Shown: positions 1-64,000 of the stretch, in pieces
Position numbering within the stretch: the first letter of the stretch is position 1
Layout of the letters: each line of letters opens with the position of its first letter
NCBI GenBank assembly: GCA_046329195.1
Contig: JAXLVB010000001.1
Coordinates: 2,585,235-2,649,234, forward strand
Source of the DNA: Spirosomataceae bacterium
GTDB taxonomy: Bacteria; Bacteroidota; Bacteroidia; Cytophagales; Spirosomataceae
DNA: 64,000 nt
Direction of reading: 5' to 3'
Program-made: the position numbers and the translations under genes
Notes under the pieces: generated by a model
What the model was told of the DNA's origin: nothing
The model's database searches: none
What the model saw: only the letters and a program-made list of their open reading frames with translations

Positions 1-212
1 TGTTTACAAGAGTTTTAGGTCTTTTTACCTATCAATCACCCAAGCGTACGCTCTTTTTTTCGTACCTTTGCGGCTGTTTAAGTTTTTCAGTAAACTGGCA
101 ATGGTAACATACGTCTAGCTAAAGCATAACACTCAGAAAATGAGAGGGTTTTGGTATAAATCCTGTTATTGCTGGTTTTTACGTTGTTAATCGTGCCTGC
201 TCCCAGAAAACA

Positions 213-2123
213 ATGCTCACCAAAACCTTGGAACAAACGTATTTTATCATTGATTTCGACAGCACTTTTACGAAAGTAGAAGGACTCGACGAACTCGCTG
301 CCATAGCACTGGCAGGTAACAAAGACCGTGGCCGTATCGTGCAGGAAATCCGTGACCTGACCGATCAAGGCATGAATGGCGAAATCCCCTTTTCGGAGGC
401 ACTTTCTCGCCGAATCGCTCTGCTACAAGCTTCCCGTACTCATATCGAAGAACTGGTAGAAGTACTAATGGGCAAAATCTCCGATTCGTTTCAGCGTAAC
501 CGTAAGTTTATCAACGAATTTGCCGACCAAATCTTCATTGTATCGAGCGGATTCAAAGAGTTTATTGTTCCGATTGTGACCTCGATGGGGGTTCGTGAAG
601 AAAACGTATATGCCAATACATTTCGCTTCGATGCCGAAGGTAACATCATTGGTGTTGACGAATCCAACGTACTTTCGCAAGACGGCGGTAAGGTGAAGCT
701 CCTCCAACAGTTGAGTTTTCCGGGGGATGTTTACGTCATTGGCGATGGTTATACCGACTACGAATTGAAGGAGTCTGGTTTGGCCAATAAGTTTTTTGCT
801 TTTACCGAAAATGTTGAGAGAGAACGAGTTGTCGAAAAGGCAGACCACATTGTGCCATCGTTGGACGAGTTTTTGTTTATCAACAAGTTGTCCAGAAGCC
901 AGTCCTACCCCAAAAGCCGAATCAAGGTGTTGCTCCTCGAAAACGTTCATGCCAAAGCCGTAGAGATGTTTCGAAAAGAAGGCTTTCAGGTAGAGCTATT
1001 GAAGGGCGCTTTGGACGAAGACGAACTCATCGAAAAAATCAAAGGGGTGTCTATCTTAGGGATTCGTTCCAAAACCAACGTAACCAAACGAGTGCTTGAG
1101 CATGAAAACGCCAGCCGCTTGATGTGTGTGGGAGCGTTTTGTATTGGGACCAACCAGATTGATTTAGAAGAAAGTGAGCGCCGAGGTATTGCCGTGTTTA
1201 ATGCTCCTTACAGTAACACCCGCTCGGTAGTCGAACTGGCCGTTGGCGAAATCATCATGCTGATTCGAAACATCCCCGACAAGTCAAACAAAATGCACGA
1301 AGGGGTATGGGACAAGTCGGCCAATAATAGCTTTGAGATTCGGGGCAAAAAATTAGGTTTGATTGGCTACGGTAACATTGGCACGCAGCTTTCGGTAGTG
1401 GCCGAAGCGCTGGGGATGAAGGTGTATTTTTATGACATTGTGGACAAGCTGGCGCTGGGTAATGCCCAAAAATGTCAGTCGCTTGACGAACTGCTGGGCT
1501 TGGCCGATGTCATCAGTATGCACGTAGATGGCCGAAAAGACAACACCAATCTGATTGGTGAGCATGAGTTTGCTAAAATGAAAGAGGGCGTTATCTTCTT
1601 GAATTTGGCTCGTGGCCACGTGGTAGATGTAGCAGCGTTGGTTGATGCCATTAAATCGGGCAAAGTACGGGGTGCAGGTGTGGATGTGTTCCCTTACGAA
1701 CCTAAGACCAACAGCGAGCCGTTTTTGAACGAATTGCGTGGCTTACCCAACGTGATTCTGACCCCCCACATAGGCGGTAGTACCGAAGAAGCTCAAGAAA
1801 ACATTGGAGTGTTTGTACCCAACAAATTGTTGGAGTTTGTCAACAAAGGCAATACCTACGGAAGCGTCAATTTCCCCGAAATCCAATTGCCACCGTTGCA
1901 GAACTCACACCGTTTGTTACATGTCCACGACAACGTTCCGGGTGTGTTGGCCAAAATTAACAGCATTTTTGCTAATCATGGTGTGAACATTTCGGGTCAG
2001 TACCTCAAGACTAGCGATAAAATCGGTTATGTTATTACCGACATCTCGAAAGATTACAATGACGAGATGATTCAAGACCTCCGTAACATCGAACAGACCA
2101 TTAAGTTTAGGATGTTGTATTAA
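213..2123 (+). CDS. Bifunctional phosphoserine phosphatase (HAD, SerB-like N-terminal ~230 aa) fused to D-3-phosphoglycerate dehydrogenase (SerA-like, with C-terminal ACT-like regulatory domain)
   Basis: The N-terminus has the HAD motif FDFDST plus GDGYTD. The middle region has the 2-hydroxyacid dehydrogenase NAD-binding motif GLIGYGNIGTQ and the catalytic region PHIGGST. It is one 636-aa ORF. Confidence 0.85.
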   Translation: MLTKTLEQTYFIIDFDSTFTKVEGLDELAAIALAGNKDRGRIVQEIRDLTDQGMNGEIPFSEALSRRIALLQASRTHIEELVEVLMGKISDSFQRNRKFINEFADQIFIVSSGFKEFIVPIVTSMGVREENVYANTFRFDAEGNIIGVDESNVLSQDGGKVKLLQQLSFPGDVYVIGDGYTDYELKESGLANKFFAFTENVERERVVEKADHIVPSLDEFLFINKLSRSQSYPKSRIKVLLLENVHAKAVEMFRKEGFQVELLKGALDEDELIEKIKGVSILGIRSKTNVTKRVLEHENASRLMCVGAFCIGTNQIDLEESERRGIAVFNAPYSNTRSVVELAVGEIIMLIRNIPDKSNKMHEGVWDKSANNSFEIRGKKLGLIGYGNIGTQLSVVAEALGMKVYFYDIVDKLALGNAQKCQSLDELLGLADVISMHVDGRKDNTNLIGEHEFAKMKEGVIFLNLARGHVVDVAALVDAIKSGKVRGAGVDVFPYEPKTNSEPFLNELRGLPNVILTPHIGGSTEEAQENIGVFVPNKLLEFVNKGNTYGSVNFPEIQLPPLQNSHRLLHVHDNVPGVLAKINSIFANHGVNISGQYLKTSDKIGYVITDISKDYNDEMIQDLRNIEQTIKFRMLY

Positions 2124-2181
2124 AACAGCGTACTGCCTTCGTGCAAGTATTCCGTTTTACGTTGAATGTCGCATGATAAGT

Positions 2182-2224
2182 AAGACCTCTGACAGCGGCT
2201 CTAGGCCGTGTTAGAGGTCTTTAA
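2182..2224 (+). terminator. Hairpin (AAGACCTCT…AGAGGTCTT with inner CGGC/GCCG pairing) between serBA and serC. It could be a weak terminator or attenuator.
   Basis: 9-bp inverted repeat seen directly in the sequence; the downstream run is only weakly T-rich (TTTAATAAAT). Confidence 0.3.
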
Positions 2225-2262
2225 TAAATGCCTTCAAAATATAATTCAGACCCCACTGAATA

Positions 2263-3420
2263 ATGCGAAAAACTTATTTTACACCTGGCCCAGCAGCCTT
2301 ATATCCAACGCTCGAAAAACATATCCAGACGGCGTTGGACGAGCAAATTGGCTCTATTTCGCACCGCTCACAGAAATTCCGAGATAGTTACAAGTACACC
2401 GCTACGCAGCTACGTACGCTACTGAGTATTCCAGACAGCCATGCCATTTTTTTTATGAGTTCGGCTACTGAAATCTGGGAACGCTTGGTTATGAACTGTG
2501 TGGGGTTGGAGAGTTTTCACTTGGTAAACGGTTCCTTTTCTCGCAAGTTCTATGACTTTTCGGTAGAATTGGGTCGTCATGCCCATATCTTCGAGAAACC
2601 ATTAGGCGAGGGCTTTTTCTACGAAGAGTTTGAAAATCAGCTTGATAAAAAACGTACCACTAATAAAGTCTTGGTCAGAGCGGGTTTTCAGTCGGCCTCC
2701 GAAGAAATGGTGAAAATACCCGAGTATGCCGAGCTAGTAGCCCTTACGCATAACGAAACTTCTACGGGTGTACAAATGCGCCCAGTGGACATCCATCAGC
2801 TCAAGCGGAGTTACCGAGACAAGCTTTTTGTGGTGGACATGGTGTCGTCGGCGCCTTACCCAGAGCTAGACTACGATTTGATTGATTCGGCCTATTTTTC
2901 AGTGCAAAAGTCGTTTGGCTTACCAGCTGGGTTGGGCGTGTGGATTGTAAGCCCTAAGTGCTTAGAAAAAGCTCTTCAGCTCCAAAAAGAAGGTTATACG
3001 ATTGGCACCTATCACAGCCTGCCATCGTTATGGAAAAATTATGAAAAGTGGGAAACACCCGAAACACCTAATGTTTGGAACATTTACTTGTTGGGTAAAG
3101 TAGCCGAAGACATGAATAACAAAGGCATAGACCTGATTCGGAAAGAAACGGAACTGAAGGCTAAAAAACTATATGAATTTGCCGAAAAAAGCGAGGCGTT
3201 TGACATCTTTGTGAAACAACCCGAACACCGTTCTCAAACTGTGGTGGTACTCAATACACAAGCTCCAGCCGCTGAGGTAATCGACTCGGTAAAACAGCAA
3301 AACAAAGTGCTGGGTAGCGGCTACGGTAGCCTCAAACCTAACCAAATCCGCATAGCCAACTTCCCCGCCATATCAGTCGAACAAGTAGAGGAGCTTATTG
3401 AAGACTTGAAGAAACTATGA
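2263..3420 (+). CDS. serC: Phosphoserine aminotransferase-like class-V aminotransferase
   Basis: 385 aa. It has a SerC-type N-terminus (FTPGPAAL…HRSQKF) and sits immediately downstream of the serB-serA fusion. Confidence 0.75.
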   Translation: MRKTYFTPGPAALYPTLEKHIQTALDEQIGSISHRSQKFRDSYKYTATQLRTLLSIPDSHAIFFMSSATEIWERLVMNCVGLESFHLVNGSFSRKFYDFSVELGRHAHIFEKPLGEGFFYEEFENQLDKKRTTNKVLVRAGFQSASEEMVKIPEYAELVALTHNETSTGVQMRPVDIHQLKRSYRDKLFVVDMVSSAPYPELDYDLIDSAYFSVQKSFGLPAGLGVWIVSPKCLEKALQLQKEGYTIGTYHSLPSLWKNYEKWETPETPNVWNIYLLGKVAEDMNNKGIDLIRKETELKAKKLYEFAEKSEAFDIFVKQPEHRSQTVVVLNTQAPAAEVIDSVKQQNKVLGSGYGSLKPNQIRIANFPAISVEQVEELIEDLKKL

Positions 3421-4400
3421 AATCATTTCGCTGGGGAATTATTGGCTTGGGGCGTATTGCCCGAAAATTTGCTGAAGGGCTACAGTTTGTACCCAATGCA
3501 CAATTGTATGCTGTAGCCTCTCGTGACCTCACCAAAGCACAAGCCTTTGCCGCTGATTTTCAGGCGACTCATGCGCTAGGTAGTTATGAAGCCATTACCC
3601 AGCTTGGCGACGTGGACGCCATTTATATTGCTACGCCCCATTCGGAACATCATGCTAATACCTTGATGTGTCTCAAGGCGGGCATCCCCGTACTGTGCGA
3701 AAAAGCGTTTGCTTTTAACTTGGCACAAGTACAAGAAATGGTCGGCGAGGCCCAAAGCCGTAAGGTTTTTTTGATGGAAGCCTTATGGACACGATTTTTG
3801 CCTGCCACTATCAAAACCCTCGAACTCATTGAAGCAGGCGAAATAGGCGAAATCAAACACATCTCAGCCGATTTTGGCTTCCTAGCTGATTACAACCCTC
3901 ACGGGCGTTTGTTCAATCCTTCTTTAGCCGGAGGTTCGTTGCTTGATATTGGTATTTATCCTTTGCTCATCAGCAAGTTTTTGTTAGGTAACCCTACCCA
4001 ACTCAGCGCCGTAGCTACCTTGACCGAAACAGGGGTTGATATGGCCTGCTCTATGGCCGCCCAGTTTGCTAACGGAGCCACAGCCACCTTGTTTTCGACA
4101 CTGGCTGCTCGCACCGACACTACAGCGGTTATTTATGGTACTAAAGGCAAAATAACGCTCCATACACGCTTTCACGAAGCCACAGCTTTATCCCTCCAGA
4201 TTACTGGACAAGAAGCACAATTGATTCCTTGCGAGCGTATGGGCGATGGCTACTGTTACGAGGCTCGCCATGTGCAAGAATGTTTGACTCAAGGGCTCAC
4301 CGAAAGCCCAGTAGTACCACTACAATTCAGTGTCGAACTCATGGCTATCATGGACGACATTCGCAAGCAGGTTGGGGTTGTGTACCCAGCTGATAACTAA
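3417..4400 (+). CDS. Gfo/Idh/MocA family NAD(P)-dependent oxidoreductase (cytoplasmic)
   Basis: Rossmann N-terminus WGIIGLGRIARKF and the EKA/EKP motif; its start overlaps the serC stop by 4 bp. Confidence 0.85.
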   Translation: MKSFRWGIIGLGRIARKFAEGLQFVPNAQLYAVASRDLTKAQAFAADFQATHALGSYEAITQLGDVDAIYIATPHSEHHANTLMCLKAGIPVLCEKAFAFNLAQVQEMVGEAQSRKVFLMEALWTRFLPATIKTLELIEAGEIGEIKHISADFGFLADYNPHGRLFNPSLAGGSLLDIGIYPLLISKFLLGNPTQLSAVATLTETGVDMACSMAAQFANGATATLFSTLAARTDTTAVIYGTKGKITLHTRFHEATALSLQITGQEAQLIPCERMGDGYCYEARHVQECLTQGLTESPVVPLQFSVELMAIMDDIRKQVGVVYPADN

Positions 4401-4540
4401 CGTGTCTGTATCTGGATGTTTCATGCTTTTTAACCAGTGCCGAATTGTTTAAAAAGTAGGCCTCCCCAACTAAGGCAGGATGTAAATACGCTTTCCCTTT
4501 TGTATCTTGTCAGCTACAAACTTTTCTAACCTTTTATGCT

Positions 4541-5626
4541 ATGAATTCTCGTCGTGAATTTCTTCAACGTCTTGGGGCGTCGGCGTTAGCTGTACCTTTT
4601 ATTCAAACTACACCTGCATTGGCTCAGGCCGATAAACAACTTCGAGTAGCGTTTGTGGGCTTGGGTAGTTATGCCCGCCGAGTTGCTGATGCCATGCAAA
4701 CCTGCACCATGGCCAAAGTAGTAGGTGGCGTAACAGGTACGCCGTCAAAAGTAAATGACTGGACTAAGCAATATGGCGCTCCTAAAGAGAATTTCTACAC
4801 CTACCAGAATTTCGACGACATCAAAAACAACCCCACTATTGATGCGGTTTATGTGACACTCCCTAATGCCATGCACCACGAGTACGTGATTCGGGCAGCG
4901 AAGGCGGGGAAGCATGTCATTACCGAAAAGCCGATGTCAGCCACAGTGAAAGAAGCCGAGGAAATGATAGCCGCTTGCAAAAAAGCAGGGGTAAAACTCT
5001 ACGTGGGCTATCGGATGCACTTTGAACCGCATACCCGTGAGCTGATTCGGATGAGAGAAGCTGGGGAATTTGGAAAAATTATGCACGTTAATGCCTACAT
5101 GGGCTTCAAGATTGGCGACCCTACGCAATGGCGTTTGAAAAAATCGTTGGCAGGCGGTGGTGCCTTGTACGACGTAGGCGTGTATTGCATCAACGCTGCT
5201 CGATATGCCACGGGCGAAGAACCCATCTGGATTTCGGCAGAAGAAAGCAAGACTGACCCTATCAAGTTCAAAGAAGTGGACGAAACCATTACGTGGCAGA
5301 TGGGCTTTCCGAGCGGTGTGATTGCTACCTGTGCTACTACCTACAATTTCAATAATTTTGAACGCCTGTTTGTGGTAGGCGACAAGGGGTTTGCCGAACT
5401 TTCACCCGCATTTAACTACGGGCCAATTGTTGGAAAAACACACAAAGGCCCTCTGAACCAGCCTGTTGTAACGCACCAAACCCTTCAGATGGATGGCTTG
5501 GCCGATTGCATCCTAAATAACAAACCTGACCCCAACATGACAGGCGAAGAGGGACTCAAAGACATGAAGGTTATCGAAGCTATCTATAAATCCATTGCTC
5601 AAGGAGGTAAAAAGGTGATGCTTTAA
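4541..5626 (+). CDS. Gfo/Idh/MocA family oxidoreductase with twin-arginine (Tat) signal peptide; periplasmic, glucose-fructose oxidoreductase-like
   Basis: N-terminus SRREFLQRLGASALAVPF is a Tat motif. It also has VAFVGLGSYARR and the EKPMS motif. Confidence 0.85.
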   Translation: MNSRREFLQRLGASALAVPFIQTTPALAQADKQLRVAFVGLGSYARRVADAMQTCTMAKVVGGVTGTPSKVNDWTKQYGAPKENFYTYQNFDDIKNNPTIDAVYVTLPNAMHHEYVIRAAKAGKHVITEKPMSATVKEAEEMIAACKKAGVKLYVGYRMHFEPHTRELIRMREAGEFGKIMHVNAYMGFKIGDPTQWRLKKSLAGGGALYDVGVYCINAARYATGEEPIWISAEESKTDPIKFKEVDETITWQMGFPSGVIATCATTYNFNNFERLFVVGDKGFAELSPAFNYGPIVGKTHKGPLNQPVVTHQTLQMDGLADCILNNKPDPNMTGEEGLKDMKVIEAIYKSIAQGGKKVML

Positions 5627-5814
5627 GGGAGAATTGGCTGTTTGAAGCGTTTTCCAAGCCCTTACAACGAAAGCAATCTATAAGGAGCTTGACTTACTCT
5701 CCATCCTTTCTGAGTTTGATGGAAGAATAAAATTTTTGTCTTTCTGAATCCTATATAGCTAAGTGGGTGTATGTATTGAAAAAAGACTAAAAATAGACAA
5801 TTCCTACAATCAAG

Positions 5815-6384
5815 ATGGCAAAGTCAGGACAAGTGATTTACAATAAAGTTTCGACCGATAAGATTGTTTTTACACAAACACGAGCTGAAACACAAGGGCA
5901 ACTCTTACAGTTTGAAAATTATCATCAACCGAATGGCGTAGGGCCAGCTCCTCACAGGCATCCTTTACAAGAAGAAACATTCACAGTACACAAAGGGACT
6001 TTGTCTATCACGATTGAGGGTAATACCCATATCCTAACAGCTGGCCAACAGATTGTAGTGCCACCTGATAGTGTTCACTTTTGGCAGAACAGCGGCGATA
6101 CCGAGCTGTACATGACTACCGAATTCAGACCTGCCCTGCATTTTGAAGAAATCATCGAAACCATTGCAAGTCTATCGCAAATGGGTAAAATGGATGAGCG
6201 AGGAAACCCTAATCCAATGCAAATGTCGGCCACACTCAATGCCTACTACGGAGAGTTCTTTTTAGACACGATGCCTTTGGGTGTACAAAAGTTCCTATTT
6301 GGCGTTTTGGGGCGTTTACTTCGATGGGTTGGATTTAAAGACTATATAGCCTTTGACGGGTTGAACGAAAAATTCGTGCCTTGA
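5815..6384 (+). CDS. Cupin-domain protein
   Basis: 189 aa with a cupin-like His-containing core (PHRHP…H…VPPDSVHFW). This is a weak family-level call. Confidence 0.55.
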   Translation: MAKSGQVIYNKVSTDKIVFTQTRAETQGQLLQFENYHQPNGVGPAPHRHPLQEETFTVHKGTLSITIEGNTHILTAGQQIVVPPDSVHFWQNSGDTELYMTTEFRPALHFEEIIETIASLSQMGKMDERGNPNPMQMSATLNAYYGEFFLDTMPLGVQKFLFGVLGRLLRWVGFKDYIAFDGLNEKFVP

Positions 6385-6440
6385 TGCTCATCAGCGCTCG
6401 CTCCGTAACTCATGCGAAAAGTAAAACCTTTAAAATTTTT

Positions 6441-6460
6441 ATTCCAAACGAACGTTTGGT
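6441..6460. promoter_or_regulatory. Perfect palindrome CCAAACGAACGTTTGG(TA), 36 bp upstream of the TetR start. Candidate TetR operator.
   Basis: Seen in the sequence. The identical 18-mer recurs at 18753–18772. Confidence 0.5.
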
Positions 6461-6493
6461 AATTTTGATACGCATACCAAGTGAGCCAGTCCT

Positions 6494-7066
6494 TTGCCAA
6501 CTCAAAAAGTAACACGAGACGAAATTATCCTGAAAGCCATCGCTTTGTTTCGGCGGCAGGGGTATCATCGTACCTCGATGGCCGATTTGGCACAAGAAGT
6601 TGGCTTATTGAAAGGCAGCTTTTATCATTATTTTGAGAGTAAAGAAGCATTGATGGAGGCGGTACTGGTTCATGTTCAAGACGCTTTAAATCGTCGGGTA
6701 TTTCCATTGGCCTATCAAGAAGAGTTGACACCCTTTGAGCGTTTAGACAAAATGTTGCGCCGATTGGGTAAGAATCTTTTTACTGGCGAAGGGGGGTGTA
6801 TTGTAGGTAATACCACGCTCGAAACCTCCTTACTTGTTCCCGAATTTCGGACTATTTTGCAGCAAATCTTCGAGAGTTGGATTCAAGCCCAAACGCATTT
6901 GTATGCCTACGTGTATTCCCCAGACCAAGCTAAGCAACTGGCCGAACAGACCGTCATGGAATTTGAGGGCGCCATTATGTTTAGTAAACTATACAACGAT
7001 ACCCGTTACATCACTACCTGTTTTGAACGAGCACTTGACCGCATGAATGCCAGTAAAACTGAATAA
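6494..7066 (+). CDS. TetR/AcrR family transcriptional regulator (apparent TTG start)
   Basis: N-terminal HTH: ILKAIALFRRQGYHRTSMADLAQEVGLLKGSFYHYF. The ORF begins with TTG and has no in-frame ATG nearby. Confidence 0.85.
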   Translation: MPTQKVTRDEIILKAIALFRRQGYHRTSMADLAQEVGLLKGSFYHYFESKEALMEAVLVHVQDALNRRVFPLAYQEELTPFERLDKMLRRLGKNLFTGEGGCIVGNTTLETSLLVPEFRTILQQIFESWIQAQTHLYAYVYSPDQAKQLAEQTVMEFEGAIMFSKLYNDTRYITTCFERALDRMNASKTE

Positions 7067-7091
7067 GGTATAAAATAGATAATACCTCAAC

Positions 7092-7133
7092 AAAAAAGGC
7101 AATAAACTGACTGTCAGTTTATTGCCTTTTTTT
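7092..7133. terminator. Bidirectional rho-independent terminator between the convergent TetR and anti-sigma genes (A6–GGCAATAAACTGAC/GTCAGTTTATTGCC–T7).
   Basis: 14-bp perfect inverted repeat flanked by an A-run and a T-run. Confidence 0.8.
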
Positions 7134-7172
7134 GTTTCTGATGGTTTGGATACCTCCCACGAGGCTAGCGTG

Positions 7173-8891
7173 TTACTTCAATTGCCAAACTAAGCCAAAG
7201 TTGAGCCCTACATTGACAGGGCGGAGGGCCAGATTGCCGTAGTCGTCGGTAGCACTCCGAAGACCATAGTTTAGGGTAGGTTCTACACGTAAATTAATGC
7301 CTTGACCCAGCGGATAATTCACGCCATAAGCGAAGTTCAAGAACATATTAGAATTGCCATTTTGGTCTAATTGCATAACGCCCTCGGTGCCAACTGAAAG
7401 ATAATGCGCCATAGCACCAGACTGATTGAGTTTAAACAAGAGATCGGCTTTCACTCCTGCATAATGCCATTGTGTATCGCTTACTCGGGTGCGGGGATAA
7501 TAGATGGGGGTGAGTGCGAGGGTTTGGCTGTTGAGTAGTTGGGTAGCCATTGAGTCAGGAAGCACATTGCGTACTCGATAACTCACATAGTGATTCATCT
7601 GCAAATAACTTAGCCCCAAGCGAAGTTTAAAGCGCTGTGAAACAGGGATTTCTGTGCCTAACTGAAAACGCCATCCAGCTCGTTGGCTCGAAAAATTAGA
7701 AGTAGTACGGACATCTTCTACCAGTACGTCGTCGCTGTGCTGTGGAGCAATGCTATAATAGTTGTATAGTGGCATCATGCTCACATACATATCCAAAATC
7801 TTGTGCGGCTTTGCAATTTTGATCCAAGCTTGCTCTGTTTTTACGCTTTGAACGGCAGGCATCAAACTATTAAAAATGCTCGGACGAAAGCCTTTTGATT
7901 TGGCCATTGCCGTTTGCAGAGAAGCAAACGTAAAGGCCGCAGAACTAGACTCAACTGGGCTTAATGTGGTTGTTACTTCTGTCGGAATAGATGTCACAGG
8001 GCTAACAGACGCTATATTAGTAGCTGTACGGGTTACGGTAGTGGCTGCTTCTTTGTTAAATGACTGGCTCAACGATTGACGATCCAATGAACGTTTTCGA
8101 GTAGTTGAGCGCAGCGTTATTGTTTGCTCTTTGTCTGCTTTCAAGAGTTGACCTTTCAGCTCAGGTACCGATGCGATCTCGGTTGTGGGAGTGCTAGAGG
8201 CTTGTTTCTCCGCTGAATAAAACGCACTTGGCTTGGCCGATTTTGACGTAACCAATGATGGGTTTACTACGGCTTTAGCAGTTTTTAAAGCTGAAACCGT
8301 TGCTTTTTCTTCGGTTATCTCCGTAGTAGGAGGCTGAGGTTCAGCTAGAGAAGATGATTCAGAAGTAGAAGGTAAAGTTTGGACTATAGCGTTCGGTTGA
8401 GGTGATTCAATAGCAGATAATGGGCGGCTTGTTGCGGGAGTTTGGGTAGTACTTTCGAGAACCGTTGAGGCATCTGTGCCTGTTGGCTGACTTTGCTGGG
8501 TAGGCTGCGTTTGGGCCTGTGATGTTTGGTTGGTAGTAGAAAGAACACCTTGCTGCACAGTAAACCAAGCCACACTTGCCAATGATAAGAGGAGCAAGGC
8601 CAAAGCCGCTGCATAGCGATACGAGAACGCAAACACCCGTACAGGCTTGTTGACCTCGGCCAAAATGGCTTTGAGGGCGCCTACAGGCGGCTCTGCCTCA
8701 AAGTTGGCAAAGCGTTCTTGAAATTGATGTTCCATCGCATCCTGCGAAGGCATATCGTCAGGCTGATTGACCTTGTTCAAAATGCGAAGCAAGGCATCCG
8801 CTGGCGGATTAGATTCGTAATTGACGAACCGTTCCCTAAACAGGCGTTCGATTTCGTCGTTATTCTGGTTGCTCATAGCTAATAATGCCAA
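7173..8891 (-). CDS. Membrane-spanning anti-sigma-factor-like protein. It has an N-terminal cytoplasmic domain, one TM helix, a long S/T/P/Q-rich linker, and a C-terminal β-barrel-like (outer-membrane-type) domain.
   Basis: It overlaps and is co-oriented with the ECF sigma gene. There is a hydrophobic segment AAALALLLLSLASVAWFTV. The low-complexity region TQTPATSRPLSAIESPQP… is followed by alternating β-strand-like residues ending in WQLK. Confidence 0.55.
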   Translation of the reverse strand: MALLAMSNQNNDEIERLFRERFVNYESNPPADALLRILNKVNQPDDMPSQDAMEHQFQERFANFEAEPPVGALKAILAEVNKPVRVFAFSYRYAAALALLLLSLASVAWFTVQQGVLSTTNQTSQAQTQPTQQSQPTGTDASTVLESTTQTPATSRPLSAIESPQPNAIVQTLPSTSESSSLAEPQPPTTEITEEKATVSALKTAKAVVNPSLVTSKSAKPSAFYSAEKQASSTPTTEIASVPELKGQLLKADKEQTITLRSTTRKRSLDRQSLSQSFNKEAATTVTRTATNIASVSPVTSIPTEVTTTLSPVESSSAAFTFASLQTAMAKSKGFRPSIFNSLMPAVQSVKTEQAWIKIAKPHKILDMYVSMMPLYNYYSIAPQHSDDVLVEDVRTTSNFSSQRAGWRFQLGTEIPVSQRFKLRLGLSYLQMNHYVSYRVRNVLPDSMATQLLNSQTLALTPIYYPRTRVSDTQWHYAGVKADLLFKLNQSGAMAHYLSVGTEGVMQLDQNGNSNMFLNFAYGVNYPLGQGINLRVEPTLNYGLRSATDDYGNLALRPVNVGLNFGLVWQLK

Positions 8892-9417
8892 CCGTTTTGA
8901 GTTGCCGTCTTAATAGTTCTTTTGCCCTCGAAAGCTGTGACTTCGAGGTATTTTCTGAAATATTCAGCATCTCGCCGATTTCGACATGGTTGAATCCTTC
9001 AATGACGTAAAGGTTAAAAACCATCCGATACCCATCGGGAAGCCGATTGATAAACTTCATTAATTCTTCGGTAGAGAAGTGGCTGTACATCAGGCTGTGG
9101 TCATCATTGCTGATGGATACATCCTGATAATCAACATCTAAGAGGTGGTCTTTGAGGTGTTGGTGGTAGTAGTTGATCGCCGTGTTGACGGTCACTTGCT
9201 TCACCCAACTAGAGATTGATTCGATTTTTTGGAGATGACCAATCTTCCGAAAAATCTTGACGAACGCTTCTTGAAAAATATCTTCGGCTTCGTGTGTAGA
9301 ACGGGCATAGCGCCTACAAATACCCATCACACGGCCTTTGTACATATTGTAAAAAGCCGTTTGTGAACGAGGGTCATTTTGTTGACAACCCAGTATAATT
9401 TCTACTTCTGAAACCAT
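8860..9417 (-). CDS. ECF-type RNA polymerase sigma-70 factor
   Basis: 185 aa with sigma-70 region 2 (FYNMYKGRVMGICRRY…DIFQEAFVKIF) and a region 4 HTH (VIEGFNHVEIGEMLNISENTSKSQLSRAK). Confidence 0.9.
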   Translation of the reverse strand: MVSEVEIILGCQQNDPRSQTAFYNMYKGRVMGICRRYARSTHEAEDIFQEAFVKIFRKIGHLQKIESISSWVKQVTVNTAINYYHQHLKDHLLDVDYQDVSISNDDHSLMYSHFSTEELMKFINRLPDGYRMVFNLYVIEGFNHVEIGEMLNISENTSKSQLSRAKELLRRQLKTVGIISYEQPE

Positions 9418-9532
9418 AAATTCAAGTATGGTAACGTCAAGCGTTACTTATTTTCCTGCGTTGTTTAAGGCTAGCTGTCAATCAACCGATGAACAGGGAG
9501 GTAATCGCCTCAAATTTAAGATAATTCAGTAT

Positions 9533-10861
9533 TTATTTTACAATGGAAATCTCTACTTCTGCCGATGACTTCTGCCCCTTGATGTCGGTCAACTCATACT
9601 CAAACTTATCGGTACCAAGATAGCCTGCCTTCGGAAAATAAAAGATTCGTAAGTTCTCTGCCTTTACCAATCCCACATTGGCGGGGCTTTTGATCGTGAT
9701 TTCTTTGAGGTCGGTACATAACTTATCGTTGAGCCATACCACAATCTCCACGCTACCCGAAGGCGCTCCAAATAAGGCCGGATACGGTAAACTGGCCGAA
9801 ATCAACGCTTGGTCTTTGTTGGCCACTGGTTTACAGTTAGGGTCTGGTACGTCAACAATAGCCACAATCGCACCTGTTACGCAATTTTTCCCATCTTTAT
9901 CACACACTCGATATTCAAATGTTTCGGTACCCTTAAAAGTTGGCTTAGGTACATACAAAACTTTGTTGTCTTTGGTAATAGAAGCCCTGCCGTTTTGTGG
10001 GACTTTGCTGATACTAATAGGTATGCCTTTGTAGGCGTCACAGAGGTTGTCGTTTCGCAGTACATCTATGGTGATAGATGTATCTTTGAGTGCTTCGGTT
10101 CGTCGCCAGAGAAGGGCATCGGCAATGACGAGCGTTCGACAATCGGTCGGAGTCCCTTCCACAATCACCCGAACAGTAGCCAAGCGGCAGGTAGGTTTGT
10201 CACCAACCGTACAGACTCGATAGATCATCAAATCAGTACCTCTGAAACCAGTTTTTGGCGTATAAACCACCTTGTTTTTAATAATTTCAGCTTTGCCATT
10301 GGTGGGCTGTACTTCTATTCGGAGCGATGTAGAATCTAACGTAACATTACAAAAGCGGTCGTTGGCCAAGACTGGAATCGTTACGGCTACATTTTGTTGA
10401 GTTCGGGCAGCATCGTGCATCGCCCCTGCATTGCAAGGAATCCGACTAGCATCGGGGGTTACAATGAGCCGTACAGTGTCTCGGCGGCTGGTTGAGCCCG
10501 AACCCGTATTAGCATTGACCACATACGTAACGTCATCTTGTATATCTAGTGCCGTAGGGTCTGGAATAAACAAAAGAATCCCTTTGCTATCTATAAAAGT
10601 GAGGTCACCAAAAGTAGGTTGACTTTCTAACTTAAACGAACCCGCAGTGGTTAGGTTAGATTGCGCCAATACATCAATCGCCAACGGTTCATTGGGCAGA
10701 GTATAGTAATTATGGCTATCAAGTACTTTTGAAGACTCTCGAGCAGACGATACGGGTGGTACATCTTGCACAATAGTGTCGCAGGCCTGTATCAAAACAG
10801 ACATCAGTAAACCAGCTCCGTATGCGTATTTTTTAAAATTCATAAAAGTATACAACATCAA
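9533..10861 (-). CDS. Lipoprotein with about four repeated Ig/cadherin-like β-sandwich domains
   Basis: Lipoprotein-type signal ending …LIQAC. A recurring motif appears in each repeat: Y(V/T)PK(P/T)(T/G)F(K/R)GT(E/D)…(Y/E)(R/E)V(C/T)D. Confidence 0.55.
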   Translation of the reverse strand: MMLYTFMNFKKYAYGAGLLMSVLIQACDTIVQDVPPVSSARESSKVLDSHNYYTLPNEPLAIDVLAQSNLTTAGSFKLESQPTFGDLTFIDSKGILLFIPDPTALDIQDDVTYVVNANTGSGSTSRRDTVRLIVTPDASRIPCNAGAMHDAARTQQNVAVTIPVLANDRFCNVTLDSTSLRIEVQPTNGKAEIIKNKVVYTPKTGFRGTDLMIYRVCTVGDKPTCRLATVRVIVEGTPTDCRTLVIADALLWRRTEALKDTSITIDVLRNDNLCDAYKGIPISISKVPQNGRASITKDNKVLYVPKPTFKGTETFEYRVCDKDGKNCVTGAIVAIVDVPDPNCKPVANKDQALISASLPYPALFGAPSGSVEIVVWLNDKLCTDLKEITIKSPANVGLVKAENLRIFYFPKAGYLGTDKFEYELTDIKGQKSSAEVEISIVK

Positions 10862-11052
10862 GATAGACAGGCATTGCTATCAAAAGGTTGCATAAAAGAC
10901 CAATCGTTAAGGTTTATTCGGTGGTTTTTTATGGTAAAAAGCTAATAGACAGTCGTTTAGGTTTTATTGTGGTTCAGTAAATAATATGAATTACTTTTGC
11001 GAAAACTTTCTGTTAATGCAGCTCGGTTGGCCATATAAAATCAAGCAGATTC

Positions 11053-11496
11053 ATGGGAATTTTGGTGAGAGAAGGAACAATTGACGAAGTAGTTTCGACG
11101 TACCCTTTCATTCCTGAATTGGAAAATCCTTATCAAAAAGCTGATTACGAAAGTAGGTTGGCAGTATCGCCCAACCACTTGGTATTGGTGGCAGTGGAGG
11201 GCGAACGTGTAGTTGGCTTTAAAGTGGGCTATCAGCGTGATTATGACGGCAGCTTTTATTCATGGATGGGTGGGGTGTCTAACCAGCACCGTCGGTTGGG
11301 TATAGCCCAGCGGTTAGCCGATGCCATGGAAGATTGGTGTGTGTCAAAAGGGTATCATACCTTACGTTTCAAGACCCGAAATCGGCACAAGGCGATGTTG
11401 CGATTTGCACTGTCCAATGGGTTTAATCTGATTGGCGTAGAGCCTGCCGAGCAAGTAGAAGAAAGTCGAATTTGGTTAGAAAAACGACTAAGCTAA
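11053..11496 (+). CDS. GNAT family N-acetyltransferase
   Basis: 147 aa with acetyl-CoA binding motif QHRRLGIAQRL. Confidence 0.75.
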   Translation: MGILVREGTIDEVVSTYPFIPELENPYQKADYESRLAVSPNHLVLVAVEGERVVGFKVGYQRDYDGSFYSWMGGVSNQHRRLGIAQRLADAMEDWCVSKGYHTLRFKTRNRHKAMLRFALSNGFNLIGVEPAEQVEESRIWLEKRLS

Positions 11497-11506
11497 AGTT
11501 CACAGT

Positions 11507-12268
11507 ATGAGTGCATTATTGCTGAAACTACTATTGATTCCAACTGTTATTGGTGCTGTGACCTTAGCAAGCCGCCGATGGGGCGCTACAGTTGGTGGTT
11601 GGTTGTCGTCGTTGCCGTGGGTGGCTGGACCGATTTTGCTGTTTTTGACGTTAGAACAGGGTACAGATTTTGCCGCCCAAGCCGCTCTCAATGCCCTAGC
11701 TGTGGTGTTGGGATTGGTGGGTTTTTGTGTGGCCTATTTGCTGTTGGTGAGCCGATTTGGCTGGTTTATCTGTTCAGTTGCAGGTTTTGTTACCTATTTG
11801 TTGTTGGCAATGGTTATGAGCTGGGTAATGCCCCTCAACATTTGGCTTGTTTTTGGGATAGCTATTGGAAGTATTTATATGGCTATCAGGCTATTTCCAG
11901 TTGCTCAGGTCGCCACTGCTGTGGTCAAAGCCCCCCCTTTTGATATTCCGCTTCGGATGGTGGTTGCTACTGGATTTGTGGTTGTCGTAACCGTTTTAGC
12001 CCAGGTATTGGGTGTGCAATGGAGCGGATTACTCACGCCTTTTCCCGTAATGACCTCTATTTTAGCCATTTTTACCCATTATCAGCAAGGTCCTGAAGCT
12101 ACCATCCGAATCATCAGAGGTTTGGGGTATGGGTTGTTTGGATTTGCCACTTTCTTACTTGTAGTCTGTTTGATGCTCACACAGTTTTCGGTATTCGTAA
12201 CGTTTGCCGTGGCCTTTGTTGCAGCTATTTTGATAAATATGCTTACCTTTCGATGGATTCGGGCTTAA
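11507..12268 (+). CDS. Polytopic inner-membrane protein of unknown function
   Basis: 253 aa, strongly hydrophobic, with about 7 predicted TM segments. It starts 11 bp after the GNAT gene. Confidence 0.55.
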   Translation: MSALLLKLLLIPTVIGAVTLASRRWGATVGGWLSSLPWVAGPILLFLTLEQGTDFAAQAALNALAVVLGLVGFCVAYLLLVSRFGWFICSVAGFVTYLLLAMVMSWVMPLNIWLVFGIAIGSIYMAIRLFPVAQVATAVVKAPPFDIPLRMVVATGFVVVVTVLAQVLGVQWSGLLTPFPVMTSILAIFTHYQQGPEATIRIIRGLGYGLFGFATFLLVVCLMLTQFSVFVTFAVAFVAAILINMLTFRWIRA

Positions 12269-12457
12269 ACAGGCCCTACTAAATAAAACAATAGACTCAA
12301 GTTGCCAGTTGGGTAATAAGATAACAATCAAGTGTACTTAGGTAAAATCAAGCAATCGGCTGATTATCAGTGGTATGTTGTATTGTGTTTTGTTCTTTTT
12401 TGTTTCAACACCGTTTGTTTAACCATCTTTTTTATTTCATCTCTAAACTACCAACGT

Positions 12458-13282
12458 ATGTCATTTCAAGGAAAAACAGTGTTTATAACAGGGGCAACTC
12501 GTGGGATTGGCCACGCCATTGGGCTACGGCTTGCACAGGAGGGTGCTAATATTGTAATTGCAGCCAAGACTGTTCAGCCTCACCCTAAGCTCGAAGGGAC
12601 CATCTTTACTGCCGCCGAAGATATGGAAAAAGCAGGCGGAAAAGCCCTACCTGTGGTGGTAGATGTGCGTGACGAGTTGCAAGTAAAAGCCGCCGTAGAA
12701 CAGGCGGTTGAAAAATTTGGTGGGATTGACATATTGGTCAACAATGCCTCGGCTATTAGCCTGACCGGTACGCTCCAAACCGAAATGAAACGCTACGATT
12801 TGATGCACCAAATCAACACCCGTGGCACGTTTGTTTGTTCACAGGCTTGCTTGCCATATCTGCTCAAAGCCGAAAACCCGCACGTATTGAACCTATCGCC
12901 GCCACTCAATATGGAAACTCGGTGGTTTGCGCCCCATGTAGCCTACACGATGGCAAAGTTCGGAATGAGTTTGTGTGTACTGGGCATGGCTGGCGAGTTC
13001 AAAGGCAAAGTAGCCTTCAACGCCCTGTGGCCTCGGACGACCATTGCTACGGCAGCTGTCAACAATTTGTTGGGTGGCGACCACATGATGCGGCATTCTC
13101 GGACGCCCGAAATCATGGCTGATGCCGCCTACCACATTTTGAAACGGAATTTTAAAGAATGTACAGGCAATTTCTTTGTAGATGACGAAGTACTACACCA
13201 CGAAGGCATCACAGATTTAGAAAAATACAAAGTAACCCCCGGAATGCCAGACAAAGAGCTAATGCCCGACTTTTTTGTGTAG
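12458..13282 (+). CDS. SDR family oxidoreductase (HSDL2-like short-chain dehydrogenase)
   Basis: GKTVFITGATRGIGHAIG (TGxxxGxG) and Y…K active-site spacing. The upstream 42 codons of the ORF are hydrophobic or low-complexity and are probably not translated. Confidence 0.8.
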   Translation: MSFQGKTVFITGATRGIGHAIGLRLAQEGANIVIAAKTVQPHPKLEGTIFTAAEDMEKAGGKALPVVVDVRDELQVKAAVEQAVEKFGGIDILVNNASAISLTGTLQTEMKRYDLMHQINTRGTFVCSQACLPYLLKAENPHVLNLSPPLNMETRWFAPHVAYTMAKFGMSLCVLGMAGEFKGKVAFNALWPRTTIATAAVNNLLGGDHMMRHSRTPEIMADAAYHILKRNFKECTGNFFVDDEVLHHEGITDLEKYKVTPGMPDKELMPDFFV

Positions 13283-13371
13283 TTTTTTCAAACCTTATCT
13301 ACTTAGCGGATACGGGAAGTAAAATGCTATACAAACGTTTTGGCAAGCATTCACTAAGGCAAAAGTAAAAT

Positions 13372-13406
13372 CCACAAGGTTTTCAGAAACCTTGTGGGTT
13401 TAGAAG
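13372..13406. terminator. Hairpin CCACAAGGTTT/AAACCTTGTGG between convergent genes. Likely a bidirectional terminator.
   Basis: 11-bp inverted repeat, with GTTT downstream on the + strand and ATTTTAC downstream on the − strand. Confidence 0.4.
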
Positions 13407-13503
13407 AGTCGCTACCAGTAAGTCTTGATTCAAAAGAGGTTCTACTTTTAAACAGAAGTTAGTGATGAGAAACCTCTTTCCCTTGTTGTTAGTAGATAAC
13501 TGA

Positions 13504-14388
13504 CTACGCTTTCCGCTTGGTGTTTTCTCGGATGGATCGCTCGATTTCGTCCCACATTTCGTTAGGGACTTCTTCTAAGAAACTAAATTGACCTGCACCT
13601 TTGAGCCATTCGCCTCCATCAATGGTGATTTCTTGCCCGGTGATGTAGGCCGAGTAATCTGACATCAGGTAGGCGGCCAAATTGGCCAATTCTTGATGCT
13701 CGCCCACACGCCCCAGTGGGATGCGTTTCTCCATGTTGAACAAATGCTGCATAGGGGCTGGAAACAGACGGTCCCAAGCGCCCTTAGTAGGGAATGGTCC
13801 TGGAGCAATGGCGTTGAAACGGATGCTATGCCTGCCCCATTCTACAGCTAATGAGCGAGTTAGGTTAAACACTCCCGCTTTAGCAACAGCCGAGGGAACG
13901 GTATAGCCTGACCCCACGTAGGCATAGCTAGTGATGATACTGAGGACGGTTCCGGCTTGTTTTTGCTCAATCCAATGCTTGCCAACAGCCAAGGTGAAAT
14001 TAACAGTGCCTTGCAACACAATGCCAATGATACTCTCAAACGCCTTGTGCGAAAGCCGCTCCGTTGGGCTAATAAAATTCCCCGCAGCATTGTTAACCAG
14101 GCCATGTATAGACCCAAAACGGCTCAGCGTAGCCTCCAGTACTTGCATGACCTCTTCGTATTTGCGAACATCGCAGGGTACGGCAAGTACCTGACCGCCC
14201 GTTTCGGTCATAAGCTCTTGGGCAGTTGCCTCGATGACGTCAATTTTACGACTACAAATGACAACATTGGCGCCCAGTTGTAAGAAATAACGAGCCATAG
14301 ACTTCCCTAAGCCTGTGCCTCCTCCGGTCACGATGATGGTTTTACCCGAAAGCGCCCCGTCTTGGAGCATTCCTTGTGTATAAAGCAT
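13504..14388 (-). CDS. SDR-type 2,4-dienoyl-CoA reductase-like protein (DECR family)
   Basis: GKTIIVTGGGTGLGK, and NNAAGNF plus S…Y…K spacing typical of peroxisomal/mitochondrial dienoyl-CoA reductases. Confidence 0.8.
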   Translation of the reverse strand: MLYTQGMLQDGALSGKTIIVTGGGTGLGKSMARYFLQLGANVVICSRKIDVIEATAQELMTETGGQVLAVPCDVRKYEEVMQVLEATLSRFGSIHGLVNNAAGNFISPTERLSHKAFESIIGIVLQGTVNFTLAVGKHWIEQKQAGTVLSIITSYAYVGSGYTVPSAVAKAGVFNLTRSLAVEWGRHSIRFNAIAPGPFPTKGAWDRLFPAPMQHLFNMEKRIPLGRVGEHQELANLAAYLMSDYSAYITGQEITIDGGEWLKGAGQFSFLEEVPNEMWDEIERSIRENTKRKA

Positions 14389-14438
14389 GTGGCGTAAATG
14401 ATTTTGTGGTTTGTTTGAACAAACAGCAGGGTGATTAT

Positions 14439-15254
14439 TTAGTTTTCAAAGGTGGCTGGCTGCTTGGTCATGGATGCCTGAAAAGCGGCCATTAAGTCAG
14501 AAGAATAGAAAAAGGCGGCGTTCCAGTTGGCGATAAATTGCAGACTTTCAGCTACCGAGTGATCACGAGCATAGAGTAGATTTTGCTTCGTCCCTCGAAT
14601 CGAAAGTGGCGATTTGCTGGCAATCGTGGCGGCGATTTTCATAACTTCGTCGAGCATGGTGGCTTTGTCTGGAAATACCCGATTGACCAAGCCGCAGCGT
14701 TCGGCTTCAGTAGCACCGAGGTTGCGCCCCGTGTAAGCCAATTCTCGTACCAAGCCTTCCGAAATCAGCTTGGGCAAGCGTTGGAGTGTTCCTAAGTCGG
14801 CTACCATACCCATGTCAATTTCTTTGATGCAGAAATATGCATCGGCAGTACAATAGCGCATGTCAGTGGCAGTAACGATGTCCACGGCTCCACCAATACA
14901 ACCACCATGAATAGCCGATAGAATGGGTTTAGTGCATTGTTCGGCTGCATTGACAGTATTTTGGAGGTCGAGCAAAAACTTTCTGAATTTCTCCCGTTTG
15001 CGCCCCTCGCAAGGGTCTTGGGTTTTTTGTCCGGTGGACATGAGCATGGATAAATCAATCCCTGCCGAAAACAACTTGTCACCGGCTGCACTCAAGACCA
15101 CTACTCGTACTTCGGGGTTTTCGTGGCAGTGGAGTAGTGCATCACGGAGGTCTTCCCACGCTTGTTCATTGAGGGCATTCGCTTTTTCAGGGCGATTCAG
15201 CTCCAAATGCGCTATATGGTTATGGATGCTTAGGTTAAAATGTTGAAAAGCCAT
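14439..15254 (-). CDS. Enoyl-CoA hydratase/isomerase family protein (Δ3,5-Δ2,4-dienoyl-CoA isomerase, ECH1-like)
   Basis: Crotonase-fold motifs: LNRPEKANAL, VVVLSAAGDKLFSAGIDL, GGCIGGAVD. Confidence 0.8.
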   Translation of the reverse strand: MAFQHFNLSIHNHIAHLELNRPEKANALNEQAWEDLRDALLHCHENPEVRVVVLSAAGDKLFSAGIDLSMLMSTGQKTQDPCEGRKREKFRKFLLDLQNTVNAAEQCTKPILSAIHGGCIGGAVDIVTATDMRYCTADAYFCIKEIDMGMVADLGTLQRLPKLISEGLVRELAYTGRNLGATEAERCGLVNRVFPDKATMLDEVMKIAATIASKSPLSIRGTKQNLLYARDHSVAESLQFIANWNAAFFYSSDLMAAFQASMTKQPATFEN

Positions 15255-15324
15255 GGGTATGTTATTTTCAAATTATCTTTTGTTTGGTGTCCTCCAATCT
15301 AGTTCAAGTGCCATCTCCTATCCC

Positions 15325-16296
15325 CTACGGTCGAACTAAAATCTTACCCGTGCGGCCTTCTTGTTGGGCATGAATCACCGCTTCTTTGATTTGAGCCAAT
15401 GAGTACGTAGCCTCAACAGGCAGTTTGATTTCGCCACTTGCCAGTAGTTGTACCACATTGGTAAGGACTTCTTTGCGGGCTTCGGGCGAGGCTGTTTTCA
15501 TCCACGTAGTCAGCCAAAAACCCTTTAGCATGATTTCTTTAAAAATCATTACGCCAGCGTTAACTGGAATGTCCTCAACACTTAATGAGCCATAAATCAG
15601 CATTTTACCGCCACTGCTCAAGCAAGGCAACACCTGTGCGGCTGTTTTGCCAGCCACTGCCTCCAAAATACATTTTACTCCAGCACCTCCTGTGATGTCC
15701 TTCACACGGCGAGTCACGCTTTCTTGCGAAGTATCAATGATTTCGTCGGCTCCTAAGGCTTTGAGCTCTTCAATCATATCAGGGCGCCGGACAGTACCGA
15801 TGGTTTTAATGCCTTTCATTTTGCAGACCTGAATCACCATTTTTCCAAAGGCCGAACCCACTGCCGTGAGCATTAGCCATTCGCCTGGTGCTACGCCAGA
15901 GTCGAGTACCATAGCATAAGCCGTAAATGGATTGACAAACAACTGGGCGGCCACGTCGTCGGGCATGGAGGGTGGAATCGGTATGGCTGTTTTGGCTTGG
16001 GTGATGGCGTATTCGCCCCAAGTACCAATGCTTGTAAAACTAACCCGCTGTCCGATAGGCATCGTCACACCTTCGCCACAGGCATCCACAAGACCCACGC
16101 CTTCAAACCCAGCACCCGACGGGAAAACGGGTCGAATCCCATACAGATTTTGTACAAACATCACGTCGGAAGGATTAATGGGGGAGGCGATTACCTTCAC
16201 TCGAATCTCGCCTGCGGCAGGTTCTGGGGTTGGTATTTCAATAACTTCCAAAATGTCTTCTGGCTTGCCAGCGTGGTCAAATCGTGCAGCTTTCAT
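15325..16296 (-). CDS. Medium-chain dehydrogenase/reductase (quinone oxidoreductase / trans-2-enoyl-CoA reductase-like)
   Basis: MDR N-terminus (GEIRVKVIASPINPSDV) and NAD(P)-binding motif AVGSAFG. Confidence 0.8.
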   Translation of the reverse strand: MKAARFDHAGKPEDILEVIEIPTPEPAAGEIRVKVIASPINPSDVMFVQNLYGIRPVFPSGAGFEGVGLVDACGEGVTMPIGQRVSFTSIGTWGEYAITQAKTAIPIPPSMPDDVAAQLFVNPFTAYAMVLDSGVAPGEWLMLTAVGSAFGKMVIQVCKMKGIKTIGTVRRPDMIEELKALGADEIIDTSQESVTRRVKDITGGAGVKCILEAVAGKTAAQVLPCLSSGGKMLIYGSLSVEDIPVNAGVMIFKEIMLKGFWLTTWMKTASPEARKEVLTNVVQLLASGEIKLPVEATYSLAQIKEAVIHAQQEGRTGKILVRP

Positions 16297-16391
16297 GTGT
16301 TAAATAGTAAATATGGAATGATTTAAAAATGGAGTTGATGTGATTTGATAATCAAGGGTTTAAAAGGATTCAGTTAATACTCATAGGCTTT

Positions 16392-16419
16392 GTACTTTTT
16401 GTCTTGATACAAAAAGTAC
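16392..16419. promoter_or_regulatory. Perfect 11-bp-arm palindrome GTACTTTTTGT-N7-ACAAAAAGTAC, about 100 bp upstream of the β-oxidation-auxiliary operon start. It is not followed by a U-tract on either strand.
   Basis: Seen in the sequence; its position relative to the start of the 15325..16296 gene. Confidence 0.3.
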
Positions 16420-16590
16420 CAAAAAAATCAAGAAAATCCAATGCTTCCCTCCACAGCCTCACGCACCCCCGCTGGATTTTCAGCCCCCGCTCTTTTTTGT
16501 TTTTGTAAGTATTTGATTTTCAGATAACAGCAAGTCTAATGAACAAGTTTTTGAATTGATTACCTTAAAAGACAAGGTGATGTATGGGCA

Positions 16591-16660
16591 TAAAAAAAGT
16601 ATGCTTGCATACAAATTTGTGTAAAAATAATACAAATTTTATTATGCAAGCATACCATTT
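16591..16660 (-). terminator. Large imperfect hairpin (GTATGCTTGCATACAAATTT…AAATTTTATTATGCAAGCATAC) followed on the minus strand by T7. Intrinsic terminator of the DinB-like gene.
   Basis: About 22-bp inverted arms with a 12-nt loop, then a U-tract immediately 3' of stop codon 16673. Confidence 0.6.
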
Positions 16661-16672
16661 TGAATTTGCTTC

Positions 16673-17236
16673 TTATTTTTTTAGTGCATTCCAAATTTGG
16701 CGCTCATGGTGCCGAAAATGCGCATCCAGAAAGTCTAACATTTGAATCAGATTCAGCTTACCCGCTACCGGATGGCGAAACAAATCCCGCTCGGCGGCGC
16801 CTTCGGGCAACTCGTCGAGGAGAGCTTTGAGTTGCTGCCGAGTCTCTGTCCATTTTTCGGCTGTATGCGCCAATGTATCTGCTTCGGGCACGGAGGCTGT
16901 GGCAGGTGCTGCCTTTCGTTTCAAAAACGATGTAGCCAACCACACCTTCATCAGCCACGTTTTGAAGGCCGCTGAAAACCCTGTTTTTCGAGCCGAAGCC
17001 AGACCTAACACCTTCTTCCGTAGGTAATTAAGTGTATTAGCTTCTGACAAAATCAAGTGGTGCATCACCTGAATCGCCGACCATTTGTTAGGTTCGGGGC
17101 AGGTATTTAACGCCTGTTCGGGGTAGTCGGCAAGGCTCTGTACTAACGTGTTTCGCCGTTTTTCGGTACTATCAAAGAGTTGTTGTAGCTTAGGATCCAT
17201 GGGTTGTGTAGTGTTTAACCGAACGAAGATAGACAA
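16673..17236 (-). CDS. DinB/YfiT-like (DinB_2) four-helix-bundle metalloenzyme family protein
   Basis: 187 aa with conserved H…H spacing (VMHHLILSEANTL … HFRHHERQ). Confidence 0.65.
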   Translation of the reverse strand: MSIFVRLNTTQPMDPKLQQLFDSTEKRRNTLVQSLADYPEQALNTCPEPNKWSAIQVMHHLILSEANTLNYLRKKVLGLASARKTGFSAAFKTWLMKVWLATSFLKRKAAPATASVPEADTLAHTAEKWTETRQQLKALLDELPEGAAERDLFRHPVAGKLNLIQMLDFLDAHFRHHERQIWNALKK

Positions 17237-17269
17237 TTAAATCATTCAAAATCAGGTACTGTTGTGCTG

Positions 17270-17812
17270 TTACTCTTGACTCACCGCTGCTAGGCGTTGT
17301 TGCATAGACTTGTGGTGATGACTGGTGTGGAAGGCCGTAAAGTAGAGCATTTCTCGCACACTCATTTTGCCCATCACAGGGTGTGGTATGATGTACGTAT
17401 CTAGCTCTTGTTCAGTCCATTGATTATTCATAATGTTTAATAGCTGGGCATTACTTTGCTGAAACTGCGCAACCACAACAGCCTTGTCGGGATTGGTATC
17501 AATGACAGGAATAAAATTACCCGTTGCTTTTAGCCCCTGCTCCAGCACAGCTTCGTATTTTTTTACTACTTCTGCGTACGCTCGAAGCGGCCAGTTGACC
17601 GTTCCCCATTTTTCAACTAAGTATTCTTTGGGTTTGGTCATCAAATAAGCCACCGGCTGCACCGATTGGATCAGGTGTTGGACGTTTTCGGCTGCCGACC
17701 AGACATCTTGGTCAGGGCGTGCAAAAAAATGCTCGGAGCTGGCTTCTTGTGCAGTAGCCACCACCTGTGATACTGCACTAGTCAGTAAATCAGTGAGTTG
17801 AGTTTTGTCCAT
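17270..17812 (-). CDS. DinB-family protein (start placed at internal Met MDKTQL)
   Basis: Helical bundle with H-rich C-terminus (FHTSHHHKS). The upstream 34 codons overlap the preceding promoter region. Confidence 0.65.
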   Translation of the reverse strand: MDKTQLTDLLTSAVSQVVATAQEASSEHFFARPDQDVWSAAENVQHLIQSVQPVAYLMTKPKEYLVEKWGTVNWPLRAYAEVVKKYEAVLEQGLKATGNFIPVIDTNPDKAVVVAQFQQSNAQLLNIMNNQWTEQELDTYIIPHPVMGKMSVREMLYFTAFHTSHHHKSMQQRLAAVSQE

Positions 17813-17850
17813 GAGGTAAGTTTTTAGTTTTAAGGCATTCAGTAGGTACG

Positions 17851-18750
17851 TTAAGCACGAACGGCAAGATGGTGTTGAAGGAACAGGTCGAGTTCGGATA
17901 GGGCTTTGGTCCATAAGGTCGCTTTGAACGACTTACGGAAAAACCCAAAATGGTCAATGGACTTAACGCCCAACGACTGAGGGTTCATTTCCTCAATGGA
18001 TACACCTTTTTCACTCTTGACGTGTTTCCAAAACACCTCAACCGCTTGCCGATTGGCAATTTTATCGTCGGTAGCCCATAGTACTTTGATAGGGAATTTG
18101 ATGGCATGATACCACCCTTTGGCAGGCCCATCGTTGTAAAATTTGGGGTCGAAAAAATAATCAGGCACACTGCACCACGCTCGCCATTGATTGGTGATAC
18201 GAGCAGGGAGGTCTTCCATCAACCCAAATTGTTTGACAGCCGTGTAGCCATACAGCCAATGGGTAAGAGGCCGAACAATCTCAAAAAAGAAATGGGTACG
18301 CAGCCGATACCCCAAGGGCATAAATCCCCAATACCCCGACGACGACGCCACCGCCAGTAAGCCAATAGCCTGATTGACAGTAGGCATCAGGGCGAATTTC
18401 TGCCCCCCTACGCTATGCCCCATCAGGATAATGGGGAGCGAGGGAAATTGTTGTTGAAGAAAAGCCATAACGCCAGTCATATCTTTTTGAGCCCAATCTA
18501 AGTATTCAAAATCGCAATGCTTCAAGCCCGAAGCCGGTTTTGAGGCGCCGATACCTCGGTAGTCAAACAGGCAAACGGCGTAGCCCTCCGTAGCCAAAAA
18601 TTGGGCAAAGGCACTGTAGTATTCTTTCGGAACGGCAGTGGCTCCGTTGAGTTGAACAAGGGCTTTGGGTTGGTCGGGTACCAACAAGAGGCCGCCCAAG
18701 GGGTAGCCGTCGGTGGCAGGAATAGTAATTGGATTCGTGTTGTAATTCAT
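17851..18750 (-). CDS. α/β-hydrolase fold protein (start placed at MNYNTNPITIPATDGYPLGG)
   Basis: GHSVGG nucleophile elbow and α/β-hydrolase topology. The long ORF's N-terminal extension is hydrophobic junk. Confidence 0.8.
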   Translation of the reverse strand: MNYNTNPITIPATDGYPLGGLLLVPDQPKALVQLNGATAVPKEYYSAFAQFLATEGYAVCLFDYRGIGASKPASGLKHCDFEYLDWAQKDMTGVMAFLQQQFPSLPIILMGHSVGGQKFALMPTVNQAIGLLAVASSSGYWGFMPLGYRLRTHFFFEIVRPLTHWLYGYTAVKQFGLMEDLPARITNQWRAWCSVPDYFFDPKFYNDGPAKGWYHAIKFPIKVLWATDDKIANRQAVEVFWKHVKSEKGVSIEEMNPQSLGVKSIDHFGFFRKSFKATLWTKALSELDLFLQHHLAVRA

Positions 18751-18752
18751 TT

Positions 18753-18772
18753 TACCAAACGTTCGTTTGGTA
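18753..18772. promoter_or_regulatory. Second copy of palindrome TACCAAACGAACGTTTGGTA, 2 bp upstream of the hydrolase ATG on the minus strand. Putative TetR operator.
   Basis: The identical 18-mer CCAAACGAACGTTTGGTA is at 6443–6460. Confidence 0.5.
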
Positions 18773-19319
18773 AAGAACGCTAAAAAATAAAATCCAATGC
18801 AAGTTTTTGGTAAAAAAATGATGCTTGCATACGATTTTGAAGGAGTATTACACTTACCCTCCTTGATTTTGTCATAGAAATCAACGGAAGAAAAGAAAGT
18901 AAGGTGCATACCTTATGCCACCGATTTACCTGATAGGGGCACGAAAGCACCAAAACCACCTAAATTTATGCCCATGTAACCACCCAAGGGTTTGATGGAG
19001 CAAACTTTGCCAACTAAAAAGCCCCTTAGCTAAGTTGGATATATGAAAATATTTGTGTATTCTTGGAAAGCTATTCGTAATATAGAAGGTAGGCAAAGCG
19101 AAAATAAATCGCACTAGATGAACGAGTAGCTATAGCGGAAATGAACGCAAGTTTTTAAAATTTAAACGCAAGGGTTGCGTTTATTTGGATGTTATTGGCA
19201 ACCGTAGGACGACCACGCAACAAGCCACAGAGTGACGAAACAGTGCAGGCGACTAAAAGCAATAACAAAACGACCTAAATAATATTCTATCTTTGTATAT
19301 GCAAAACCATAGGTAAATT

Positions 19320-20372
19320 ATGACAATAGAAGAACTTGCAGAGAGCATATATGAAGTTATTAAGGACTACAGAAATCACGACAATATTTTTATTTCTCAA
19401 CAATATATACTTGAATGGGCGGAGCAATTTGAAGATGATAGACTGCTTGTTTTGACAGAGCTGAATAAAATAATTAAAGAAACATACGTTTCAAGGGAGA
19501 AGGCAAAAGAATTTGTATTCGAGCATCTTCTTGAGTATTTGAAATTATACAAATACTCAAACATTTCAACATTTTTAATTGATACAGAATTTTTAGACAT
19601 CCAACAACCACATAAAAGTCAACCCTCAATTTTATACATATTGGAAGAAGTTTTAAATGAAAAATTTCAAGATTCGTATATAAGATACAAGAATTATCCC
19701 AAATTAAACTATGTTTATTTTGATGATATTCTTGCTTCGGGCAGCACTATTGGGAGAGATTCAATAAATTTCTTGAATAGGGTAGATTCATCAGGAAAAA
19801 GGTTTGATCAAAAGGTGCAAGACAATGAGATAAAATTTTCAATCAGCGTATTTTGTTTACACACTTGGGGATTTGAATTTCAGAAATTCAGAATTCAGAA
19901 ACAATTTAGCGACAAGGTGATGAAAAAAATAAATTGGTTTTGGAATTACGAAATTCAAAATCACGCAAGGTTCAACAACCAAAAACTTAATATTGCAAAA
20001 CCTGTAAAGGGAAATAATATAAAGATAAATGGTTATTTGGAAAATTTACCCGCAACTAAACATGAAGATTACGCATACAGGAAGGCAAGTACCCCAACAA
20101 CAGAACAGTTTTTCACATCTGCGGGCAACAGAATAAAATTTGAAAATATTTTGACTGAAAAAGGAATAGATATAATCAGTATGATACAAGGCGAAGTAAA
20201 ACCAAATATAAGACCATTGGGATTGATAAACCCACAATATAAAATATTTGGGTTAGGAACTCATTTTTTTACTTGGCGTAATATTCCCAACAATTCACCT
20301 TTGGTATATTGGTGGGAAGTACACGGGCATAATTGGAAACCATTATTTTCTGTCGCAAATAGAGGGAATTAA
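19320..20372 (+). CDS. Hypothetical protein with a type-I phosphoribosyltransferase-like PRPP-binding motif (NYVYFDDILASGSTIG), inside an AT-rich island. Candidate toxin/effector.
   Basis: The motif [VIL]x[VIF]DD[IL][IL][AS][ST]G[ST]T matches the PRTase P-loop, as in PyrR VILIDDVLATARM in this same window. The gene is strongly AT-rich with atypical codon usage, and a TAtcTTTG −7-like box lies 25 bp upstream. Confidence 0.5.
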   Translation: MTIEELAESIYEVIKDYRNHDNIFISQQYILEWAEQFEDDRLLVLTELNKIIKETYVSREKAKEFVFEHLLEYLKLYKYSNISTFLIDTEFLDIQQPHKSQPSILYILEEVLNEKFQDSYIRYKNYPKLNYVYFDDILASGSTIGRDSINFLNRVDSSGKRFDQKVQDNEIKFSISVFCLHTWGFEFQKFRIQKQFSDKVMKKINWFWNYEIQNHARFNNQKLNIAKPVKGNNIKINGYLENLPATKHEDYAYRKASTPTTEQFFTSAGNRIKFENILTEKGIDIISMIQGEVKPNIRPLGLINPQYKIFGLGTHFFTWRNIPNNSPLVYWWEVHGHNWKPLFSVANRGN

Positions 20373-20393
20373 AAAAAAGTTTAATTTAGCATC

Positions 20394-21011
20394 ATGAAGC
20401 CGAGCGTAAGGGAATACCAAATCAAAAATGTCATTACGTTTGCAAAGACAGACGGACATTTTGGAGCCTTGTCAAATATGGCACCGGGATTTAATTTGTT
20501 CATTAACGAAGTTAATATTCAAAGTTCCGAAATATTATATCAAGCATGTAGATTTCCATTGTTTCCTAATATACAAGAAGAAATAATTAGGACACAAAAT
20601 CCAATGAACGCTAAAAAAATTAGCCGACAATATATTCAATATAGTCGTCAAGATTGGGACACTGTAAAGTTTAAAATTATGAAGTGGTGTTTAGAAGTTA
20701 AGCTAATTCAAAATTTTGACAAATTCTCAAATATACTTCTTTCCACTGACGACAAAACAATAGTTGAGTATTCTAAAAAAGATGCTGTTTGGGGTGCAAT
20801 ATTAAAAGACGACAAGAGCACTCTTATTGGAAAAAACGCTTTGGGGCGACTTTTAATGGAATTAAGAGAAAAAGTCAAATCAGGCGATATAAATAAATCA
20901 ACAGTTATTCTTCCACCAAATATTCCTGCATTCTTATTGTTCGGAAATATGATTGAAGACGTAAGGAGTGACGAGTACTTCATACTTGACTTAGACGAAA
21001 TCTACGCATAA
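20394..21011 (+). CDS. NADAR (YbiA/DUF1768-like) domain protein
   Basis: GHFGALSNMAPGFNLFINEVNIQSSEILYQACRF matches the NADAR core (LSNF…F…S.EHyfQA.KF). It lies 21 bp downstream of the PRTase-like gene. Confidence 0.7.
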   Translation: MKPSVREYQIKNVITFAKTDGHFGALSNMAPGFNLFINEVNIQSSEILYQACRFPLFPNIQEEIIRTQNPMNAKKISRQYIQYSRQDWDTVKFKIMKWCLEVKLIQNFDKFSNILLSTDDKTIVEYSKKDAVWGAILKDDKSTLIGKNALGRLLMELREKVKSGDINKSTVILPPNIPAFLLFGNMIEDVRSDEYFILDLDEIYA

Positions 21012-21037
21012 GAACGGCAGTCCATAACAGGCGTAAC

Positions 21038-22771
21038 TGTTGCACAACTAGCGAAAAGTGTCATGGCAGACCTTCATAACTAATTTCTAACAGGGGGGAG
21101 CTTTGGTATGGCCAACCTGTGTTGAAAATTTAGAACCCTTCTTGTCGAAGTTATAGAAGCCGTTTTGCTCCATTTTTGCCCATACAAACAGACTTCTTCC
21201 CTAATCGACAGCGCTTGCGCTACGGGCTGAACCTTTTTACGCTCAAAGCGCAAATACTTCTGCAAGTTGTAGCTCAGCGCTGCCATCAGTACGTGCTTGT
21301 TGGCCTGTGACATCCCTCGGGTGTTTACCCGCCTCCTATTCATAAAATTAATCAAGGTGCCCAGCACTGGTTCTACCGTCCGTGAACGTATCTTGCTTAT
21401 CCGATTGGCATACGCTCGATGCTTGCTCAGTTTCTCGTGCATTCGGTCGTAGTAGGGCTTGTCGATGCTCTCTTCCAACTTCTTGTACTTGGTGACTCTC
21501 CCACAGCACACCTCTCGCAGGGAGCATGATTTACAGATGCTTTCGCTTCTCCGGTACTGACGCTTGGCGTAGCCTTTGCTATCGGTCTTGATGCCTTTAA
21601 ATGTTAGTATCGCTTGCCGCCCCCCTGCTGTATGCATTCGTATTGGTCGAGTTCGGAATTATAAATAAAGCCTTCTCGTTCTGGCTTGTACTGTCCAAAA
21701 TTGGGTATATACGCATCTATACCATGCTCTTCACAATATTTCAAGGCTTTCCCTGAGCTATATCCTGCATCTGCTGCTAGTTGGTCTATTGATATAGACA
21801 CACTACCAAGATTTTCAATCGTTTGGTCAAGTATTTCTGCCAGATTCTCGCTGTCTTTGCTGCCTGCTGTACCTGCACAAGCTCCCGTGATGACATGGTG
21901 GGCATCATCCACTGCAAGTTGTCCACTATAATTTAGTTGACGGGCTTTACCTGGTTTTACTGAAATTTTGGCCTCCGGGTCGGTAGGTGAATAATGCGTG
22001 TGGTTGGATAAAAACTTGGGACGTATTAAATGACCATTTTCATCCACTCTTGATGAATCCGTATGGCCGGGCATGTCTTTATATTCCTCCTTTTTCCAGT
22101 CATGGTGTTGTTCTACCAACTTTTTGCGGGTACTCGTAACTTTATACTCAGAACCTTCTTCAAGCTCATTTATATAAGCACTTGCATCTTCTATAACTTC
22201 CTTTTCTACCAAACTATCCATACTCGCATTGGCTTTGATAAAGGCACTATCTACACACTGTCGTTTGCCTCTCACCATTCCTTTGGCTACGCATTTCTGC
22301 AATATCTGCTGAAATAACGCTAAAAACACCTGCTCACCATAAAGTTGACGTGTACGGCTAATCGTACTATGCCATGGCAATACTTCATCAATATCATATT
22401 TTAAGAACAAGCGTATGGCAAGGCTATCAGAACAGAAGGCTATCAGCTTTCGGTCTGATCGGATCGCCGAAGCGATTGATGTTGTTGAGATAACCTACAA
22501 GTAGTATCTTAAAGAAGACGACAGGGTCGATTGACTCTTGACCTTCTCTTCCATAATATTGGCTCGTAGCTCCATAGAGATACTCCAAGTCAAGAACCGT
22601 GTTGAGCTTGCGATAGTAATTGTTAGTACTGACCAAGTCTTCCAGATTGACTTGATAAAATTCTTTCGGACTGTAGTTTTTTCTGCCTTGCATACTGCTA
22701 AAATACAAAATAGACCTCAGATTTTCAATCTTTTTAGTTACTTTTGATGTACTTGAAGTAGTTGTGCAACA
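21038..22771 (-). mobile_element. IS element (IS1182/IS5-like) of 1734 bp bounded by perfect 13-bp terminal inverted repeats TGTTGCACAACTA / TAGTTGTGCAACA. No obvious target-site duplication.
   Basis: The IRs at 21038–21050 and 22759–22771 are exact reverse complements of each other, and they enclose the transposase ORFs. Confidence 0.7.
21080..22708 (-). pseudogene. IS1182/IS5-family DDE transposase split into three frames (22427–22708, 21604–22410, 21080–21637)
   Basis: The N-terminal InsH-like segment reads YYGREGQESIDPVVFFKILLVGYL. The middle DDE segment follows, then a C-terminal segment (GTLINFMNRRRVNTRGMSQANKHVLMAALSYNLQKYLRF). The three pieces are separated by two frame changes. Confidence 0.75.
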
Positions 22772-22922
22772 AGCACATCGGTTTTGTACAAGTGGGGCTG
22801 ATGGAATAAATTCAACATTTGTAATTCTATTCAGCTTTTGTGCTAAATTTTAGCTGACTTATTTCAAAACCCCACCTGCACAAAGCTGTAAACCGTTACC
22901 TGTAATTTTAAACAACATACAC

Positions 22923-23144
22923 ATGAAAAATATATTCTTACTACTGACAATACTCTCACTTTTATTTTCTCTTTACTTCCTTTATGAAAGGGCTGATATA
23001 TTTGTTGAAATTTTTAGAGGAAGACCATTCAATCAAATTCCTTTAAATGAATTAATTAAACCAACACTACTAGTAGCTCTAGGATTCTTCTTTCTTTATA
23101 TCTTTCGTAAACGACCAACAAAAACTCAAAACAATGAAAAATAA
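22923..23144 (+). CDS. Small predicted membrane protein (2 TM)
   Basis: 73 aa, hydrophobic, AT-rich; a weak call. Confidence 0.3.
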   Translation: MKNIFLLLTILSLLFSLYFLYERADIFVEIFRGRPFNQIPLNELIKPTLLVALGFFFLYIFRKRPTKTQNNEK

Positions 23145-23721
23145 ACTGATACTTTCTGTATTGCTCGTACTCTCAACTTTGACATATGGTTATGGACAAA
23201 CAAGTGCAGAATACACATCTGGCATTTCACAATTCCTAAACTGGATTTCTGAGTTAGACAATGTTTTATTAAATATTACTGACAAAGAAAAACTTAAAAC
23301 CATAGACCGTGAGTTAGGGTATGCGAGCTATGACATAAACCGAATTGCTTGGCAAAAGGAATATTTAGCCCTAAGTATTACCAGTATGAAAAACGCTAAA
23401 GAGGAAGATAAAATTGACGAATTAAGGCCTATAGTTAATGACCTAATTAATGATGTAGATAAACTAATCTCAAGACTTTGGACTATTAAAGGAGAGTTGT
23501 CACAAACAGACCAGGCAGCAGTTGACAAGATTATTCAAGATATAACATCTGGTTACCGAAATAAAAAATTACTGTATTTAAAAGACATAAAGAAATTTCT
23601 ATATGGTGAGAATGTTCCTTTGGCTAAGGTAAAAGAGGAAGCAAAACAGGCCAATGAGGTAGCTGCCGTAGCAACGGACAAAATAAATGAAGCAAGAGAA
23701 AAAATTAAACTTAAACTCTAA
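23134..23721 (+). CDS. Secreted α-helical hypothetical protein (signal peptide MKNKLILSVLLVLSTLTYGYGQ)
   Basis: 195 aa and AT-rich, with a signal peptide followed by a coiled-coil-like K/E-rich sequence. Confidence 0.45.
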   Translation: MKNKLILSVLLVLSTLTYGYGQTSAEYTSGISQFLNWISELDNVLLNITDKEKLKTIDRELGYASYDINRIAWQKEYLALSITSMKNAKEEDKIDELRPIVNDLINDVDKLISRLWTIKGELSQTDQAAVDKIIQDITSGYRNKKLLYLKDIKKFLYGENVPLAKVKEEAKQANEVAAVATDKINEAREKIKLKL

Positions 23722-24027
23722 TGATAACAATAAAAACTACAGGTAACAGCACCTACCCAAAAGGCGGGGTTTCGTGTTCCAAAGACAGTTTTGTGGTAAA
23801 TCAAACATTAGTTTTTCAAATGAATTTTTGTGGTAGATGTCCCGCCCTTCGGATAGCTGCAAAACGTTGGTGGCAACTCCGCCGTAGTCAGTGTCCCCAC
23901 TACACTGCTACCAACTGCCCCCGTTGTGGATAGTATTGGACAGAACACAAAGATAGAAAGCCGTCTGGGCCACCCCGTCTGGGTGACCCTTTCTGGGCGA
24001 CCCCATCCAGGGTAAAAATAATCCACG

Positions 24028-24954
24028 TTATGAAGTCGCTTCGAGCCAGCCAAATTTTTGCTGAATAATAGCCACTTTTTGCTCATTCAGAAAGCGCAAA
24101 TAGGAGCTCGCCACGGGGGATAAACTCTTTCCTTTTAGCCAAATCAAGTGCCACGTGCTTACAATAGGCAACCCCTTTACTTGAATTACTTGCAGACTGC
24201 CATTGGCCAGTTCGTTTTTGATGCCAATCAGCGGCATTACCGAGTAGCCCAGCCCAGCAATGACGGCTTGCTTCACGGCTTCGTTAGAGGTAAGTTCCAT
24301 TTTTTTGCGAATGGGTAACTTCTGCTCGGCTATGAATCGCTCCATCACGTACCGTGTACCAGAGCCTGCTTCCCGATAAATCAACGGAAGGCGCTCTAGC
24401 AGAGAAGTTTCATAGGTTTTTTTTGCAAATTTAGTGGCGGTATTCCCCACTAATACTAGCTTGTTGGGCATGAGCGCAACCGACTCAATTTGCAGATGCT
24501 CAGGTAGCACCGAAACCAACGAAAAATCAACCTCATTGTGCTCGAGACTTTCGATGACTTTGGCCTTGTTGGTGACGTCCAAGGCCAACTCAATGCCCTC
24601 ATGTTGGCGTAAAAAATCGGCTAAAAAGTAGGGCATGACGTACTTACCAGTCGAGACTACCGAGATTTTGAGCCGCCCCGTTAGTTGGCCTTTGTGAGCC
24701 AACGTTTTGTAATTAATAGCGTGTACTTCATCCAAAATTCGCTCGGCTGCTTGCACAATTTCCTTTCCAAAATCAGTAACGTACAACTTACGCCCAACCA
24801 CTTCAGTAAGTGGGATTTCAAACTGTTCTTGTAAGTTTTTTAGCTGAATTGATACAGCGGGCTGCGTTAAATGTAGTTCTTCGGCAGCTTTCGTAATGCT
24901 TTGTGTTTGAGCTACTTTAACTAACACTTGCAATTGATGAAGTGTGTAATTCAT
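24028..24954 (-). CDS. LysR family transcriptional regulator
   Basis: N-terminal HTH LHQLQVLVKVAQTQSITKAAEELHLTQPAVSIQLKNLQEQF. It is divergent from the IDH gene. Confidence 0.9.
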   Translation of the reverse strand: MNYTLHQLQVLVKVAQTQSITKAAEELHLTQPAVSIQLKNLQEQFEIPLTEVVGRKLYVTDFGKEIVQAAERILDEVHAINYKTLAHKGQLTGRLKISVVSTGKYVMPYFLADFLRQHEGIELALDVTNKAKVIESLEHNEVDFSLVSVLPEHLQIESVALMPNKLVLVGNTATKFAKKTYETSLLERLPLIYREAGSGTRYVMERFIAEQKLPIRKKMELTSNEAVKQAVIAGLGYSVMPLIGIKNELANGSLQVIQVKGLPIVSTWHLIWLKGKSLSPVASSYLRFLNEQKVAIIQQKFGWLEATS

Positions 24955-25047
24955 AAATTATTTTTATGATTTTTATTACAAATATAAATAAAAATATATG
25001 AAAATGCTGTTTCAACTTTGCAGCGTTCATTCAACAAAAACAAACAC

Positions 25048-26484
25048 ATGACACGTATCACCGTTGCAAAAGGAGATGGCATAGGTCCTGAAATTATGGA
25101 CGCTACGCTGCATATTATCTTAGCCGCAGGCGCACAAATCGAAATCGAAGAAATTGAGGTAGGCGAAAAAGTTTATTTGGCAGGCAACACCTCGGGTATC
25201 GCCAAAGAATCGTGGGATGTGATTCGTCGCAATAAAGTGTTTTTGAAGGCTCCCATTACCACCCCACAAGGTGGTGGTTACAAAAGCCTCAACGTAACTA
25301 CTCGGAAGTTTTTGGGCTTGTACTCAAACGTACGTCCTTGTATGAGTCTTCATCCCTTTGTTAAAACCAAACATCCCGACATGGACATTGTGATTGTTCG
25401 GGAAAACGAAGAAGACCTTTATGCAGGCATCGAACACCAGCAAACCGACGAAGTAGTGCAGTGCTTGAAGCTCATCAGCCGTCCGGGTTGCGAAAAAATC
25501 GTGCGTTATGCCTTTGAATACGCCAAGCAATATGGCCGCAAGAAAGTGACTTGTTTTACTAAGGATAACATCATGAAACAAACCGACGGGTTGTTTCACC
25601 AAGTCTTTGATGAGATTGCGAAGGAGTATCCTGAAATCGAAAATGAACATTGGATTATAGACATCGGTGCTGCTAAAATGGCCGATACACCCGAGGCATT
25701 TGACGTGATTGTGATGCCTAACCTCTATGGCGATGTGCTGTCGGATGTGGCAGCGCAAATTGCTGGCTCGGTTGGGTTGGCAGGTTCGGCCAATATTGGC
25801 GAAGAGTGTGCCATGTTCGAGGCTATTCATGGTTCAGCACCTCGTCGGGCAGGTCAAAACATGGCTAATCCATCGGGGTTATTGCAAGGGGCTATTATGA
25901 TGCTCAACCACTTAGGCCAAACCGAAGTGGCCGAAAAAGTACAAAATGCGTGGTTAAAAACCATTGAGGATGGAATCCACACCTACGATATTTTTAAAGA
26001 AGGAGTGAGTAAGCAAAAAGTGGGTACTAAGGAGTTTGCCGAAGCTGTTATCAGCAATTTGGGTCAAAAGCCTGCTACGCTCAAGTCGGTAACGTATGCC
26101 AAAGGTTCTGCGCTCAACTTACCCAAATACCAACGTAAAGCTCCTGCGACCAAAGAGCTAGTGGGAGTGGATTTGTTTGTTCATTGGAATGGCACCGACC
26201 CTAACGAACTGGCCGCCAAGGTGCAACTATTAGACAGCTCAACAGCCCAGCTTACGATGATTACCAACCGAGGAATCAAGGTATGGCCCGAAGGGTTTGA
26301 AGAGACGTTCTGTACCGACCACTGGCGATGCCGCTTTAAGCCGTCTGAAGGAGAGCATATCAGCAAGAACGACGTCGTGACACTCCTTCAAAAAGCGATT
26401 GATTTGGAGATTGACACCATCAAGACCGAAAACTTATATGCTTTTAACGGAAAACCCGCCTTCTCGCTTGGTCAAGGTCAGTAA
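25048..26484 (+). CDS. icd: Isocitrate dehydrogenase (isocitrate/isopropylmalate dehydrogenase family, NAD-IDH-like) with a ~140-aa C-terminal extension
   Basis: ITVAKGDGIGPEI, and the NLYGDVLSD…GSVGLAGSANIG motif. The catalytic domain ends around residue 350 of 479. Confidence 0.8.
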   Translation: MTRITVAKGDGIGPEIMDATLHIILAAGAQIEIEEIEVGEKVYLAGNTSGIAKESWDVIRRNKVFLKAPITTPQGGGYKSLNVTTRKFLGLYSNVRPCMSLHPFVKTKHPDMDIVIVRENEEDLYAGIEHQQTDEVVQCLKLISRPGCEKIVRYAFEYAKQYGRKKVTCFTKDNIMKQTDGLFHQVFDEIAKEYPEIENEHWIIDIGAAKMADTPEAFDVIVMPNLYGDVLSDVAAQIAGSVGLAGSANIGEECAMFEAIHGSAPRRAGQNMANPSGLLQGAIMMLNHLGQTEVAEKVQNAWLKTIEDGIHTYDIFKEGVSKQKVGTKEFAEAVISNLGQKPATLKSVTYAKGSALNLPKYQRKAPATKELVGVDLFVHWNGTDPNELAAKVQLLDSSTAQLTMITNRGIKVWPEGFEETFCTDHWRCRFKPSEGEHISKNDVVTLLQKAIDLEIDTIKTENLYAFNGKPAFSLGQGQ

Positions 26485-26515
26485 GAATCGTAAACCATTA
26501 AATCAATTCGGAACC

Positions 26516-26764
26516 ATGCAGATTCAACTCATCGAAGGGCATTTCGACACGAAAGAGGCGCTGGAAATTTTGACACAGTTGATTCATGTCAAAATCAGGT
26601 TTCACGAGAATAAGATTCAGGCATCTAGCCACGAAGAAGACATCAAAATGCGAGAAAAACGCATTAAGCATTTGCAAAAAGACCTTTATGAACTTCGCAA
26701 ACTCATTGAAAGCCACTCGGGTACGATTGACCTTCATGCCAAAGTAGAGGTTCAGCTAGCTTAA
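26516..26764 (+). CDS. Small α-helical hypothetical protein (82 aa)
   Basis: ORF with a plausible ATG; coiled-coil-like (KRIKHLQKDLYELRKLIE). Confidence 0.35.
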   Translation: MQIQLIEGHFDTKEALEILTQLIHVKIRFHENKIQASSHEEDIKMREKRIKHLQKDLYELRKLIESHSGTIDLHAKVEVQLA

Positions 26765-26861
26765 TTGTTTGTTTTGGTAAATAGGGGGCAGGAATCTTGG
26801 GTAGTTGGTGAAAATTGAAGCGATATACCTATGAAAACAAGACCTGCCCTTTCTTGCTTCC

Positions 26862-28079
26862 CTATTTTGTAAACAACCGTTCTAACATAAACAAAGGCAC
26901 AAGCGGCTTGTGTCCAGTAAGTACCTCGGTTACGAGTTCGCCCAAAGCAGGGCCGTGCTTGTAGCCATGTCCAGAGCCTCCACCCAACAACCAGCAATTA
27001 TCGGCTTCGGGGTGTTGGTCAAGGATAAAATTACCGTCGGGGGAGTTTTCGTAGGGGCAAACACGGTTTTCGGCCAAAGGAGCATTCCTAAGAGCTGGAA
27101 ATCGGTGAGTAATAAACTGTCGAGCATGAGCCAGCACGTCAGGGTTTAGGATACGTTCGCCGTTGGTTGGGTCAAATACTTCGCCACGGCGGTCCACCCC
27201 TATCTTAAAACCTCGGTTGGCGTTGCCCGGGATGCCATAATAAAAATCTTGACCGTCCACATCTACCCAAACGGGCATTTGGTCAAACAACTGAGTGTGG
27301 GTGTAGGGTACTCCAAAGTAATAGGCTTCTTGTCGAGAACAGGTGATGACAGAACCCAATACTTCAGGAAATAACTTCCCCAACCATGACCCACACGCAA
27401 ACACATACGCATCGGCCTGCACCCTAGAGCCGTCAGAAAGCAGCAGGTGCTCCATCTGACCCCCTACGCATGGCCCCGGTTGCACGTGTGCTTGTAGGTA
27501 GGTACCCCCTTCGTTTACAAAAGCTTCTTGTACGGCTATGGCTCCTTCCCGAGCTTTGAGGTAGCCTCCTTCAGGGTCGAATAGCGCATGGTGCAAGTCA
27601 TCAGTATGAATGTGTGGATACTTTTGGTGTAGTTCGTGGGTAGTAAGATACTGATAGTTCAGGCCATACTTCTGCATAAACGGCACGCTTTCGTCAATCA
27701 TCGGCACGTGTTCTTCATAACAAAACCAAAGTACACCCGTTGGATGGAAAAGCTTTTTGCCAAAGCGTTCCTGATTTTCTTTCCAAAGCTCCAAAGCCCT
27801 CACATTGAGGTCAAAATACGTTTCGTTTGCTCCATACGTAGAGCGAATCACTCGGGTTTCGTCGCCTGAGCTACTTCGAGAGTTGCCAGCTCCCCACGCA
27901 TCAATGAGTGTCACTTTAATACCTTTGCGCAGCAAATATAGGGCCGTCCAACCACCAAAAGCACCTGCGCCTATCACAGCGACATGAGCCTTGATGCCCA
28001 AATTGGGGGCAAACCGTAATGTAGTTGGCGTGACGGACTCGGTAGGAGCGAAGGTATTTTGAGTGGAAGTAATGGGCAT
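26862..28079 (-). CDS. FAD-dependent oxidoreductase (DAO family; sarcosine/N-methyltryptophan oxidase-like)
   Basis: VAVIGAGAFGGWTALYL dinucleotide-binding motif and DAO-like length. Confidence 0.8.
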   Translation of the reverse strand: MPITSTQNTFAPTESVTPTTLRFAPNLGIKAHVAVIGAGAFGGWTALYLLRKGIKVTLIDAWGAGNSRSSSGDETRVIRSTYGANETYFDLNVRALELWKENQERFGKKLFHPTGVLWFCYEEHVPMIDESVPFMQKYGLNYQYLTTHELHQKYPHIHTDDLHHALFDPEGGYLKAREGAIAVQEAFVNEGGTYLQAHVQPGPCVGGQMEHLLLSDGSRVQADAYVFACGSWLGKLFPEVLGSVITCSRQEAYYFGVPYTHTQLFDQMPVWVDVDGQDFYYGIPGNANRGFKIGVDRRGEVFDPTNGERILNPDVLAHARQFITHRFPALRNAPLAENRVCPYENSPDGNFILDQHPEADNCWLLGGGSGHGYKHGPALGELVTEVLTGHKPLVPLFMLERLFTK

Positions 28080-28240
28080 AAAACGATGAATTTAATGGAC
28101 TGTCAGGGCAAAAATATAAATCGTCCGTCAAACTTAGAAAAACCCTACCAAAATAGCGTTTATTGGTCATGCTGATAACCTCAAATTTTTACCTTTGCAA
28201 GGTTTTATTTTTCAACACTACCTATTCTTTTTGAAGACTT

Positions 28241-28804
28241 ATGGCTGTAGCGTTTACCACCGTTACGACTGACGATGAAATCTTGCAGATACTGGAATTA
28301 CAACGTCAAAACTCTCCTCAAAATATTACAAACGAAACGCTTGTTAGTCAGGGCTTTGTGACGGTTCAGCATACGCCTGATTTGTTGCGTAGCATGAACC
28401 AAGCCTTGCCCCAAATCATTGCCAAAGACCAAGATCGAGTAGTAGGCTATGCGCTGGTGATGCCGCAGTCGTTTCAAGACTTGATTCCTGTCCTGAAACC
28501 TATGTTTGTGATGCTGGATTCGTTGTCGTGGAAATCAAAGGCAATTCCGACGTATAGTTACTATGTGATGGGACAGATTTGCGTGGCCGAAAGCCATCGA
28601 GGGCAAGGCATTTTCGACGGACTATACGCCAAACACAAAGAAGTTTTGTCGTCTTCATTTGAGTTGTGTATCACCGAGATTGCCGTACGAAACACTCGCT
28701 CCATGCGAGCACACGAGCGAGTGGGCTTTGAGTTACTACACAACTTCCAAGATGCTACCGATGACTGGAACCTTGTGGTGTGGGATTGGCGGGAAAGAGT
28801 GTAG
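28241..28804 (+). CDS. GNAT family acetyltransferase
   Basis: 187 aa with a GNAT-like core (HRGQGIFDGLY). Confidence 0.65.
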   Translation: MAVAFTTVTTDDEILQILELQRQNSPQNITNETLVSQGFVTVQHTPDLLRSMNQALPQIIAKDQDRVVGYALVMPQSFQDLIPVLKPMFVMLDSLSWKSKAIPTYSYYVMGQICVAESHRGQGIFDGLYAKHKEVLSSSFELCITEIAVRNTRSMRAHERVGFELLHNFQDATDDWNLVVWDWRERV

Positions 28805-28975
28805 AGTGTAAAGTGTAAAGTGTAAAGGTGAAAGGGGATAGGGGTAAAGAGTGTGAAGTGGAGAGATTAAAGGGGATAGGGGTAAAGAGTGTAAAGTGGA
28901 GAGATTAAAGGGTAGAGTGTAAAGTGAAGGAGGGAAAGGTGGGGGAGATATTGGGATGGGTTGGATGATAAAAAA
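28805..28975 (+). repeat. About 170-nt tract completely devoid of C on the + strand (G/A/T only). It consists of 3× GTGTAAA, 2× a 39-bp unit (AAAGGGGATAGGGGTAAAGAGTGTRAAGTGGAGAGATTA), and degenerate copies.
   Basis: Direct reading of 28805–28975. A related G-free copy on the opposite strand lies at 63481–63545. Confidence 0.7.
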
Positions 28976-29125
28976 CCTTGTATTTTGAGGCTAATACTTA
29001 TACAAATTAGAAGCTCAACACTACGATAGAGGCAGCTCAGTAGGCGTTCAGAACAAATTCGTCGCTTTTTGGTTTTAGGGCTAAGAGAATTCTGTATTTT
29101 AGCCTCCAAAATACCTGTTTAAACC

Positions 29126-30832
29126 TTGAATACGATTCCAACTTCTTACGACGCCATCGTGGTAGGCTCAGGCATTAGTGGTGGCTGGGCAGCCAAAGAA
29201 CTCACCGAGAAAGGCTTAAAAGTGCTCTTGCTGGAGCGAGGGCGAAATGTAAAGCACGTAGAGGACTACACTACGGCGCTCAAAAACCCTTGGGAACTTC
29301 CGCACCGAGGTCGCTTGACCAACGAAATCAAGGAGAAATTTCCGATTCAAAGCAAAGAAGGTAATTATCCTATCAACGAAGCCAACCAGCAATTTTGGCA
29401 ACCTGAAGCCGAAAATCCCTATATTCAAGAAAAGCCCTTCGATTGGTTTAGGGGCAACAATGTAGGCGGCAAATCCCTCCTCTGGGGGCGGCATGTGTAC
29501 CGATGGAGTGACTTTGATTTTGAAGCTAACCTTCGAGAAGGCATCGGCATTGACTGGCCCATTCGGTACAAGGATTTGGAACCTTGGTATGGATACGTCG
29601 AAAAGTTTGTGGGCGTTAGTGGCGAAAAATTAGGCTTGGCGCACGTGCCCGATAGCCTGTTTCAGCCACCGATGGAGCTCAACTGCGCAGAGCACCATCT
29701 CCGTAGTTCGGTAGAAAAACATTACAAAGGGAGCCGAGTAGTAACGGCAGGGCGAGTGGCTCACCTCACTCAACCTACTCCCGAACAGTTGGCCTTGGGC
29801 CGGGCTTCGTGTCAATACCGCAATGCCTGCTCCAACGGTTGCCCGTATGGAGCCTACTTTAGCACGCAGGCCGCTACATTGCCAGCCGCCATGCGTACCG
29901 GAAGGCTCACGCTACGGCCCTATTCCATCGTGAGTCGGGTGATTTTTGATGAGAAAAAAGGTAAAGCATCAGGCGTAGAAGTGATTGACGCTCAGACGAA
30001 AGAAGTACTACAGTTCAGTGCTCGTATCATTTTTCTGAATGCCTCTACGGTGGCTACCACCCAAATCATGCTCAATTCAAAGTCGAGCCGTTTTCCGAAT
30101 GGCTTGGGCAACGATAGCGATGCGTTGGGGCGGTATTTGATGGACCATCACTCTCGGGTGGGCGCTGCCGGAACCATCGAGGGCTTCAAAGATAAATATT
30201 ACTTTGGCCGTAAAGCCAACGGTTTTTTTATACCACGATACCGAAATATTGGCAACGACAAGCGCTCTTATCTCCGTGGATTTGACTATCAAGGAGGCGG
30301 TGGACGTGAAGGCTGGTCTGGCCAAGCCCGAGAAGCAGGTTTTGGGGCCGATTTCAAGCAAAGCCTGACGTATCCGGGCGACTGGTCGCTCAATATGGGA
30401 GCTTTTGGCGAATGCCTGCCTTATCACGACAACCGAGTTTATCTACATCCTGATAAAAAAGACCCCTACGGTTTACCGATGTTAGTGTTGTCAGCCGACA
30501 TCCGTGCAAATGAGTTGGCTATGCGCAAAGACATGGCCAACGATGCCGCCGAAATGCTCGAAATAGCAGGTGCAAAAAATGTACGAACCTACGACAGAGG
30601 ATTTTCGCTCGGCCTGTCTAAACACGAATTAGGAACGGCTCGAATGGGACTTGACCCCAAAACCTCGGTGCTCAACCGTAACAACCAAGTGTGGGGCTGC
30701 CCCAATGTATTTGTGACTGACGGTGCCTGTATGGTGTCGTCCAACTGTGTGAATCCTTCGCTTACCTATATGGCGCTTACGGCTCGTGCTTGTGACTTTG
30801 CCGTTCAAGAAATGAAGCGTAAACAACTTTAA
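29126..30832 (+). CDS. GMC family FAD-dependent oxidoreductase
   Basis: N-terminal YDAIVVGSGISGGWAAKEL and GMC length with C-terminal His/Asn active-site region. Confidence 0.9.
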   Translation: MNTIPTSYDAIVVGSGISGGWAAKELTEKGLKVLLLERGRNVKHVEDYTTALKNPWELPHRGRLTNEIKEKFPIQSKEGNYPINEANQQFWQPEAENPYIQEKPFDWFRGNNVGGKSLLWGRHVYRWSDFDFEANLREGIGIDWPIRYKDLEPWYGYVEKFVGVSGEKLGLAHVPDSLFQPPMELNCAEHHLRSSVEKHYKGSRVVTAGRVAHLTQPTPEQLALGRASCQYRNACSNGCPYGAYFSTQAATLPAAMRTGRLTLRPYSIVSRVIFDEKKGKASGVEVIDAQTKEVLQFSARIIFLNASTVATTQIMLNSKSSRFPNGLGNDSDALGRYLMDHHSRVGAAGTIEGFKDKYYFGRKANGFFIPRYRNIGNDKRSYLRGFDYQGGGGREGWSGQAREAGFGADFKQSLTYPGDWSLNMGAFGECLPYHDNRVYLHPDKKDPYGLPMLVLSADIRANELAMRKDMANDAAEMLEIAGAKNVRTYDRGFSLGLSKHELGTARMGLDPKTSVLNRNNQVWGCPNVFVTDGACMVSSNCVNPSLTYMALTARACDFAVQEMKRKQL

Positions 30833-30850
30833 TACATCCATTTCCAAATC

Positions 30851-30891
30851 AAAAAAAGCGAGACTGTTCTACAAACGTCTCGCTTTTTTGT
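30851..30891. terminator. Rho-independent terminator A7–AGCGAGAC…GTCTCGCT–T6 (bidirectional architecture)
   Basis: 8-bp GC-rich stem with flanking A- and T-runs. Confidence 0.75.
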
Positions 30892-31027
30892 TTATCAAGC
30901 CAATCCTCCCTCACCTGAACCTAAAAAGCAGGATATATCCATCCCGAAAATTGCCATTCATCCTATTTTTTATCACAAGACACGAACAGTCTCCAACTTT
31001 GGCCCATCAATCATCCTTAACATCATC

Positions 31028-32941
31028 ATGTTTTCATCCTCTACCATATCGCTTGCCTTGATGATAGGCATTCCTGTGTTGTGCTTGATTTTCTACCGAT
31101 TTGTCTTCCGTATTTTTGGTATTATCATCGTTCCCGAAGACAAAATCGGTTTGGTTACGAAAAAGTTTGTCCTTTTTGGTGAAAAGAAATCGCTCCCCGA
31201 AGGTCGGATTATTGCTACCGAGGGCGAAGCAGGGTTTCAGGCTCGTACGCTGGCGCCAGGGATTTATTTCTGGTACTGGATTTGGCAATATGACATTACC
31301 CTTCAGCCTCTTACGATTATTCCAACTGGAAAAATCGGCCTTTTGCTCGCCAAAGATGGTAAAGAAATCGAAATTGGGCGGATTTTGGGTCGCAAAGTAG
31401 AATGTGACAGCTACCAAGATGCCGAACGGTTTTTGCGAAACGGCGGACGAAAAGGACGCCAAACGGCGGTGATTACGGCAGGTTCGTACCGAATCAATAC
31501 TTTCTTGTTTGAAATTGAAATTGCCGACATGACTTCTATCCACGAAAACATGGTCGGTATCGTGACTACCCTCGACGGCGCTTCGATTCCCGAAGGACAG
31601 ATTGCAGGGAAGGTTATTGACAACCATAATAATTTTCAAGACGTTGACACCTTCTTGAATGCAGGTGGGAACAAAGGGTTGCAACAGCAAGTCATCTTGG
31701 CTGGTTCATACAACCTCAACCCTTGGTTTGTCAAAGTAGAAGAAGTACCCATGACCGAGATTCCGATTGGGCATGTGGGCGTGGTAATTTCGTATGTGGG
31801 CGACGACGGACAAGACCTCAGTGGGGTAGAATTTAAGCATGGTAACATCGTAGCCAAGGGTTACAAAGGCGTTTGGGCTGAACCTTTTGGACCTGGTAAA
31901 TACCCCATCAATCCGTACGTGATGCGAGCCGAATTGGTACCTACCACCAACTTGGTACTCAACTGGGCAAGTGCTCGTTCTGAGTCGCACCAGTTAGACA
32001 AAAACCTCTCGACCATCACCGTGCGTTCTAAAGACGGTTTCCCCTTTAACTTAGACGTGTCGCAAATCATTCATATTCCTACTACGGAAGCACCTAAAGT
32101 CATTGCTCGATTCGGGAATATGCACAACCTAGTGAGTCAGGTGTTGGAGCCTACCATTGGTAACTACTTCCGTAACTCGGCGCAAGATTCAGACGTGATT
32201 GCCTTTTTGGGAAGCCGAAAAGAGCGCCAAGAGTCGGCCAAGCAGCACATCGGTAAGGTGTTGGCCGAATACAACGTGAATGGGGTAGATACACTCATTG
32301 GAGACATTGTGCCACCTGAGTCGCTGATGAAAACACTCACCGACCGGAAATTGGCCGAAGAGCTCAACATGACGTATGAGATTCAGAAAATAGCGCAAGA
32401 GACTCGACAAGCATTGGAAAAAGAAACAGCGATTGCTGACATTCAGAAAGAAATTGTGAAGGCTGACCAAGGGGTAATCATTGCCGAGCGTATTGCTGAT
32501 GCTTCGGTCAAGAAAGCTACAGGGGAGGCCAATAGCCTTAAAATACAGGCCGCTGCCGAAGCCGAGCGAGTAAAACTCCAAGCAACTGCCGAAGCTCAGA
32601 AAACCAAGCTGTTAGCTGATGCCGAAGCTGAGAAAATCTCAAAAACGGGTGGTGCAGAAGCCGAGAAAATTAGAGCCATCGGTAATGCCAATGCCGAAGC
32701 CTACCGCTTGGCCGTGGAGGCGATGGGTGAGGGGAATTTTACCCAACTCAAAATCACCGAGAATATCGGTAAAGAGAAAATCAAGGTGATTCCAGACATC
32801 TTGATTACAGGCGGTAACGGCGACCAGTCGGGTGCTTTGAGTGGTTTGTTAGGCTTGAAACTCATGGAAGAAGTAGGGAAGAAGATAAACCCTGTGTCAA
32901 CTCCACCTATTGACCCTATGCCGACAGAAGAAAAAGAATAA
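31028..32941 (+). CDS. Flotillin-like SPFH/Band-7 domain protein (YqiK/FloT-like)
   Basis: N-terminal TM region, SPFH core, and C-terminal EA-rich coiled-coil repeats (AEAERVKLQATAEAQKTKLLADAEAEK). Confidence 0.8.
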   Translation: MFSSSTISLALMIGIPVLCLIFYRFVFRIFGIIIVPEDKIGLVTKKFVLFGEKKSLPEGRIIATEGEAGFQARTLAPGIYFWYWIWQYDITLQPLTIIPTGKIGLLLAKDGKEIEIGRILGRKVECDSYQDAERFLRNGGRKGRQTAVITAGSYRINTFLFEIEIADMTSIHENMVGIVTTLDGASIPEGQIAGKVIDNHNNFQDVDTFLNAGGNKGLQQQVILAGSYNLNPWFVKVEEVPMTEIPIGHVGVVISYVGDDGQDLSGVEFKHGNIVAKGYKGVWAEPFGPGKYPINPYVMRAELVPTTNLVLNWASARSESHQLDKNLSTITVRSKDGFPFNLDVSQIIHIPTTEAPKVIARFGNMHNLVSQVLEPTIGNYFRNSAQDSDVIAFLGSRKERQESAKQHIGKVLAEYNVNGVDTLIGDIVPPESLMKTLTDRKLAEELNMTYEIQKIAQETRQALEKETAIADIQKEIVKADQGVIIAERIADASVKKATGEANSLKIQAAAEAERVKLQATAEAQKTKLLADAEAEKISKTGGAEAEKIRAIGNANAEAYRLAVEAMGEGNFTQLKITENIGKEKIKVIPDILITGGNGDQSGALSGLLGLKLMEEVGKKINPVSTPPIDPMPTEEKE

Positions 32942-32964
32942 ATCCACAAATGCCACTTCTCTCG

Positions 32965-32993
32965 AACCTCGCTCACTCAGGGCGAGGTTTTTG
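32965..32993 (+). terminator. Intrinsic terminator AACCTCGC…GCGAGGTT–TTTT after the flotillin gene
   Basis: 8-bp stem plus U-tract. Confidence 0.7.
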
Positions 32994-33118
32994 GTTTTAA
33001 TAGCCCTATTTGAAGTAAAAGCGAACTGTCATTGGATAATTTTTGAGGAAAAAACTTTTAAAAATGGCCAAAAAAGCGTACTTTACGTACGTATGGGTAC
33101 AACACTTTACAGACAACA

Positions 33119-35053
33119 ATGAAGCTACTAAAACGTATCTATTTAGGACTGACGATAGCGCTATTGCTCAGCGAGCCAGCTTTTTCTCAAAAAGTAACGA
33201 TTCCGAATTCCATTGATTCCTTAGTTACCTTTTTGAAGACTTATCCCAAGCAAGATTCTATCTACAATCGAGCACTTAACCGCCTGACCCGCAAGTACAT
33301 CTACGAAAAAGCCGACTATCGGGGTGCCGACTCGCTGGCAAAATTGTCAGAAACGTTGGCCAAGAAAATAGGCTGGAATCTAGGGTTGGTAACAGCCTAT
33401 GTCCATCAGGCTACGGTGCCATTCTTGCAAGACAACCCTGAACAGGCAGCAGTGTTTTTCAAAAAAGCATTGGCGACTGCCGAAGCCGCTCGTTTGGAGC
33501 AAGAGGTCATTGCTAACTATGGTAATTTGGCCGTAGCTTATGACAGAATGGAAAAATGGGATCTTGCCATGGACTATGCCATGAAAGGTATCAACTACCA
33601 AGAGAGCCACCATTTCAAAACTCGATTTTCGAACTTGTATGCAACGGTAGGCAAGGCGCTCAAGCGTATGGGGCGACCCAAAGAAGCGTTGCCATATTAC
33701 TTAGAGGCGATTAAGGCCGATCAAGAAAGTAACAATCAACGGAATCTAGCTGTTTCGTACAACCTTACAGGCAATATCTACGATGATTTGGGCCAATTAC
33801 AAACAGCGCTGAGTTATTATAAAAAATCACTCAGCTTGGCCGAATCCATCAAGTTTGAGCTGCTGCAGGCCGATGCGCTTGACAACATCGGGCGCATGTA
33901 CACTAAACTCAAGAGACCAGCCGAAGCCTTGCCCTATTTTGAAAAATGCCTTCGGATTGGGCAGAAACAGAACAATCAAGAGACTACCGCCACTGCCTAC
34001 AATAGTTTGGGAAATGTGTATAAGAATTTGAACAAACCTAAAGAAGCCGAAGAATATCTGAAATTGGCAGTGAGCATCGCCCAAAAAGAGGAATTTACCG
34101 AAGATTTGAAGCACTACACCAAAGACTTGGCCGATTTTTATAAAGAAAACCAGCAGTATAAGTTGGCTTATGAGCAGCAGTTAAACCTCAATCGGTTGCG
34201 AGATTCGGTGCAGTCGTCGGTGCAGAGTAAAGAGGTAAAAGAGCTCATCGCCAAATTCGAATCCGAGAAAAAAGAGCAGCAAATCAAGCTCTTACATCAA
34301 GAGGCTCAGCTCAAAGAGCAGTCGCTGGCAGAAGCCAAACAGCGAGAGCAGTTTTATTGGATAGCAGGCATTGGCTTGGTGGTATTGATGGTGCTTGGCT
34401 GGGCTTGGTTACAAAATAGGAATCGCCTCAAACGCTTGGAAGAAAACCAAGCCATTCGGAAAAAAATTGCCCAAGACCTCCACGACGAAGTAGGTAGTAC
34501 ACTCAGTAGTATTTCGCTACTCAGTGGCCTTACCGACAAGCTACTCGACGAAAAACGCCCCGAGTCGGCGCAGCGTATGGTAAAGAAAATTTACCAAGAT
34601 GCTCGTACGATTTTGGATTCGATAGATGAAATCATCTGGACCATTAACCCCTCTAACGACACGTTGCGGCGCATTGCTTTCCGATTACAAGAATATGCCC
34701 AGCCGCTGATGGAATCAAAAAACATTGACTTCTCGGTCGAAATCCAGCCTGATATTGACGAGTTGCCGATTTCGATGGAGGTGCGTCGAAACTTATACTT
34801 AATTGGCAAAGAAGCGATCAATAATTCGGTAAAACACTCCGAAGCGCAATCGGCTAAGTTGAAGTTTGAGCGACAAAATAAAACGCTTAAAATCACCATT
34901 ATAGACAATGGAAAAGGCTTTGATACGGCGACGCCTACTACCCGAAACGGCCAGCAAAGTATGAAACAACGAGCCGAATTGATAGGAGGTTCACTTAATC
35001 TACAAACAGCCCCTGGCGAAGGCACCCAGCTCGAATTACTGGTAGAATGTTAG
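33119..35053 (+). CDS. Sensor histidine kinase with periplasmic/extracytoplasmic TPR repeats, one TM helix, and HisKA_3 + HATPase_c (NarX/DegS class)
   Basis: Signal peptide, multiple TPR-like repeats (AxSYNxLGNVY), a TM segment (FYWIAGIGLVVLMVLGWAWL), the H-box LHDEVGSTLSSI, and G-boxes. Confidence 0.85.
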   Translation: MKLLKRIYLGLTIALLLSEPAFSQKVTIPNSIDSLVTFLKTYPKQDSIYNRALNRLTRKYIYEKADYRGADSLAKLSETLAKKIGWNLGLVTAYVHQATVPFLQDNPEQAAVFFKKALATAEAARLEQEVIANYGNLAVAYDRMEKWDLAMDYAMKGINYQESHHFKTRFSNLYATVGKALKRMGRPKEALPYYLEAIKADQESNNQRNLAVSYNLTGNIYDDLGQLQTALSYYKKSLSLAESIKFELLQADALDNIGRMYTKLKRPAEALPYFEKCLRIGQKQNNQETTATAYNSLGNVYKNLNKPKEAEEYLKLAVSIAQKEEFTEDLKHYTKDLADFYKENQQYKLAYEQQLNLNRLRDSVQSSVQSKEVKELIAKFESEKKEQQIKLLHQEAQLKEQSLAEAKQREQFYWIAGIGLVVLMVLGWAWLQNRNRLKRLEENQAIRKKIAQDLHDEVGSTLSSISLLSGLTDKLLDEKRPESAQRMVKKIYQDARTILDSIDEIIWTINPSNDTLRRIAFRLQEYAQPLMESKNIDFSVEIQPDIDELPISMEVRRNLYLIGKEAINNSVKHSEAQSAKLKFERQNKTLKITIIDNGKGFDTATPTTRNGQQSMKQRAELIGGSLNLQTAPGEGTQLELLVEC

Positions 35054-35147
35054 GCGAATCATATTTTTATCCGATAGCAATAGGTAGGCGAGGCTACTAC
35101 CTTTACGCCTTTATTAATATATCCATCAGTACAGACATCTTGTCGCT

Positions 35148-35780
35148 ATGAAAAGCCCCTACATTTCAGTTTCTATTTACGACGACAACGAGTCGCTGCG
35201 AGATACCTTGGCCATGGTTATTGACGAAAGCGACGATATGTTTACGTTTGGCTTGTATAGCGATGCCATGCAGGTGGTTCCGAATATCCTACACGACAAA
35301 CCCGACGTGGTGCTCATGGACATTGACATGCCCGGCAAAACGGGTATTGAGGCGGTAAAACAGCTCAACGAACTGGCCAAACCGCCCAAAGTGCTAATGC
35401 TAACCGTTTATGAAGACACCGACCGTATTTTTGCGGCCATTGCCGCCGGGGCGGTAGGATATCTACTCAAAAAAACACCCGCCGACAAAATCATGGAGGC
35501 CATTCGTGACGTGATGCACGGTGGCGCAGCCATGACGCCGAGCATTGCCTTTAAGGTGCTGAGTGCCTTCCAACAGCCCAAAACCAACCAATACCAACTT
35601 ACCGAAAAAGAAAAAGAAGTATTACGCTGCTTGGTCAATGGCGACAGCTACAAACTCATTGCCTTCAACTGTGGCATCAGTATGGGAACCGTACGCACCC
35701 ACATCATGAATATCTACGAAAAACTTCACGTCAATTCTAAATCCGAAGCCGTCGCTAAAGCACTAAAGGGAGGGTTTTGA
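35148..35780 (+). CDS. NarL/FixJ (LuxR-type HTH) response regulator
   Basis: REC domain (DVVLMDIDMPGKTG; K at LLKK) and C-terminal LuxR HTH (LTEKEKEVLRCLVNGDSYKLIAFNCGISMGTVRTHIMNIYEKL). Confidence 0.9.
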   Translation: MKSPYISVSIYDDNESLRDTLAMVIDESDDMFTFGLYSDAMQVVPNILHDKPDVVLMDIDMPGKTGIEAVKQLNELAKPPKVLMLTVYEDTDRIFAAIAAGAVGYLLKKTPADKIMEAIRDVMHGGAAMTPSIAFKVLSAFQQPKTNQYQLTEKEKEVLRCLVNGDSYKLIAFNCGISMGTVRTHIMNIYEKLHVNSKSEAVAKALKGGF

Positions 35781-35986
35781 TTATCATAGTGAAGCGTTGC
35801 AAAAAGAATCAGGTGTTTTCACCTAAATCTTCTGCCCACCTATTTGTAGATTTGAGTGTAAATATTTGACTGTCAATAACTTAATTCGTGATTGGTGATT
35901 AGGTGTTTTTACGCTCATATATTTATCCGATTGAAGCCCGTTGGTTCAGACCTTAGTTTTGTACAGTCTGAATGTTACTCAAAAAC

Positions 35987-37687
35987 ATGGTTTCTTTCAA
36001 AAAATACCTCTGTTGGTTTTTGTGGCTATGGGCAGGTATCTGCTTAGGGCAAAATACCGATACTTCTACTGCCAAAAAATTGGTAAGCGTATCGGGTGGA
36101 CTCAATGCCTATGCAGGTTTCTATACAGCCAGTGGCATTCCGAGTCGTAACCAACAGGCACCCTTGGGCATTAGCGGAGCGCTAACCGTTACGCTACCTG
36201 GCGGTATTTCGTTGCCTTTTTCGGCAGTGCTGGGCAATCAAGGCAGTAGTTTTCGGCAGCCGTTCAATCAGTTTGGTGTGAGTCCTACTTACAAGTGGAT
36301 TACCCTGCATGGCGGGTATCGCAACGTTAATTTCTCACCTTTTACACTGGCAGGGCACACATTTTTGGGTGGAGGCGTCGAGCTTAACCCTGGTCTGTTG
36401 CGCTTAGGGGCTGTGTATGGCCGATTCAACCAAGCCATTTCTTCGACGGTTGTTGACCCCAACGTATTGCCTTCGTACAGTCGGTCAGGGTATGCCCTCA
36501 AGGTAGGTATAGGAAAATCTAATAACTACCTTGACTTGGTGTTACTCAAAGCCAGCGACGACTCTACTTCCATCAAAAGTATTCCACCCACTGCCGACCA
36601 AACCATCCGTCCTGCCGAAAACTTGGTTATCGGCGTTACTTCTAAATTGCTGCTATTCAGTCATATCAGCTTCGATTTAGATGTGGCCGCTAGTGCTTAT
36701 ACCCGTGACACCCGTGCCAAAGCCGTAGAGGCCGAAAGCAAAATTACATGGTTTAGAGCTTTGGGTAGTCTGTTCACGCCCCGCCTTTCGACCCAACTCA
36801 CGCAGGCCATTCAAACCAGCATTGGCTACCAAGACGCTTGGGGAAGCCTCAAACTTCAGTACAAGCGCATTGATCCCAATTTTCAGACGATGGGAGCCTA
36901 TTACTTCCAGAGCGACATCGAAAGCTACACCATCAGTCCGTCGTTCAATTTACTGGGTGGCAAGCTTCGGTTGGCAGGTAGCTACGGGGTACAGTTTGAC
37001 AATTTACAAGAAAACAAATCGGCTCGTACAGGGCGCAGCATTGGTTCGCTGACGATGTCATACAATCCAATGGTGAAGTTTGGAATAGACCTTGTGTTTT
37101 CTAACTACGGTATTAGCCAAAAAGCAGGTATTCGCCCTTTGATTGACACGCTTCGCTTGGCCCAAAACAACCTTACAGCCACACTCAATACACGCTACTT
37201 GATTCAGGACGAAAACATCTCGCATGTGATTACGTTTTCGGCTACGCATCAGCAACTCAGCGACCTCAATACCACTACGGCAGCCTCTACCGAAAACAGC
37301 AACCAGAATCTCAACGTAGGATATTTTCATCAGCAGATTCAAACAGGCTGGGGGCTCAATGCGATGTTTTCTTATACACAGAGTACCCTTCCCAAAGCAA
37401 CCGCTGCTGTTACAGGTTCTACCCTGCGCTTTTATGGCCCTACGGCAGGTATGTCTCAGGCTTTTTTGAAGAAAAAACTCAACACATCGGTCAATGGGAG
37501 TTATTTGATTAATCAACAGCTGAACCAAATAGGTAAGGTGATAACTATTTCAGCAACAGGTGCTTACAAAGTAGCCCGCCGGCAAAACCTGAGCGCTTCG
37601 CTCAATTATTTGTTCTCAGATACAGGCATTCAAAATCAACAGTTCAACGAACTTAGAGGAAATATAGGCTATGGAATTTCTTTTTAA
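35987..37687 (+). CDS. Outer-membrane β-barrel protein of unknown function (566 aa from the second Met)
   Basis: Signal peptide, pervasive alternating hydrophobic/polar β-strand pattern, and a C-terminal aromatic residue (…GYGISF) typical of OMP β-signals. Confidence 0.6.
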   Translation: MVSFKKYLCWFLWLWAGICLGQNTDTSTAKKLVSVSGGLNAYAGFYTASGIPSRNQQAPLGISGALTVTLPGGISLPFSAVLGNQGSSFRQPFNQFGVSPTYKWITLHGGYRNVNFSPFTLAGHTFLGGGVELNPGLLRLGAVYGRFNQAISSTVVDPNVLPSYSRSGYALKVGIGKSNNYLDLVLLKASDDSTSIKSIPPTADQTIRPAENLVIGVTSKLLLFSHISFDLDVAASAYTRDTRAKAVEAESKITWFRALGSLFTPRLSTQLTQAIQTSIGYQDAWGSLKLQYKRIDPNFQTMGAYYFQSDIESYTISPSFNLLGGKLRLAGSYGVQFDNLQENKSARTGRSIGSLTMSYNPMVKFGIDLVFSNYGISQKAGIRPLIDTLRLAQNNLTATLNTRYLIQDENISHVITFSATHQQLSDLNTTTAASTENSNQNLNVGYFHQQIQTGWGLNAMFSYTQSTLPKATAAVTGSTLRFYGPTAGMSQAFLKKKLNTSVNGSYLINQQLNQIGKVITISATGAYKVARRQNLSASLNYLFSDTGIQNQQFNELRGNIGYGISF

Positions 37688-37694
37688 ATGGCAA

Positions 37695-40600
37695 ATGTTC
37701 CAAGATGGCTCGCTCCGATTGAAGAATCGGGGCGGACATGGTACAGCGTCCCTGACGCTAAAAAAAGCCTGTTGGATATACTTACTGCTCTGGCAAAGCA
37801 TGGCTCAAGCCCAAACCCTCAACCAGTCGGTACAGATTACTGTCAATGTACTGCCTCCTTATAGCGCTTACATTCAAGACTACGCTTCGGCAGGGCGGCA
37901 GGTGCAGATTTTTATTCGGAACACCACTGCCAATACGCAAAATCTCCGCTTGGTAGGTACCGTTACGGGCGACAACGGCGTGGTGATTCAGACCCAAGCC
38001 AACTACCGCCCGCCAGTACCCCTGCGCTTGGCCCCTTTTGAAAATCGTTTGCTGAGTCAGGTAGATTTAGAAGGGCTTTTTGACCTCAATCAGATTGATG
38101 TTCAAGGCATTGACAAAAACCGCTTGTACCGAGGCTACCCGCTGCCCGATGGTAATTACCAACTGTGTGTCAAGGCATTTGACAACGCCCGAAACCTCCA
38201 ACTTTCGCCCGATTTTCCGTTGGGTTGTAGCGGGATGTTCATCTTGAAGTCAATTGAGCCGCCGATTTTGATTTCGCCGATGAACGGTATGGAAGTACCG
38301 GCTACCATCCCTCAGACACTAACCTTCAACTGGACGCCGCCCGTAGGTGTACCTCCAACGAGCATCAGCTATACGCTCCGAATCATAGAATTACCCAACA
38401 GCCAGATCGACCCCAATGTGTATATCGATGCCGTGGCACTGCCCAAAAGTGGGTTAGAGGTCAAAGACCTGAGAACCAGCGTTTTTCTGTATAGCCCTCA
38501 ATACCCTCCGCTCATGGTTGGTAAGCGTTATGCTTGGCGGGTGCAAGCTATTGACCGTTTTGGTAAGCTGAATTTTCTAAACGATGGCAAAAGCCCTGTG
38601 GGGGAGTTTACCTACGGGATAGTAGATTCTAAATTCAAGAAACCGGGTATGGAGGTAGCACAGTCGCCTACTATGCAGCTGCCTTTGCCTGGCTTTCAGC
38701 CAGTGACGAATCCGCTGGATACACTCAAAAAGAAAGATTATGTACTCAAAACCCAAGGACTTTCGATTGGATGCTCGTGTAAAGTGGATTTGGGCGATTT
38801 AGACAAGCAAAAAGTGGATAACTCCACAGTGCTGGCTAACCGAGTGGCTACCGTTGCGGGTTTTCAACTCACTCTGCTTGATGATGTAAAAGAAGATGAA
38901 AGCGGTTACTTGAATGGGAAGGGTACCGTACCCATTCCGATGATTAATAACCAGTATGCTCGCCTGAGGGTACAACTTTACAACGTACAATGCAACGCCG
39001 AAGGGCAAGTGATTGGTGGGGTAGTAAGAGGCATTTACAGCGGTAATACGTCGTTTAAACCCAATTGGGACAAGCCCGACTACTCACCGACGCCACTCAC
39101 GACTGAGCAGATTAGCAACATCGGTGATTTCTTTACCAATCAAAAAGACAGGTTGGTATCGAGTCTCAAAAACTCAGCAAAAAGCATTGGTTTTGAGCTG
39201 CCCTTTGGCATAGACAAACAATTTGGCCCAGTAAAATCGGTAGTGGCTGTTACCAATATTACGTTTACACCCAAAGAAGCCTTTTTTGATGCCAATACAT
39301 GGATAACCCTACCGACCGCACCAGGAGGCTTCAACGGAATTGCGCTGAGTGGGTATAATCTATGCCTGAGTCCGCAAAAGCCTTGTGGCGAAGGGATACT
39401 CTTTTTGGCCCAAGACACTAAACTCTCCGAATACGCTGCGCTTAAAGGAGCTAATTTGGTTATTCCTGGTAATAATCCTATCTATAAACCCGATACAACC
39501 CAAGCTACCTACGCTGTATTTGACGAAAATGGTTACCATCATCTCAGCGCCAAAGTAGGTATCAAGCCCCCCAAACTCTTGAAAGCCAGTGATAACACTC
39601 CTGTTGAAATTATCTTTGGAGCGTATTTTCCTACGCCTTCGTTCAGCCAGTGGACGGCTACACTGGAGTTTCCTGATTTCTATGTGGATGGCCTGAAAGA
39701 CTTTGTGTTTTCGACTAACAACCAAAAAGTTATCTACGACCACTCCGACCAGCCTGACTCTTACGTGGCACTATTGCCCAACAACTACCCCGAACCCGGT
39801 CAAAAGCCTGGAGGCGAGTGGAGGGGCTTGTTTTTTCCCAGCTTGAGCATGACGCTCCCAGCGGTATTTGAACGAGCCGATGGCAAAAAGCTCACCGTGG
39901 GAGTCAAAAATATGATTTATGATAACAACGGCTTTTCGGGCAAAGCCTTCGCCGCTAATATCCTCGACCTAGGCGATGGTTCGCTACAAGGTTGGTATTT
40001 TGCCATTGATACTGTTTCGGTTGATTTCCTAACCAGTAAGTTTAAGTCGGCGGGGGTATTTGGTCGAATTGTGCTACCCATCTTCAAGTACAAAGACGGT
40101 AGCAAAGATGGCGAAGGCATGGAGCAGTCCTCGCTGTGGCCGTATAGTTGTACCCTTTCTAAAGACGACACCAAGGGTATGACGTATGAGTTCAATGTGA
40201 GTCCGTCGCAAGATGCACAAGTGGACATCTGGAAGGCCAAATTAAGTATCTTGAAGGGGACATCTATCAAAATTGGGAATAGTACAGGAACTTTTAATGC
40301 CGTGGCTACACTCCATGCCAAGCTGGGCTTTCAGATTACGTCCTTTTTTGCTCCAGGGGTTGAAGTTCATAATATGATTTTGCAATCAAACGGGCCTGAT
40401 TATTTCTCGCCTGGTAGTATCAATATGGCACTGGCATCGCCCCAAAAGACCTCAGGAGGATTACCGTTTACACTCACCAATCCCTCGCTTGTCAGCAATG
40501 GCGCCAATCAATACCGTTTCAAGTTTACAGGTGTACTGAATCTCTCAGAAGCCGCTCAGTTTACAGCTGAAGCGACCTGTTATTTAGACTTTAAAGTAGG

Positions 40601-43600
40601 AGTTAAAGCCAACAAACGTCCCAATTTTGACATCATGAAATATGGTGTAGAGCACATCGGCGGCGACAAGCAGTTTGTAGGGCTAATGTACTTGAAATTT
40701 GACTTGGATTTTTATGAAAACGACCCCACCTACGGCGATGGTTTTGGAGGCAAGGCGTCGTTACGTTTCACCGAAACAGGCTCAGGTATTGACATCGCCT
40801 CCAAGTTTGGCAAATTTCAAGGCTACAATTACTTCTATGTGGGTGGTGTGTACAACATGCCCAAACCAGCAAGGATTCCGCTCTTTCCAGGTGTGTTTTA
40901 CCTAAGTGGCTTTGGCGGGGGTATCTATTACAACATGAACTACAACCCTGCTGACGTCAGTTACAAACCCAGCAAGGGCAAAATGGGTATGCAAGCCAAA
41001 GTATTGGCCAATACGGTGGACGGCTATGTGCTGAATACAGATATGCAGCTAACCATGCAACTAAACGAAGATGCCGCTGGCTTGCACATGGATAAGATTT
41101 CGTTGGATGGTAACGCCTACCTGCTGGCCGTACCCAATTTGGATAACCCAATGGTAATGGCTTCCTCTGAGCCAGGAAGCCCCTTAGCCAAAGGTCATGC
41201 CTATTTTCAATATAGTTTTGCCGAAAAAGTATTTGACGGCAACGCCAGCCTAACGGCGGCTTATGCAGCAGGTACGTTCAAGATTACGGCTACTAACTCA
41301 TTGTCTATTCATGCAAGCAGTCAAGGATGGTATTTGGCAATTGGCACGCCTAAGCAACGCAACAACCTGACGGTGTCGGCAGGAGGGAAAGACTTAGGAA
41401 AGTTTGGTTCGTACCTCATAGCAGGCAGTATGTCGCCTCCTGGTGAAACTGTATTGCCTACCGAACTCTACGGCTTAGATGCCAGTTTTGTAGCCAAACT
41501 ACAGGGGAGCAAAGTAGGTGGCAATTGGATAAGCAGCAATCCCAATTCGCCTATTTTGGCTTTTGGAGCGGGCTTTGGCGTTGGCTACGAGTATAAAGTG
41601 CCACCTTTTTTCCTGAGTTTCAACGGGGGGGTGGGGTTTGACCTCGCTCTTATCAAACCCGATCAACCTTGCCCTGGTTTTGCGAATATGGGCGTCAACG
41701 GCTGGTACGCCATGGGACAACTCTATGCCGGACTCTCGTTTGCGCTGGGTATCGATGTTGATCTGTGGTTTGCATCGGGGCGGTTCAAGGCTGTCGAAGT
41801 ATCAGCAGGTGCTCTGATGAAAGGTGGTGTCATGAACCCGATATGGTTTCAGGGAAGGGTATTTCTGAAATACAAAATCCTTGGTGGAGCCATCAAAGGC
41901 TCGCATGACATGGATTTTGCCTATAACGAAACCCAAAAGTGCGACGTGCCGCTCGAAGCCCCCAACCCCTTTGCCGAAAATCCACTTATCTCCAAACTTG
42001 GCCCTTCGGGAAATGACGCTGTTTCGATTCTGTCGCCGTTCTACGCTGAGTTTGGTTACCCCATCAACTCGATTATCCAAACAGAGTACATGGACAAAGA
42101 CAATAAGACCATCAAACGAGATTTTCGGATTGATTACAAGAAAGGTGAGCAGTTCAAGCTTACACTCAAAAGCGGAATCCCTGCTGGATTTGAGGGCTGC
42201 GCCGACAACAACGAAGGCCGGCATAGTTTTGGGCAAGACGAGGAAGGCCAAAACCGTTCAGCAACTTTCGCTCGTAACAATGCCTTATTGCCCAACTCTA
42301 CCTACGCCCTCACTGTAGGCGTAGAAGTAAAGGTTCGCAGCAACAACCAATGGGTTGTTTATGAGTATCAAGGCAAAAAAGCTAAAGCAGAACCCGTACA
42401 ACAGTCCGAGACGGTTACGTTCAAAACGGGAGCTTGTATTGATGTACTCACCACCAAAGGCAGCGAAACCAATGAGTCAACAGTAGCCTTTACGTATCCA
42501 TTTGAGGGACAGCGCTACTTTATGAAAGACGAAAGCAAGCAAGGATTGGTACGCCTCACTGCCAGTATGGCTTGCTGCATGAAAAACCTCAATAGCAATG
42601 AGTTTTACACACTCAATGCCCGCTTTATTCCATACAAAGAAGGCTCGTTTATACCTACCCAACAAGGTGGTGCGCTACTAAGTCCTGCACAGTTTGATGG
42701 TAGTGTCATTACCTATGCCATTCCGAGTGGGTTACTTAACAGCACTTTGTATCGGGTGGACATCGTGCGGATACCGACCGATGCCTTCTTGACCAAACAA
42801 ACTGACGAATTAGCCAAAATCAAAGAAAATGCCAAGACCTTTGCTTTAGAAAACAACACTTCGAGCGTATCCAAATGGCTTGACCCACAACCTGGTAAAT
42901 CGTTGGGTAATAATGCCCAACTACCCAAAGGGGGTGGTCTTGGTCCTAATGGGTTGGCTGTCAACGAAAAAGCACAGAGCAACACCGTTGAGGCCATTCA
43001 AAAATACGTACAGCAAAACTATGCCGATGCTGTCAATGTACCGATTTCATCGAAAATCATTACCGACTACAAATTTCTGAATGCGGCAGGTGTGAACATC
43101 GAAAAATTGACTGACAACTTCAACAGCAAAGAGCGAGACAAACTTAAGTATGAGCAGGTAAAGTACAGCTACTATTTCAAAACCAGCAAGTACAATACGA
43201 TGGCTCAAAAAGTACAAAAAGCAGCGATAGATTCGCCCAGTCAGGAGGTGACCAAGTGGCTCTACCAAGGCGAAGAATATATCTACTCAGCTCCGTTTAA
43301 GCTCGACGAAAATTTTGACACCTACGAGATTGCTGGGCAAACAATAGGCAATAAAGGCGCTAAAATGTATTTGCCACCACTGTTTGGCCTCAAAGCTACT
43401 CGTAACAACAAATGGGTGACAGGCTTCTTAGAACCTTTGGAAACAAAAGTAGATGCAGCGTACAACAAACTTGGGGGTGTTTCGGGCGGTATTGGTATTG
43501 ACGGAATGGTAGCAAAAATGGCAAGAATTACGCCTTATGTAGATAGCTACGTTTACTCTAGTGCAGAACCACCACTCTCAAAAGAAAAAATTGATGCTTT

Positions 43601-43643
43601 GCTATTTGATGCGCTGCTCAAGTATCTGGCTGGCGGAAAATAA
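37695..43643 (+). CDS. Giant (~1980 aa) secreted/cell-surface protein of unknown function. The true start is uncertain: ATG 37671 or 37695, or TTG 37716, which would give signal peptide MKNRGG…LLLWQSMA.
   Basis: Single uninterrupted ORF with β-rich, G/N/T-rich composition. It overlaps the stop of the OMP gene. I recognised no known catalytic motifs. Confidence 0.7.
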   Translation: MFQDGSLRLKNRGGHGTASLTLKKACWIYLLLWQSMAQAQTLNQSVQITVNVLPPYSAYIQDYASAGRQVQIFIRNTTANTQNLRLVGTVTGDNGVVIQTQANYRPPVPLRLAPFENRLLSQVDLEGLFDLNQIDVQGIDKNRLYRGYPLPDGNYQLCVKAFDNARNLQLSPDFPLGCSGMFILKSIEPPILISPMNGMEVPATIPQTLTFNWTPPVGVPPTSISYTLRIIELPNSQIDPNVYIDAVALPKSGLEVKDLRTSVFLYSPQYPPLMVGKRYAWRVQAIDRFGKLNFLNDGKSPVGEFTYGIVDSKFKKPGMEVAQSPTMQLPLPGFQPVTNPLDTLKKKDYVLKTQGLSIGCSCKVDLGDLDKQKVDNSTVLANRVATVAGFQLTLLDDVKEDESGYLNGKGTVPIPMINNQYARLRVQLYNVQCNAEGQVIGGVVRGIYSGNTSFKPNWDKPDYSPTPLTTEQISNIGDFFTNQKDRLVSSLKNSAKSIGFELPFGIDKQFGPVKSVVAVTNITFTPKEAFFDANTWITLPTAPGGFNGIALSGYNLCLSPQKPCGEGILFLAQDTKLSEYAALKGANLVIPGNNPIYKPDTTQATYAVFDENGYHHLSAKVGIKPPKLLKASDNTPVEIIFGAYFPTPSFSQWTATLEFPDFYVDGLKDFVFSTNNQKVIYDHSDQPDSYVALLPNNYPEPGQKPGGEWRGLFFPSLSMTLPAVFERADGKKLTVGVKNMIYDNNGFSGKAFAANILDLGDGSLQGWYFAIDTVSVDFLTSKFKSAGVFGRIVLPIFKYKDGSKDGEGMEQSSLWPYSCTLSKDDTKGMTYEFNVSPSQDAQVDIWKAKLSILKGTSIKIGNSTGTFNAVATLHAKLGFQITSFFAPGVEVHNMILQSNGPDYFSPGSINMALASPQKTSGGLPFTLTNPSLVSNGANQYRFKFTGVLNLSEAAQFTAEATCYLDFKVGVKANKRPNFDIMKYGVEHIGGDKQFVGLMYLKFDLDFYENDPTYGDGFGGKASLRFTETGSGIDIASKFGKFQGYNYFYVGGVYNMPKPARIPLFPGVFYLSGFGGGIYYNMNYNPADVSYKPSKGKMGMQAKVLANTVDGYVLNTDMQLTMQLNEDAAGLHMDKISLDGNAYLLAVPNLDNPMVMASSEPGSPLAKGHAYFQYSFAEKVFDGNASLTAAYAAGTFKITATNSLSIHASSQGWYLAIGTPKQRNNLTVSAGGKDLGKFGSYLIAGSMSPPGETVLPTELYGLDASFVAKLQGSKVGGNWISSNPNSPILAFGAGFGVGYEYKVPPFFLSFNGGVGFDLALIKPDQPCPGFANMGVNGWYAMGQLYAGLSFALGIDVDLWFASGRFKAVEVSAGALMKGGVMNPIWFQGRVFLKYKILGGAIKGSHDMDFAYNETQKCDVPLEAPNPFAENPLISKLGPSGNDAVSILSPFYAEFGYPINSIIQTEYMDKDNKTIKRDFRIDYKKGEQFKLTLKSGIPAGFEGCADNNEGRHSFGQDEEGQNRSATFARNNALLPNSTYALTVGVEVKVRSNNQWVVYEYQGKKAKAEPVQQSETVTFKTGACIDVLTTKGSETNESTVAFTYPFEGQRYFMKDESKQGLVRLTASMACCMKNLNSNEFYTLNARFIPYKEGSFIPTQQGGALLSPAQFDGSVITYAIPSGLLNSTLYRVDIVRIPTDAFLTKQTDELAKIKENAKTFALENNTSSVSKWLDPQPGKSLGNNAQLPKGGGLGPNGLAVNEKAQSNTVEAIQKYVQQNYADAVNVPISSKIITDYKFLNAAGVNIEKLTDNFNSKERDKLKYEQVKYSYYFKTSKYNTMAQKVQKAAIDSPSQEVTKWLYQGEEYIYSAPFKLDENFDTYEIAGQTIGNKGAKMYLPPLFGLKATRNNKWVTGFLEPLETKVDAAYNKLGGVSGGIGIDGMVAKMARITPYVDSYVYSSAEPPLSKEKIDALLFDALLKYLAGGK

Positions 43644-43665
43644 CACCTCCATAACAAGCCCTCGT

Positions 43666-44211
43666 ATGAAACGCTTTTTATTTATCTTATTAGTAGTCGT
43701 GCTTTGTGGGGAACAAACGCAGGCTCAATTCTCCAACAAGAACGTGGATTTATCGGGTAGCGACATCGCTGGGATGGTCAATACAACACAATACAACCCG
43801 AAATCAGAAAAGACATTGAGTTGGGTCGGAACCATTACCAAAGAACCGACAGCAGTAGAATCGTACGTATTTGGCAGTAGTGCGCCTGCTCGTTATCTGT
43901 TTGTGTATGACCCCACACCCGCCTATGATGTCTATGTGGCGCTCAACAAAGCTGGCTACCAATACTGCTACGAGTCGGGGCCTTATGGTGACTGTACTCT
44001 TAGCAAAGCTTTGTCGGGCTATAAAGCTTTTTTCACGTTTGTACCCCTCACCGTTTTCACAGACTTTCAGTATATCCAACCCGACTACCTAAAAACCTTA
44101 GCTAAGTCAGGTGCATTGTACGACAAAAGCCAAGCCGACCCTACCACTGAGCACGTTTTCCAATGGACGGTCATACGGTCGGGAGTGGGTTTTACTGCTC
44201 AGAAAAAATAA
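43666..44211 (+). CDS. Secreted hypothetical protein (181 aa; signal peptide MKRFLFILLVVVLCGEQTQA)
   Basis: ORF immediately downstream of the giant gene with a clear signal peptide. Confidence 0.5.
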   Translation: MKRFLFILLVVVLCGEQTQAQFSNKNVDLSGSDIAGMVNTTQYNPKSEKTLSWVGTITKEPTAVESYVFGSSAPARYLFVYDPTPAYDVYVALNKAGYQYCYESGPYGDCTLSKALSGYKAFFTFVPLTVFTDFQYIQPDYLKTLAKSGALYDKSQADPTTEHVFQWTVIRSGVGFTAQKK

Positions 44212-44234
44212 CGCCCCAAACGACTCTTACTTTT

Positions 44235-46313
44235 ATGAAATATCTGTTCGCTTTTTTGTTGTTTAGTTCTTGGAGCTTTGCCCAAACACAGCCTAAACCA
44301 ACACCTCCCCAAGCCTCCAACGATGCTCCAAAGCCAGCGGCTATCAGCTTGGTAACCCGCTCTTACGGTGATTCGGTGGTGGTGCGATGGGCTACTGACA
44401 ATTCCATTCTTTGGAAAATGTCGCTTGAAGCAGGCTATCGGCTTACTCGCAAGAGTATCACGGCACAAGGTAAGGTAATGGTTGATTATCAGATTGTTGT
44501 GAAGCCGTGGAGTGTAGAAGAATGGAGACAAAAACATTGCCCCAACGATACACTTGCCGCCATTGCTACTCAATTGGTTTGGGGTAAAACCAAGCCTATT
44601 CGCTACGACGAAGAAGTAACGCTTGACAAGCTCATGCGCCAACAAAACCTCAATGACACTCGCTTAATGATGGCGCTCATTTTGGCTGACGAAAATACCC
44701 AACGAGCCCGAGGGATGGCTTTGGGTTGGGTGGACAAAAAGGTGGTAAAAGGTACGCAATATGTCTATAGCATTCGCTCCTTGGCCGATGCTAAATTGTA
44801 TCCTGCCGACACCGCTTTCACCGTACTACGCAACGACGGGCCTTACCCTCGCCCCGAAATGCCACCCGTTTACGCCTCGGCTGGCGACAAAGTGGCTACG
44901 TTATCTTGGGATCGGTACATAGCTGAAAAAGCTTTTTCATCGTACTACATCGAACGCTCCGACGACGGCGGACGCACATTCAAACGCATAACGATTCGTC
45001 CGTGGGTTTCGTCGGCCAGTGAAAACGACCGAGAATCCATCCAATACAGTGATTCACTCAGCACTAACTATAAATCGTACCAGTACCGAGTAGTAGGTAA
45101 TACGGCTTTTGGTGAGCCAAGCTTACCCTCAAAACCAGTGGCCGTCAAGGGTATAGACATGGAGGCACCTTCGGGAGTTACCATGCTTACTGCCGAACAC
45201 CAGTTGGGTAGTCGAGTGAGGCTTCGCTGGCAGCACCCTAACGCCCCTTCTGATTTGGCGGGGTACCTAGTAGCCAAAGCTGTACAGAGTGAAGGACCTT
45301 TTGTGCCACTAACCAAAAAACTACTCCCTACCAATCAGCGAGAATTTATAGATACTACAGCTATACCAACACTGCCAGCTTATTACGTAGTGGTGTCAGT
45401 AGATACCTCCAAAAATTCACAGCGGTCGCTACCTGTTTATTGTATGTTCAAAGATGTCAAAGGCCCTACCCGTCCAACGGGTCTGCAAGGGTATATTGAT
45501 ACGACAGGCTTGGTACGAGTAGTATGGAATCCTAACCTTGACCAAGACCTAATGGGCTACAAAGTGCTCATCGCTAACGACCCCACGCACGTGTTTACGA
45601 GTGTTACGGATGGGTACTTACAAACGGCTGTTTTTAATGACACCACTACCTTGCAGACCCTCACTCGACACTTATACGTGCGGGTCGTGGCTTACGACAA
45701 ACATTTTAATCCCAGCTTACCGTCTGACATTCTGACACTCACTCGACCTGACAAGATACCGCCCATTACCCCTGTTTTTGCGGGATTTACCGCCAGCGAT
45801 AGTAGCATTACCATGAACTGGGTAAGCGGCAGCGACGATGTAAAAGAGTTGGGGCTCTATCGTCGCAATGCCAGTTCGGAGCGATGGAGAGAGTTGAAAA
45901 AACTCCCTACTCAAACCAATACCTATACCGATAAAGCGCTGAAACCCAACACCGACTACCAGTACATGCTCGTGGCGGTAGATTCGGCAGGTTTGCGCTC
46001 GCCGGAGTCCTTTCCGCTCAATACCGCTACACTCCGCACCATTCCCAAAAGCATCAAACAACTCAATGCAGCGCTGAGTGCCGATAAAAAAGCAGTGAAT
46101 TTGACTTGGAAAGCTCCCGCCGACAATTGCTATTACATTATTTACAAAGCCCTAGGCACTGACTACTTGCAAAGCTACGATAAGGTAGCTCGCCTCAATA
46201 CGTTTACCGACCGAAACGTGCTTCCTGGCGTAGTGAACTATGCCGTAAAGGTACTCTATGCCGACGGCAGCGAGTCGGCGCTGTCTCAGCCAGTACGAGT
46301 GGAGATTAAATAA
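44235..46313 (+). CDS. Secreted multi-domain protein with several fibronectin type III-like domains (692 aa)
   Basis: Signal peptide MKYLFAFLLFSSWSFAQ. It has repeated FN3-like elements (YxYRVVxxxxxGE, WxxPxxxxDLxGYxV…Y). Confidence 0.65.
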   Translation: MKYLFAFLLFSSWSFAQTQPKPTPPQASNDAPKPAAISLVTRSYGDSVVVRWATDNSILWKMSLEAGYRLTRKSITAQGKVMVDYQIVVKPWSVEEWRQKHCPNDTLAAIATQLVWGKTKPIRYDEEVTLDKLMRQQNLNDTRLMMALILADENTQRARGMALGWVDKKVVKGTQYVYSIRSLADAKLYPADTAFTVLRNDGPYPRPEMPPVYASAGDKVATLSWDRYIAEKAFSSYYIERSDDGGRTFKRITIRPWVSSASENDRESIQYSDSLSTNYKSYQYRVVGNTAFGEPSLPSKPVAVKGIDMEAPSGVTMLTAEHQLGSRVRLRWQHPNAPSDLAGYLVAKAVQSEGPFVPLTKKLLPTNQREFIDTTAIPTLPAYYVVVSVDTSKNSQRSLPVYCMFKDVKGPTRPTGLQGYIDTTGLVRVVWNPNLDQDLMGYKVLIANDPTHVFTSVTDGYLQTAVFNDTTTLQTLTRHLYVRVVAYDKHFNPSLPSDILTLTRPDKIPPITPVFAGFTASDSSITMNWVSGSDDVKELGLYRRNASSERWRELKKLPTQTNTYTDKALKPNTDYQYMLVAVDSAGLRSPESFPLNTATLRTIPKSIKQLNAALSADKKAVNLTWKAPADNCYYIIYKALGTDYLQSYDKVARLNTFTDRNVLPGVVNYAVKVLYADGSESALSQPVRVEIK

Positions 46314-46325
46314 AAAGGAACTGAC

Positions 46326-49300
46326 ATGAAAAAGGTATATTTCTTGTTGATAGGTTGCTTGGGCTTAATACAGTTGAGTATGGCGCAAGCCCCTACCAAT
46401 CTCTCGCTGAGGGTGGTGAGCCCGGCTCAAATATGCGTGTCGTGGACCGACAATACGACGAGCGAACTGGGCTTTGAGGTAGAGCGTAGTACCGACCGCC
46501 TCACCTACACCAAAGTAGCCGATGTAGCGGCCAACACCACGGAGTTCTGCAATATCAACCTGAGCCCTTCGACCTTGTACTATTACCGGGTCCGGGCCAA
46601 GCTGACGGCTACAACCTTTTCGGGGTATTCGAATACCGATTTTGCTACCACTCAAGCTGCCCCTGATACACCTACTGGCTTGGCTGTAAGTGTGTTATCT
46701 ACCAGTTCGTTGCGGCTGCAATGGGGGTCTAATACATTTGCATATCAGTACGACATCGAACGCCGAACGGGGCAAACGGGTGCATTTGCCGTCATCGCAA
46801 CGGTCTCTTTTGCCCGATTGATCAATCGCCAATATGACAATACGGGACTCAATGACGGCACGGAGTATTGTTACCGAGTACGGGTAAGAGAAAATGACGG
46901 AACAACGTCTGCGTATTCGGCCATCGCTTGTGCTACTACGCCGCTGGCTCCGCCCACCGCCCCCGCCCGCCTGACGGCCACGGCGGTTTCGGCCACTCAG
47001 ATTAACCTATCGTGGGCAGATTTGTCTGATAACGAATCGGGTTTTGAAATTGAGCGTAGCACCGATACTCGCAATTATACCAAAATCGCCGATGTGGGTG
47101 CTAATGTGACCACGTACCAAAACACGGGTCTCAACGACAATACCCAGTACTGCTATCGAGTACGAGCCAAAAATACCGCTGGCAACTCGGCCTATACTGA
47201 CCCTGCTTGTGCGACCACCCCATTGGCTCCGCCTACTGCCCCCGCCCGCCTGACGGCTACAGCAGTTTCGGCTACTCAGATTAACTTGAGTTGGGCAGAT
47301 TTGTCTGATAACGAGACAGGCTTTGAAATCGAGCGTAGCACTGACACTCGCAATTATACTAAAATCGCCGACGTGGGCGCTAACGTGACCACCTACCAAA
47401 ACACGGGCCTCAACGATAATACCCAGTACTGCTACCGAGTACGAGCCAAAAATACCGCTGGAAACTCGGCCTATACTGACCCTGCTTGTGCGACCACTCC
47501 GCTAGCGCCGCCCGCTGTCCCGGCTCGCCTGACGGCTACGGCGGTTTCGGCGACCCAGATTAACCTATCGTGGGCGGATTTGTCTGATAATGAAAGTGGC
47601 TTTCAGGTAGAGCGAGGTAGCGATGGGGTGAATTTTACGAAGATTGCGGACGTCGCTGCCAATACCACGAGTTATGCCAATACGGGTTTGACGGCAAACA
47701 CCCGCTACTATTACCGAGTACGAGCCGTGAATACGGCGGGCAATTCGGCCTACTCCAACGTGGCCGATGCTACCACCCTCGACACGCCACCTCTTGCACC
47801 TACCCGCCTGACGGCCACGGCGGTATCGAGTAGTCAGATCAATTTATCTTGGGTCAATAACAGTACCAACGAAACTGGTATCGAGGTAGAACGCTCTACC
47901 GATGGTACTACTTTCACAAACATTGCTACCCTCCGACCTGGTACTACTACCTACCAAAGTACGGGCCTTACGGCAGCTACTCGCTACTGGTATCGGGTAA
48001 GAGCCGTGAATGCCGCTGGCAATTCGGCCTACTCCAACGTGGCCGATGCCACCACCCTCGATACGCCACCCAATGCGCCCGCTCGTTTGACGGCTACCGC
48101 TGTATCAAGTTCACAAATTGATTTGACTTGGGCGGATTTATCAAACAACGAAACGGGCTTTGAAATCGAAAGTAGCCCTGATGGTACTACTTTCACCAAA
48201 ATTGCTGATGTGGCGGCGAATGTCACTACCTACCAAAACACGGGGCTTACGGCTTCGACTCGCTACTGGTATCGGGTGAGGGCTAAAAACTCAGCGGGAA
48301 ATTCTAGCTACTCCAACATCGCTGATGCCACCACTCAAGCGCCTCCCGTGACGATTCCACGTCCGCCATCTAATTTGACGGCCACCACAGTAAGTAGCTC
48401 ACAGATAGACTTAGCTTGGACGGACAATGCTACGGATGAAACAGGCTTTGAAATCGAACGCAGCCCTGACGGTACTACGTTCACCAAAATCGCCGATGTG
48501 GCGGCGAATGTCACTACCTACCAAAACACGGGCCTCACGGCTTCGACTCGCTATTGGTATCGAGTTCGTGCAAAAAATACAGCAGGAAATTCCGCCTACT
48601 CCAACATCGCCGATGCCACCACGCAAGCGCCTCCCGTGACGATTCCGAGGCCACCTTCGGCGCTAACAGCCACCGCCATAAGTAGCTCCCAAATTGACTT
48701 GGCTTGGACGGACAATGCCACTGACGAAACGGGTTTTGAAATCGAGCGCAGTCCCGACGGTACTACGTTCACCAAAATCGCCGACGTAGCCGCCAATGCC
48801 ACCACCTACCAAAGTACGGGGCTAAACGCTTCGACTCGCTACTGGTATCGGGTTCGGGCTAAAAACTCAGCGGGAAATTCTAGCTACTCCAACATCGCCG
48901 ATGCGACCACGCAAGCACCTCCTGTCACCATTCCACGGCCACCTTCTAATTTGGTAGCCACCGCCATAAGTAGTTCCCAGATTGACTTGGCTTGGACGGA
49001 TAACGCTACTGATGAAACGGGTTTTGAAATTGAGCGCAGCCCCGACGGTACTACGTTCACCAAAATAGCTGACGTAGCCGCCAACGCTACCACCTACCAA
49101 AACACGGGTCTCACGGCTTCGACTCGCTATTGGTATCGAGTTCGGGCTAAAAACTCAGCGGGGAATTCTACTTACTCCAACATCGCTGATGCCACCACGC
49201 AGGCACCTCCCGTCACCATTCCACGGCCACCATCTAATTTGGTAGCCACCGCCGTAAGTAGCTCCCAAATTGACTTGGCTTGGACGGACAATGCTACTGA

Positions 49301-50633
49301 CGAAACGGGTTTTGAAATTGAGCGCAGTCCCGACGGTACTACGTTCACCAAAATCGCTGATGTGGCGGCGAATGTCACTACCTACCAAAACACGGGGCTT
49401 ACGGCTTCGACTCGCTACTGGTATCGGGTGAGAGCAAAGAACTCAGCGGGAAATTCCGCCTACTCCAACATTGCCGATGCGACCACTCAAGCGCCTCCCG
49501 TGACGATTCCGAGGCCACCTTCGGCGCTAACAGCCACCGCCGTGAGTAGTTCTCAGATTGACTTGGCTTGGACGGACAATGCCACCGACGAAACAGGCTT
49601 TGAAATTGAGCGTAGCCCCGATGGTACTACGTTCACCAAAATCGCTGACGTAGTCGCTAACGCCACCACTTACCAAAACACGGGTCTCACGGCTTCGACT
49701 CGCTACTGGTATCGGGTGAGGGCTAAGAACTCAGCGGGTAATTCCGCCTACTCCAACATCGCTGATGCCACCACACAAGCGCCTCCCGTCACGATTCCGA
49801 GACCGCCTTCGGCGCTAACAGCTACCGTATTATCCAGTTCGCAGATTGATTTAGTCTGGACCGACAATGCTACTGATGAAGCAGGTTTTGAAATTGAGCG
49901 TAGCACCGATGGTACCAATTTTACAAAAATCGCTGATGTCGCTACTAACGTGACGTTTTACTCCAATACTGGATTGAGCCCTTCTACCCGTTATTGGTAT
50001 CGGGTTCGGGCCAAGAATACGGCAGGTAATTCGGCGTATTCTAACGTGGCCGATGCCACCACCTCAGCAGCCTCTACAGGTGGAGGAACGCTGGCTGCCC
50101 CTCAAAATCTAAGAGCAACCCCCATTGATTTTGATTTGGTACGCCTTTCGTGGACACCGTTGCCCTCCAATACCCCTGCCACTTCAATTATCATCGAACG
50201 TTCAACGAGTCCTACGGCTGGCTTTGTCCAGATTGGGCAAGTACCTGCTGATGCTATTGTGTTTGCCGACAAAGAAATCTTAAATGTAGTCAATCAATAC
50301 TATCGCATCAAGGCCGTAAATGCTACCAACAGTTCACCCTATAGCAATGTGGCAACAGTTTTGGCTAATGCCATTATTACGGCTGTACCCGCCTCTGTCT
50401 CGCCGAAAATAACGATCGCAGCAGCGTCTGAAAAGTTGCTGATTCGCTTAGAACAAGCGAACCCGTCGCCTGCTCAGGTGAGCGTGTATTCGTTAGCCGG
50501 AATGCCTGTTTATCAGGCAGTGCTGCCCACCGATACGTCTTGGCAAGTGGATTTACACTATCAAACAGGACTCTTTATTGTTGTAGTAGAAACCAACCAA
50601 GCCGTGGCTACCCAAAAAATCATTCTACCATGA
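46326..50633 (+). CDS. T9SS-secreted surface protein with ~14 tandem fibronectin type III domains and a C-terminal Por-secretion (T9SS) sorting domain
   Basis: Signal peptide. The ~96–99-aa unit repeats about 13 times (…LTATAVSSSQIDLAWTDNATDETGFEIERSPDGTTFTKIADVAANVTTYQNTGLTASTRYWYRVRAKNSAGNSAYSNIADATT). The C-terminus has a CTD-like segment (VSVYSLAGMPVYQ…GLFIVVVETNQAVATQKIILP). Confidence 0.85.
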   Translation: MKKVYFLLIGCLGLIQLSMAQAPTNLSLRVVSPAQICVSWTDNTTSELGFEVERSTDRLTYTKVADVAANTTEFCNINLSPSTLYYYRVRAKLTATTFSGYSNTDFATTQAAPDTPTGLAVSVLSTSSLRLQWGSNTFAYQYDIERRTGQTGAFAVIATVSFARLINRQYDNTGLNDGTEYCYRVRVRENDGTTSAYSAIACATTPLAPPTAPARLTATAVSATQINLSWADLSDNESGFEIERSTDTRNYTKIADVGANVTTYQNTGLNDNTQYCYRVRAKNTAGNSAYTDPACATTPLAPPTAPARLTATAVSATQINLSWADLSDNETGFEIERSTDTRNYTKIADVGANVTTYQNTGLNDNTQYCYRVRAKNTAGNSAYTDPACATTPLAPPAVPARLTATAVSATQINLSWADLSDNESGFQVERGSDGVNFTKIADVAANTTSYANTGLTANTRYYYRVRAVNTAGNSAYSNVADATTLDTPPLAPTRLTATAVSSSQINLSWVNNSTNETGIEVERSTDGTTFTNIATLRPGTTTYQSTGLTAATRYWYRVRAVNAAGNSAYSNVADATTLDTPPNAPARLTATAVSSSQIDLTWADLSNNETGFEIESSPDGTTFTKIADVAANVTTYQNTGLTASTRYWYRVRAKNSAGNSSYSNIADATTQAPPVTIPRPPSNLTATTVSSSQIDLAWTDNATDETGFEIERSPDGTTFTKIADVAANVTTYQNTGLTASTRYWYRVRAKNTAGNSAYSNIADATTQAPPVTIPRPPSALTATAISSSQIDLAWTDNATDETGFEIERSPDGTTFTKIADVAANATTYQSTGLNASTRYWYRVRAKNSAGNSSYSNIADATTQAPPVTIPRPPSNLVATAISSSQIDLAWTDNATDETGFEIERSPDGTTFTKIADVAANATTYQNTGLTASTRYWYRVRAKNSAGNSTYSNIADATTQAPPVTIPRPPSNLVATAVSSSQIDLAWTDNATDETGFEIERSPDGTTFTKIADVAANVTTYQNTGLTASTRYWYRVRAKNSAGNSAYSNIADATTQAPPVTIPRPPSALTATAVSSSQIDLAWTDNATDETGFEIERSPDGTTFTKIADVVANATTYQNTGLTASTRYWYRVRAKNSAGNSAYSNIADATTQAPPVTIPRPPSALTATVLSSSQIDLVWTDNATDEAGFEIERSTDGTNFTKIADVATNVTFYSNTGLSPSTRYWYRVRAKNTAGNSAYSNVADATTSAASTGGGTLAAPQNLRATPIDFDLVRLSWTPLPSNTPATSIIIERSTSPTAGFVQIGQVPADAIVFADKEILNVVNQYYRIKAVNATNSSPYSNVATVLANAIITAVPASVSPKITIAAASEKLLIRLEQANPSPAQVSVYSLAGMPVYQAVLPTDTSWQVDLHYQTGLFIVVVETNQAVATQKIILP
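46941..50063 (+). repeat. Coding tandem DNA repeat array of 11 units of ~288–297 bp. Several units are >95% identical at the nucleotide level.
   Basis: Units starting at 46941 and 47229 encode identical peptides except for one residue. Units 8–13 (~48330–50063) are near-identical. Confidence 0.85.
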
Positions 50634-51118
50634 GAACACACCTCTTGCCCACCACAAGGCGACGATTAGCCTTTTCAAGCAACTTAGTTTATGGGGTACT
50701 ATTGCTTTTTGTGTTGAGTTTGGCAGCCTGCCAACCCAAAACGGTAGCGCCCATCAGCGACTTAATCGGGAAAATTTGGAAAGTTCAGAGTGTCAAAGAA
50801 AACAGCGTGCAGGTCTATGCCGCAGGAGCCACCAACAACATCCGTCCGAGTTACATCAACTTTCGGCTGGATTTGTCCAAGACTTCGCAAGTAACCTTCA
50901 TTGACTTAGATGGACGAAAAACTATTGGAACATGGTCATTGTCAACTGATAATCAGCGGCTTATTCTTCAGAATTTGGTGCCGCAACCCAGCGAAACCAA
51001 TGGCAACATTGAGTTTTACATCAAATCAATCACTGAAAACAACTTGGAGCTTGAACGAACCGCCGAGAGCCGAAAAACAGGGAATTCGTTGAATGAATAT
51101 TCCCTGATTCCTGAATAA
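50630..51118 (+). CDS. Small lipoprotein (163 aa; lipobox LSLAAC). Its start overlaps the FN3-protein stop (ATGA).
   Basis: ATG at 50630–50632 overlaps TGA at 50631–50633. Signal peptide with lipobox. Confidence 0.6.
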   Translation: MRTHLLPTTRRRLAFSSNLVYGVLLLFVLSLAACQPKTVAPISDLIGKIWKVQSVKENSVQVYAAGATNNIRPSYINFRLDLSKTSQVTFIDLDGRKTIGTWSLSTDNQRLILQNLVPQPSETNGNIEFYIKSITENNLELERTAESRKTGNSLNEYSLIPE

Positions 51119-51139
51119 ATGCCACTTCTCGTTACTAAG

Positions 51140-51173
51140 TCCCACTGGCAGCCTTGTGTTGGTGGGATTTTTT
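51140..51173 (+). terminator. Intrinsic terminator TCCCAC…GTGGGA–T6 at the end of the surface-protein operon
   Basis: 6-bp stem with 16-nt loop and U-tract. Confidence 0.65.
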
Positions 51174-51426
51174 GTGAATAGGCAGTACATCAAACACTTG
51201 CTAATTTTGAAAAACTAAATCAGAATCTCTACTTTAAAATGGTACCGTAATGCAGGGGGCAGGACAGTATCAACAAGAGGTTTAATAATGATGTTAACTT
51301 AGTAGTTTACTGCCATTATGTAAATTGAAACCAAAAGAGTAAAACTTGATAAGTTGCCTGAATAGAGATACCCATTGGTTCTGTAAACAGTCGTGTTTCT
51401 TTGGAGTTTACTAAACATTAAGGCAG

Positions 51427-52050
51427 TTATCGCCCCAATCCCAAATACTGCACGGTGGCTTCTTCTATTTTTTCAAGCTTGCCTAATACCTGATTCGTTA
51501 AGGTTTTGCGGAACGATAGCACCACCTCACATTCGTTGTCAAAGTGCTGTTCTACAATTCTGAGGTCAAACTCTTTGACTACCTTCATCACTTCATTCAT
51601 CAGCTCGTAGGCAAAGCGAACTCGATATACTTCATTCACTGTTTTTTCTACAATCGTAGCATGAGCAAGTGCCTCTTGGGTCGCCGATTTGTAGGCGTTA
51701 ATCAAGCCCGGTACGCCCAGCAGTGTGCCACCAAAATACCGAACCACCACAGCCAGTACGTTGGTTACATCGCTTGAAAGCAGCACATTGAGGATGGGTC
51801 GGCCCGCAGAGCCAGATGGTTCGCCGTCGTCGTTGACTCGAAAATTGGTACGGTCTTGCCCCAAGCGAAAAGCAAAGCAATGATGATTGGCCTTGAAGTG
51901 TTCTTTTTTGAGGGGTTCGAGTAGTTTTTTTACATCGGCCTCACTCTCAATCGGGTACACAAAGGCTAGGAATTTACTCCCTCGGTCTTTGAACAGCCCC
52001 TCAGCAGGTGCTGTAATGGTACGATAGGTGTCTTCGAACAACACGAACAA
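51427..52050 (-). CDS. YigZ/IMPACT family protein (UPF0029)
   Basis: Conserved GSKF…DDGEPSGSAG…RYFGGTLLG motifs. Confidence 0.8.
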   Translation of the reverse strand: MFVLFEDTYRTITAPAEGLFKDRGSKFLAFVYPIESEADVKKLLEPLKKEHFKANHHCFAFRLGQDRTNFRVNDDGEPSGSAGRPILNVLLSSDVTNVLAVVVRYFGGTLLGVPGLINAYKSATQEALAHATIVEKTVNEVYRVRFAYELMNEVMKVVKEFDLRIVEQHFDNECEVVLSFRKTLTNQVLGKLEKIEEATVQYLGLGR

Positions 52051-52143
52051 AACAAGTTAGTTGAACCGCAAAGGTAAAATAGTAAGGAGGGTGTTGGTTG
52101 TGAAAGGCAAGATTTTTATTTTTGACCAAACTCAAATGAAATC

Positions 52144-52848
52144 ATGAACATATCCACTGCCAAGGTACTGATTACGGGAGGAAGTAGCGGTATCGGTTAC
52201 GAAACAGCTAAACAACTTATTGCATTGGGGGCTAAGGTGGCCATTTGTGGCCGTCATTACGACCGACTCCAGAAGGCCGCTGCCGAAATCGGCGCCTTGC
52301 CCATTCATGCCGATGTAAGCCAAGAAGAAGACGTGAAGGGCATGGTACAGACGGTTATCGAAACGTTTGGCGGCTTTAATGTACTGATTAACAACGCTGC
52401 GTACGGCTATTTCAGCCCGCTGACCGACCTGAGCACCCAGCAATTTCAAGAGCTGTTGGCTACCAATGTAGTGGGAGCGATGATGGCTGGCCGAGAAGCC
52501 GCTACGTATTTTGTGAGTCAAGACTACGGCAATATTGTGAATATTTCTTCTACGGCTGGGCTGTCGGGTTTTGCGGGAGGGACGGCCTATGTGGCGAGTA
52601 AGTTTGCCCTCAAAGGCATGACCGAATGCTGGCGGCAAGAGCTTCGCAAACATAATATTCGGGTGATGTTGGTGAATCCGAGCGAAGTACAGACTAATTT
52701 TGTGGCCAACTCCGGACGGCCTGCTCGTGACTTTAGCGAAAGCAAAATGGAAGCTTCTGAAATTGCCCATACCATTGTGAGTATGTTGCAGTTGCGAGAC
52801 GTAGGTTTCATTACCGAAGCGACCGTGTGGGCCACCAATCCCCAGTAA
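52144..52848 (+). CDS. SDR family oxidoreductase
   Basis: TGGSSGIGYETAK, NNAAYG, and YVASKFALKG (YxxxK). Confidence 0.85.
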   Translation: MNISTAKVLITGGSSGIGYETAKQLIALGAKVAICGRHYDRLQKAAAEIGALPIHADVSQEEDVKGMVQTVIETFGGFNVLINNAAYGYFSPLTDLSTQQFQELLATNVVGAMMAGREAATYFVSQDYGNIVNISSTAGLSGFAGGTAYVASKFALKGMTECWRQELRKHNIRVMLVNPSEVQTNFVANSGRPARDFSESKMEASEIAHTIVSMLQLRDVGFITEATVWATNPQ

Positions 52849-53472
52849 GTGAATCTTGATGCCATGACCACCCCGTTTGAACAACTGGCTACCGACCTAA
52901 CCGACCAAGGCTATGCGGTGTACGACCATTTCTTGACGCCCGACCAAGTGCAGCTGCTTAGGCAGCGACTGAGCCAGCGGTACAGCGAAGGTGACTTTAA
53001 GCAAGCCGGCATTGGGAGTGCTACCGAGCAGCAGGTGGCTCAGCAGATTAGAGGTGACCAGATTGTTTGGCTCGACGATGCCACCCCAGACCCCGCCGAG
53101 CAATTGTTTTTGGAACAAGTTTCGGCCTTGAGTCAATACCTCAACCGCAGGTGCTTTTTGGGGATTCGAGGGCGTGAGTTTCACTTCGCCAAGTATCCTG
53201 TTGGTACATTTTACAAACGCCATTTGGATGCCTTTCAGCGTAAGAAGGGGCGCATCTTGTCGGTGATTTGTTATCTGAATGAGGACTGGCAACCCAACGA
53301 CGGCGGAGAGCTGGCTATTTATTTGCCCCAAGCCGATGGGTCAGAAACTACCCTTCGGATTCTGCCTATAGCAGGCCGAGTGGTTTGCTTTGAAAGCGAT
53401 AAACTAGAACATGAAGTATTACCCACTCAGCGAGAACGACTTAGCGTAACAGGTTGGCTGTTAGATAGATAA
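52849..53472 (+). CDS. 2OG-Fe(II) oxygenase family protein (prolyl-4-hydroxylase-like)
   Basis: HxD…H motif region (KRHLDAF … LEHEVLP) and an R for 2OG binding (RLSVTGWL). Confidence 0.75.
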   Translation: MNLDAMTTPFEQLATDLTDQGYAVYDHFLTPDQVQLLRQRLSQRYSEGDFKQAGIGSATEQQVAQQIRGDQIVWLDDATPDPAEQLFLEQVSALSQYLNRRCFLGIRGREFHFAKYPVGTFYKRHLDAFQRKKGRILSVICYLNEDWQPNDGGELAIYLPQADGSETTLRILPIAGRVVCFESDKLEHEVLPTQRERLSVTGWLLDR

Positions 53473-53483
53473 AAAATATAATT

Positions 53484-54974
53484 GTGCACATTCACCACGT
53501 TTCGGCTCGCCGTTTTGATAAAGTAGTTTTACAGGATATTACTTGGGCACTTCGCCCCCAAGAGCATTGGGCTATCATTGGCCCCACAGGTTCGGGCAAA
53601 AGCAGCTTGTTAGACTTACTTCGGAACAAGCTCCTCATCACGCAAGGCGAAGTAGTACAGCCCTTTGCCAAGGAAGACATCGCCTTGGTACCTCGTGATT
53701 TTTCGGCGTATCGAGTGGTAGGGCAGGCTTTTCAATACTATCAGCAACGCTTCAACGGATACGATGCCGAGCTGGCGCCCACGGTTCAGGAGTTTTTTAA
53801 CGACCAAGTAAAACCCGTAGGCACTATTGACGAGCAATCGGTCGAACTACCTACCAAAGCCTTTACCGATGCGCAACTCCACGAGGTGGCTGCCTTGCTT
53901 CGAGTCTCGCACCTGCTTGACCGCCGGCTCACCTCGCTTTCTAACGGAGAGTCTCGGCGAGTACTCATGACCAAAGTGCTACTCACCAAACCCAAACTCC
54001 TCCTCCTCGATAACCCCTTTGTAGGCTTGGATGTAGCCTCCAGACAAACCTTGCATCAGGTGTTGAATCAACTCATGGAATCGGTGACCTTGGTGTTGGT
54101 GACTACTGCTAACGAAATCCCGATGGGCATTACCCACGTGATGGAGCTGGAAGATGGGCGTATCAAAGCGATTGATTCAGCTCATGCCTTTCGAGCCAAA
54201 CAGCATGAACATCAGCTACAAACGGTGGCACCTGCTGCTGCTAAGCGTCTCCTTCAACGACTTGAAAGTGAGCTTGTTGTTGGATTTGAATACATGGTAC
54301 GTATGCGAAATGTGAGCGTAACGTACGCAGGTGTGAATGTCTTGAATCGAGTGAACTGGGAAATCAAAAAGGGAGAAAAATGGGCGTTGGTTGGCCCTAA
54401 TGGTTCGGGCAAATCAACCTTATTGAGCTTGATTACAGCCGATAACCCACAAAGCTATGCCAATGATTTTGACCTGTTTGACCGCAAGCGAGGCACAGGC
54501 GAGAGCATCTGGGACATTAAGCGGCAAATTGGCTTTGTCTCGCCCGAAATGCAACTCTACTCCCCTCGCACCTCTACGGTGTTTCAGGCAGTAGCTTCGG
54601 GGCTGTTTGATGCCACAGGCTTGTACAAAAAGCTAACCGAAGTACAAAGCAATAGGGTAGGAGAGATGCTTGATTTGATCGAAATAGCCCACTTGCGAGA
54701 CAAGACACTCTTGCAACTTTCGACGGGTCAACAGCGGCTTGTGTTACTGGCTCGGGCCTTAGTCAAAAACCCACCACTGCTCATCTTGGACGAACCTTGC
54801 CAAGGTTTAGACGACGAACACATTGCCTATTTTAAGGCTGTAGTTGAGCAGCTATGTGGCAGCCCCGAACGTACACTCATTTACGTAACGCACTACGATG
54901 CCGAAATCCCGAACGTAGTGACCAACGTCCTTCGGATGAACCAAGGCGAGGGTCTTGCGTCGGCTTACCCCTAA
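53484..54974 (+). CDS. Tandem-ABC ATPase (two nucleotide-binding domains; ModF-like)
   Basis: Two Walker A motifs (GPTGSGKSSLL; GPNGSGKSTLL), two signature motifs (LSNGESRRV; LSTGQQRLV), and Walker B motifs (LLLLDNP; LLILDEP). Confidence 0.85.
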   Translation: MHIHHVSARRFDKVVLQDITWALRPQEHWAIIGPTGSGKSSLLDLLRNKLLITQGEVVQPFAKEDIALVPRDFSAYRVVGQAFQYYQQRFNGYDAELAPTVQEFFNDQVKPVGTIDEQSVELPTKAFTDAQLHEVAALLRVSHLLDRRLTSLSNGESRRVLMTKVLLTKPKLLLLDNPFVGLDVASRQTLHQVLNQLMESVTLVLVTTANEIPMGITHVMELEDGRIKAIDSAHAFRAKQHEHQLQTVAPAAAKRLLQRLESELVVGFEYMVRMRNVSVTYAGVNVLNRVNWEIKKGEKWALVGPNGSGKSTLLSLITADNPQSYANDFDLFDRKRGTGESIWDIKRQIGFVSPEMQLYSPRTSTVFQAVASGLFDATGLYKKLTEVQSNRVGEMLDLIEIAHLRDKTLLQLSTGQQRLVLLARALVKNPPLLILDEPCQGLDDEHIAYFKAVVEQLCGSPERTLIYVTHYDAEIPNVVTNVLRMNQGEGLASAYP

Positions 54975-55000
54975 AAACCAACAAAGGGGCGCAGGCCCCT
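54975..55000. terminator. GC-rich hairpin AGGGGC-GCA-GCCCCT, which gives TTGTTGGTTTTTAG downstream when read on the minus strand. Probable terminator for convergent genes.
   Basis: 6-bp GC stem with a T-rich tract on the minus strand. Confidence 0.45.
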
Positions 55001-55031
55001 CTGTTGTACAAGCTATGGATGGAGTACTGGC

Positions 55032-55436
55032 TTAATAGTACTCATACTCATCTTCTTCTGCCATGGTTTTGTTGAAAACTGCTCTGAACGTCGGTGCCAT
55101 CCCAATCATATTTTGTACTTGATGAATGGCATCACGCATCATATCTTCATTGTACCCCTCGTTCAATAACTGGCTAAACACAGAAGTTAACCACATCATG
55201 GTGCGTACGTGTGTCGAGAAGTCTTTGACCACATACATCACAAAACCTCGGTCGTATTCGAGGGCAAAATACATGACCAGACACAGGTCTTCGTCACGCA
55301 TGAAGCACAGCACACGGTTGCGGCTAAAATCGGTAAACATTAGATTATTGTCAACGAGTGTATCGATGATTTCTACTTCGTCTTTAGTAACGTATAGATG
55401 TTCGCTTGGATGAAAAGATTGATTGGTTTCTATCAT
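55032..55436 (-). CDS. Hypothetical protein (134 aa, acidic C-terminus)
   Basis: ORF only; no recognised motif. Confidence 0.4.
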   Translation of the reverse strand: MIETNQSFHPSEHLYVTKDEVEIIDTLVDNNLMFTDFSRNRVLCFMRDEDLCLVMYFALEYDRGFVMYVVKDFSTHVRTMMWLTSVFSQLLNEGYNEDMMRDAIHQVQNMIGMAPTFRAVFNKTMAEEDEYEYY

Positions 55437-55804
55437 GGCTCACATGAGTTTGTTTAATGAAACAATGTACGATAACAACGGCAAATGTGAAGGGTTAGTT
55501 TTAGAAAACATAATTTTTTTTTGATTATTTTTAACTATTCAAAGAGAAGTGGAAGTTGGATTTTAGGCAATAATTTCCTCAAAATAGGTGCGTTTAGGCC
55601 GAACATTCTCAAAAATTAAACATAAAAACGCCAATGTTATAGTTATTTTTAGCTAAACTGGATTTTTTAAAACCTCTTTCGCTCGAAAAAATATTTTTAT
55701 TTTTACCAAATTTTATTTTTTAACACGTACTGAATCATACCTAAAAATTGTAATTTTCCGCACAAAATTCTTTAAAACATCAAAACTGAGCTTCTTCGTC
55801 AACC

Positions 55805-56818
55805 ATGCAACTCATTCTCCACACCTTCGATTTGCCCCTGCGATACACCTTTACCATCACGCATGAATCTCGTGATGTGCAACCCACCCTGATTGTTGAG
55901 CTCAAAGACGGCAACTTAAGCGGCTTTGGCGAAGCAACCGAAACGACATTTTATGGGGTTTCGATGGAGCGAATGAAAGCGCAACTCAATGGTATTCGGC
56001 ATAAAATTGAGTCGTACGACCTACAAAACCCAGAAACTTTTTGGGCTGATGTGTTTCCAGACTTGGCCGATAGTCACCCTTTTGCCTTGTGTGCTTTAGA
56101 CGTAGCTGCTAATGACTTGTGGGCTAAAAAACACGGCAAAAAACTCTACGAAATGTGGGGACTTGACGCCTCGCATAATCCGATTACTGACTATACGATT
56201 GGCATTGATACCATCGAAAAAATGGTAGCCAAAATGAAGGAAATGCCTTTTCCTTTGTATAAAATCAAACTCGGTACCAAAGAAGACATTCGTATTGTAC
56301 AAGAGCTACGCAAACATACCGATGCAGTATTTAGAGTAGATGCTAACACCGCATGGGGCGTAGAAGAAACCATCCGTAATTCAAAAGCACTGAGAGAATT
56401 GGGCGTTGAGTTCATTGAACAACCTATGCACGCCGAAAACTGGGAAGGTATGAAGCAGGTCTATGCCGAGTCGGCTTTGCCACTGATTGCCGACGAAAGT
56501 TGTATTTTAGAAGAAGATGTAGCTCGTTGTTATGGCTTTTTTCATGGTATCAATGTCAAACTCATGAAGTGCGGAGGGCTTACGCCAGCCCGCCGGATGA
56601 TTGCCCACGCTCGTAGGCTGGGTCTGAAAGTCATGGTAGGCTGCATGACCGAGTCCACCATCGGATGTTCGGCCATAGCACATCTGCTACCTCTACTGGA
56701 CTATGTGGATATGGACGGCCCCCTATTAGTCCGTGACGAAATCTCAACAGGCATTCGGATTGATTACGGCAAGGTCATTTATGCCGATGAGCATGGAACG
56801 GGGGCGAGGCTTATTTGA
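55805..56818 (+). CDS. Enolase-superfamily dipeptide epimerase (L-Ala-D/L-Glu epimerase / MLE-like)
   Basis: KIKLG…RVDAN…EQP…DES metal-ligand pattern of the MR/MLE subgroup. Confidence 0.8.
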   Translation: MQLILHTFDLPLRYTFTITHESRDVQPTLIVELKDGNLSGFGEATETTFYGVSMERMKAQLNGIRHKIESYDLQNPETFWADVFPDLADSHPFALCALDVAANDLWAKKHGKKLYEMWGLDASHNPITDYTIGIDTIEKMVAKMKEMPFPLYKIKLGTKEDIRIVQELRKHTDAVFRVDANTAWGVEETIRNSKALRELGVEFIEQPMHAENWEGMKQVYAESALPLIADESCILEEDVARCYGFFHGINVKLMKCGGLTPARRMIAHARRLGLKVMVGCMTESTIGCSAIAHLLPLLDYVDMDGPLLVRDEISTGIRIDYGKVIYADEHGTGARLI

Positions 56819-56853
56819 AAAAGGAGGCAGTGATACACACTGCCTCTTTTTTG
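56819..56853. terminator. Bidirectional intrinsic terminator GAGGCAGTG-ATACA-CACTGCCTC-T6
   Basis: 9-bp perfect stem, a U-tract on the + strand and an A-run upstream. Confidence 0.8.
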
Positions 56854-56861
56854 TGGTGCTC

Positions 56862-57881
56862 TTATGGAATAAAACTAGACCGAGGTCCTCCTGGAGCAAA
56901 CAAAGCTCTTGAGCGATTCATTTGCCCTGTCGTAAACATAAACATACAGGCATCGTCGGTGTAATCCATATAATTCATAAACAAGTCACCTTTAGGACCG
57001 TTGCCACAAGTTATTCTTGGATATCCAGGACAGCCAAAGTTAGGTCCAGCTGCATTAGGAGTATCAGCTACAAGGTCTGTACCCCAACAGTTATTGCCAT
57101 CATCTCCCCAAATGTGGTATAAATTAAGCCAGTGACCAATCTCGTGAGTGGCGGTGCGCCCTTTATCAAATGGAGGTGATAAAAAGCCTACTCGCCCAAA
57201 GAAATTAGGGCCAATAACAATACCATCTGTGGCTGGGTCACCACCTGGAAATTGTGCATAACCCAAGGTATAAGGGTCAATATTTCCAATCCAGATATTA
57301 AGATACTTAGCGGGATTTATAGGGTTTATACCACCTTTGGCAGTTTTCTTAATGGCATCATTGAAACCCCAATAGCTTTTATTGGTTTGTTTACGCACCA
57401 CCCCGGCTAATGCAAACCGAATATTCATCTTGCCAATCAGAGCTTTGAACCCACTCGGGATGTTTTTCAAGTCAGCGTTAGTATTGCCAAAGTCTTCATT
57501 TAAAACATCAATCTGTGACTGAATCTGAGCCATGCTGATGTTTTCTTGCGCAGTTTTCCAAAGTACGTTTACAACAACTGGAATGGTGATTGTAAAACCG
57601 TTTGGTATTGTTGGCGTTACCCCAATTTGATTTGATATTACCTGATTAGTAAAAGATTCTATTTTACTCATGCGGTTTTTCATATCTGGGTCTTCGGCAA
57701 GCTGGGTGTTCAGCACATCCATCGTTGCACAAGAGCGCAGCATTCCAAATGGAACAGCTTCGCCGTCGGTACGAGCTGCAGAGGTAGCAGCTTTCTCCAT
57801 TTCGGAGACAGGCGAGTCGGAACACGAGCCGCCCACATAAAGTAGAGCGAGCAATGTAATTAAGGTTGTAAGTTTTTTCAT
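56862..57881 (-). CDS. Secreted M43 (pappalysin/ulilysin-like) zinc metalloprotease, paralog A
   Basis: Signal peptide and extended zinc site HEIGHWLNLYHIWGDDG (HExxHxxxxxH). Confidence 0.8.
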   Translation of the reverse strand: MKKLTTLITLLALLYVGGSCSDSPVSEMEKAATSAARTDGEAVPFGMLRSCATMDVLNTQLAEDPDMKNRMSKIESFTNQVISNQIGVTPTIPNGFTITIPVVVNVLWKTAQENISMAQIQSQIDVLNEDFGNTNADLKNIPSGFKALIGKMNIRFALAGVVRKQTNKSYWGFNDAIKKTAKGGINPINPAKYLNIWIGNIDPYTLGYAQFPGGDPATDGIVIGPNFFGRVGFLSPPFDKGRTATHEIGHWLNLYHIWGDDGNNCWGTDLVADTPNAAGPNFGCPGYPRITCGNGPKGDLFMNYMDYTDDACMFMFTTGQMNRSRALFAPGGPRSSFIP

Positions 57882-58020
57882 AATGATTTAGAAATGGATG
57901 GAAAATAGGACAAAATGCTTCTAAATTTAGACTTTTTACTTATATAATCCTAACTATAAAATAATGTTTTTTTATAAAATACTGCATGATAATAAGTAAA
58001 TTAGTAATTCTAACAAATAG

Positions 58021-58055
58021 AAAAAGGAATGATGGAGTGCTAACTCTATCATTCC
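58021..58055 (-). terminator. Hairpin GGAATGATGGAG…CTCTATCATTCC followed by CTTTTT on the minus strand. Terminator of metalloprotease paralog B.
   Basis: 12-bp arms with one mismatch, plus a short U-tract. Confidence 0.45.
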
Positions 58056-58078
58056 TTTCGAATGGATATTAGATGAAC

Positions 58079-59080
58079 TTATTGAACGAAACTGGCTCTT
58101 GGTCCACCTGTTGCAAAAATGGCTCTCGAACGGGTCACTTGTCCTGCTGTAAACATATACATACAGGCATCATCGGTGTAGTCCATAAAGTTCATCCACA
58201 AATCGCCATTAGGACCATTACTACACGATAGTTTCGGAAAGCTCGGACAGCCATAATTTGGACCTGCTGCATTGGGGGTATCACTAACTAAGTCACTACC
58301 TGTACATTTGGTGCCGTCGTCACCCCAAATATGACGTAAGTTTAACCAATGACCTACTTCGTGCGAAGCGGTGCGCCCTTTATCAAAAGGTGCTGATACA
58401 TAGCCAGTTCGCCCAAAGTAATTAGGCCCAATTACTACACCATCTGTTGCCGCCTTGCCTCCTGGGAATTGAGCATATCCCAATATACCTCCACCGATAT
58501 TCCCAACCCACATATTAAGTTTTTTGGTAGGATCGGTAGGATTAAGTCCTCCTTTGTTTGTTTTCTTAATGTCATCATTCGTCCCCCATGATGTTTTGGT
58601 AGTTTGTTTTCGATATACAGCTGATAACACAAATTTAACATTCATCTTACCAATCAAGGGTTTAAATGCAGTAGGTGTTTTGGTCAAATCAGTATTGGTA
58701 TTACTGTAGTCTTCGTTCAAAACATCAATTTGTGACTGTATTTGCGCATCACTAATATTTTCTTGTGTAGTATTCCAAAGAACATTTACTACTACTGGAA
58801 TAGTGATAATGTCGTTAGGACCTAGAGCTGAAGTGCCTACTTTACTTGCTATAATCCGGTTAGTATGGACTTCAACTTCATCCATTTGGGCTTTCAAATT
58901 TGGATTATCTGCCAGTTGTTGTGCTAAAACATCCATAGAAGCACATGCTCGGAGCGTACCAAATGCCCTAGCTGCTGAATGTTCAACGGAGTTTTCGGCT
59001 TCGGTCATGGGAGATTCTGAACAAGAAACCCCTACATACATGAGGGCTAAAAAGCCCATTAAAAGGATGGTTTTTTTCAT
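58079..59080 (-). CDS. Secreted M43 zinc metalloprotease, paralog B (start placed at MKKTILLMGF…)
   Basis: HEVGHWLNLRHIWGDDG. It is about 60% identical in the alignable core to paralog A, with conserved blocks such as IPVVVNVLW and GYAQFPGG. Confidence 0.8.
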   Translation of the reverse strand: MKKTILLMGFLALMYVGVSCSESPMTEAENSVEHSAARAFGTLRACASMDVLAQQLADNPNLKAQMDEVEVHTNRIIASKVGTSALGPNDIITIPVVVNVLWNTTQENISDAQIQSQIDVLNEDYSNTNTDLTKTPTAFKPLIGKMNVKFVLSAVYRKQTTKTSWGTNDDIKKTNKGGLNPTDPTKKLNMWVGNIGGGILGYAQFPGGKAATDGVVIGPNYFGRTGYVSAPFDKGRTASHEVGHWLNLRHIWGDDGTKCTGSDLVSDTPNAAGPNYGCPSFPKLSCSNGPNGDLWMNFMDYTDDACMYMFTAGQVTRSRAIFATGGPRASFVQ

Positions 59081-59282
59081 AAAATGTGTTGTTGTAAGTT
59101 TGAAAATTGAATGTGAAGCCAAGATAGGCATTGTTTCATGATAAATAATTAGCTTCAAAAAAGAATTTATCAATCGGTAAGGGGTTAGAGAGAGGGCAGA
59201 CCGGGTGTAAAAATAAGTCAAAACACGTATCCCCAACGGTTTTTGCGTAAATTGCAGCCCTTATTTACTGTATTGTACAACA

Positions 59283-61328
59283 ATGAGCCATCCAAAAGAA
59301 ATCAAAAGATATACCGTTACGGCTGCCCTAATCTATGCCAATGGCCCTATTCACATTGGCCATTTGGCAGGTTGTTATATTCCGGCGGATATTTATGTGC
59401 GTTATTTACGAGCTAAAGGAGCCGATGTGAAGTTTATTTCGGGTACCGACGAACACGGCGTGCCCATCACCATTCGTGCCCAGAAAGAAGGTACTACACC
59501 TCAACAAGTAGTGGACAAATACTATGCTCAAATCAAAAAATCGTTCGAAGATTTTGGAATTAGTTTCGACACCTATTCCCGCACCAGCAAACCAGTTCAC
59601 CACGAGGTTTCGCAAGACATGTTCTTGAATTTGTATCACAAAGGCCAGTTTGTAGAAGAAGTAACGGAGCAGTATTACGACGAAAAAGCGCAGCAATTTT
59701 TAGCCGACCGCTACATCGTAGGTACATGCCCAGTCTGCGGCAACGAAAATGCCTATGGTGATCAATGCGAGCGTTGCGGTAGTACACTCAGCCCTACCGA
59801 ATTGAAAAACCCTCGTTCGATGCTAAGTGGCGAGCCTCCTGTGATGAAAGCCACTAAAAACTGGTACTTACCACTCGACAAAATGCAACCCGAATTGGAG
59901 GCATACGTTAACTCGCACCCCGAATGGAAAACCAATGTGATGGGTCAAGTTAAATCTTGGCTTAACGACGGTCTCAAGCCTCGTGCCATGACCCGTGACC
60001 TTGATTGGGGTATTAAAGTGCCCCTACCCGATGCCGAAGGCAAAGTCTTGTATGTGTGGTTTGATGCCCCTATTGGTTACATTACGTTTACCAAAGAACT
60101 CGTTGGCGAGGGTTGGGAGCGCTACTGGCAAGGTGATGACACCAAGCTTGTGCATTTTATTGGTAAAGACAACATCGTATTCCACTGCCTGATTTTTCCG
60201 GCCATGCTCATGGCCGACGGTCGCTACAAATGGGCGGATAACGTGCCTGCCAACGAGTTTATGAATCTGGAAGGTGACAAAATCTCAACCTCACGTAACT
60301 GGGCCGTGTGGCTGCATGAATATTTGGAAGAATTTCCAGGCAAGCAAGACGTACTGCGCTATGCCCTGACTGCCGCCGCCCCCGAAACCAAAGATAGTGA
60401 CTTCACTTGGGGCGATTTTCAGGCTCGTAACAACAACGAACTGGTGGCGATTTTGGGTAACTTAGTCAATCGGGCTGTGATTCTTACGGAGAAAAACTTC
60501 GATTCTAAGGTTCCGGCTAAAGGTCAACTTACAGCCATAGAACAAGAAACCCTAGCCGCCTTGGCCGAAATGCCTGCCAAAATAGGCGAAGCAGTCGAAA
60601 ACTACCGCTTCAGAGAAGGGCTTGGATTGTTGATGGATGTGGCTCGTCTTGGTAATAAGTATTTGACCGATACGGAACCTTGGAAAGCCATTAAGACTGA
60701 CCCTGCCCGTGCTGCTACTATTCTGAATACTACGCTTCAAATCGCAGCTAACTTGAGTATTTTGTGTGAACCGTTTCTACCCTTCACTGCCCAAAAAATC
60801 CGAGACATTCTTCACCTCGAAAAAGGGTTGCTGTGGGCAGATGCTGGAACGTTCGACTTATTAGACGCTGGTCAACCTGTTGAAAACAAAGGACTTCTGT
60901 TTGAGAAAATGGAAAACGAAGTCATACAAAAACAAATAGACAAATTACACGAATCGAAACGAATGAATGAGTTAGCTACCAAGCCGGTAACGCCTGCTAA
61001 AGAAGTAATTCAATACGATGATTTTGCCAAAATGGATATTCGGATTGCGACTATTAAGGCAGCAGAACTGGTACCCAAAAGTAAAAAATTACTCAAACTT
61101 ACCCTCGATACAGGCTTGGATACTCGCACGGTACTGAGTGGGATAGCCGAACATTATTCGCCCGAAGAGGTGGTTGGCAAGCAAGTCTGTTTGTTGGCCA
61201 ACTTGGCCCCTCGCAAAATGATGGGTATGGAAAGCCAAGGCATGATTCTAATGGCCGAAGATCGTGACGGCAAATTAGCTTTTGTTCAACCTTCGTTTGG
61301 AGTTTGGAACGGCGGAACGGTTAGTTAG
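59283..61328 (+). CDS. metG: Methionine--tRNA ligase with C-terminal tRNA-binding (EMAP/Trbp111-like) domain
   Basis: HIGH motif (PIHIGHLAG), zinc knuckle CPVCGN…CERCG, KMSKS-like (KISTS), and a C-terminal tRNA-binding domain. Confidence 0.95.
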
Positions 61329-61374
61329 TAGTTGCGGTGAGTCACTGCGCAAAGAAAATTATTACTTGTGTTAC

Positions 61375-61415
61375 AAACCCATAAGGCTTCGCCAACCTTG
61401 TGGGTTTTCTTTTGG
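61375..61415 (+). terminator. Terminator after metG (AAACCCATAAGG…CCTTGTGGGTTT-TCTTTT)
   Basis: 12-bp arms with one mismatch, plus a T-rich tract. Confidence 0.55.
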
Positions 61416-61424
61416 AGTAGGCAC

Positions 61425-61458
61425 AAAAAAATAAGGCTGGAACATCATTCCAACCTTA
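61425..61458 (-). terminator. Terminator for the convergent minus-strand gene (AAGGTTGGAA…TTCCAGCCTT followed by T7 on the minus strand)
   Basis: 10-bp arms with one mismatch; A7 on the + strand equals a U-tract on the minus strand. Confidence 0.55.
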
Positions 61459-61514
61459 TCCCACTTAACCTCTAAACCTATTTAAACTATGAAAAAACGC
61501 TATTAATGAAGCTT

Positions 61515-61985
61515 TTACAAAGATGGCACCAGTGTGGTCACCTCAATGCTTTCTAACTCAACACTTGGCGTGGCAAAATTGTTCACGTCAATTGCCCATA
61601 AAAAGTTAATGGTTCTTGCTGTAAAATTGAGGTTTTGTTTCCAAGCCTCAGCTTCTTCGCCACCAATTTTGCTTAACTTTTCGTTTAGCTTAAGTACTGC
61701 AAGTTTGAACTGATTCCTTTGGTTGGCGTCTAATTTCAAAATTGCTGTGGGCTTTTGATTATATAACGTAACAACTGCTAAAAAGTCACTCCATTCTGTC
61801 TTTTTTGTGAAGCGCTTTGCATTGTTGAGCATATAAGCTTCAAAATCTTTTTCGGTGCCTTTGGCTAACAACTTCACTGAACTAACTTTCTTAAAAGTGG
61901 TATTGCTATAAGAAGTAGAACCGCTGGCAAACGCAGTGCTTGATACTACCATCAAACACACTGCAAATTTAAAGAACTTTTCCAT
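61515..61985 (-). CDS. Secreted hypothetical protein (156 aa, signal peptide MEKFFKFAVCLMVVSSTAFASG)
   Basis: ORF with an internal Met start and signal peptide. Confidence 0.5.
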   Translation of the reverse strand: MEKFFKFAVCLMVVSSTAFASGSTSYSNTTFKKVSSVKLLAKGTEKDFEAYMLNNAKRFTKKTEWSDFLAVVTLYNQKPTAILKLDANQRNQFKLAVLKLNEKLSKIGGEEAEAWKQNLNFTARTINFLWAIDVNNFATPSVELESIEVTTLVPSL

Positions 61986-62224
61986 GATATTTACAATTTT
62001 TTTGTCCGATTGACGCTGCAAATATCACGGAATAATTCTAATTTGTCAAGTTTACACTTATCCAGAATTTAAAATATTATTCTAATCACATTCCCTAAAT
62101 TAACATATTTCACAAATTATATATTGCGAATATATTAAAAATTAAACATATATTTGGTTTAATATAAATTACTATAGGTAAAATTTCAAATTTGAAAAAT
62201 CTTAAAATTCTTTAAAAAGTACAA

Positions 62225-62785
62225 TCATTCGTTAAAATTATTCATGGTTTGCTGTGGCCCCAAAGTGCAAAAACTGAGTACAATTTCGCCAGCCCGGTCC
62301 AATCGGGCCGGTAGTTCGTCAAATTCTGCCCCTTCAAAGTTTCCCAAAACGAATTCTACCTGACGCCCTTTTCCGAAATCATTGCCTACTCCAAACCGTA
62401 GTCGGGTATATTCTTGGCTACCAAGTACTTCCTCAATATTACGCAAGCCGTTGTGCCCACCGTGCGAGCCTTTGGTTTTCATGCGTAGCTTCCCGTACGG
62501 CAGGGCAATGTCGTCGGTGATTACCAACACGTTTTCAATGGGAATTTTGAGTTCCTTCATCCAGTAATTGAGCGCCTTCCCACTCAAATTCATATAAGTA
62601 GTAGGCTTAATTAGATACAACGAGCGCCCTTTGTACTTGAGTTCGGCACCATAAGCCAGGCGGCCGATGTCAAACTTCAGGCCATGATTAGCCGCTAGGC
62701 GGTCAAGTACCATAAACCCTACGTTATGACGAGTTAGCAAATACTCTGGCCCAATGTTTCCTAATCCAACAATCAAATATTTCAT
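62225..62785 (-). CDS. pth: Peptidyl-tRNA hydrolase
   Basis: [15 protein letters not shown]…RHNVGF, plus the HGGHNGL motif. Confidence 0.9.
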
Positions 62786-62874
62786 AGCACGGTTACTTCA
62801 AATTGATGAAAGCGCAAAAATAATACCGCTTTTGCTGATAACTGATACGTAATTACTGATAACTTTGCAGTGCT

Positions 62875-63411
62875 ATGCAGCGTCGTCTTATTCTTGCCAG
62901 CCCGTTGTTAGAGATTGTGATCAGTCGGTTGTGTCAGCAACTGATTGAAAATCACCAAGATTTTGCTGAATCCGTCATCTTAGGATTGCAGCCTCGGGGT
63001 ATTTTTTTAGCCGAACGGATTCACAAGCAGCTTGTTGCCGAAACGGGCATTCAGATTCCATTTGGGTATTTAGATGCCACGTTTTATCGTGACGATTTTC
63101 GTCGCCGGGAATCGCCCCTCCAGCCCAATGCTACTCGGATTCCATTTATTATCGAGAAAAAAAGGGTCATCTTGATTGATGATGTGCTGGCTACTGCCCG
63201 GATGGTGCGAGCTGCGCTAGATGCGATGTCGGCTTTTGGCCGCCCCGAAAGCGTAGAGCTCTGTGTGCTCATTGACCGTCAGTATAACCGTGATTTGCCC
63301 ATTCAGCCTAACTATGTAGGAAAACGGGTAAATACTTTAGATACACAAAAAGTATTGGTAGAGTGGAAAGAACAAGGCCATGATGCCGACCAAATTTGGT
63401 TAATGGATTAG
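62875..63411 (+). CDS. pyrR: Bifunctional pyrimidine operon regulatory protein / uracil phosphoribosyltransferase PyrR
   Basis: PRTase motif VILIDDVLATARM and PyrR length; immediately upstream of pyrB. Confidence 0.9.
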   Translation: MQRRLILASPLLEIVISRLCQQLIENHQDFAESVILGLQPRGIFLAERIHKQLVAETGIQIPFGYLDATFYRDDFRRRESPLQPNATRIPFIIEKKRVILIDDVLATARMVRAALDAMSAFGRPESVELCVLIDRQYNRDLPIQPNYVGKRVNTLDTQKVLVEWKEQGHDADQIWLMD

Positions 63412-63413
63412 TT

Positions 63414-63441
63414 ATACGGGCCTGTAGCCCGTATTTTTTTG
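63414..63441 (+). terminator. Hairpin ATACGGGC-CTGTA-GCCCGTAT followed by T7 between pyrR and pyrB. An intrinsic terminator and possible PyrR-controlled attenuator.
   Basis: 8-bp stem with U-tract, 3 bp after the pyrR stop. Confidence 0.65.
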
Positions 63442-63480
63442 TAATGATGTGAACGCTAGGTTTCTATAAGGATGCTCAAC

Positions 63481-63545
63481 GCAACAACTTTTGCACTCTC
63501 CACTTTAACCTTTACACTTTAACCTTTACACTTTTAACCCTTACA
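63481..63545 (-). repeat. G-free tract on the + strand (CACTCTCCACTTTAACCTTTACACTTTAACCTTTACACTTTTAACCCTTACACTT). It is the reverse-complement relative of the C-free GTGTAAAG/GTGGAGAG repeat at 28805–28975.
   Basis: Direct reading; shared GTGTAAAG and GTGGAGAG units. Confidence 0.6.
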
Positions 63546-63556
63546 CTTATTATAAA

Positions 63557-64000
63557 ATGTCGTTGTCAGTCAGACATTTACTGGGAATCAAAGATCTTAC
63601 AGAGCGAGATATTCAACTCATTTTTCAGACAGCAGATGAGTTCAAAGAAGTTCTGAATCGGCCTATTAAAAAAGTGCCTTCGTTGCGAGACATCACCATC
63701 GCCAATGTATTTTTTGAGAATTCGACCCGAACTCGCTTGTCGTTTGAGCTAGCTGAGAAGCGACTTTCGGCGGATGTAGTGAACTTTTCGTCGTCGAGTA
63801 GTTCGGTCAAAAAGGGAGAAACCTTGCTCGATACCGTCAACAACATTTTGGCCATGAAGGTGGACATGATTGTGATGCGGCACAGCAGTCCTGGCGCTCC
63901 TCATTATTTGGCAAAACGTACTCAAACACAGGTGGTTAATGCTGGAGACGGCACACATGAGCACCCTACGCAGGCGCTGTTAGATTCATTTTCGATTCGG
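63557..64000 (+). CDS. pyrB: Aspartate carbamoyltransferase catalytic subunit, N-terminal part (truncated by the window end)
   Basis: The translation from ATG 63557 reads [23 protein letters not shown]…[19 protein letters not shown]…[15 protein letters not shown] and HPTQ are ATCase hallmarks. Confidence 0.85.

Follow-up and report, generated by a model that had tools for sequence, protein, structure and literature searches.

Upstream of a gene for a TetR-family regulator in the Spirosomataceae DNA analysed here (a stretch of 64,000 nucleotides, hereafter called the window) stands a short perfect inverted repeat. The locus raises the question of whether this repeat is the operator of the regulator itself and, if so, which other genes the regulator would control through it. 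The initial annotation had read the repeat as an autoregulatory operator. We arrive at a similar but wider reading: T(T/A)CCAAACG-nn-CGTTTGGTA, an inverted repeat of 20 bp, is probably the operator to which the TetR-family repressor from the gene at 6494-7066 binds, present both at the repressor's own promoter and at an operon for a hydrolase and DinB proteins. On comparative sequence evidence, we put the probability of this reading at roughly 0.85.

The inverted repeat and the TetR gene that follows it

The following features surround the repeat.

5815-6384: cupin gene (Cupin_2)
6442-6461, no strand: predicted operator site 1, the 20-mer TTCCAAACGAACGTTTGGTA, with its core at 6444-6459, matching the family consensus at 17 of 18 positions
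6460-6467, plus strand: predicted sigma-A -7 box, TAATTTTG, a perfect match to TAnnTTTG, its TA being the last two bases of the operator
6494-7066, plus strand: TetR-family regulator gene, 190 aa, TTG start, with a TetR_N helix-turn-helix (HTH) and an LmrA/YxaF-like TetR_C_13_2 domain
7092-7132, plus strand: terminator-like hairpin after the TetR gene, 19 pairs followed by a T run

The element had been described as a perfect 7-2-7 palindrome downstream of the cupin gene, and this is what we find: the core CCAAACGAACGTTTGG occupies 6444-6459, with arms of 7 nt around an AA spacer, and starts 59 nt past the cupin stop codon (6384). The distance from the core to the TTG start at 6494 is 34 nt, and the 36 bp given previously was a minor error. 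The extent of the element needs adjustment as well, in that the 16-nt core is real but the functional unit would comprise 20 bp. This 20-bp box (6442-6461) lies 32 nt before the TetR start codon and has the features looked for in an autoregulatory operator, i.e., a dyad-symmetric site of about 15 to 30 bp within the regulator's own promoter region, the promoter being predicted in silico.

By itself, a palindrome of this kind carries little weight. The window contains five perfect 7-2-7 palindromes, compared with 4.26 +/- 2.0 in shuffled sequences, which is chance level, and one sequence accounts for two of the five. What makes the element significant is thus its exact repetition, together with the fact that the second copy is an 11-2-11 palindrome. 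The 18-mer CCAAACGAACGTTTGGTA, reported earlier to be repeated once, indeed has one further exact copy in the window (18753-18770, minus strand), and when up to three mismatches are allowed the count in the 64 kb remains at two, against 0.10 expected and with none of 100 shuffles reaching two. Palindromes with arms of at least 9 nt are expected 0.18 times in the window. The identity between the two window copies ends at 19-20 nt, beyond which the flanks are unrelated.

In our opinion, it is hardly credible that the palindrome arose by chance or that it belongs to a dispersed repeat family of the REP or MITE type. The chance-level frequency of 7-2-7 palindromes (5 versus 4.3 expected) would agree with such an origin, as would the REP-like hairpins that often precede the TetR gene in related genomes. 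Yet an identical 19-20-mer occurs twice where 0.1 is expected, the two copies, which are the only ones in 64 kb, have unrelated flanks, and conservation is position specific across genera, as detailed below. Likewise, the scatter over many unrelated positions that would mark a repeat family is not seen: besides the two window copies, only 4 background hits of at least 14/18 are present in 509 kb of DNA flanking the TetR gene at the related loci.

The location of the core 59 nt past the cupin stop codon, where a terminator scan lists 6444-6459 followed by TAATTTTGAT, could also point to an intrinsic terminator of the cupin gene at 5815-6384. We consider this very improbable. The stem has just 6 pairs, 3 of which are G-C, the 56-nt region folds at -6.8 kcal/mol (z = -1.4, with 18 of 200 shuffles as good), and the scan finds 2 such sites against 1.7 expected. 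Moreover, the second site, identical in sequence, is situated at a 5' end and lacks a T tract, the orthologous boxes are located between divergent genes, where a terminator is unnecessary, and in other genomes the TetR gene does not have a cupin orthologue beside it. The cupin gene was also considered as a member of the regulon and rejected, given that there is no cupin orthologue near the TetR gene in the 80 loci that we compared and no box upstream of the cupin gene.

The regulator combines an HTH with a TetR-type C-terminal domain (Pfam TetR_N PF00440, 8.6e-17; TetR_C_13_2 PF21993, 3.2e-12) and is full length relative to its orthologues. The N termini of these orthologues all read MPxQK, which fixes the TTG at 6494 as the start codon; an in-frame TGA is found upstream of it at 6482-6484. 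The closest relative, a Spirosomataceae MAG (L001) with a TetR that is 72% identical, uses TTG too, and GTG is used in L022 and L024. In a public gene call for this protein (P0001; 137 aa, 100% identical), Met29 is taken as the first residue, so that 6494-6577 and with it most of the HTH are lost, a misplacement that is presumably due to the true start being a TTG. At the other end of the gene, the hairpin at 7092-7132 indicates that the TetR gene is probably the last of its transcript in the window. In L001, the genes downstream of TetR are orthologues of those at 7173-8891, 8860-9417, and 9533-10861 in the window, and the hydrolase is absent near its TetR gene.

Conservation of the box and promoter geometry

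Comparison of 80 loci with relatives of the window TetR (43-72% identity, one genome per species) revealed a recurrent 20-bp box, TACCAAACGnnCGTTTGGTA, upstream of the TetR orthologues. At 52 of the 80 loci, the 260 nt preceding the TetR gene contain a site that agrees with it at 14 or more of 18 positions. About 0.16 such loci would be expected, the background being 4 matches of at least 14/18 in 508,796 positions of the same loci. A shortened variant, CTACCAA(T/C)CGTTTGGTA, is present in 11 more loci, mostly from Emticicia. The site thus co-occurs with orthologous regulators in other genomes (52 of 80 plus the 11 with the variant), and the box-bearing genomes, which include Runella, Emticicia, Larkinella, Fibrisoma, Saprospiraceae, and others, amount to 52 to 63 of the 80. 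The information content of the box is high and symmetric, with A6, C8, and T15 invariant and T1, G13, T16, and G18 nearly so, and its right half is slightly better conserved than its left. The orthologous box upstream of the TetR gene in L001 reads TTCCAAACGAGCGTTTGGTA.

The gene on the far side of the box encodes a metallophosphoesterase in Runella and Emticicia, URO-D in Larkinella and Fibrisoma, GNAT in L001, and OmdA in L048. Since this gene varies between groups, the box goes with the TetR gene and not with the neighbour. The presence of the box before orthologous TetR genes in 52 to 63 of 80 genomes strongly favours the earlier suggestion that it serves as an autoregulatory TetR operator. 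Autoregulation via this box does not, however, seem to be universal in the orthologue group, because the roughly 15 Arcicella-type loci (L002-L005, L007-L014, L016, and L056) carry no box within +/-4 kb and have the same HTH. We also observed that the Arcicella/Pseudarcicella-type orthologues, which are 51-59% identical, have long perfect hairpins or REP-like inverted repeats just upstream (at about 3800-4000).

The sigma-A promoters of Bacteroidetes have a -33 TTTG element at a defined spacing from the -7 box. The -7 box itself, TAnnTTTG in Bacteroidetes/Flavobacterium, occupies -12 to -5 (PMC9723704). Perfect matches to TAnnTTTG number 76 on both strands of the 64-kb window, which corresponds to a chance of about 3% of meeting one on the correct strand in a 50-nt interval. 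The match at 6460-6467 has a counterpart in L001, where TAAATTTG is found at the same offset from the box. On this basis, transcription of the TetR gene is predicted to start near 6472, with a 5' UTR of about 22 nt. Site 1 would then lie at approximately -30 to -11 of the TetR promoter, its last TA being common with the -7 box TAATTTTG, and binding of a TetR dimer (or a pair of dimers) to site 1 would block sigma-A RNA polymerase, resulting in negative autoregulation. The overlap of the box with predicted sigma-A promoter elements also favours the autoregulatory interpretation proposed at the outset.

In other genomes, the arrangement appears to be different. At 34 loci, the TTTG in the right half of the box is followed by a perfect TAnnTTTG at a distance of exactly 19-20 nt. 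This is the spacing of a -33/-7 promoter, so that the operator would double as the -33 element at these loci. Several Larkinella loci (L060, L061, L066-L068, L072, and L079, at about 3952-4003) show TTTG, a 20-nt spacer, and a perfect TAnnTTTG, which places the predicted start on the ATG; accordingly, their TetR mRNA is predicted to be leaderless.

In principle, the box might mainly be a promoter element, with its TTTG sequences representing Bacteroidetes -33 boxes placed back to back for divergent genes, and not a repressor site at all. The 34 loci with TTTG 19-20 nt before a perfect TAnnTTTG, many of which have a divergent neighbour, would fit this idea. We nevertheless regard it as unlikely in the extreme, as conservation extends over 9 nt per half-site with dyad symmetry, well beyond TTTG, and the box in the window and in L001 abuts the -7 box instead of being positioned at -33. 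In addition, the second site and its orthologues abut a start codon and leave no space for a downstream -7 box, and the same 20-mer is found in organisms of 65-75% GC, which have other promoter types.

The second site and the hydrolase-DinB operon

The second copy of the repeat lies directly in front of a group of genes on the minus strand.

18751-18774, no strand: predicted operator site 2, a perfect 11-2-11 palindrome, TTTACCAAACG-TT-CGTTTGGTAAA
17851-18750, minus strand: alpha/beta-hydrolase gene, 299 aa, Hydrolase_4, GHSVGG nucleophile motif; first gene of the predicted target operon
17270-17914 (ORF as listed), minus strand: first DinB_2 gene (DinB_2, 9.9e-15)
16673-17236, minus strand: second DinB_2 gene, same direction, 34-70 nt downstream of the first DinB gene

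Within site 2, the consensus 20-mer spans 18753-18772 and matches at 18 of 18 positions, and the ATG of the hydrolase gene at 18750 follows this box after 2 nt. An alignment with 5 orthologues identifies the Met at 18750 as the genuine start, since they begin there as well and the 53-aa extension of the ORF upstream of it has no counterpart in them. In the first DinB_2 gene, translation probably begins at an internal Met (17812), which lies 38 nt past the hydrolase stop codon. The second DinB_2 gene shows weak similarity to YfiT-type bacillithiol transferases (YfiT model, 1.8e-06, below the family cut-off); judged by its spacing, it would belong to the same operon.

A comparable gene order recurs among the relatives. 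The TetR gene is followed by an alpha/beta-hydrolase orthologue at 34 of 80 loci (28-57% identity by BLASTP, 45-57% in the closest groups), and a DinB_2 orthologue comes after the TetR or the hydrolase gene at 42 of 80. A second box is found 2-11 nt before the hydrolase ATG in 12 loci and about 70-160 nt before DinB in 8 loci. Site 2 holds the same position as the second box in relatives and thus marks the orthologous target operon. Regulator and target are 11.7 kb apart and on opposite strands in the window, while in most relatives the operon directly adjoins the TetR gene. Site 2 is therefore best regarded, by this comparison, as the predicted operator of the regulator's conserved hydrolase-DinB target operon, which is here unlinked from the regulator. 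At one Emticicia locus, a tandem heptamer, (GAGAATT)n, takes up the whole distance from the TetR stop codon to the operator of the hydrolase gene (L047:4567-4636).

The promoter that site 2 would act on is less readily recognised. The minus strand lacks a perfect TAnnTTTG near 18775-19000, the region upstream of site 2. One candidate is a weak box, TATTTTTT, at 18782-18789, which would place the start near 18777 and the operator at about +5 to +24. Alternatively, the operator's own AACGTTTG might serve as a -7-like element, giving rise to a near-leaderless mRNA. Under either candidate promoter, the box at site 2 is predicted to overlap the initiation region.

Taken together, site 2 would place the hydrolase gene and the two DinB_2 genes under the same repressor that acts at site 1, by sitting on the transcription start region or within a very short leader. 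A ligand or a modification at the LmrA/YxaF/NemR-like C-terminal domain would release the repressor and switch both units on. The operator function in this scheme finds support in the sequences, their conservation, the co-occurrence with the TetR orthologue group, and the gene contexts; the promoter positions, the binding, and the sign of regulation are predicted.

Other genes and sites in the window were considered as well. The hydrolase-DinB-DinB genes are followed, after a gap of 377 nt, by a quinone-oxidoreductase-like gene on the same (minus) strand (15325-16296), and then, also on the minus strand, by an enoyl-CoA hydratase gene (14439-15254) and an SDR/enoyl-reductase gene (13504-14388). 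These three genes (13504-16296) were rejected as conserved targets, as no conserved association with the TetR gene is seen at the 80 loci. A third potential site, TACCAAAATAGCGTTTATTG at 28146-28165, matches at 13/18 and precedes a GNAT gene (28241-28804) by 75 nt; in L001, the orthologue of this GNAT gene is divergent from the TetR gene. We judged this site to be due to chance: the upstream regions do not align with those of L001, and with 61 matches of 13/18 per 509 kb, such a score is background. A 14/18 match at 27265 was likewise dismissed, being inside a DAO gene.

The DNA just upstream of site 2 has a different character. A low-GC island extends over 19000-22410, with 33% G+C at 19000-21100 compared with 45.5% for the whole window. 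Its genes encode a PRTase-CE protein (19320-20372), a NADAR protein (20394-21011; PADLOC candidate PDC-M42C, 4e-14), and, after the NADAR gene, a DDE transposase split into two ORFs on the minus strand (21080-22410). The island looks like a horizontally acquired conflict/defence module that was inserted just upstream of site 2.

Relation to known TetR regulators and wider distribution of the box

In its general design, the predicted system resembles generic TetR repressors with an autoregulatory palindrome, such as TetR/tetO, QacR, and AcrR, with which it shares the TetR_N HTH, a dyad site of about 20 bp over the regulator's own promoter, and a second operator at the target operon. It differs from the TetR/tetO type in that the target in the window is 11.7 kb away on the other strand and the promoter is of the Bacteroidetes -33/-7 kind.

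The operator sequence itself is reminiscent of that of PsrA, a long-chain fatty-acid-responsive TetR regulator of Pseudomonas that is autoregulatory, as predicted here. A 2009 study by Kazakov reportedly dealt with FadP/PsrA motifs. The PsrA consensus is C/GAAAC-N2-4-GTTTG/C, and TTCAAACN4GTTTGAA is found at rpoS (PMC13104628). The window core CAAAC-GAAC-GTTTG at 6445-6458 fits this motif, and the occurrence of the exact 20-mer before beta-oxidation genes in other phyla resembles the PsrA regulon. However, the window box is longer than the PsrA box, with TACC/GGTA flanks and an invariant CG, and the window targets are the TetR gene and the hydrolase-DinB-DinB genes, not fad/etf or other beta-oxidation genes as in the PsrA regulon. 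The window TetR gave no hit to the NCBIfam PsrA model NF053516 at E<=1e-5, and no chain named PsrA was among the 60 listed of the 103 matched PDB sequences. With no hit to the PsrA model, and with AcuR as the best NCBIfam match, itself below the cut-off, we rejected the idea that the window TetR is a PsrA orthologue. Variants of the 14-16-mer core were not found in the literature searched by sequence, in which 8-9-mers match unrelated primers only.

AcuR is the best full-length NCBIfam match of the regulator (2.6e-24, residues 5-178), with a score of 85.7 bits against an equivalog cut-off of 247. AcuR and NemR have a C-terminal domain of the TetR_C_13 type, as is the case here. Nevertheless, identity with AcuR can be dismissed, given that the score is far below the cut-off (85.7 versus 247 bits) and the operator is different: AcuR of Rhodobacter sphaeroides, a regulator that responds to acrylate, recognises TAATAGAC-n6-GTCTATTA (PMC3017554), to which the window box TACCAAACG-nn-CGTTTGGTA is unrelated. 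The targets differ too, AcuR and NemR acting on acuI/dddL or nemA/gloA, whereas those in the window are the hydrolase and DinB genes. The acuR mRNA is leaderless (PMC3017554), as is predicted for some of the orthologues here.

Several homologues are labelled "repressor of nem operon" or "NemR-like" by JGI. The window TetR is 26% identical to E. coli NemR over 125 aa, and this low identity, together with the different operator, led us to reject NemR identity. The comparison does draw attention to Cys102 (motif EGGC-IVGN), which is invariant in 27 of 27 aligned orthologues. It aligns with Cys106 of NemR, a reported sensor of reactive chlorine species (PMC7464077), and by this alignment is a candidate sensor cysteine; the partner Lys175 could not be aligned. 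Possibly, then, Cys102 and the DinB targets, one of which is weakly like the YfiT bacillithiol transferase, suggest a thiol-based or electrophile-responsive switch, a thought that we offer only as a lead.

The closest solved structure by sequence, among the 60 of 103 matches listed, is that of YxaF from Bacillus subtilis (PDB 1sgm; 4e-13, residues 6-170). The Pfam family of the C-terminal domain, PF21993, is named after LmrA and YxaF, the ligands of which are flavonoids, and the relationship of these proteins to the window TetR is distant.

A motif-anchored scan recovered the exact 20-mer in 65 metagenome contigs (for instance, at L083:2585-2604, L097:11372-11391, and L106:493-512). Of these contigs, 17 also encode a TetR with the HTH signature GLLKGS[FL]YHY, in about 15 cases right at the box. 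Six low-GC contigs (L082, L087, L105, L108, L109, and L121) repeat the Bacteroidota arrangement with full-length orthologues. In many contigs of 65-75% GC, the box directly precedes the gene for a thiolase (413-416 aa; L083, L092, L098, L102, L118, L130, L131, L144, and others) or a glyoxalase-type protein, and in further low-GC contigs (31-48% GC) it directly precedes the gene for an acyl-CoA dehydrogenase (L097 and L111) or EtfB (L106, L114, L120, and L127). The TetR genes at the boxes include true orthologues with the GGC motif (L119 and L126). The other box-adjoining TetRs resemble the window TetR only in the HTH, where identity is 40-57% across some 50-80 aa, and their C-terminal domain is TetR_C_24 (L084, L089, L099, and others). 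From this spread, the box looks like the target of a widespread recognition helix, GLLKGS[F/L]YHY, that occurs with more than one kind of sensor domain.

This distribution bears on what we consider the most serious, if still rather unlikely, alternative, namely, that the box is a genuine TetR-type operator but that its main binder is a paralogous TetR encoded elsewhere with the same recognition helix, such as a TetR_C_24 regulator of fatty-acid catabolism. The adjacent TetR gene would in that case be controlled through the box, either without encoding the binder or in addition to encoding one. Such a paralogue, sharing or competing for the sites, could be encoded elsewhere in the genome, and several observations are compatible with one. 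Many metagenome contigs, among them low-GC ones with the appearance of Bacteroidota, have the exact 20-mer in front of genes for a thiolase, an acyl-CoA dehydrogenase, or EtfB; TetRs with another C-terminal domain have the same HTH; and Arcicella-type orthologues possess the HTH without a nearby box. On the other hand, in about 63 genomes the box is found together with this very orthologue group and the hydrolase/DinB genes beside it, whatever the surroundings, and full-length orthologues adjoin the box in the same six low-GC contigs. We therefore continue to favour the TetR encoded at 6494-7066 as the repressor that would bind both sites in the window.

Conceivably, the 20-bp box and the helix G-L-L-K-G-S-[F/L]-Y-H-Y form a DNA-binding module that is conserved across phyla and has been joined to different sensor domains. 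In soil bacteria of 65-75% GC, the module would be combined with TetR_C_24 and govern beta-oxidation genes (thiolase, acyl-CoA dehydrogenase, and ETF). In Cytophagales/Spirosomataceae, it would be combined with TetR_C_13_2, bearing a Cys at the position of NemR Cys106, and govern a detoxification operon of hydrolase and DinB (thiol-transferase-like) genes, perhaps by a thiol switch and not by a classical ligand. We put this forward tentatively, as a speculation with rather less than even odds.

In conclusion, the predicted regulon, consisting of the TetR gene itself and the hydrolase-DinB genes, is a well-supported yet ordinary case of a TetR operator as far as the comparative evidence from about 65 related genomes goes. 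The switch is very probably of the textbook bacterial kind, and the general understanding of TetR regulators is unchanged by it. What the analysis does provide is a predicted set of regulator, operator, and targets for Spirosomataceae/Cytophagales, a group in which, to our knowledge, almost no transcription factors have been characterised. It suggests that a repressor site may be laid over the Bacteroidetes -33/-7 promoter in two different ways, and it would bring DinB-family proteins and a hitherto uncharacterised serine hydrolase together in a single inducible response. The system might furnish an inducible expression part for Bacteroidota, and it may be an example of one DNA-binding specificity that has been reused with different sensor domains.

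Follow-up and report, generated by a model that had tools for sequence, protein, structure and literature searches.

A palindromic site shared by a TetR-family gene and a distant hydrolase-DinB-DinB operon in Spirosomataceae: a predicted regulon

Related operators and regulators in described systems

The operator of PsrA from Pseudomonas, C/GAAAC-N2-4-GTTTG/C, has been experimentally footprinted, and sites of this type are found both in the promoter of the regulator itself, which is autorepressed, and at distant target promoters (PMC13104628). A comparable arrangement is predicted in the window, i.e. the whole 64-kb stretch of Spirosomataceae DNA analysed here, in which two copies of one palindrome lie 12 kb apart, one before a TetR-family gene and the other before an operon encoding an alpha/beta hydrolase and two DinB-family proteins. 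Like the PsrA site at rpoS (TTCAAAC-N4-GTTTGAA), the window site consists of CAAAC and GTTTG half-sites separated by a 4-nt spacer (PMC13104628), whereas its extended flanks, TACC...GGTA, are specific to it. The two systems differ in other respects. The window TetR carries a TetR_C_13_2 domain and is similar to other TetR subfamilies only in its N-terminal part. The targets of PsrA are fadBA, rpoS or similar genes, whereas those predicted here are hydrolase and DinB genes. The PsrA ligands are long-chain fatty acids, which should not be assumed for the window TetR.

A second described system is that of PaaR (TTHA0973) from Thermus thermophilus, the operator consensus of which is 5'-CNAACGNNCGTTNG-3' (PMC6651687). 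In the window site, the 14-bp core CAAACGAACGTTTG agrees exactly with this consensus and also fits that of PsrA. The short form of the PaaR site that was selected in vitro, AACnAACGTTnGTT, resembles the sites AACAAACGTTTGAT and ATCAAACGTTTGTT that precede tetR and the hydrolase gene in one of the related loci, L164 (PMC6651687). PaaR controls phenylacetate catabolism, whereas no paa genes are present here, and the two proteins are alike only in the type of their DNA-binding domain. Likewise, similarity between the window TetR and FadR of Bacillus is limited to the N-terminal part. With its TetR_C_13_2 domain and its predicted hydrolase and DinB targets, the window TetR does not appear to be an ortholog of PsrA, PaaR or FadR.

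LmrA and YxaF are TetR repressors that respond to flavonoids and whose operators are found at their own genes as well as at a further transcription unit. They share the Pfam C-terminal family TetR_C_13_2 with the window TetR, whose best full-length match among solved structures is YxaF of Bacillus subtilis (1sgm, E = 4e-13, residues 6–170), at a low sequence identity. Their operator sequences differ from the window palindrome and their targets are efflux pumps, not hydrolase and DinB genes. A more distant likeness concerns NemR and AcuR. Many homologues of the window TetR are labelled 'repressor of nem operon' in their sources, and the structure of NemR (4yze) gives a weak match (E = 5.9e-6). 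AcuR is the best NCBIfam match, with a score of 85.7 bits against a cutoff of 247, so that the window TetR is not a member of that family. The likeness includes a cysteine in the GGC(I/L)xGN motif of the ligand domain (EGGCIVGN in the window TetR), a candidate counterpart of the redox-sensing Cys106 of NemR, and the types of neighbouring genes (quinone oxidoreductase, DinB thiol-transferase-like) suggest the handling of reactive compounds. The operator of NemR differs from the window palindrome, and the window TetR gene has no nemA- or gloA-type target next to it.

The two palindromes and the genes behind them

The regulator is encoded on the plus strand at 6494–7066, where the earlier note had placed a TetR gene. 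The predicted protein (190 aa, TTG start) combines TetR_N (PF00440, the N-terminal HTH, 8.6e-17), which covers residues 11–57, with an LmrA/YxaF-like C-terminal domain (TetR_C_13_2, 3.2e-12), and it is the sole TetR of the window. Its TTG start (6494) lines up with the ATG of homologues (MPxQKVT...) and TTG is likewise found in a 72%-identical homologue, L162, whose contig starts only 46 nt 5' of the gene, the operator region lying outside it. The predicted operator of tetR, O-tetR (TTCCAAACGAACGTTTGGTA, 6442–6461, plus strand), is located 32 nt 5' of the TTG and 58 nt past the stop codon of a cupin gene that precedes tetR on the same strand. In Bacteroidota, the -7 consensus known from Bacteroides promoters is TAnnTTTG. 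The box TAATTTTG at 6460–6467 (plus strand) matches it, overlaps the last 2 nt of O-tetR and is what we take to be the -7 promoter element of tetR. Because the palindrome overlaps this -7-like box, a repressor bound at O-tetR would occlude RNA polymerase, and O-tetR probably mediates the autoregulation of tetR. Past the TetR stop codon, a perfect hairpin with 20-bp arms and with A and T runs at its flanks (7092–7132, repeat pair I10) is likely a bidirectional terminator that would make tetR monocistronic.

The other predicted operator, O-hyd (TACCAAACGAACGTTTGGTA, 18753–18772, minus strand), is separated from the hydrolase ATG (18750) by only 2 nt, the minus strand reading ...gttctt TACCAAACGAACGTTTGGTA aa ATG... 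Its arms, TACCAAACG and CGTTTGGTA, are 9 bp each and flank a non-symmetric AA. The earlier note had reported the same 18-mer at both promoters, and CCAAACGAACGTTTGGTA is indeed identical in the two. Over 20 bp, O-tetR and O-hyd are equal at 19 positions, and a search with O-hyd finds O-tetR as the sole other site in 64 kb even if up to 3 mismatches are allowed. The same search with the 20-bp site gives on average 0.00 matches in 100 dinucleotide-preserving shuffles, in agreement with the view that a match by chance is very unlikely. The description of the site as an 18-bp palindrome has to be qualified: dyad symmetry is present, but it is not perfect, the geometry being 9+2+9 at O-hyd and 8+2+8 at O-tetR. 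An unbiased repeat search recovers the two sites as an inverted pair (I5) with 26-nt arms that are 88% complementary, and a central GAAC is common to both when each is read toward its downstream gene.

The position of O-hyd had been described as the ribosome-binding region. The site does abut the start codon and this position is conserved; the term itself is loose, since Bacteroidota, to our knowledge, generally lack Shine-Dalgarno sites. A sigma-70 promoter scan returned nothing useful near O-hyd, and poor prediction of sigma-70 promoters is to be expected for Bacteroidota.

A relaxed search with a 16-nt core (14 specified bases) adds only one site to these two, CCAAACGGGCATTTGG at 27267–27282, with 1 mismatch; by a rough hand estimate, about 0.02 such matches of the core are expected by chance in 64 kb. 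It is located about 800 nt inside a gene for a DAO-family FAD oxidoreductase (26862–28079, minus strand), and it was set aside as a third operator, being probably non-functional. It could be coincidental, or else a weak site within the gene.

The operon behind O-hyd is encoded on the minus strand. Its first gene (17851–18750) specifies a 299-aa alpha/beta hydrolase (Pfam Hydrolase_4, 8.6e-17), and the ATG at 18750 is confirmed by a 100%-identical protein of 299 aa (P0121) encoded on a 3.1-Mb contig of a Spirosomataceae MAG. The two following genes encode DinB_2 family proteins (17270–17812, 9.9e-15, and 16673–17200, 2.7e-14). The start of the first DinB protein is assigned by homology to M35 of its ORF, where the tblastn alignments with three related loci (L051, L094 and L098) begin. 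The longest ORF of the second one runs from TTG 17236, the alignment with L051 starts at residue 13, and the start is probably ATG 17200; this protein shows a weak similarity to the YfiT bacillithiol transferase family. The gaps between the genes are short (38 nt between the hydrolase and the first DinB gene, 69 nt between the DinB genes), and the last gene is followed by an intrinsic terminator (16591–16656, minus strand, repeat I3), a long hairpin built from two GTATGCWWGCATAC copies, with U7 behind it. The fold of this RNA has an energy of -26.5 kcal/mol (z = -4.85, 0 of 200 shuffles being as stable). The strong terminator and the short gaps define a three-gene unit, so that both the extent of the operon (18750 to 16673) and its composition were correctly anticipated by the earlier note; the label 'detoxification-like' that it gave to the operon is a guess.

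The terminator belongs to a second palindromic motif, GTATGC-NN-GCATAC with A/T-run flanks, which occurs in the window at 16599–16612, 16642–16655 and 18819–18832. The two downstream copies of GTATGCWWGCATAC pair into the terminator hairpin. The third one, which has 2 mismatches, is followed by a T-run and lies about 70 nt upstream of the hydrolase ATG (repeat D13); it probably represents what is left of the terminator of a gene once located upstream, and marks the 5' boundary of the unit. The same box is found at 4137–4150 and 6626–6639 of L051, a locus from another Spirosomataceae MAG, where it brackets the hydrolase-DinB-DinB unit as it does in the window and where a GTATGCWWGCATAC-type box lies just past the stop codon of the upstream gene. 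No further copy of the box turned up in the 1.25 Mb of loci that were fetched. A role as a second regulator site was considered and rejected, as the positions after stop codons and the T-runs fit terminators better.

The next genes on the same strand, which encode a PIG3-type quinone oxidoreductase, an enoyl-CoA hydratase and a dienoyl-CoA-reductase-like SDR, are syntenic in L051. An extension of the operon into these genes was rejected for the window, where the strong terminator follows the second DinB gene; it is possible in L051, where the hairpin is weak. On the other side, divergently from the hydrolase operon (19320–21011), the window carries two genes, one for a protein of 350 aa with a PRTase-CE domain and one for a protein of 205 aa with a NADAR domain. 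This pair, which looks like a defence or ADP-ribose-related island, takes the place of a 438-aa gene located upstream of the hydrolase gene in L051.

Occurrence of the site and of the gene set in other genomes

A scan of a species-representative genome collection for WCCAAACGWWCGTTTGGW gave at least 119 loci, in which TetR-like genes were detected by using the window TetR as a query. Among the loci listed, the start of 28 TetR-like genes falls no more than 400 nt from the palindrome, versus 6 such genes elsewhere, although this zone makes up only 10.8% of the fetched DNA (886 kb), which corresponds to an enrichment of about 38-fold. In the matches listed, the palindrome is always upstream of the TetR start, at a distance of 6–162 nt, and the adjacent TetR genes come from Bacteroidota, Chloroflexota, beta- and alpha-proteobacteria and Campylobacteraceae. 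The encoded proteins have related recognition helices (G-LLKGS-F/I/L-YHYF and similar). The same picture emerges from 39 metagenome contigs in which the full 20-mer was located. As it tracks TetR genes and as its core fits the sites of PsrA and PaaR, the palindrome, judged by its sequence, belongs to a known and widespread TetR operator type. A link between the variant of the recognition helix (YHYF or YYHF) and the long or short form of the operator was considered and found inconsistent, since beta-proteobacterial regulators with YYHF have the long form.

In Chitinophagales and Saprospiraceae, a ACCAAACGWWCGTTTGGT palindrome is located 5' of etfB-etfA-like genes, mostly divergent from a conserved gene encoding 106 aa. 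It is also found 5' of a thiolase-like gene and beside acyl-CoA dehydrogenase-like genes (all names given by eye from the N-termini). Such fatty-acid-type contexts were seen in L026, L027, L043, L053, L076, L119, L141 and L150, in L093, and in L079, L133 and L143. This implies a fatty-acid-degradation TetR regulon with the same operator type in these groups. As the same operator precedes etfB/etfA-like genes elsewhere, the motif alone does not identify the regulator. In one Saprospiraceae MAG, GFS_9243, the palindrome occurs at least six times, on four contigs (L054, L061, two sites in L079 and two in L109). Some of them are in tandem, 28–56 nt apart, and some lie inside longer hairpins with A/T runs, e.g. 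aaaaaaagccttACCAAACGTTCGTTTGGTaaggctttttt. These copies point either to a large regulon or to a spreading of the site in the manner of a repeat.

The earlier note had proposed to check whether the association between operator and genes is conserved in related genomes, and it does recur in relatives. In Runella, Emticicia and other Spirosomataceae, TetR homologues that are 41–56% identical to the window TetR adjoin homologues of the hydrolase and DinB genes, with the same or a shortened palindrome. The tetR, hydrolase and DinB genes are adjacent or co-operonic in seven loci (L062, L094, L098, L140, L146, L163 and L164). Five of these harbor a single operon behind TTTACCAAACGWWCGTTTGGTAAAA, namely Runella defluvii (L062), a Runella MAG (L094), a Spirosomataceae MAG (L098) and two metagenome contigs (L140 and L146), with identities to the window proteins of 46–47% for TetR, 38–45% for the hydrolase and 42–45% for DinB; no second site was found between the genes of these five operons. 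In the Runella-type promoters, the palindrome is followed after 20 nt by a TAnnTTTG-like box (TACCATTG or CACCTTTG), and TTTG in the right half of the palindrome would then act as a -33 element.

The two other loci contain adjacent units. In L163 (Emticicia-like) and L164, whose TetR proteins are 49% and 56% identical to that of the window, respectively, tetR and the hydrolase-DinB genes each lie behind a shortened site, TACCAATCGTTTGGTA or CAAACGTTTG (9340–9360 and 9971–9988 in L163; 9254–9268 and 9927–9945 in L164). In this Emticicia-type operator, CAAACG-NN-CGTTTG is replaced by CAAAC joined directly to GTTTG or by TACCAA-N4-TTGGTA. The long form and this shortened one parallel the native and in vitro-selected sites of PaaR from Thermus.

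The split arrangement of the window also has counterparts. In L051, where the hydrolase is 67% identical, the same palindrome abuts the hydrolase ATG, and the 32 nt around the site (TTTACCAAACGAACGTTTGGTAAAATGAATTA) are 100% conserved amid diverged intergenic DNA. In Arcicella sp. GCA_025454855.1 (L166/L167), a version with 2 mismatches, TTACCAAACAATCGTTTGATAAAATG, lies against the hydrolase ATG, again at a distance of 2 nt, and the TetR homologue of this assembly is encoded on another contig. In L001, a related site, TACCAAACCACCGTTTGGCA, is located 9 nt before a SnoaL-hydrolase-ADH operon (53% identity for the hydrolase), 8 kb from a gene encoding a 59%-identical TetR. Between genomes, the identity ranges of TetR (41–76%) and of the hydrolase (49–67%) are alike, which fits a module that would have diverged as a unit and been rearranged.

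The full palindrome is absent from the own promoters of three TetR homologues, those of L001 (59% identity), Arcicella aurantiaca (54%) and Arcicella sp. (51%), and one hydrolase homologue, L165, has no operator site. Autoregulation of tetR is thus not universal. The TetR homologue of A. aurantiaca is preceded by a different double palindrome, ACAGACTTTAGTCTGT, in two copies. At this place (L002, 9930–9985, before the TetR P0010), a perfect inverted repeat with 24-bp arms (GTAACACAGACTTTAGTCTGTAAG / CTTACAGACTAAAGTCTGTGTTAC) holds two ACAGACT-NN-AGTCTGT palindromes and is not an ACCAAAC-type site. A co-evolved operator in Arcicella was considered and rejected, as the hydrolase gene of Arcicella sp. 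has an ACCAAAC-type site and the recognition helix is unchanged.

Proposed regulation and alternative explanations

Taken as a whole, the 20-bp palindrome is quite likely the operator of the TetR encoded at 6494–7066, which is predicted to repress its own gene and the hydrolase-DinB-DinB operon. The following model can be drawn from these sequence comparisons. Without ligand, a repressor dimer, or a pair of dimers, would bind to 6442–6461 and to 18753–18772. Binding at the former site would lead to autoregulation of tetR, while binding at the latter would block transcription initiation or very early elongation of the operon. Once a ligand is bound in the LmrA/YxaF-like C-terminal domain, the repressor would leave the DNA and the three genes would be induced. 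Two options can be considered for the hydrolase promoter: either the right half of the palindrome, AACGTTTG, would itself be the -7 box and the mRNA would be nearly leaderless, or the promoter would lie upstream and the repressor would act as a roadblock at the start. The C-terminal domain and the 'nem repressor' labels of homologues suggest a hydrophobic or electrophilic small molecule as the ligand. A remote TetR regulon made of the regulator's own gene and this operon had been put forward in the earlier note and is supported by comparative genomics; we infer binding, repression, the promoter geometry, the ligand and the choice of this TetR, rather than a paralogue, as the regulator.

A more far-reaching version would make TetR, palindrome, hydrolase and DinB a conserved inducible module of Cytophagales (Spirosomataceae, Runella, Emticicia and Arcicella) that responds to a small molecule, xenobiotic or lipid-derived. 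In this version, AACGTTTG would double as the -7 element, the mRNA would be leaderless or nearly so, the repressor would sit on the start of both transcription and translation, and the fusion of operator, promoter and start codon would be maintained across genera. All these elements together make a tentative and rather doubtful proposal.

The regulator that binds before the hydrolase operon might be a TetR paralogue encoded outside the window, which would also control tetR 6494 or cross-talk with it. Candidates would be a fatty-acid-degradation regulator of the FadR/PsrA type or a second, Runella-type tetR-hydrolase-DinB system. The window covers only 64 kb, the genome from which it comes includes a contig of 3.1 Mb, and several of the comparisons above are compatible with such a paralogue: the same operator type precedes etfBA-, thiolase- and acyl-CoA dehydrogenase-like genes in other Bacteroidota, the palindrome lies beside very diverse TetRs in other phyla, and the TetR homologues of Arcicella and L001 have no site in their own promoters although the hydrolase gene has one. 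However, the TetRs linked to hydrolase and DinB genes in the seven loci belong to the same LmrA/YxaF-like clade, most of them have the recognition helix of the window TetR (GLLKGSFYHYF), and the window TetR gene carries the identical site in its own promoter. Moreover, in the Spirosomataceae and Runella loci listed, the site is found at the hydrolase gene or at tetR (except in L039) and never at fatty-acid genes. A paralogue appears unlikely.

It is much less probable that the palindrome acts as RNA, i.e. that an 8–9 bp hairpin 5' of the AUG limits translation of the hydrolase and that the other copy is a weak terminator after the cupin gene. In the predicted fold of the region, the palindrome does form a hairpin (-19 kcal/mol, z = -4.4), but any DNA palindrome folds as RNA, so that the fold is not independent evidence. 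The hairpin at 6442–6467 is followed by AATTTTG, 58 nt past the cupin stop, and the core lies inside longer hairpins with A and T runs in Saprospiraceae and some other genomes. Neither copy looks like an intrinsic terminator, however: O-hyd is at a 5' end and has no T-run, and the AATTTTG tail of O-tetR is weak. Across phyla, the sequence itself is conserved beyond pairing and tracks TetR genes. No compensatory changes were seen. The two substitutions in Arcicella are at positions that do not pair with each other, so that each breaks a stem pair. It is hardly credible, lastly, that the match between the two copies is accidental, or that they form part of a REP- or MITE-like dispersed repeat, devoid of regulatory meaning; the earlier note had itself raised a dispersed repeat as a possibility against its prediction. 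The multiple copies in GFS_9243, some of them in longer palindromes, are reminiscent of a repeat, but the window has only two copies, both at gene 5' ends, the similarity between them ends at about 26 nt, and their flanks are not repeated. In addition, both the position and the sequence are conserved at orthologous promoters in other genera. The shuffles, which gave 0 matches, the conservation in L051 and Arcicella and the TetR enrichment effectively refute a chance match or a repeat.

Control of both units by the TetR of the window is thus a well-supported but ordinary regulon prediction, drawn from sequence comparison, for an operator type already described for PsrA and PaaR, and it leaves current concepts of TetR regulation unchanged. 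If confirmed, it would provide a clean and tractable set of regulator, operator and target in Spirosomataceae, a group with few characterized transcription factors. It would also give a handle on the function of the widespread hydrolase/DinB gene pair, as the inducer should relate to the substrate of the enzymes, so that the TetR ligand would inform on their function. The loci compared show how one module can occur in three forms in which the operator is kept: a single operon, two adjacent units, and a split regulon whose parts are at least 12 kb apart. As CAAAC-N4-GTTTG is common to many TetR subfamilies, motif-based prediction of regulons needs to take the clade of the regulator into account as well.

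Two repetitive features were observed elsewhere in the window. Long tandem repeats of 279–288 nt lie inside a coding region at 46600–50113, which probably encodes a repetitive surface protein. A short tandem array of the AGTGTAAAG type is located at 28795–28953 and has an inverted partner 34 kb away (63488–63542).

What the first reader, a model, noticed from the sequence alone, without database searches (positions are those of the whole stretch)
18926..24027. ~5 kb AT-rich horizontally acquired island between the α/β-hydrolase and LysR genes
Base composition drops sharply (long A/T runs, AT-rich codons) from ~18.93 kb to ~23.72 kb and returns to host-like GC immediately before the LysR gene. 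The island carries the PRTase/NADAR pair, an IS element with a frameshifted transposase, and two small AT-rich genes encoding a membrane peptide and a secreted helical protein. No tRNA or integrase gene is visible at either edge, so the insertion mechanism is unclear.
Basis: seen in the sequence. Interest (0 to 1): 0.55.

Follow-up and report, generated by a model that had tools for sequence, protein, structure and literature searches.

The report
Decayed integron-like defence cassette array
The AT-rich 5 kb stretch is the stranded remnant of an integron-like gene-cassette capture platform of Bacteroidota, holding a two-gene anti-phage system (DS-32 type) and a second small cassette imported from low-GC relatives, which explains both its odd composition and how it got there.

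Summary
GC is 0.32-0.33 in two blocks (19264-21026 and 22790-23767) against 0.463 +/- 0.034 elsewhere. GC3 of the four genes lies about 4 SD (3.7-6.4) below the host mean. The IS between the blocks has near-host GC.

The segment is foreign. Block 1 is 88% and 83% nucleotide-identical to contigs from about 30% GC organisms, and block 2 is 78% identical to Vicingaceae.

At the left edge lie a relic of a tyrosine recombinase (18901-18996) and an attI-like site (19173-19198). Each gene pair is followed by a roughly 130-nt attC-like repeat. One repeat is split by an IS1182 element.

Cassette 2 begins exactly at G|TT, and its inverse core is the reverse complement of its own first bases. This rule holds in 24 of 46 non-redundant cassettes from public contigs (4.4% expected) and at four intact platforms, one in a complete Arachidicoccus genome.

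The associated recombinases resemble integron integrases but lack the IntI-specific insertion.

The PRTase/NADAR pair passes NCBI's curated models for the DS-32 anti-phage system.

Cassette 2's function and cassette 1's exact left boundary remain unresolved.

The parts
18901..18996 (+). Relic of the C-terminus of the array's tyrosine recombinase (box II HxLRH and the GH..TT.IY.H tyrosine motif), with in-frame stops and an internal deletion
   Evidence: tblastn with the L198 recombinase: 75% identity over 20 aa, E 1e-4 for the whole window. rec210 matches 18841-18993 in the same frame. Translation KVHTLCHRFT**GHESTKTT*IYAHVTTQGFD versus VHTLRHSFAT...GHESSKTTEIYTHITTKGFD.
19173..19198 (+). attI-like insertion site GGTTGCGTTTATTTGGATG|TTATTGG; predicted crossover between G19191 and T19192
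   Evidence: 22 of 26 bases identical to the site about 190 nt downstream of the recombinase gene in L198. Similar sites follow the recombinases of L167, L159 and L224. At those four sites the first cassette obeys the cassette rule 7/7. Logan contigs of the same organism end or start at 19192 or 19163 with a 30-nt overlap, i.e. an assembly-graph branch at this point.
19192..22895 (+). Cassette 1 (3704 nt; 1970 nt without the IS): DS-32-type defence pair plus its attC-like site. The left boundary is the least certain coordinate.
   Evidence: Homology to L096 (88% nt) covers 19264-21026 and to Fluviicola L091 (83%) covers 19314-21005. The right end is the G of GTTACCT at 22895.
19288..19295 (+). 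TATCTTTG, a match to the Bacteroidota -7 promoter motif TAnnTTTG, 25 nt upstream of the PRTase ATG (inferred own promoter)
   Evidence: Read from the sequence. The corresponding TATATTTG is present in L096. The motif consensus is from my own knowledge; function was not tested.
19320..20372 (+). PRTase-like anti-phage protein (DS-32 component 1), 350 aa
   Evidence: PF24390 E 1.2e-38. NCBIfam NF053875 DS32_1_antiphage 284.1 bits, cutoff 250. 24% identity over the full length to E. coli DS-32A, E 1e-18. The YxDD..SG and GLG...FTWRN.PNN.PL..WW motifs are invariant across 14 homologues including DS-32A.
20394..21011 (+). NADAR-family anti-phage protein (DS-32 component 2), 205 aa
   Evidence: PF08719 E 3.2e-28. 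NF053876 DS32_2_antiphage 269.4 bits, cutoff 240. 45% identity to E. coli DS-32B, E 1e-56. Matches YbiA 2B3W and NADAR 8BAU, keeping the SSE and D-x-WG motifs.
21022..21037 (+). 5' part of the attC-like site of cassette 1: two tandem inverse-core boxes, CCATAAC and GCGTAAC
   Evidence: Removing 21038-22771 restores the family consensus GTAACAGCAC. CCATAAC is 6/7 complementary to the attI junction GTTATTG.
21038..22771 (-). IS1182-family insertion sequence (1734 bp) with perfect 13-bp terminal inverted repeats TGTTGCACAACTA, inserted inside the attC-like site; transposase disrupted at least twice
   Evidence: The IRs occur only at these two places in the window. NF033551 positions 88-371 and 375-487 fall on separate ORFs. 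Frames and repair test. GC 0.436. No target duplication seen.
22772..22901 (+). 3' part of the attC-like site of cassette 1 (E1), ending in the core GTTACCT (22895-22901)
   Evidence: Covariance model R1 hit at 22770-22901, 74.8 bits; the rejoined site was in the training set. Arm complementarity of the rejoined site z 5.4, 0 of 300 shuffles.
22896..23866 (+). Cassette 2 (971 nt): p73 plus p195 and its attC-like site
   Evidence: Nucleotide homology to Vicingaceae L097/L099 (78%) starts exactly at 22896. The cassette's inverse core AGGTAAC (23740-23746) is the exact reverse complement of GTTACCT, the core at its own start.
22923..23144 (+). p73: 73-aa protein with two hydrophobic helices, overlapping the next gene by 11 nt
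   Evidence: A homologous small gene precedes the p195 homologue in L097, L098, L100 and L103, with the same 11-nt overlap in L103. No Pfam hit above the curated cut-off (weak YpmT match below it); no NCBIfam, PADLOC or PHROG hit.
23134..23721 (+). p195: secreted all-helical protein of unknown function (signal peptide, invariant G21-Q22)
   Evidence: 21 homologues, at most 77% identity apart from the source MAG's own identical copy, from Vicingaceae and Flavobacteriales MAGs. Alignment. AlphaFold2 model pLDDT 76, helices only. No Foldseek PDB match with E <= 0.001; best 0.09.
23740..23872 (+). attC-like site of cassette 2 (E2): inverse core AGGTAAC, core GTTGGTG (23866-23872)
   Evidence: R1 131.8 bits; it was in the training set. 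Up to 95% identical to copies in metagenome contigs, 94% when the selected 20-mer is excluded. Arm complementarity z 3.4. Logan contig ends at 23768-23773 imply that 23744-23797 is repeated elsewhere in the samples.
23873..24027 (.). GC-rich (0.555) spacer up to the LysR stop codon, with three tandem 14-nt units at 23961-24002; taken to be host side or the old distal end of the array
   Evidence: No Rfam match.

Best explanation
The segment from about 18.84 to 23.87 kb is a decayed integron-like gene-cassette array in a Spirosomataceae chromosome.

In intact relatives the platform has three parts. A Xer/IntI-like tyrosine recombinase gene comes first. About 150-200 nt downstream lies an attI-like site. 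After that come same-strand cassettes, each ending in an imperfectly palindromic site (roughly 55-150 nt; about 130 nt in the main subfamily) with an inverse core NNNNAAC and a core GTTNNNN.

Cassettes enter and leave as circles by recombination at G|TT. As a result, each cassette's inverse core is complementary to its own first bases.

In this window two cassettes from low-GC Bacteroidota were captured. Cassette 1 carries a DS-32-type anti-phage pair (PRTase-like effector plus NADAR N-glycosidase) with what looks like its own promoter. Cassette 2 carries a small membrane protein and a secreted helical protein of unknown function.

Later an IS1182 element landed inside the first attC-like site, and the recombinase gene was reduced to its last 30-50 codons. 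The array is therefore frozen unless a paralogous recombinase elsewhere acts in trans.

Shown: composition, homologies, site architecture, the cassette rule, the recombinase relic, and DS-32 membership by curated models. Inferred: that recombination really occurs at these sites, the order of events, and the biochemical mechanism of DS-32. For that mechanism I propose that the PRTase makes a phosphoribosyl-N adduct that is toxic during infection, and that NADAR reverses or restrains it in the manner of an antitoxin.
For: Foreign origin:
- GC and GC3 lie about 4 SD below the host.
- 88%, 83% and 78% nucleotide identity to contigs of 30-33% GC organisms.
- Island genes are absent near LysR-IDH in 80 Bacteroidota loci.

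Sites:
- In the window, model R1 hits only 22770-22901 and 23741-23872 (plus the reverse-strand echo of the latter). It also finds untrained copies in L101 and in the Arachidicoccus genome L224.
- The 20-mer of E2 occurs in at least 120 metagenome contigs with mean GC 0.358.
- 72 of the 84 distinct copies have the same length.
- Pairing holds in 91.2% of cells against 85.4% in shuffles (0/500) and 23-47% when slid. Compensatory CG/GC swaps occur at two pairs.

Cassette rule:
- Window cassette 2 matches 7/7, and homology to L097 begins at the predicted crossover, 22896.
- 25/52 cassettes match, 24/46 non-redundant, against 4.4% for random pairing and 10/160 for same-site pairing. Binomial P about 1e-20.
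- 7/7 at the attI junction of L198, L167, L159 and L224.

Platform:
- In five metagenome contigs and in the complete genome CP015971.1 the recombinase gene sits directly upstream of the array and is co-oriented with it.
- The window has the homologous attI-like site (22/26 to L198) and a recombinase relic in the right place, strand and spacing.

DS-32:
- Both proteins score above NCBIfam equivalog cut-offs.
- They are homologous to the validated E. coli pair.
- The pair is adjacent in Fluviicola, Elizabethkingia and metagenome contigs.

Precedent: integron cassettes often encode defence systems (bioRxiv 10.1101/2024.07.02.601686).
Against: - No intact recombinase in the window, so nothing here can be shown to be active.
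- Cassette 1's left end is not clean. Its two candidate inverse cores match the attI junction only 6/7 and 4/7. 72 nt of 50% GC sequence (19192-19263) lie between the junction and the start of homology to L096.
- The DS-32 pair is not in a cassette context in Fluviicola or Elizabethkingia, and none of the 120 array contigs carries it.
- Minimum-free-energy z-scores of single sites are weak, from -2.7 to +1.15.
- The covariation comes mostly from two subfamilies, so from few independent events.
- Site detection for the rule test used my own regular expressions.
- No empty site or alternative allele was recovered.
Confidence: 0.78

Rival explanations
1. It is an ordinary CALIN of a classical integron. 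On this reading the repeats are true attC sites used by a canonical IntI (with the IntI-specific domain) encoded elsewhere in the genome, and the neighbouring Xer-like recombinases in other contigs are bystanders.
For: AAC/GTT cores, palindromic arms and the cassette rule are exactly those of integrons. The best NCBIfam hit of the recombinases is TIGR02249, integron integrase. Integrons have been reported in Bacteroidota (PMC8618304).
Against: In 6 of 6 platforms the co-oriented recombinase sits immediately upstream of an attI-like site at which the first cassette obeys the rule wherever it could be checked: 4 of 4. None of these recombinases reaches the TIGR02249 cut-off (177-223 bits against 265), and all lack about 45 residues where IntI has its insertion. 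No IntI-type gene was found in about 600 kb of array contigs.
Confidence: 0.1
2. It is a generic genomic or defence island that arrived in one piece by an unknown route, for example with the IS or by homologous recombination of flanks. On this reading the repeats are passive intergenic repeats of the donor.
For: An IS is present. The DS-32 pair sits in defence-island-like contexts next to type I R-M and an integrase in Fluviicola. No intact integrase is present here.
Against: There is only one IS copy, located inside a repeat rather than at an edge. The two gene blocks have different closest relatives (L096/Fluviicola versus Vicingaceae), and their homology boundaries coincide with the repeat cores. 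The cassette rule has P about 1e-20. A recombinase relic and an attI-like site lie at the edge.
Confidence: 0.07
3. The segment is ancestral to the lineage and merely AT-rich, for example fast-evolving or weakly expressed genes.
For: All contigs of this organism recovered from several SRA runs and one ENA assembly carry it at 100% identity. No close relative is available to show an empty site.
Against: 78-88% nucleotide identity to distant low-GC taxa, far above what the flanking housekeeping genes show. GC3 is 3.7-6.4 SD below the host. Mobile-element hallmarks are present at both ends.
Confidence: 0.02

Closest known systems
[quoted passage not shown]
   Same: Same-strand cassettes. Sites bounded by an AAC inverse core and a GTT core. 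Imperfect palindromes with bulged bases. Crossover at G|TT, so that each cassette's inverse core matches its own start. An attI-like site next to the recombinase gene. TA and defence cargo. A highly uniform roughly 130-nt repeat family. An orphan array here, as in a CALIN.
   Different: The associated recombinase lacks the IntI-specific insertion and stays below the curated integron-integrase threshold. It is co-oriented with the cassettes rather than divergent. The full RYYYAAC/GTTRRRY consensus is often not met. The host range is Bacteroidota, where the IntegronFinder 2.0 survey of complete genomes found one complete integron, in Salinibacter (PMC9024848). Single-strand recombination is untested.
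DS-32 anti-phage system of E. coli (DefensePredictor; bioRxiv 10.1101/2025.01.08.631726, Science PMC13092281)
   Same: Two genes in the same order and of the same sizes (350/205 aa versus 343/203 aa). Both are above the NCBIfam DS32_1 and DS32_2 equivalog cut-offs. Both PRTases hit PF24390.
   Different: Only 24% (PRTase) and 45% (NADAR) identity to the tested E. coli proteins. Bacteroidota host. Carried here in a cassette array. Activity not tested. Mechanism unknown even for the E. coli system.
NADAR-antitoxin toxin-antitoxin pairs: DarT1-NADAR (DarTG1) and YarT-YbiA (PMC11543638, PMC11125620)
   Same: A NADAR N-glycosidase encoded next to a putative toxic nucleotide- or ribosyl-transferring enzyme. 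Such pairs are linked to phage defence.
   Different: The partner is a PRTase-fold protein, not an ADP-ribosyltransferase; no DarT or ART domain was detected. The substrate would be a PRPP-derived adduct rather than an NAD-derived one (inference).
Mobile elements that target attC sites (IS1111-attC elements, group IIC-attC introns); comparison from my own knowledge
   Same: An IS sits inside the recombination site, right after the inverse core. Contig ends suggest that other copies have the same flanks.
   Different: This is a DDE IS1182-family element, not an IS110/IS1111 element or an intron. Target specificity is inferred from one insertion and from assembly breakpoints only.

Membership tests
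Integron (sensu stricto) | Integron integrase IntI: a tyrosine recombinase with the IntI-specific additional domain, next to the array | tested here: not met
   The window has only a roughly 30-50-codon relic. Intact array-linked recombinases score 177-223 bits on TIGR02249 (cut-off 265), matched in two stretches, and lack about 45 residues at the IntI insertion.
Integron (sensu stricto) | attI site beside the integrase gene, where cassettes insert at G|TT | tested here: met
   A conserved site lies downstream of the recombinase in L198, L167, L159 and L224. The first cassette obeys the rule 7/7 in all four. The window site is 22/26 identical to that of L198. Function not tested.
Integron (sensu stricto) | attC sites: 57-141 nt imperfect palindromes with inverse core RYYYAAC and core GTTRRRY | tested here: inconclusive
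   Length is 55-150 nt. AAC and GTT are invariant. Arms are complementary (z up to 5.4). 91% of cells pair in 32 copies. However, the degenerate 7-mers are often violated (for example AGGTAAC, GTTGGTG), and single-site folding z-scores are weak. The IntegronFinder attC model was not available.
Integron (sensu stricto) | Cassette structure: the inverse core of a cassette's site is complementary to the cassette's own first bases (circular intermediate) | tested here: met
   Window cassette 2 matches 7/7. 24/46 non-redundant cassettes match perfectly against 4.4% expected, P about 1e-20.
Integron (sensu stricto) | Recombination of attC as a folded single (bottom) strand with extrahelical bases | not testable with these tools
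   Bulged positions are conserved in the consensus hairpin, and compensatory changes occur at two pairs. That is compatible with, but not proof of, single-strand recombination.
CALIN (IntegronFinder definition) | At least two attC sites called by IntegronFinder with no integron integrase nearby | not testable with these tools
   My own model R1 finds two sites (22770-22901 and 23741-23872) and nothing else in 64 kb. IntegronFinder itself could not be run.
DS-32 anti-phage system | Component 1: PRTase-like protein above the NF053875 equivalog cut-off | tested here: met
   284.1 bits against a cut-off of 250.
DS-32 anti-phage system | Component 2: NADAR protein above the NF053876 equivalog cut-off, encoded directly downstream | tested here: met
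   269.4 bits against a cut-off of 240. The genes are 21 nt apart on the same strand.
DS-32 anti-phage system | Protection against phage infection | not testable with these tools
   Shown only for the E. coli pair (WP_000097610.1 and WP_032260665.1) in the DefensePredictor study.
DarTG1 / ART-NADAR toxin-antitoxin | Toxin is an ADP-ribosyltransferase (DarT or YarT) | tested here: not met
   The partner hits only PRTase-CE. There is no PDB sequence relative.
IS1182 family | DDE transposase matching the family model; terminal inverted repeats | tested here: inconclusive
   The fragments match NF033551 positions 88-371 and 375-487, but each lies below the whole-protein cut-off because the gene is broken. 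The 13-bp IRs are perfect. No target duplication was seen.

The most novel reading that the evidence does not exclude
The window preserves a dead copy of a widespread cassette-capture system specific to Bacteroidota that may not have been recognised. It works like an integron, with circular cassettes, a G|TT crossover, an attI-like site and VCR-like repeats of roughly 130 nt. But it is driven by a co-oriented Xer-like recombinase that lacks the insertion thought essential for integron integrases. The public sources that name these recombinases call them XerC/XerD or a generic integrase, and the search found at least about 7,900 homologues at E <= 1e-30. The arrays carry defence and TA cargo, including restriction-modification and DS-32.
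Probability: 0.4. Interest if true: 0.8.

Novelty: new variant of a known kind. Interest (0 to 1): 0.68.

Why it matters
First, it gives a concrete route by which a recently validated anti-phage system (DS-32) moves between families of Bacteroidota. This extends to another phylum the idea that cassette arrays act as stores of defence genes.

Second, the platform behind this locus behaves like an integron but uses a recombinase without the IntI-specific domain. If confirmed, this bears directly on two questions. One is how integron integrases evolved from Xer-type enzymes. The other is whether that domain is really required for recombination at hairpin-forming sites. Both become testable with the sequences identified here: recombinase, attI-like and attC-like sites from CP015971.1.

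Third, it suggests that integron surveys keyed on the IntI domain could miss cassette arrays in Bacteroidota.

Tried and rejected
- **Empty site.** LysR was used to fetch 80 loci from species representatives. The best is only 75% identical. The side downstream of LysR is not syntenic in any of them, so no empty site could be defined. Exact-protein look-ups found the organism only in short Logan and ENA contigs at 100% identity.
- **Flanking direct repeats of a classical island.** None beyond chance.
- **tRNA or ncRNA at the edges.** None.
- **Plasmid origin of the IS.** No megablast match.
- **Function of p195.** No Pfam, NCBIfam or PADLOC hit, and only a marginal PHROG match (E 0.0088). The AlphaFold2 model gives only generic helical-bundle matches in Foldseek.
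- **RNAalifold on a MAFFT alignment of nine divergent sites.** No consensus structure. Single-site MFE z-scores were mostly unconvincing. The structure was therefore tested with a hand-defined hairpin on 32 copies.
- **A 16-nt tandem duplication as the cause of the first transposase frameshift.** Removing it does not restore the frame.
- **Look-up of the 185-aa transposase piece in short-read assemblies, to verify the frameshift.** Not on record.
- **A short attC-like element at 18972-19046.** I first considered this, then re-read it as part of the recombinase relic.
- **Literature.** Searches for a description of such arrays in Bacteroidota found none in the held library. That is not proof that none exists.

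Full report
**1. Observation**

A sliding-window profile shows GC of 0.31-0.33 from 19.0 to 21.0 kb and 0.32-0.34 from 22.5 to 23.9 kb, against 0.44-0.50 on both sides.

With 1-kb windows, the sequence outside the region has mean 0.463 and sd 0.034. Segment 19264-21026 is 0.317 (z about -4.2) and 22790-23767 is 0.327. The IS between them is 0.436, and the last 155 nt before LysR are 0.555.

GC3 of the four small-island genes is 0.16-0.30, against 0.491 +/- 0.051 for 32 long ORFs elsewhere. Only one other place in the window comes close, at 61.3-62.4 kb.

- a PRTase-CE protein and a NADAR protein;
- an IS whose transposase is split over three ORFs in two frames;
- a 73-aa two-helix peptide;
- a 195-aa protein with a signal peptide.

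ARAGORN finds no tRNA in the whole window.

**2. The segment is foreign, and it is a mosaic**

*Source organism.* The organism is known only from a Spirosomataceae MAG and from short contigs of a few sequencing runs. All match the window at 100%.

*No close relative.* The LysR next to the island has at most 75% amino-acid identity in the 80 loci retrieved from species representatives. The LysR-IDH pair is conserved across Bacteroidota. None of those loci has the hydrolase, the DinB genes or any island gene within 10 kb. No empty site could therefore be defined.

*Nucleotide identity to distant taxa.*
- Window 19264-21026 is 88% identical at the nucleotide level to a metagenome contig with 30% GC (L096), and 83% identical to Fluviicola sp. 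SGL-29.
- Window 22896-23736 is 78% identical to Vicingaceae MAG contigs with 31% GC.

In those genomes the genes have the local composition. Here they do not. The two blocks have different closest relatives, so they arrived separately.

**3. The PRTase/NADAR pair is a DS-32 system**

*Conservation.* The pair is adjacent in Fluviicola (beside a type I R-M system and an integrase), in Elizabethkingia anophelis, and in metagenome contigs.

*The validated E. coli system.* The DefensePredictor study validated a two-gene E. coli system, DS-32, made of a PRTase and a NADAR protein. It noted that only the NADAR part resembles DarTG. Its supplement gives the sequences.

*Similarity to DS-32.*
- The window NADAR is 45% identical to DS-32B over its full length.
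- The window PRTase is 24% identical to DS-32A over its full length, E 1e-18.
- DS-32A also hits PF24390.

*Curated models.* NCBIfam now has equivalog models for both components, and both window proteins pass: 284 bits against a cut-off of 250, and 269 against 240.

*Motifs.* An alignment of 14 homologues including DS-32A keeps a Yx-DD-xx-SG loop of PRPP-binding type and a C-terminal GLG...FTWRN-PNN-PL-WW signature. The NADAR keeps the SSE and D-x-WG motifs when aligned to YbiA.

*Mechanism.* No mechanism is published in the library I could search. My proposal is inference:
- NADAR enzymes cleave N-glycosidic bonds of ADP-ribosyl-guanine and of 5-phosphoribosylamino-pyrimidines (PMC11543638, PMC11125620).
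- A PRTase makes exactly such phosphoribosyl-N bonds from PRPP.
- The pair may therefore work as a toxin/antitoxin-like abortive-infection module.

**4. How the segment got there**

*A shared repeat.* The 125 nt after p195 (23744-23868) matched a region upstream of the homologous gene pair in another metagenome locus. Reading the intergenic regions of that locus (L101), of L096 and of the window showed a shared repeat after each same-strand gene or gene pair. Its features:
- a 5' box NNNNAAC followed by AGCAC;
- a 3' box GCAAA(A/C)C followed by GTTNNNN;
- a length of 55-150 nt.

*Sites in the window.*
- One complete site lies at 23740-23872.
- A second is interrupted by the IS. Deleting 21038-22771, bounded by perfect 13-bp inverted repeats that occur nowhere else in the window, restores the consensus GTAACAGCAC.

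*Cassette 2.* The p73/p195 cassette starts at the core GTTACCT (22895-22901) and ends with a site whose inverse core is AGGTAAC, the exact reverse complement. Its homology to the Vicingaceae genes starts at 22896, the base after the G. This is the signature of integron cassettes, which circularise and recombine at G|TT.

**5. Testing the cassette model outside the window**

Mean GC of those contigs is 0.358.

*The cassette rule.* In these contigs, the four variable bases of an upstream core were compared with those of the next downstream inverse core.
- They are perfect reverse complements in 25 of 52 cassettes, and in 24 of 46 after removing duplicates.
- Random pairing gives 4.4%, and the two ends of the same site match in 10 of 160.
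- Binomial P is about 1e-20.

*Uniformity.* 84 distinct copies were recovered and 72 have the same length. The window copy is up to 95% identical to them.

*Structure.* On an alignment of 32 copies, a hand-defined hairpin gave:
- pairing in 91.2% of cells, against 85.4% in column shuffles (0 of 500 as high);
- 23-47% when the partners are slid;
- CG/GC swaps on both sides at two pairs.

That covariation comes largely from two subfamilies, so it represents few independent events. Folding energies of single sites are unremarkable. Arm complementarity is significant for the window sites, with z 5.4 and 3.4.

*Covariance model.* A model built from these copies finds only the two island sites in the 64-kb window. 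It also finds untrained copies in L101 and in a complete genome.

**6. The recombinase and the attI-like site**

*Recombinase position.* Seven of the 120 contigs encode a tyrosine recombinase similar to integron integrases, three of them only as C-terminal fragments or a pseudogene. In the five that could be mapped (one a pseudogene) it lies directly upstream of the array on the same strand.

*Relation to IntI.* The best NCBIfam match is the integron-integrase model TIGR02249, but it scores below threshold (177-223 against 265) and in two stretches. An alignment with IntI1 and VchIntIA shows that about 45 residues at the IntI-specific insertion are missing.

*Size of the family.* The search found at least about 7,900 homologues at E <= 1e-30. 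All source names are from Bacteroidota and read XerC, XerD or site-specific integrase.

*A complete genome.* In Arachidicoccus ginsenosidimutans CP015971.1 the layout is:
- recombinase gene;
- the site GTTGCGTATATTTGAGAG|TTATAGG;
- a cassette with a type II R-M system, whose site has inverse core CTATAAC (7/7);
- a second cassette that obeys the rule 7/7.

The same 7/7 match holds at the recombinase-proximal site of L198, L167 and L159.

*The window.*
- At 19173-19198 the window has GGTTGCGTTTATTTGGATG|TTATTGG, 22 of 26 identical to the L198 site.
- About 180 nt upstream, on the same strand, tblastn with the L198 recombinase finds its last conserved motifs at 18901-18996, broken by stops and a deletion. 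E is 1e-4 for the whole window.
- Contigs assembled independently from the same samples end at 19192 and start at 19163, a 30-nt overlap. This means an assembly-graph branch within a base or two of the predicted crossover.
- Other contig ends fall in the IS ends. They also imply that 23744-23797 is repeated elsewhere.

**7. What remains uncertain**

- **Left boundary of cassette 1.** The junction GTTATTG predicts an inverse core CAATAAC. The two tandem boxes after NADAR are CCATAAC (6/7) and GCGTAAC (4/7). In addition, 72 nt of 50% GC sequence separate the junction from the start of homology to L096.
- **DS-32 outside arrays.** The DS-32 pair is not in an array in Fluviicola or Elizabethkingia, and it is absent from the 120 array contigs. 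Its status as a cassette therefore rests on this locus and on L096, which has attC-like sites upstream of the pair but a different 38-nt repeat around it.
- **IS boundaries.** Assembly breakpoints suggest that other copies share the flanks CGTAAC and AGCACATCGGTTT, that is, the same position in related sites. This is indirect.
- **Transposase breaks.** One of the two could be an assembly error in a homopolymer.
- **Cassette 2.** Its function is unknown. The invariant Gly-Gln at the predicted signal-peptide cleavage site fits secreted proteins of Bacteroidota; this is from my own knowledge.

**8. Comparison with what is known, and verdict**

*Works like versus is a member of.* The locus works like an integron cassette array and resembles a CALIN. 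It fails the defining integrase criterion, both here (only a relic) and in intact relatives (no IntI insertion, below the curated threshold). I therefore file it as integron-like, not as an integron.

*Context in the literature.*
- The IntegronFinder 2.0 survey of complete genomes reported a single complete integron in Bacteroidetes (PMC9024848).
- A review lists Bacteroidota among phyla with integrons (PMC8618304).
- Five searches of the held library found no description of this platform. This does not exclude one elsewhere.
- Defence systems as integron cassettes are established for Vibrio (bioRxiv 10.1101/2024.07.02.601686).

*Verdict.*
- Observation: confirmed.
- The mechanism: now explained.
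- DS-32 content: already known.
- The platform: a new variant of a known kind, and the part worth following up.

Noticed in passing
window 61515-62021 (region 61.3-62.4 kb): The only other stretch with comparably low GC (0.346) holds a single 168-aa gene for a protein with a signal-peptide-like N-terminus. It lies between metG (59283-61328) and pth (62225-62785), and is possibly another small insertion.
   Followed up: partly
window 56862-57881 and 58079-59236 (- strand): Two adjacent Peptidase_M43 paralogues have low GC3 (0.37 and 0.31) in a 57-59.5 kb stretch of GC about 0.40. They are candidates for a separate acquisition.
   Followed up: no
window 17851-18909 (- strand): The 352-aa hydrolase ORF called in public assemblies probably starts too far upstream. 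Its first 53 codons overlap the recombinase relic on the other strand, and Met54 (start at 18750) opens the conserved part. The 299-aa version is not on record as a called gene.
   Followed up: partly
window 23961-24002: Three tandem 14-nt units (CCGTCTGGGCCACC and variants) lie in the GC-rich spacer just downstream of the LysR stop codon. There is no Rfam match and the role is unknown.
   Followed up: no
L096 about 2335-2368 and 4285-4318: In the contig with the closest DS-32 pair (88% nt), the pair is flanked by a roughly 38-nt direct repeat (CTTCTCCTTTATTTCAGGCGTAGGGAGCA), different from the attC-like family. Homology to the window starts right after the first copy.
   Followed up: partly
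L167 (oriented) 10803-11861 and 13411-14469: Two copies of a 352-aa ORF lie on the opposite strand inside a cassette array, each with identical flanking sequence. This looks like another IS that multiplies within arrays.
   Followed up: no
L101 1-12921: A metagenome array carries HigB/HTH, Fic, Phd/YoeB, two Gp49/HTH pairs, RNase_A_bac and a p195 homologue, nearly all on one strand and each followed by an attC-like site. It is a toxin-antitoxin-rich array, as in chromosomal integrons.
   Followed up: partly
window 19320-21011: Both DS-32 proteins have homologues in phage protein families of unknown function: phrog_8525 (E 2.8e-22) and phrog_1017 (E 2e-34). Relatives of the pair or of its parts are therefore also carried by phages.
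   Followed up: no
window 21080-22708: GC3 differs strongly between the three transposase pieces (0.60, 0.36, 0.48). This is unexplained and could reflect a chimeric IS or the frame disruptions.
   Followed up: no
window 19144-19186: Just upstream of the attI-like crossover there is a perfect 8-bp hairpin, AAACGCAA-GGG-TTGCGTTT, preceded by a second AACGCAAG. The right arm is part of the conserved attI-like sequence, so these could be recombinase-binding repeats.
   Followed up: no

Follow-up and report, generated by a model that had tools for sequence, protein, structure and literature searches.

What kind of system is formed when a gene for a protein with the PRPP-binding loop of a phosphoribosyltransferase (PRTase) is followed directly by a gene for a NADAR protein? 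The question is raised by a low-GC locus of a Spirosomataceae bacterium, studied here in a window of 64,000 nucleotides (contig JAXLVB010000001.1, positions 2,585,235 to 2,649,234 of the forward strand). In the original prediction, the pair was put forward as an undescribed defence module. The defence part of this proposal stands, through an experiment on the E. coli orthologue; the claim that the module was undescribed does not, as it has been published as DS-32, and NCBI HMMs exist for both proteins. The features of the locus, numbered from the first nucleotide of the window, are as follows.

18751–23800, no strand: low-GC island, about 3.3 kb with the insertion sequence (IS) excluded (from GC)
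19288–19295, + strand: putative Bacteroidetes-type −7 promoter box TATCTTTG, 24 nt 5′ of the PRTase ATG (read from sequence)
19320–20372, + strand: gene 1, DS-32A-like, PRTase-CE, 350 aa (ORF, profile matches)
19713–19754, + strand: PRPP-binding loop VYFDDILASGSTIG, residues 132–145 of gene 1 (motif, conservation, model)
20211–20300, + strand: C-terminal family signature RPLG...GLGTHFFTWRNIPNNSP, residues 298–327 of gene 1, with a PNNxP element (conservation)
20373–20393, + strand: 21-nt intergenic spacer, terminator-free (sequence)
20394–21011, + strand: gene 2, DS-32B-like, NADAR (YbiA-type), 205 aa (ORF, profile matches)
21020–22789, − strand: decayed IS (IS1182/IS5-like), context only and outside the DS-32 system (inverted repeats, transposase domains)

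Both genes lie on the same strand and in the identical reading frame. Gene 1 ends with TAA at 20370–20372 and gene 2 starts with ATG at 20394, which leaves the 21-nt spacer that had been predicted; its length and the lack of a terminator are consistent with co-transcription of both genes. The low GC content was also confirmed, with 0.320 and 0.329 in the bins covering 19–21 kb against about 0.44–0.49 in the flanking bins, that is, 0.32 against surroundings of about 0.46. At a resolution of 200 nt, GC is low over about 18.75–21.0 kb and once more over 22.8–23.8 kb. The island, whose ends are defined by GC alone, is bounded by an alpha/beta-hydrolase gene (17851–18750, − strand) and a LysR gene (24028–24954, − strand). 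It contains the DS-32 pair and two small low-GC ORFs (22923–23144 and the 22923–23721 region); the latter, located past the IS, were ruled out as components of the system, since they are missing from all other DS-32 loci. With the nearest relatives that have long contigs, synteny is shared on the ADH/ECH side only. Searches of the whole window for tRNAs and Rfam families gave zero matches.

The degenerate IS that had been noticed next door starts 9 bp past the NADAR stop. It has imperfect terminal inverted repeats of 31 nt (21020–21050 and 22759–22789), a transposase (Pfam DDE_Tnp_1_6, DDE_Tnp_1 and DUF772) split over three ORFs, and a host-like GC content of about 0.45. An independent assembly (L039) has the identical NADAR/IS junction; the IS is found at none of the other DS-32 loci.

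Bacteroidetes promoters have the −7 consensus TAnnTTTG. In the 569-nt intergenic region, TATCTTTG is the sole box of this type (shuffles expect 0.17), and 13 of the 23 distinct Bacteroidota DS-32 loci have such a box at −70 to −15, compared with 3% of random windows. TATCTTTG would act as the promoter of the pair. A scan for sigma-70 promoters and terminators gave no excess over shuffles, the sigma-70 model being uninformative for Bacteroidota. A hidden retron or ncRNA 5′ of the PRTase gene was ruled out: conservation covers at most 43 nt at the promoter, with no Rfam match and no reverse transcriptase (RT) ORF there, and no RT-like ORF (YxDD in an ORF of more than 250 aa) was found within the window.

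The identity of the pair is best seen from curated profiles. Gene 1 matches the NCBIfam equivalog NF053875 (DS32_1) with 284.1 bits (cutoff 250, E 1.4e-84), residues 6–344 aligning to model positions 1–321 of 322; gene 2 matches the equivalog NF053876 (DS32_2_antiphage) with 269.4 bits (cutoff 240, E 8.8e-81) over the full model (1–181). The validated E. coli reference proteins reach similar values on the same models (312.7 and 257.5 bits; WP_000097610.1 and WP_032260665.1, with sequences from Table S8 of the DefensePredictor paper). In BLASTP, gene 1 aligns end to end with E. coli DS-32A at 24% identity (E 1e-18) and gene 2 with DS-32B at 45% identity (E 1e-56). A blastn search of complete E. 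coli genomes with the operon gave no match; the link to DS-32 is made at the protein level because the sequences are too diverged in DNA. Judged by its profile matches, the window pair is an intact operon and a Bacteroidota copy of DS-32, a published system validated in E. coli.

DS-32 was described as a PRTase plus NADAR system of the E. coli ECOR collection by DeWeirdt et al. with DefensePredictor (bioRxiv 10.1101/2025.01.08.631726; Science 2026, PMC13092281). For the E. coli clone ‘NADR’ (DS-32), −log(EOP) was 3.7 with Bas26 and 1.6 with RB69, two phages that may not make up the full range (Table S7 of PMC13092281). By analogy with this orthologue, the Bacteroidota clade of the window would also have an anti-phage function. 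The E. coli and window systems share two genes in the same order, with lengths of 350/205 aa here and 343/203 aa in E. coli, the C-terminal PNNxP signature and the C-terminal extension of the NADAR protein. They differ in the A subunit, which is only 24% identical and has the fully canonical loop DDILASGST in the window clade and DDVSFSGEK in E. coli, and in gene spacing, with a 21-nt gap here and an 11-bp overlap there. The window system belongs to a Bacteroidota host and has a Bacteroidetes-type promoter box. A literature search returned no toxicity, rescue or enzymology report for any DS-32 or PRTase-CE/DS-32A protein.

Gene 1 had been regarded as unrecognisable apart from its PRPP loop. 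This view is superseded by a full-length match to Pfam PF24390 (PRTase-CE; 133.9 bits), in addition to that to NF053875. The protein has an N-terminal helical region (about residues 1–88, all-helical in the model), a type-I PRTase-like core (about 89–215), and a C-terminal region with the family signature. The canonical loop itself, VYFDDILASGSTIG at 132–145, was upheld: the general pattern (two acidic residues after a hydrophobic strand, followed by xxx-[ST]-G-x-[ST]) is satisfied by YVYFDDILASGST (residues 131–143), and the model places a strand (130–138) before and a helix (142–152) after the loop, as in type-I PRTases. Y133, D135, D136 and G141 are invariant among 32 non-redundant family members from three phyla, a set that includes E. 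coli DS-32A, copies from Klebsiella, Vibrio, Methylobacterium and Bacillus, and upstream paralogues. Family-wide invariance also extends to P299, G301, G311, G313, R320 and N321 in the C-terminal signature. Its PNNxP element is kept in the NADAR-adjacent copies except that of B. cereus (ANNCP); the upstream paralogues have SNTCP instead. PNNxP has been reported for retron-associated PRTases, as part of the motif ‘Gx14PNNxP’ (PMC12746101).

Structure prediction bore out the PRTase fold: a Rossmann-like PRTase core is present, of which roughly 130 residues align with purine and uracil PRTases at around 3 Å. Sequence comparisons reach less far, as Pfam Pribosyltran gave no match to gene 1 at E ≤ 1 and a search of PDB sequences with the gene 1 family profile returned noise only, with no PRTase. 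Gene 1 thus belongs to the type-I PRTases at the level of fold and superfamily only.

The relationship to retron effectors is indirect. PADLOC, to which the original prediction had looked for recognition of the locus, failed to place gene 1, with no match at E ≤ 1 to the PRTase_III-A models and no ShosT or ShosA match. The same PRTase_III-A models match E. coli DS-32A (7.5e-11) and the B. cereus homologue (1.3e-09) over nearly their full length, and an upstream paralogue at 1.4e-03. The tie of gene 1 to retron effectors is a transitive one, via other family members. The authors of DS-32 obtained ‘Retron_III~PRTase’ with a probability of 100 in HHblits, and reported DS-32A to be without similarity to DarT (DeWeirdt et al.); likewise, no DarT match for gene 1 was found in Pfam, PADLOC or NCBIfam. 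The product of gene 1 would be a type-I phosphoribosyltransferase that has diverged, and would share its ancestry with the type III-A retron effector.

Gene 2 proved to be the clear NADAR protein that had been predicted (Pfam PF08719, 99.5 bits, 3.2e-28). Among PDB sequences it matches YbiA (2b3w, 2.7e-15) and a NADAR protein (8bau, 7.2e-10), and these are also the only Foldseek matches of its AF2 model (pLDDT 90.5), with 7e-9, a TM score of 0.75 and 32% identity for 2b3w. No variation is seen at E46, E125, D130 and W133 among 28 NADAR sequences from three phyla, YbiA included. [quoted passage not shown] Because gene 2 has Glu at this position (E125, in IVEYS, which aligns with LVEHT of YbiA), it falls into the YbiA class. 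To judge from these residues, the NADAR protein is catalytically intact-looking. DS-32B-type NADARs, unlike plain YbiA, also have a conserved C-terminal extension (about 164–190, with F180 and L182 invariant), and the acidic tail at the C-terminus of gene 2 (residues 191–205) is conserved; it may serve as a degron or a docking peptide.

The two genes are not paired by chance, as is evident from the two HMM E-values and from intact homologous pairs in dozens of genomes. A NADAR gene lies directly 3′ of the PRTase-CE gene at all loci compared (22 of 22 loci from metagenomes and genomes, 4 of 4 cross-phylum loci, and 3 of 3 additional genomes), and a reciprocal test gave 3/3. The order is PRTase then NADAR in every related locus, with spacers of −11 to +31 bp. 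The pairing is obligate across three phyla. A scan of genome contigs with one protein gave at least three loci; the wider census came from a metagenome scan, a plasmid tblastn and a search of encoding contigs. The pair is scattered on plasmids and islands, and the genes found beside it in other genomes are, among others, Shedu SduA_C, type I and IIG restriction–modification systems, Gabija-like OLD and UvrD, AbiEii, PycTM, SymE, integrases and resolvases. No third gene is conserved with the pair across homologous loci. The survey of synteny therefore turned out as the original prediction would have it, with a conserved pairing in defence-type neighbourhoods rather than riboflavin contexts, and the data support a conserved module of two genes that moves horizontally. 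At one locus (L001), the PRTase gene is interrupted by a nonsense codon and the NADAR gene is intact, a single case for which other explanations are possible.

Two jumbo phages (LR745208.1, at 156887–157522, and Dolichospermum phage Dfl-JY45, protein XAI97231.1) have orphan DS-32B-like NADARs, which reach 231.8 and 190.2 bits with DS32_2, although with only two cases other explanations are possible. When 50,697 phage records were searched by tblastn with the window PRTase and with E. coli DS-32A, no match and no PRTase-CE turned up, and the module is therefore not phage-borne; an IMG/VR scan with the PRTase alignment returned no relatives. A similar pattern of phage orphan antitoxins has been described against DarTG1 (PMC11825919).

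Three known kinds of system resemble the pair. Type III-A retrons (such as Retron-Eco11, type III-A3) have a homologous effector module with the PRTase core and PNNxP, and gene 1 and these effectors, by analogy, probably act alike via PRPP-dependent toxicity. In contrast to the retrons, the window has no reverse transcriptase, ncRNA or msDNA, its upstream DNA is not conserved, gene 1 has no C-terminal winged-helix domain, and the partner is a NADAR protein rather than RT–msDNA. Assignment as a type III-A retron was rejected, as there is no RT, msr or msd beside gene 1, its neighbours being the hydrolase gene and the IS. The DarT1–NADAR (DarTG1) and YarT–YbiA systems are likewise two-gene operons that combine a NADAR/YbiA-fold hydrolase with an enzyme forming N-ribosyl bonds. 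DarTG1 is anti-phage, with orphan NADAR antidotes carried by phages, and the window NADAR has the YbiA-type glutamate (IVEYS, E125) in common with the YarT-associated YbiA class. In DarT1-linked NADARs, an Asp takes the place of this Glu. Gene 1 has a PRTase fold, would use PRPP and not NAD+, and is no ADP-ribosyltransferase; the expected product would be a phosphoribosyl rather than an ADP-ribosyl adduct. Its fold and the lack of a DarT match (Pfam, PADLOC, NCBIfam) led to the rejection of DarTG1. A DarTG-like ‘TA partner swapping’ has already been proposed by DeWeirdt et al. (PMC13092281); the ‘DarG’ with NADAR of their preprint agrees with the DarTG1 (NADAR-type antitoxin) nomenclature in PMC11125620 and PMC11825919. 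Finally, ShosTA/PsyrTA is a two-gene defence/TA module with a PRPP-binding, PRTase-fold toxin that perturbs nucleotide metabolism, and defence PRTases are reported to form one clade. ShosT starts with a pyrophosphatase domain at its N-terminus, and ShosA is DNA-binding and DprA-like (PMC11961720), whereas the N-terminus of gene 1 is all-helical and its partner is a NADAR protein; in the absence of a PADLOC ShosT/ShosA match, this candidate was also discarded.

The best explanation, which we hold with moderate confidence, is a horizontally acquired, self-contained DS-32 operon with its own promoter, made up of a PRPP-using effector and an N-glycosidase antidote. The DS-32A-like protein would be the toxic effector; it would bind PRPP and move ribose-5-phosphate onto a nitrogen acceptor, so that either PRPP and nucleotide pools are drained, or a toxic N-phosphoribosyl adduct is formed on a base or nucleic acid. 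In either case, phage replication would be stopped. The DS-32B-like protein would hydrolyse the ribosyl–nitrogen bond of this product and hold the effector harmless in uninfected cells, and infection would shift the balance to the effector. The toxin and antidote roles, the acceptor and the trigger are what we infer. DarT1 and YarT have been shown to be neutralised by NADARs and YbiA-family proteins, which hydrolyse N-ribosyl bonds (PMC11125620), the toxin ShosT is a PRTase that binds PRPP (PMC11961720), and PRPP depletion is the measured result of activating a related retron PRTase (PMC12746101). The orphan NADARs of the two jumbo phages and the NADAR gene left intact at L001 also speak for an antidote, with few cases of each. 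The PRTase of Retron-Eco11 by itself shows no toxicity in E. coli (PMC12746101), so PRTase-CE proteins may have to be activated, as opposed to being neutralised all the time. The window and E. coli clades might differ in activity, given their 24% identity and SGST (window) versus SGEK (E. coli) in the PRPP loop.

A bolder version concerns the chemistry. DS-32A-type PRTases may put ribose-5-phosphate directly on DNA or RNA bases, in the manner of ADP-ribosylation by DarT, with DS-32B NADARs as erasers and the jumbo-phage NADARs as counter-defence against DS-32; this is a tentative idea, more doubtful than not. Homology of the effectors would carry this chemistry over to type III-A retrons as well.

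Alternatively, the two enzymes may work together, the PRTase phosphoribosylating a base and the NADAR hydrolysing it back, so that the pair acts as a PRPP hydrolase that starves the phage, with no antitoxin involved. YbiA substrates are 5-phosphoribosylamino compounds, and gene 2 passes the threshold of TIGR02464, ‘riboflavin biosynthesis intermediates N-glycosidase’ (85 bits, cutoff 73.7), which is consistent with YbiA-type substrates. Both active sites are strictly conserved, the genes are tightly and obligately coupled, and the PRPP depletion measured for the activated retron PRTase (PMC12746101) fits as well. Such a futile cycle would, however, need extra control against constitutive self-starvation, and there is no conserved third gene. 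An orphan co-effector would be useless to phages, yet two jumbo phages have the NADAR without the PRTase, and NADAR is the antidote in every characterised NADAR pairing (DarT1–NADAR, YarT–YbiA). On balance, cooperation of this kind appears unlikely.

The NADAR protein could also be an antitoxin that inhibits the PRTase mainly by protein–protein contact, possibly via its C-terminal extension, with a secondary or otherwise directed hydrolase activity. The conserved extension with F180 and L182 and the conserved acidic tail would suit this role, and DarG is reported to bind DarT directly besides reversing its product (PMC11125620). The invariance of the catalytic residues in 28 NADARs from three phyla is hard to explain if catalysis is dispensable, which makes inhibition mainly by contact improbable.

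We give similarly little credence to a selfish addiction module that would ensure post-segregational killing or stabilise the island without anti-phage benefit, and that may be inactive in this host. Foreign GC, the IS next door, the sporadic spread on plasmids and islands, and a PRTase gene that is now and then broken (L001) are all in line with such an element, but the E. coli orthologue protects against phages (PMC13092281), bona fide defence genes usually adjoin, and here neither ORF is broken, every conserved residue is in place and a promoter box is present. Addiction is compatible with the effector–antidote model.

A housekeeping pair of a nucleotide-salvage PRTase and a YbiA-type damage-control N-glycosidase for riboflavin intermediates is highly improbable, for although gene 2 exceeds the TIGR02464 cutoff, YbiA (the E. 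coli riboflavin-intermediate N-glycosidase) is its best structure and sequence match, and some sources label its homologues ‘ribA/ribD-fused uncharacterized protein’, gene 2 has the extra extension, scores 269 bits on the DS32_2 model against 85 on the YbiA model, is always found with PRTase-CE and never in a riboflavin or LexA-operon context (no rib gene near the pair in the window or at any homologous locus examined, and no rib, pur or pyr gene beside the pair at more than 30 loci), gene 1 lacks a Pribosyltran match, the GC is foreign, the phyletic pattern is patchy, and a defence phenotype has been shown experimentally for the orthologue.

The pairing of PRTase and NADAR is thus not new; it has been published and validated, and is covered by curated HMMs. 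The value of the locus, with its effector–antidote reading, is as a pointer to the chemistry of the PRTase-CE effector product and to the target of the NADAR partner. The evidence points to a single module, common to DS-32A and the retron III-A effectors, that has exchanged its partner (NADAR versus RT–msDNA). The obligate pairing over three phyla is another usable handle. The Bacteroidota clade, with its fully canonical PRPP loop, may suit biochemistry better than the E. coli protein, and the orphan DS-32B-like NADARs of phages could be natural inhibitors and probes. If the product is indeed a phosphoribosylated nucleobase or nucleic acid, this would amount to a novel type of base modification in the conflict between phage and host.

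At the window locus, two intact genes lie in the same orientation beside a decayed insertion sequence (IS) and two small ORFs:

19320..20372, forward strand: gene 1, PRTase-CE (ORF, 350 aa)
20394..21011, forward strand: gene 2, NADAR (ORF, 205 aa)
21020-22789, reverse strand: IS1182/IS5-like element with 31-nt imperfect terminal inverted repeats (21020-21050 and 22759-22789)
22923-23144, forward strand: small ORF, 73-aa hydrophobic protein, in low-GC DNA past the IS
23134-23721, forward strand: small ORF, 195-aa protein with a signal-peptide-like N-terminus, in low-GC DNA past the IS

The gene 1 product aligns along its entire length with Pfam PF24390 'PRTase-CE' (133.9 bits). With 284.1 bits it also exceeds the cutoff (250) of the NCBIfam equivalog NF053875, 'DS32_1_antiphage, phosphoribosyltransferase-like anti-phage protein'. 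The original prediction was right about its PRPP-loop motif, but these matches contradict the description of the protein as otherwise unrecognisable. Gene 2 does encode a YbiA-like NADAR protein, with 99.5 bits to Pfam NADAR and 269.4 bits (cutoff 240) to the equivalog NF053876 'DS32_2_antiphage, NADAR family anti-phage protein'. In the PADLOC 2.0 (2023) run that had been proposed as a check, gene 1 matched no model and gene 2 only the candidate NADAR model PDC-M42C.

The name DS-32 comes from DeWeirdt et al., 'DefensePredictor' (bioRxiv 10.1101/2025.01.08.631726; Science 2026, PMC13092281), and denotes an E. coli pair of a PRTase (DS-32A, WP_000097610.1) and a NADAR protein (DS-32B, WP_032260665.1); the reference sequences were taken from the supplementary tables of that paper (NZ_QOXQ01000027.1 48629-50261). 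Direct comparison gives 24% identity end to end between DS-32A and gene 1 (E 1e-18), and 45% between DS-32B and gene 2 (E 1e-56). The E. coli references score 312.7 bits (NF053875) and 257.5 bits (NF053876) on the same HMMs, so the window proteins fall within the family range. That the window pair belongs to the DS-32 family is highly probable. Others have shown that the E. coli system protects against phages (PMC13092281): in part 1 of 9 of Table S7, the DS-32 clone ('NADR') has -log(EOP) values of 3.70 on Bas26, 1.60 on RB69, 0.88 on SECphi18, 0.62 on T5 and 0 on Bas67. In the literature searched, no later paper deals with how DS-32 works.

Both window proteins have the folds and conserved active sites of their families. 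The gene 1 motif VYFDDILASGSTIG (residues 132-145) is the PRPP loop, in which Y133, D135, D136 and G141 are invariant among 32 non-redundant PRTase-CE sequences, including E. coli DS-32A, copies from other phyla and an upstream paralogue. The same alignment defines a C-terminal signature, (R/K)PxG...GxG...RN(x)PNNxP, with P299, G301, G311, G313, R320 and N321 invariant; its PNNxP element is reported as typical of retron-associated PRTases (PMC12746101). The loop is fully canonical (DD-ILA-SGST) in the Bacteroidota clade of the window, and its last position is K or R (SGEK, TGDR, SGNR) in the validated E. coli copy and in other Proteobacteria and Bacillus copies. The model of the gene 2 product (pLDDT 90.5) has structural matches only to YbiA (2b3w) and the ADP-ribose-bound Phytophthora NADAR (8bau). 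Residues invariant among 28 NADAR sequences, E. coli YbiA included, comprise S27, N28, E46, Q50, E125, D130, W133 and G134, among others. In the alignment, E125 (IVEYS) corresponds to the glutamate on the last strand by which the YbiA class is defined; this residue is Asp in DarT1-linked NADARs and His in phage gp30.3 (PMC11125620). Residues ~164-190 form a conserved, confidently modelled extension with F180 and L182 invariant, whose FLL(F/G)G is also found in E. coli DS-32B, and the last ~15 residues form a conserved acidic helix of low model confidence.

Pairing of the two genes, proposed as a check, is obligate. Genome and metagenome scans yielded 24 loci; in all 22 of them with enough downstream sequence, the NADAR gene lies directly 3' of the PRTase gene. 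The same order is seen in Elizabethkingia, Chitinophaga and Fluviicola genomes, and distant homologues (25-29% identity) from Klebsiella, Vibrio, Methylobacterium and Bacillus cereus have an annotated 'NADAR family protein' downstream (4/4). The converse check, with NADAR homologues on long contigs as the starting point, finds PRTase-CE upstream in 3/3. The spacing between the genes varies from an 11-bp overlap to a gap of 31 bp, and no natural PRTase-NADAR fusion occurs among the homologues listed, all of ~350 aa or ~205 aa.

No further surroundings are conserved: other loci lack the IS, both small low-GC ORFs and the upstream DNA. Neighbours elsewhere include genes of the expected defence type: Shedu SduA_C, SUKH immunity proteins, type I and type IIG R-M, Gabija-like OLD-TOPRIM ATPase with UvrD helicase, SNIPE, AbiEii, PycTM, SymE and Fic, together with integrases and resolvases. 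A metabolic role of the gene pair is one rival explanation; none of the examined loci showed riboflavin or nucleotide-biosynthesis genes nearby. Since the pairing is also syntenic, the original prediction withstands both grounds on which it was to be abandoned, lack of synteny and a riboflavin-metabolism context.

Typical defence islands hold the pair in Empedobacter tilapiae (Gabija-like OLD-TOPRIM ATPase and UvrD helicase, MmeI/Eco57I-type R-M, SNIPE, resolvase) and Flavobacterium yafengii (AbiEii, PycTM, resolvase). In Elizabethkingia anophelis (L029-L031, 4716-7967), a 1083-aa P-loop NTPase with weak AAA/STAND and PADLOC MkoA matches ends 33 bp 5' of the PRTase-CE gene, with a SymE toxin gene close by; in that lineage the NTPase could be an accessory of DS-32, or else a defence gene of its own. 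Chryseobacterium-type loci represent a three-gene variant, with a second PRTase-CE paralogue directly 5' of the DS-32A-like gene (coordinates of each homologous locus):

L002, 4638-5684: second PRTase-CE paralogue
L003, 4799-5842: second PRTase-CE paralogue
L007, 3800-4843: second PRTase-CE paralogue
L008, 3695-4738: second PRTase-CE paralogue

This paralogue is 33-35% identical to gene 1 (NF053875, 298 bits); its PRPP loop reads YYADDVLASGGT, and PNNxP is replaced by SNTCP.

In the window, the gene 1 stop (TAA, 20370-20372) and the gene 2 ATG (20394) leave the predicted 21-nt spacer, which holds no terminator. The two genes share one reading frame, with the stop codon and six codons between them. 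A Bacteroidetes -7 box (TAnnTTTG) lies 24 nt 5' of the gene 1 ATG; such a box occurs at -70..-15 in 13/23 distinct Bacteroidota loci versus 3% of random windows, and fits an autonomous operon. GC content is 0.32-0.33 over 19-21 kb against ~0.44-0.49 in the flanks, bearing out the proposed AT-rich island. At 200-nt resolution, low-GC DNA spans ~18.75-21.0 kb and again 22.8-23.8 kb, the two stretches being separated by the IS with its host-like GC. The IS is indeed degenerate, its DDE transposase (DDE_Tnp_1_6, DDE_Tnp_1, DUF772) split over three ORFs, and starts 9 bp past the NADAR stop. It appears to have inserted into an older low-GC island of ~3.3 kb, and may have separated the operon from its native terminator. 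The gene pair and the NADAR-IS junction also occur in independent metagenome assemblies. Database entries with 100% identity to flanking proteins assign the window to a Spirosomataceae bacterium MAG (Cytophagales, Bacteroidota). The two small ORFs overlap, match no Pfam family significantly (one sub-threshold YpmT match, 17.6 bits, cutoff 25) and have no homologues in any DS-32 locus; they are island cargo unrelated to the pair. Near the right island edge, three tandem 14-nt repeats (CCGTCTGGGCCACC-like; 23961-24002) and a 31-nt direct repeat pair (23771-23838) overlap the 3' end of a LysR gene. The flank at 13504-18750 encodes an SDR, enoyl-CoA hydratase (ECH), zinc-ADH, two DinB-like genes and an alpha/beta hydrolase. 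Compared with a distant relative (L034), it is partly syntenic, on the ADH/ECH side only, and no clean empty site for dating the insertion was found.

Three known systems invite comparison. DS-32A and the B. cereus homologue match the PADLOC retron 'PRTase_III-A' effector models over nearly their full length (7.5e-11 and 1.3e-09), and the best remote match of DS-32A in the DefensePredictor supplement is 'Retron_III~PRTase' with probability 100 (PMC13092281). Because of these matches PRTase-CE is, as judged from sequence, the effector module of type III-A retrons, with NADAR replacing the RT-msDNA partner. The window locus itself is no retron, since it lacks the RT and ncRNA of those systems: the window has no RT-like ORF or Rfam match, and no conserved upstream RNA was found. 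DarT-NADAR loci have an ART partner and a NADAR with Asp, whereas the window locus has no ART partner and its NADAR has Glu; the PPase domain and DprA-like partner of ShosTA are likewise absent. The likeness to all three would be general only, an effector forming an N-ribosyl bond and a neutralising partner. As every testable hallmark of DS-32 is present and defining components of DarT-NADAR, retron III-A and ShosTA are missing, the locus is a divergent new representative of DS-32; the proposal of an undescribed system falls.

The best-supported reading, held tentatively and at close to even probability, is a defence module of toxin/antidote type. The PRTase would be a PRPP-using effector that produces an N-(phospho)ribosyl product or drains PRPP; the NADAR, as a catalytically competent YbiA-type N-glycosidase, would reverse or detoxify that product in the uninfected state, and infection would shift the balance between them. 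For this scheme we infer the toxicity of DS-32A, the action of DS-32B on its product, the acceptor and the trigger. Others have shown that a homologous retron effector depletes PRPP: in Retron-Eco11, phage helicases activate the effector, PRPP falls by ~50% and infection is abortive, the effector by itself being non-toxic (PMC12746101). Another PRTase of a defence system, ShosT, binds PRPP and disturbs purine metabolism, and a 2025 preprint places the defence-associated PRTases (retron III, ShosTA, PsyrTA, Ophion OpnC) in one clade. NADARs are antitoxins towards DarT1 and YarT (PMC11125620).

Two further observations lean towards an antidote role. The first is a pair of orphan NADARs in jumbo phages:

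L036, 4980-5615 (record 156887-157522): orphan NADAR, uncultured jumbo phage LR745208.1
L037, 4992-5630: orphan NADAR, jumbo Dolichospermum phage Dfl-JY45 (XAI97231.1)

Both cover the DS32_2 model from end to end (231.8 and 190.2 bits, respectively; cutoff 240), compared with 57-64 bits for the generic YbiA model. Both retain the Glu of the YbiA type (IVEFS) as well as the C-terminal extension of DS-32B. PRTase-CE is absent from their surroundings and from all 50,697 phage records. They resemble the phage orphan antitoxins that, according to PMC11825919, neutralise DarTG1, and are candidate anti-DS-32 counter-defence genes. The second comes from Tenacibaculum sp. TC6 (L001 6001-7047, NZ_JBOCUK010000003.1), whose PRTase gene is the genomic homologue closest to gene 1 (82% identity). 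An in-frame stop replaces the codon corresponding to Q163, and the NADAR downstream is intact; either the effector gene is decaying or the stop is a sequencing error. Rivals to the toxin/antidote reading are a futile cycle with PRTase and NADAR as co-effectors, a NADAR antitoxin acting mainly by binding and, lastly, a purely selfish addiction module.

The write/erase hypothesis is a reasonable one, and the question is essentially that already posed by the DS-32 authors. The remaining interest of the window locus lies in the chemistry of DS-32 and in the leads from this analysis.
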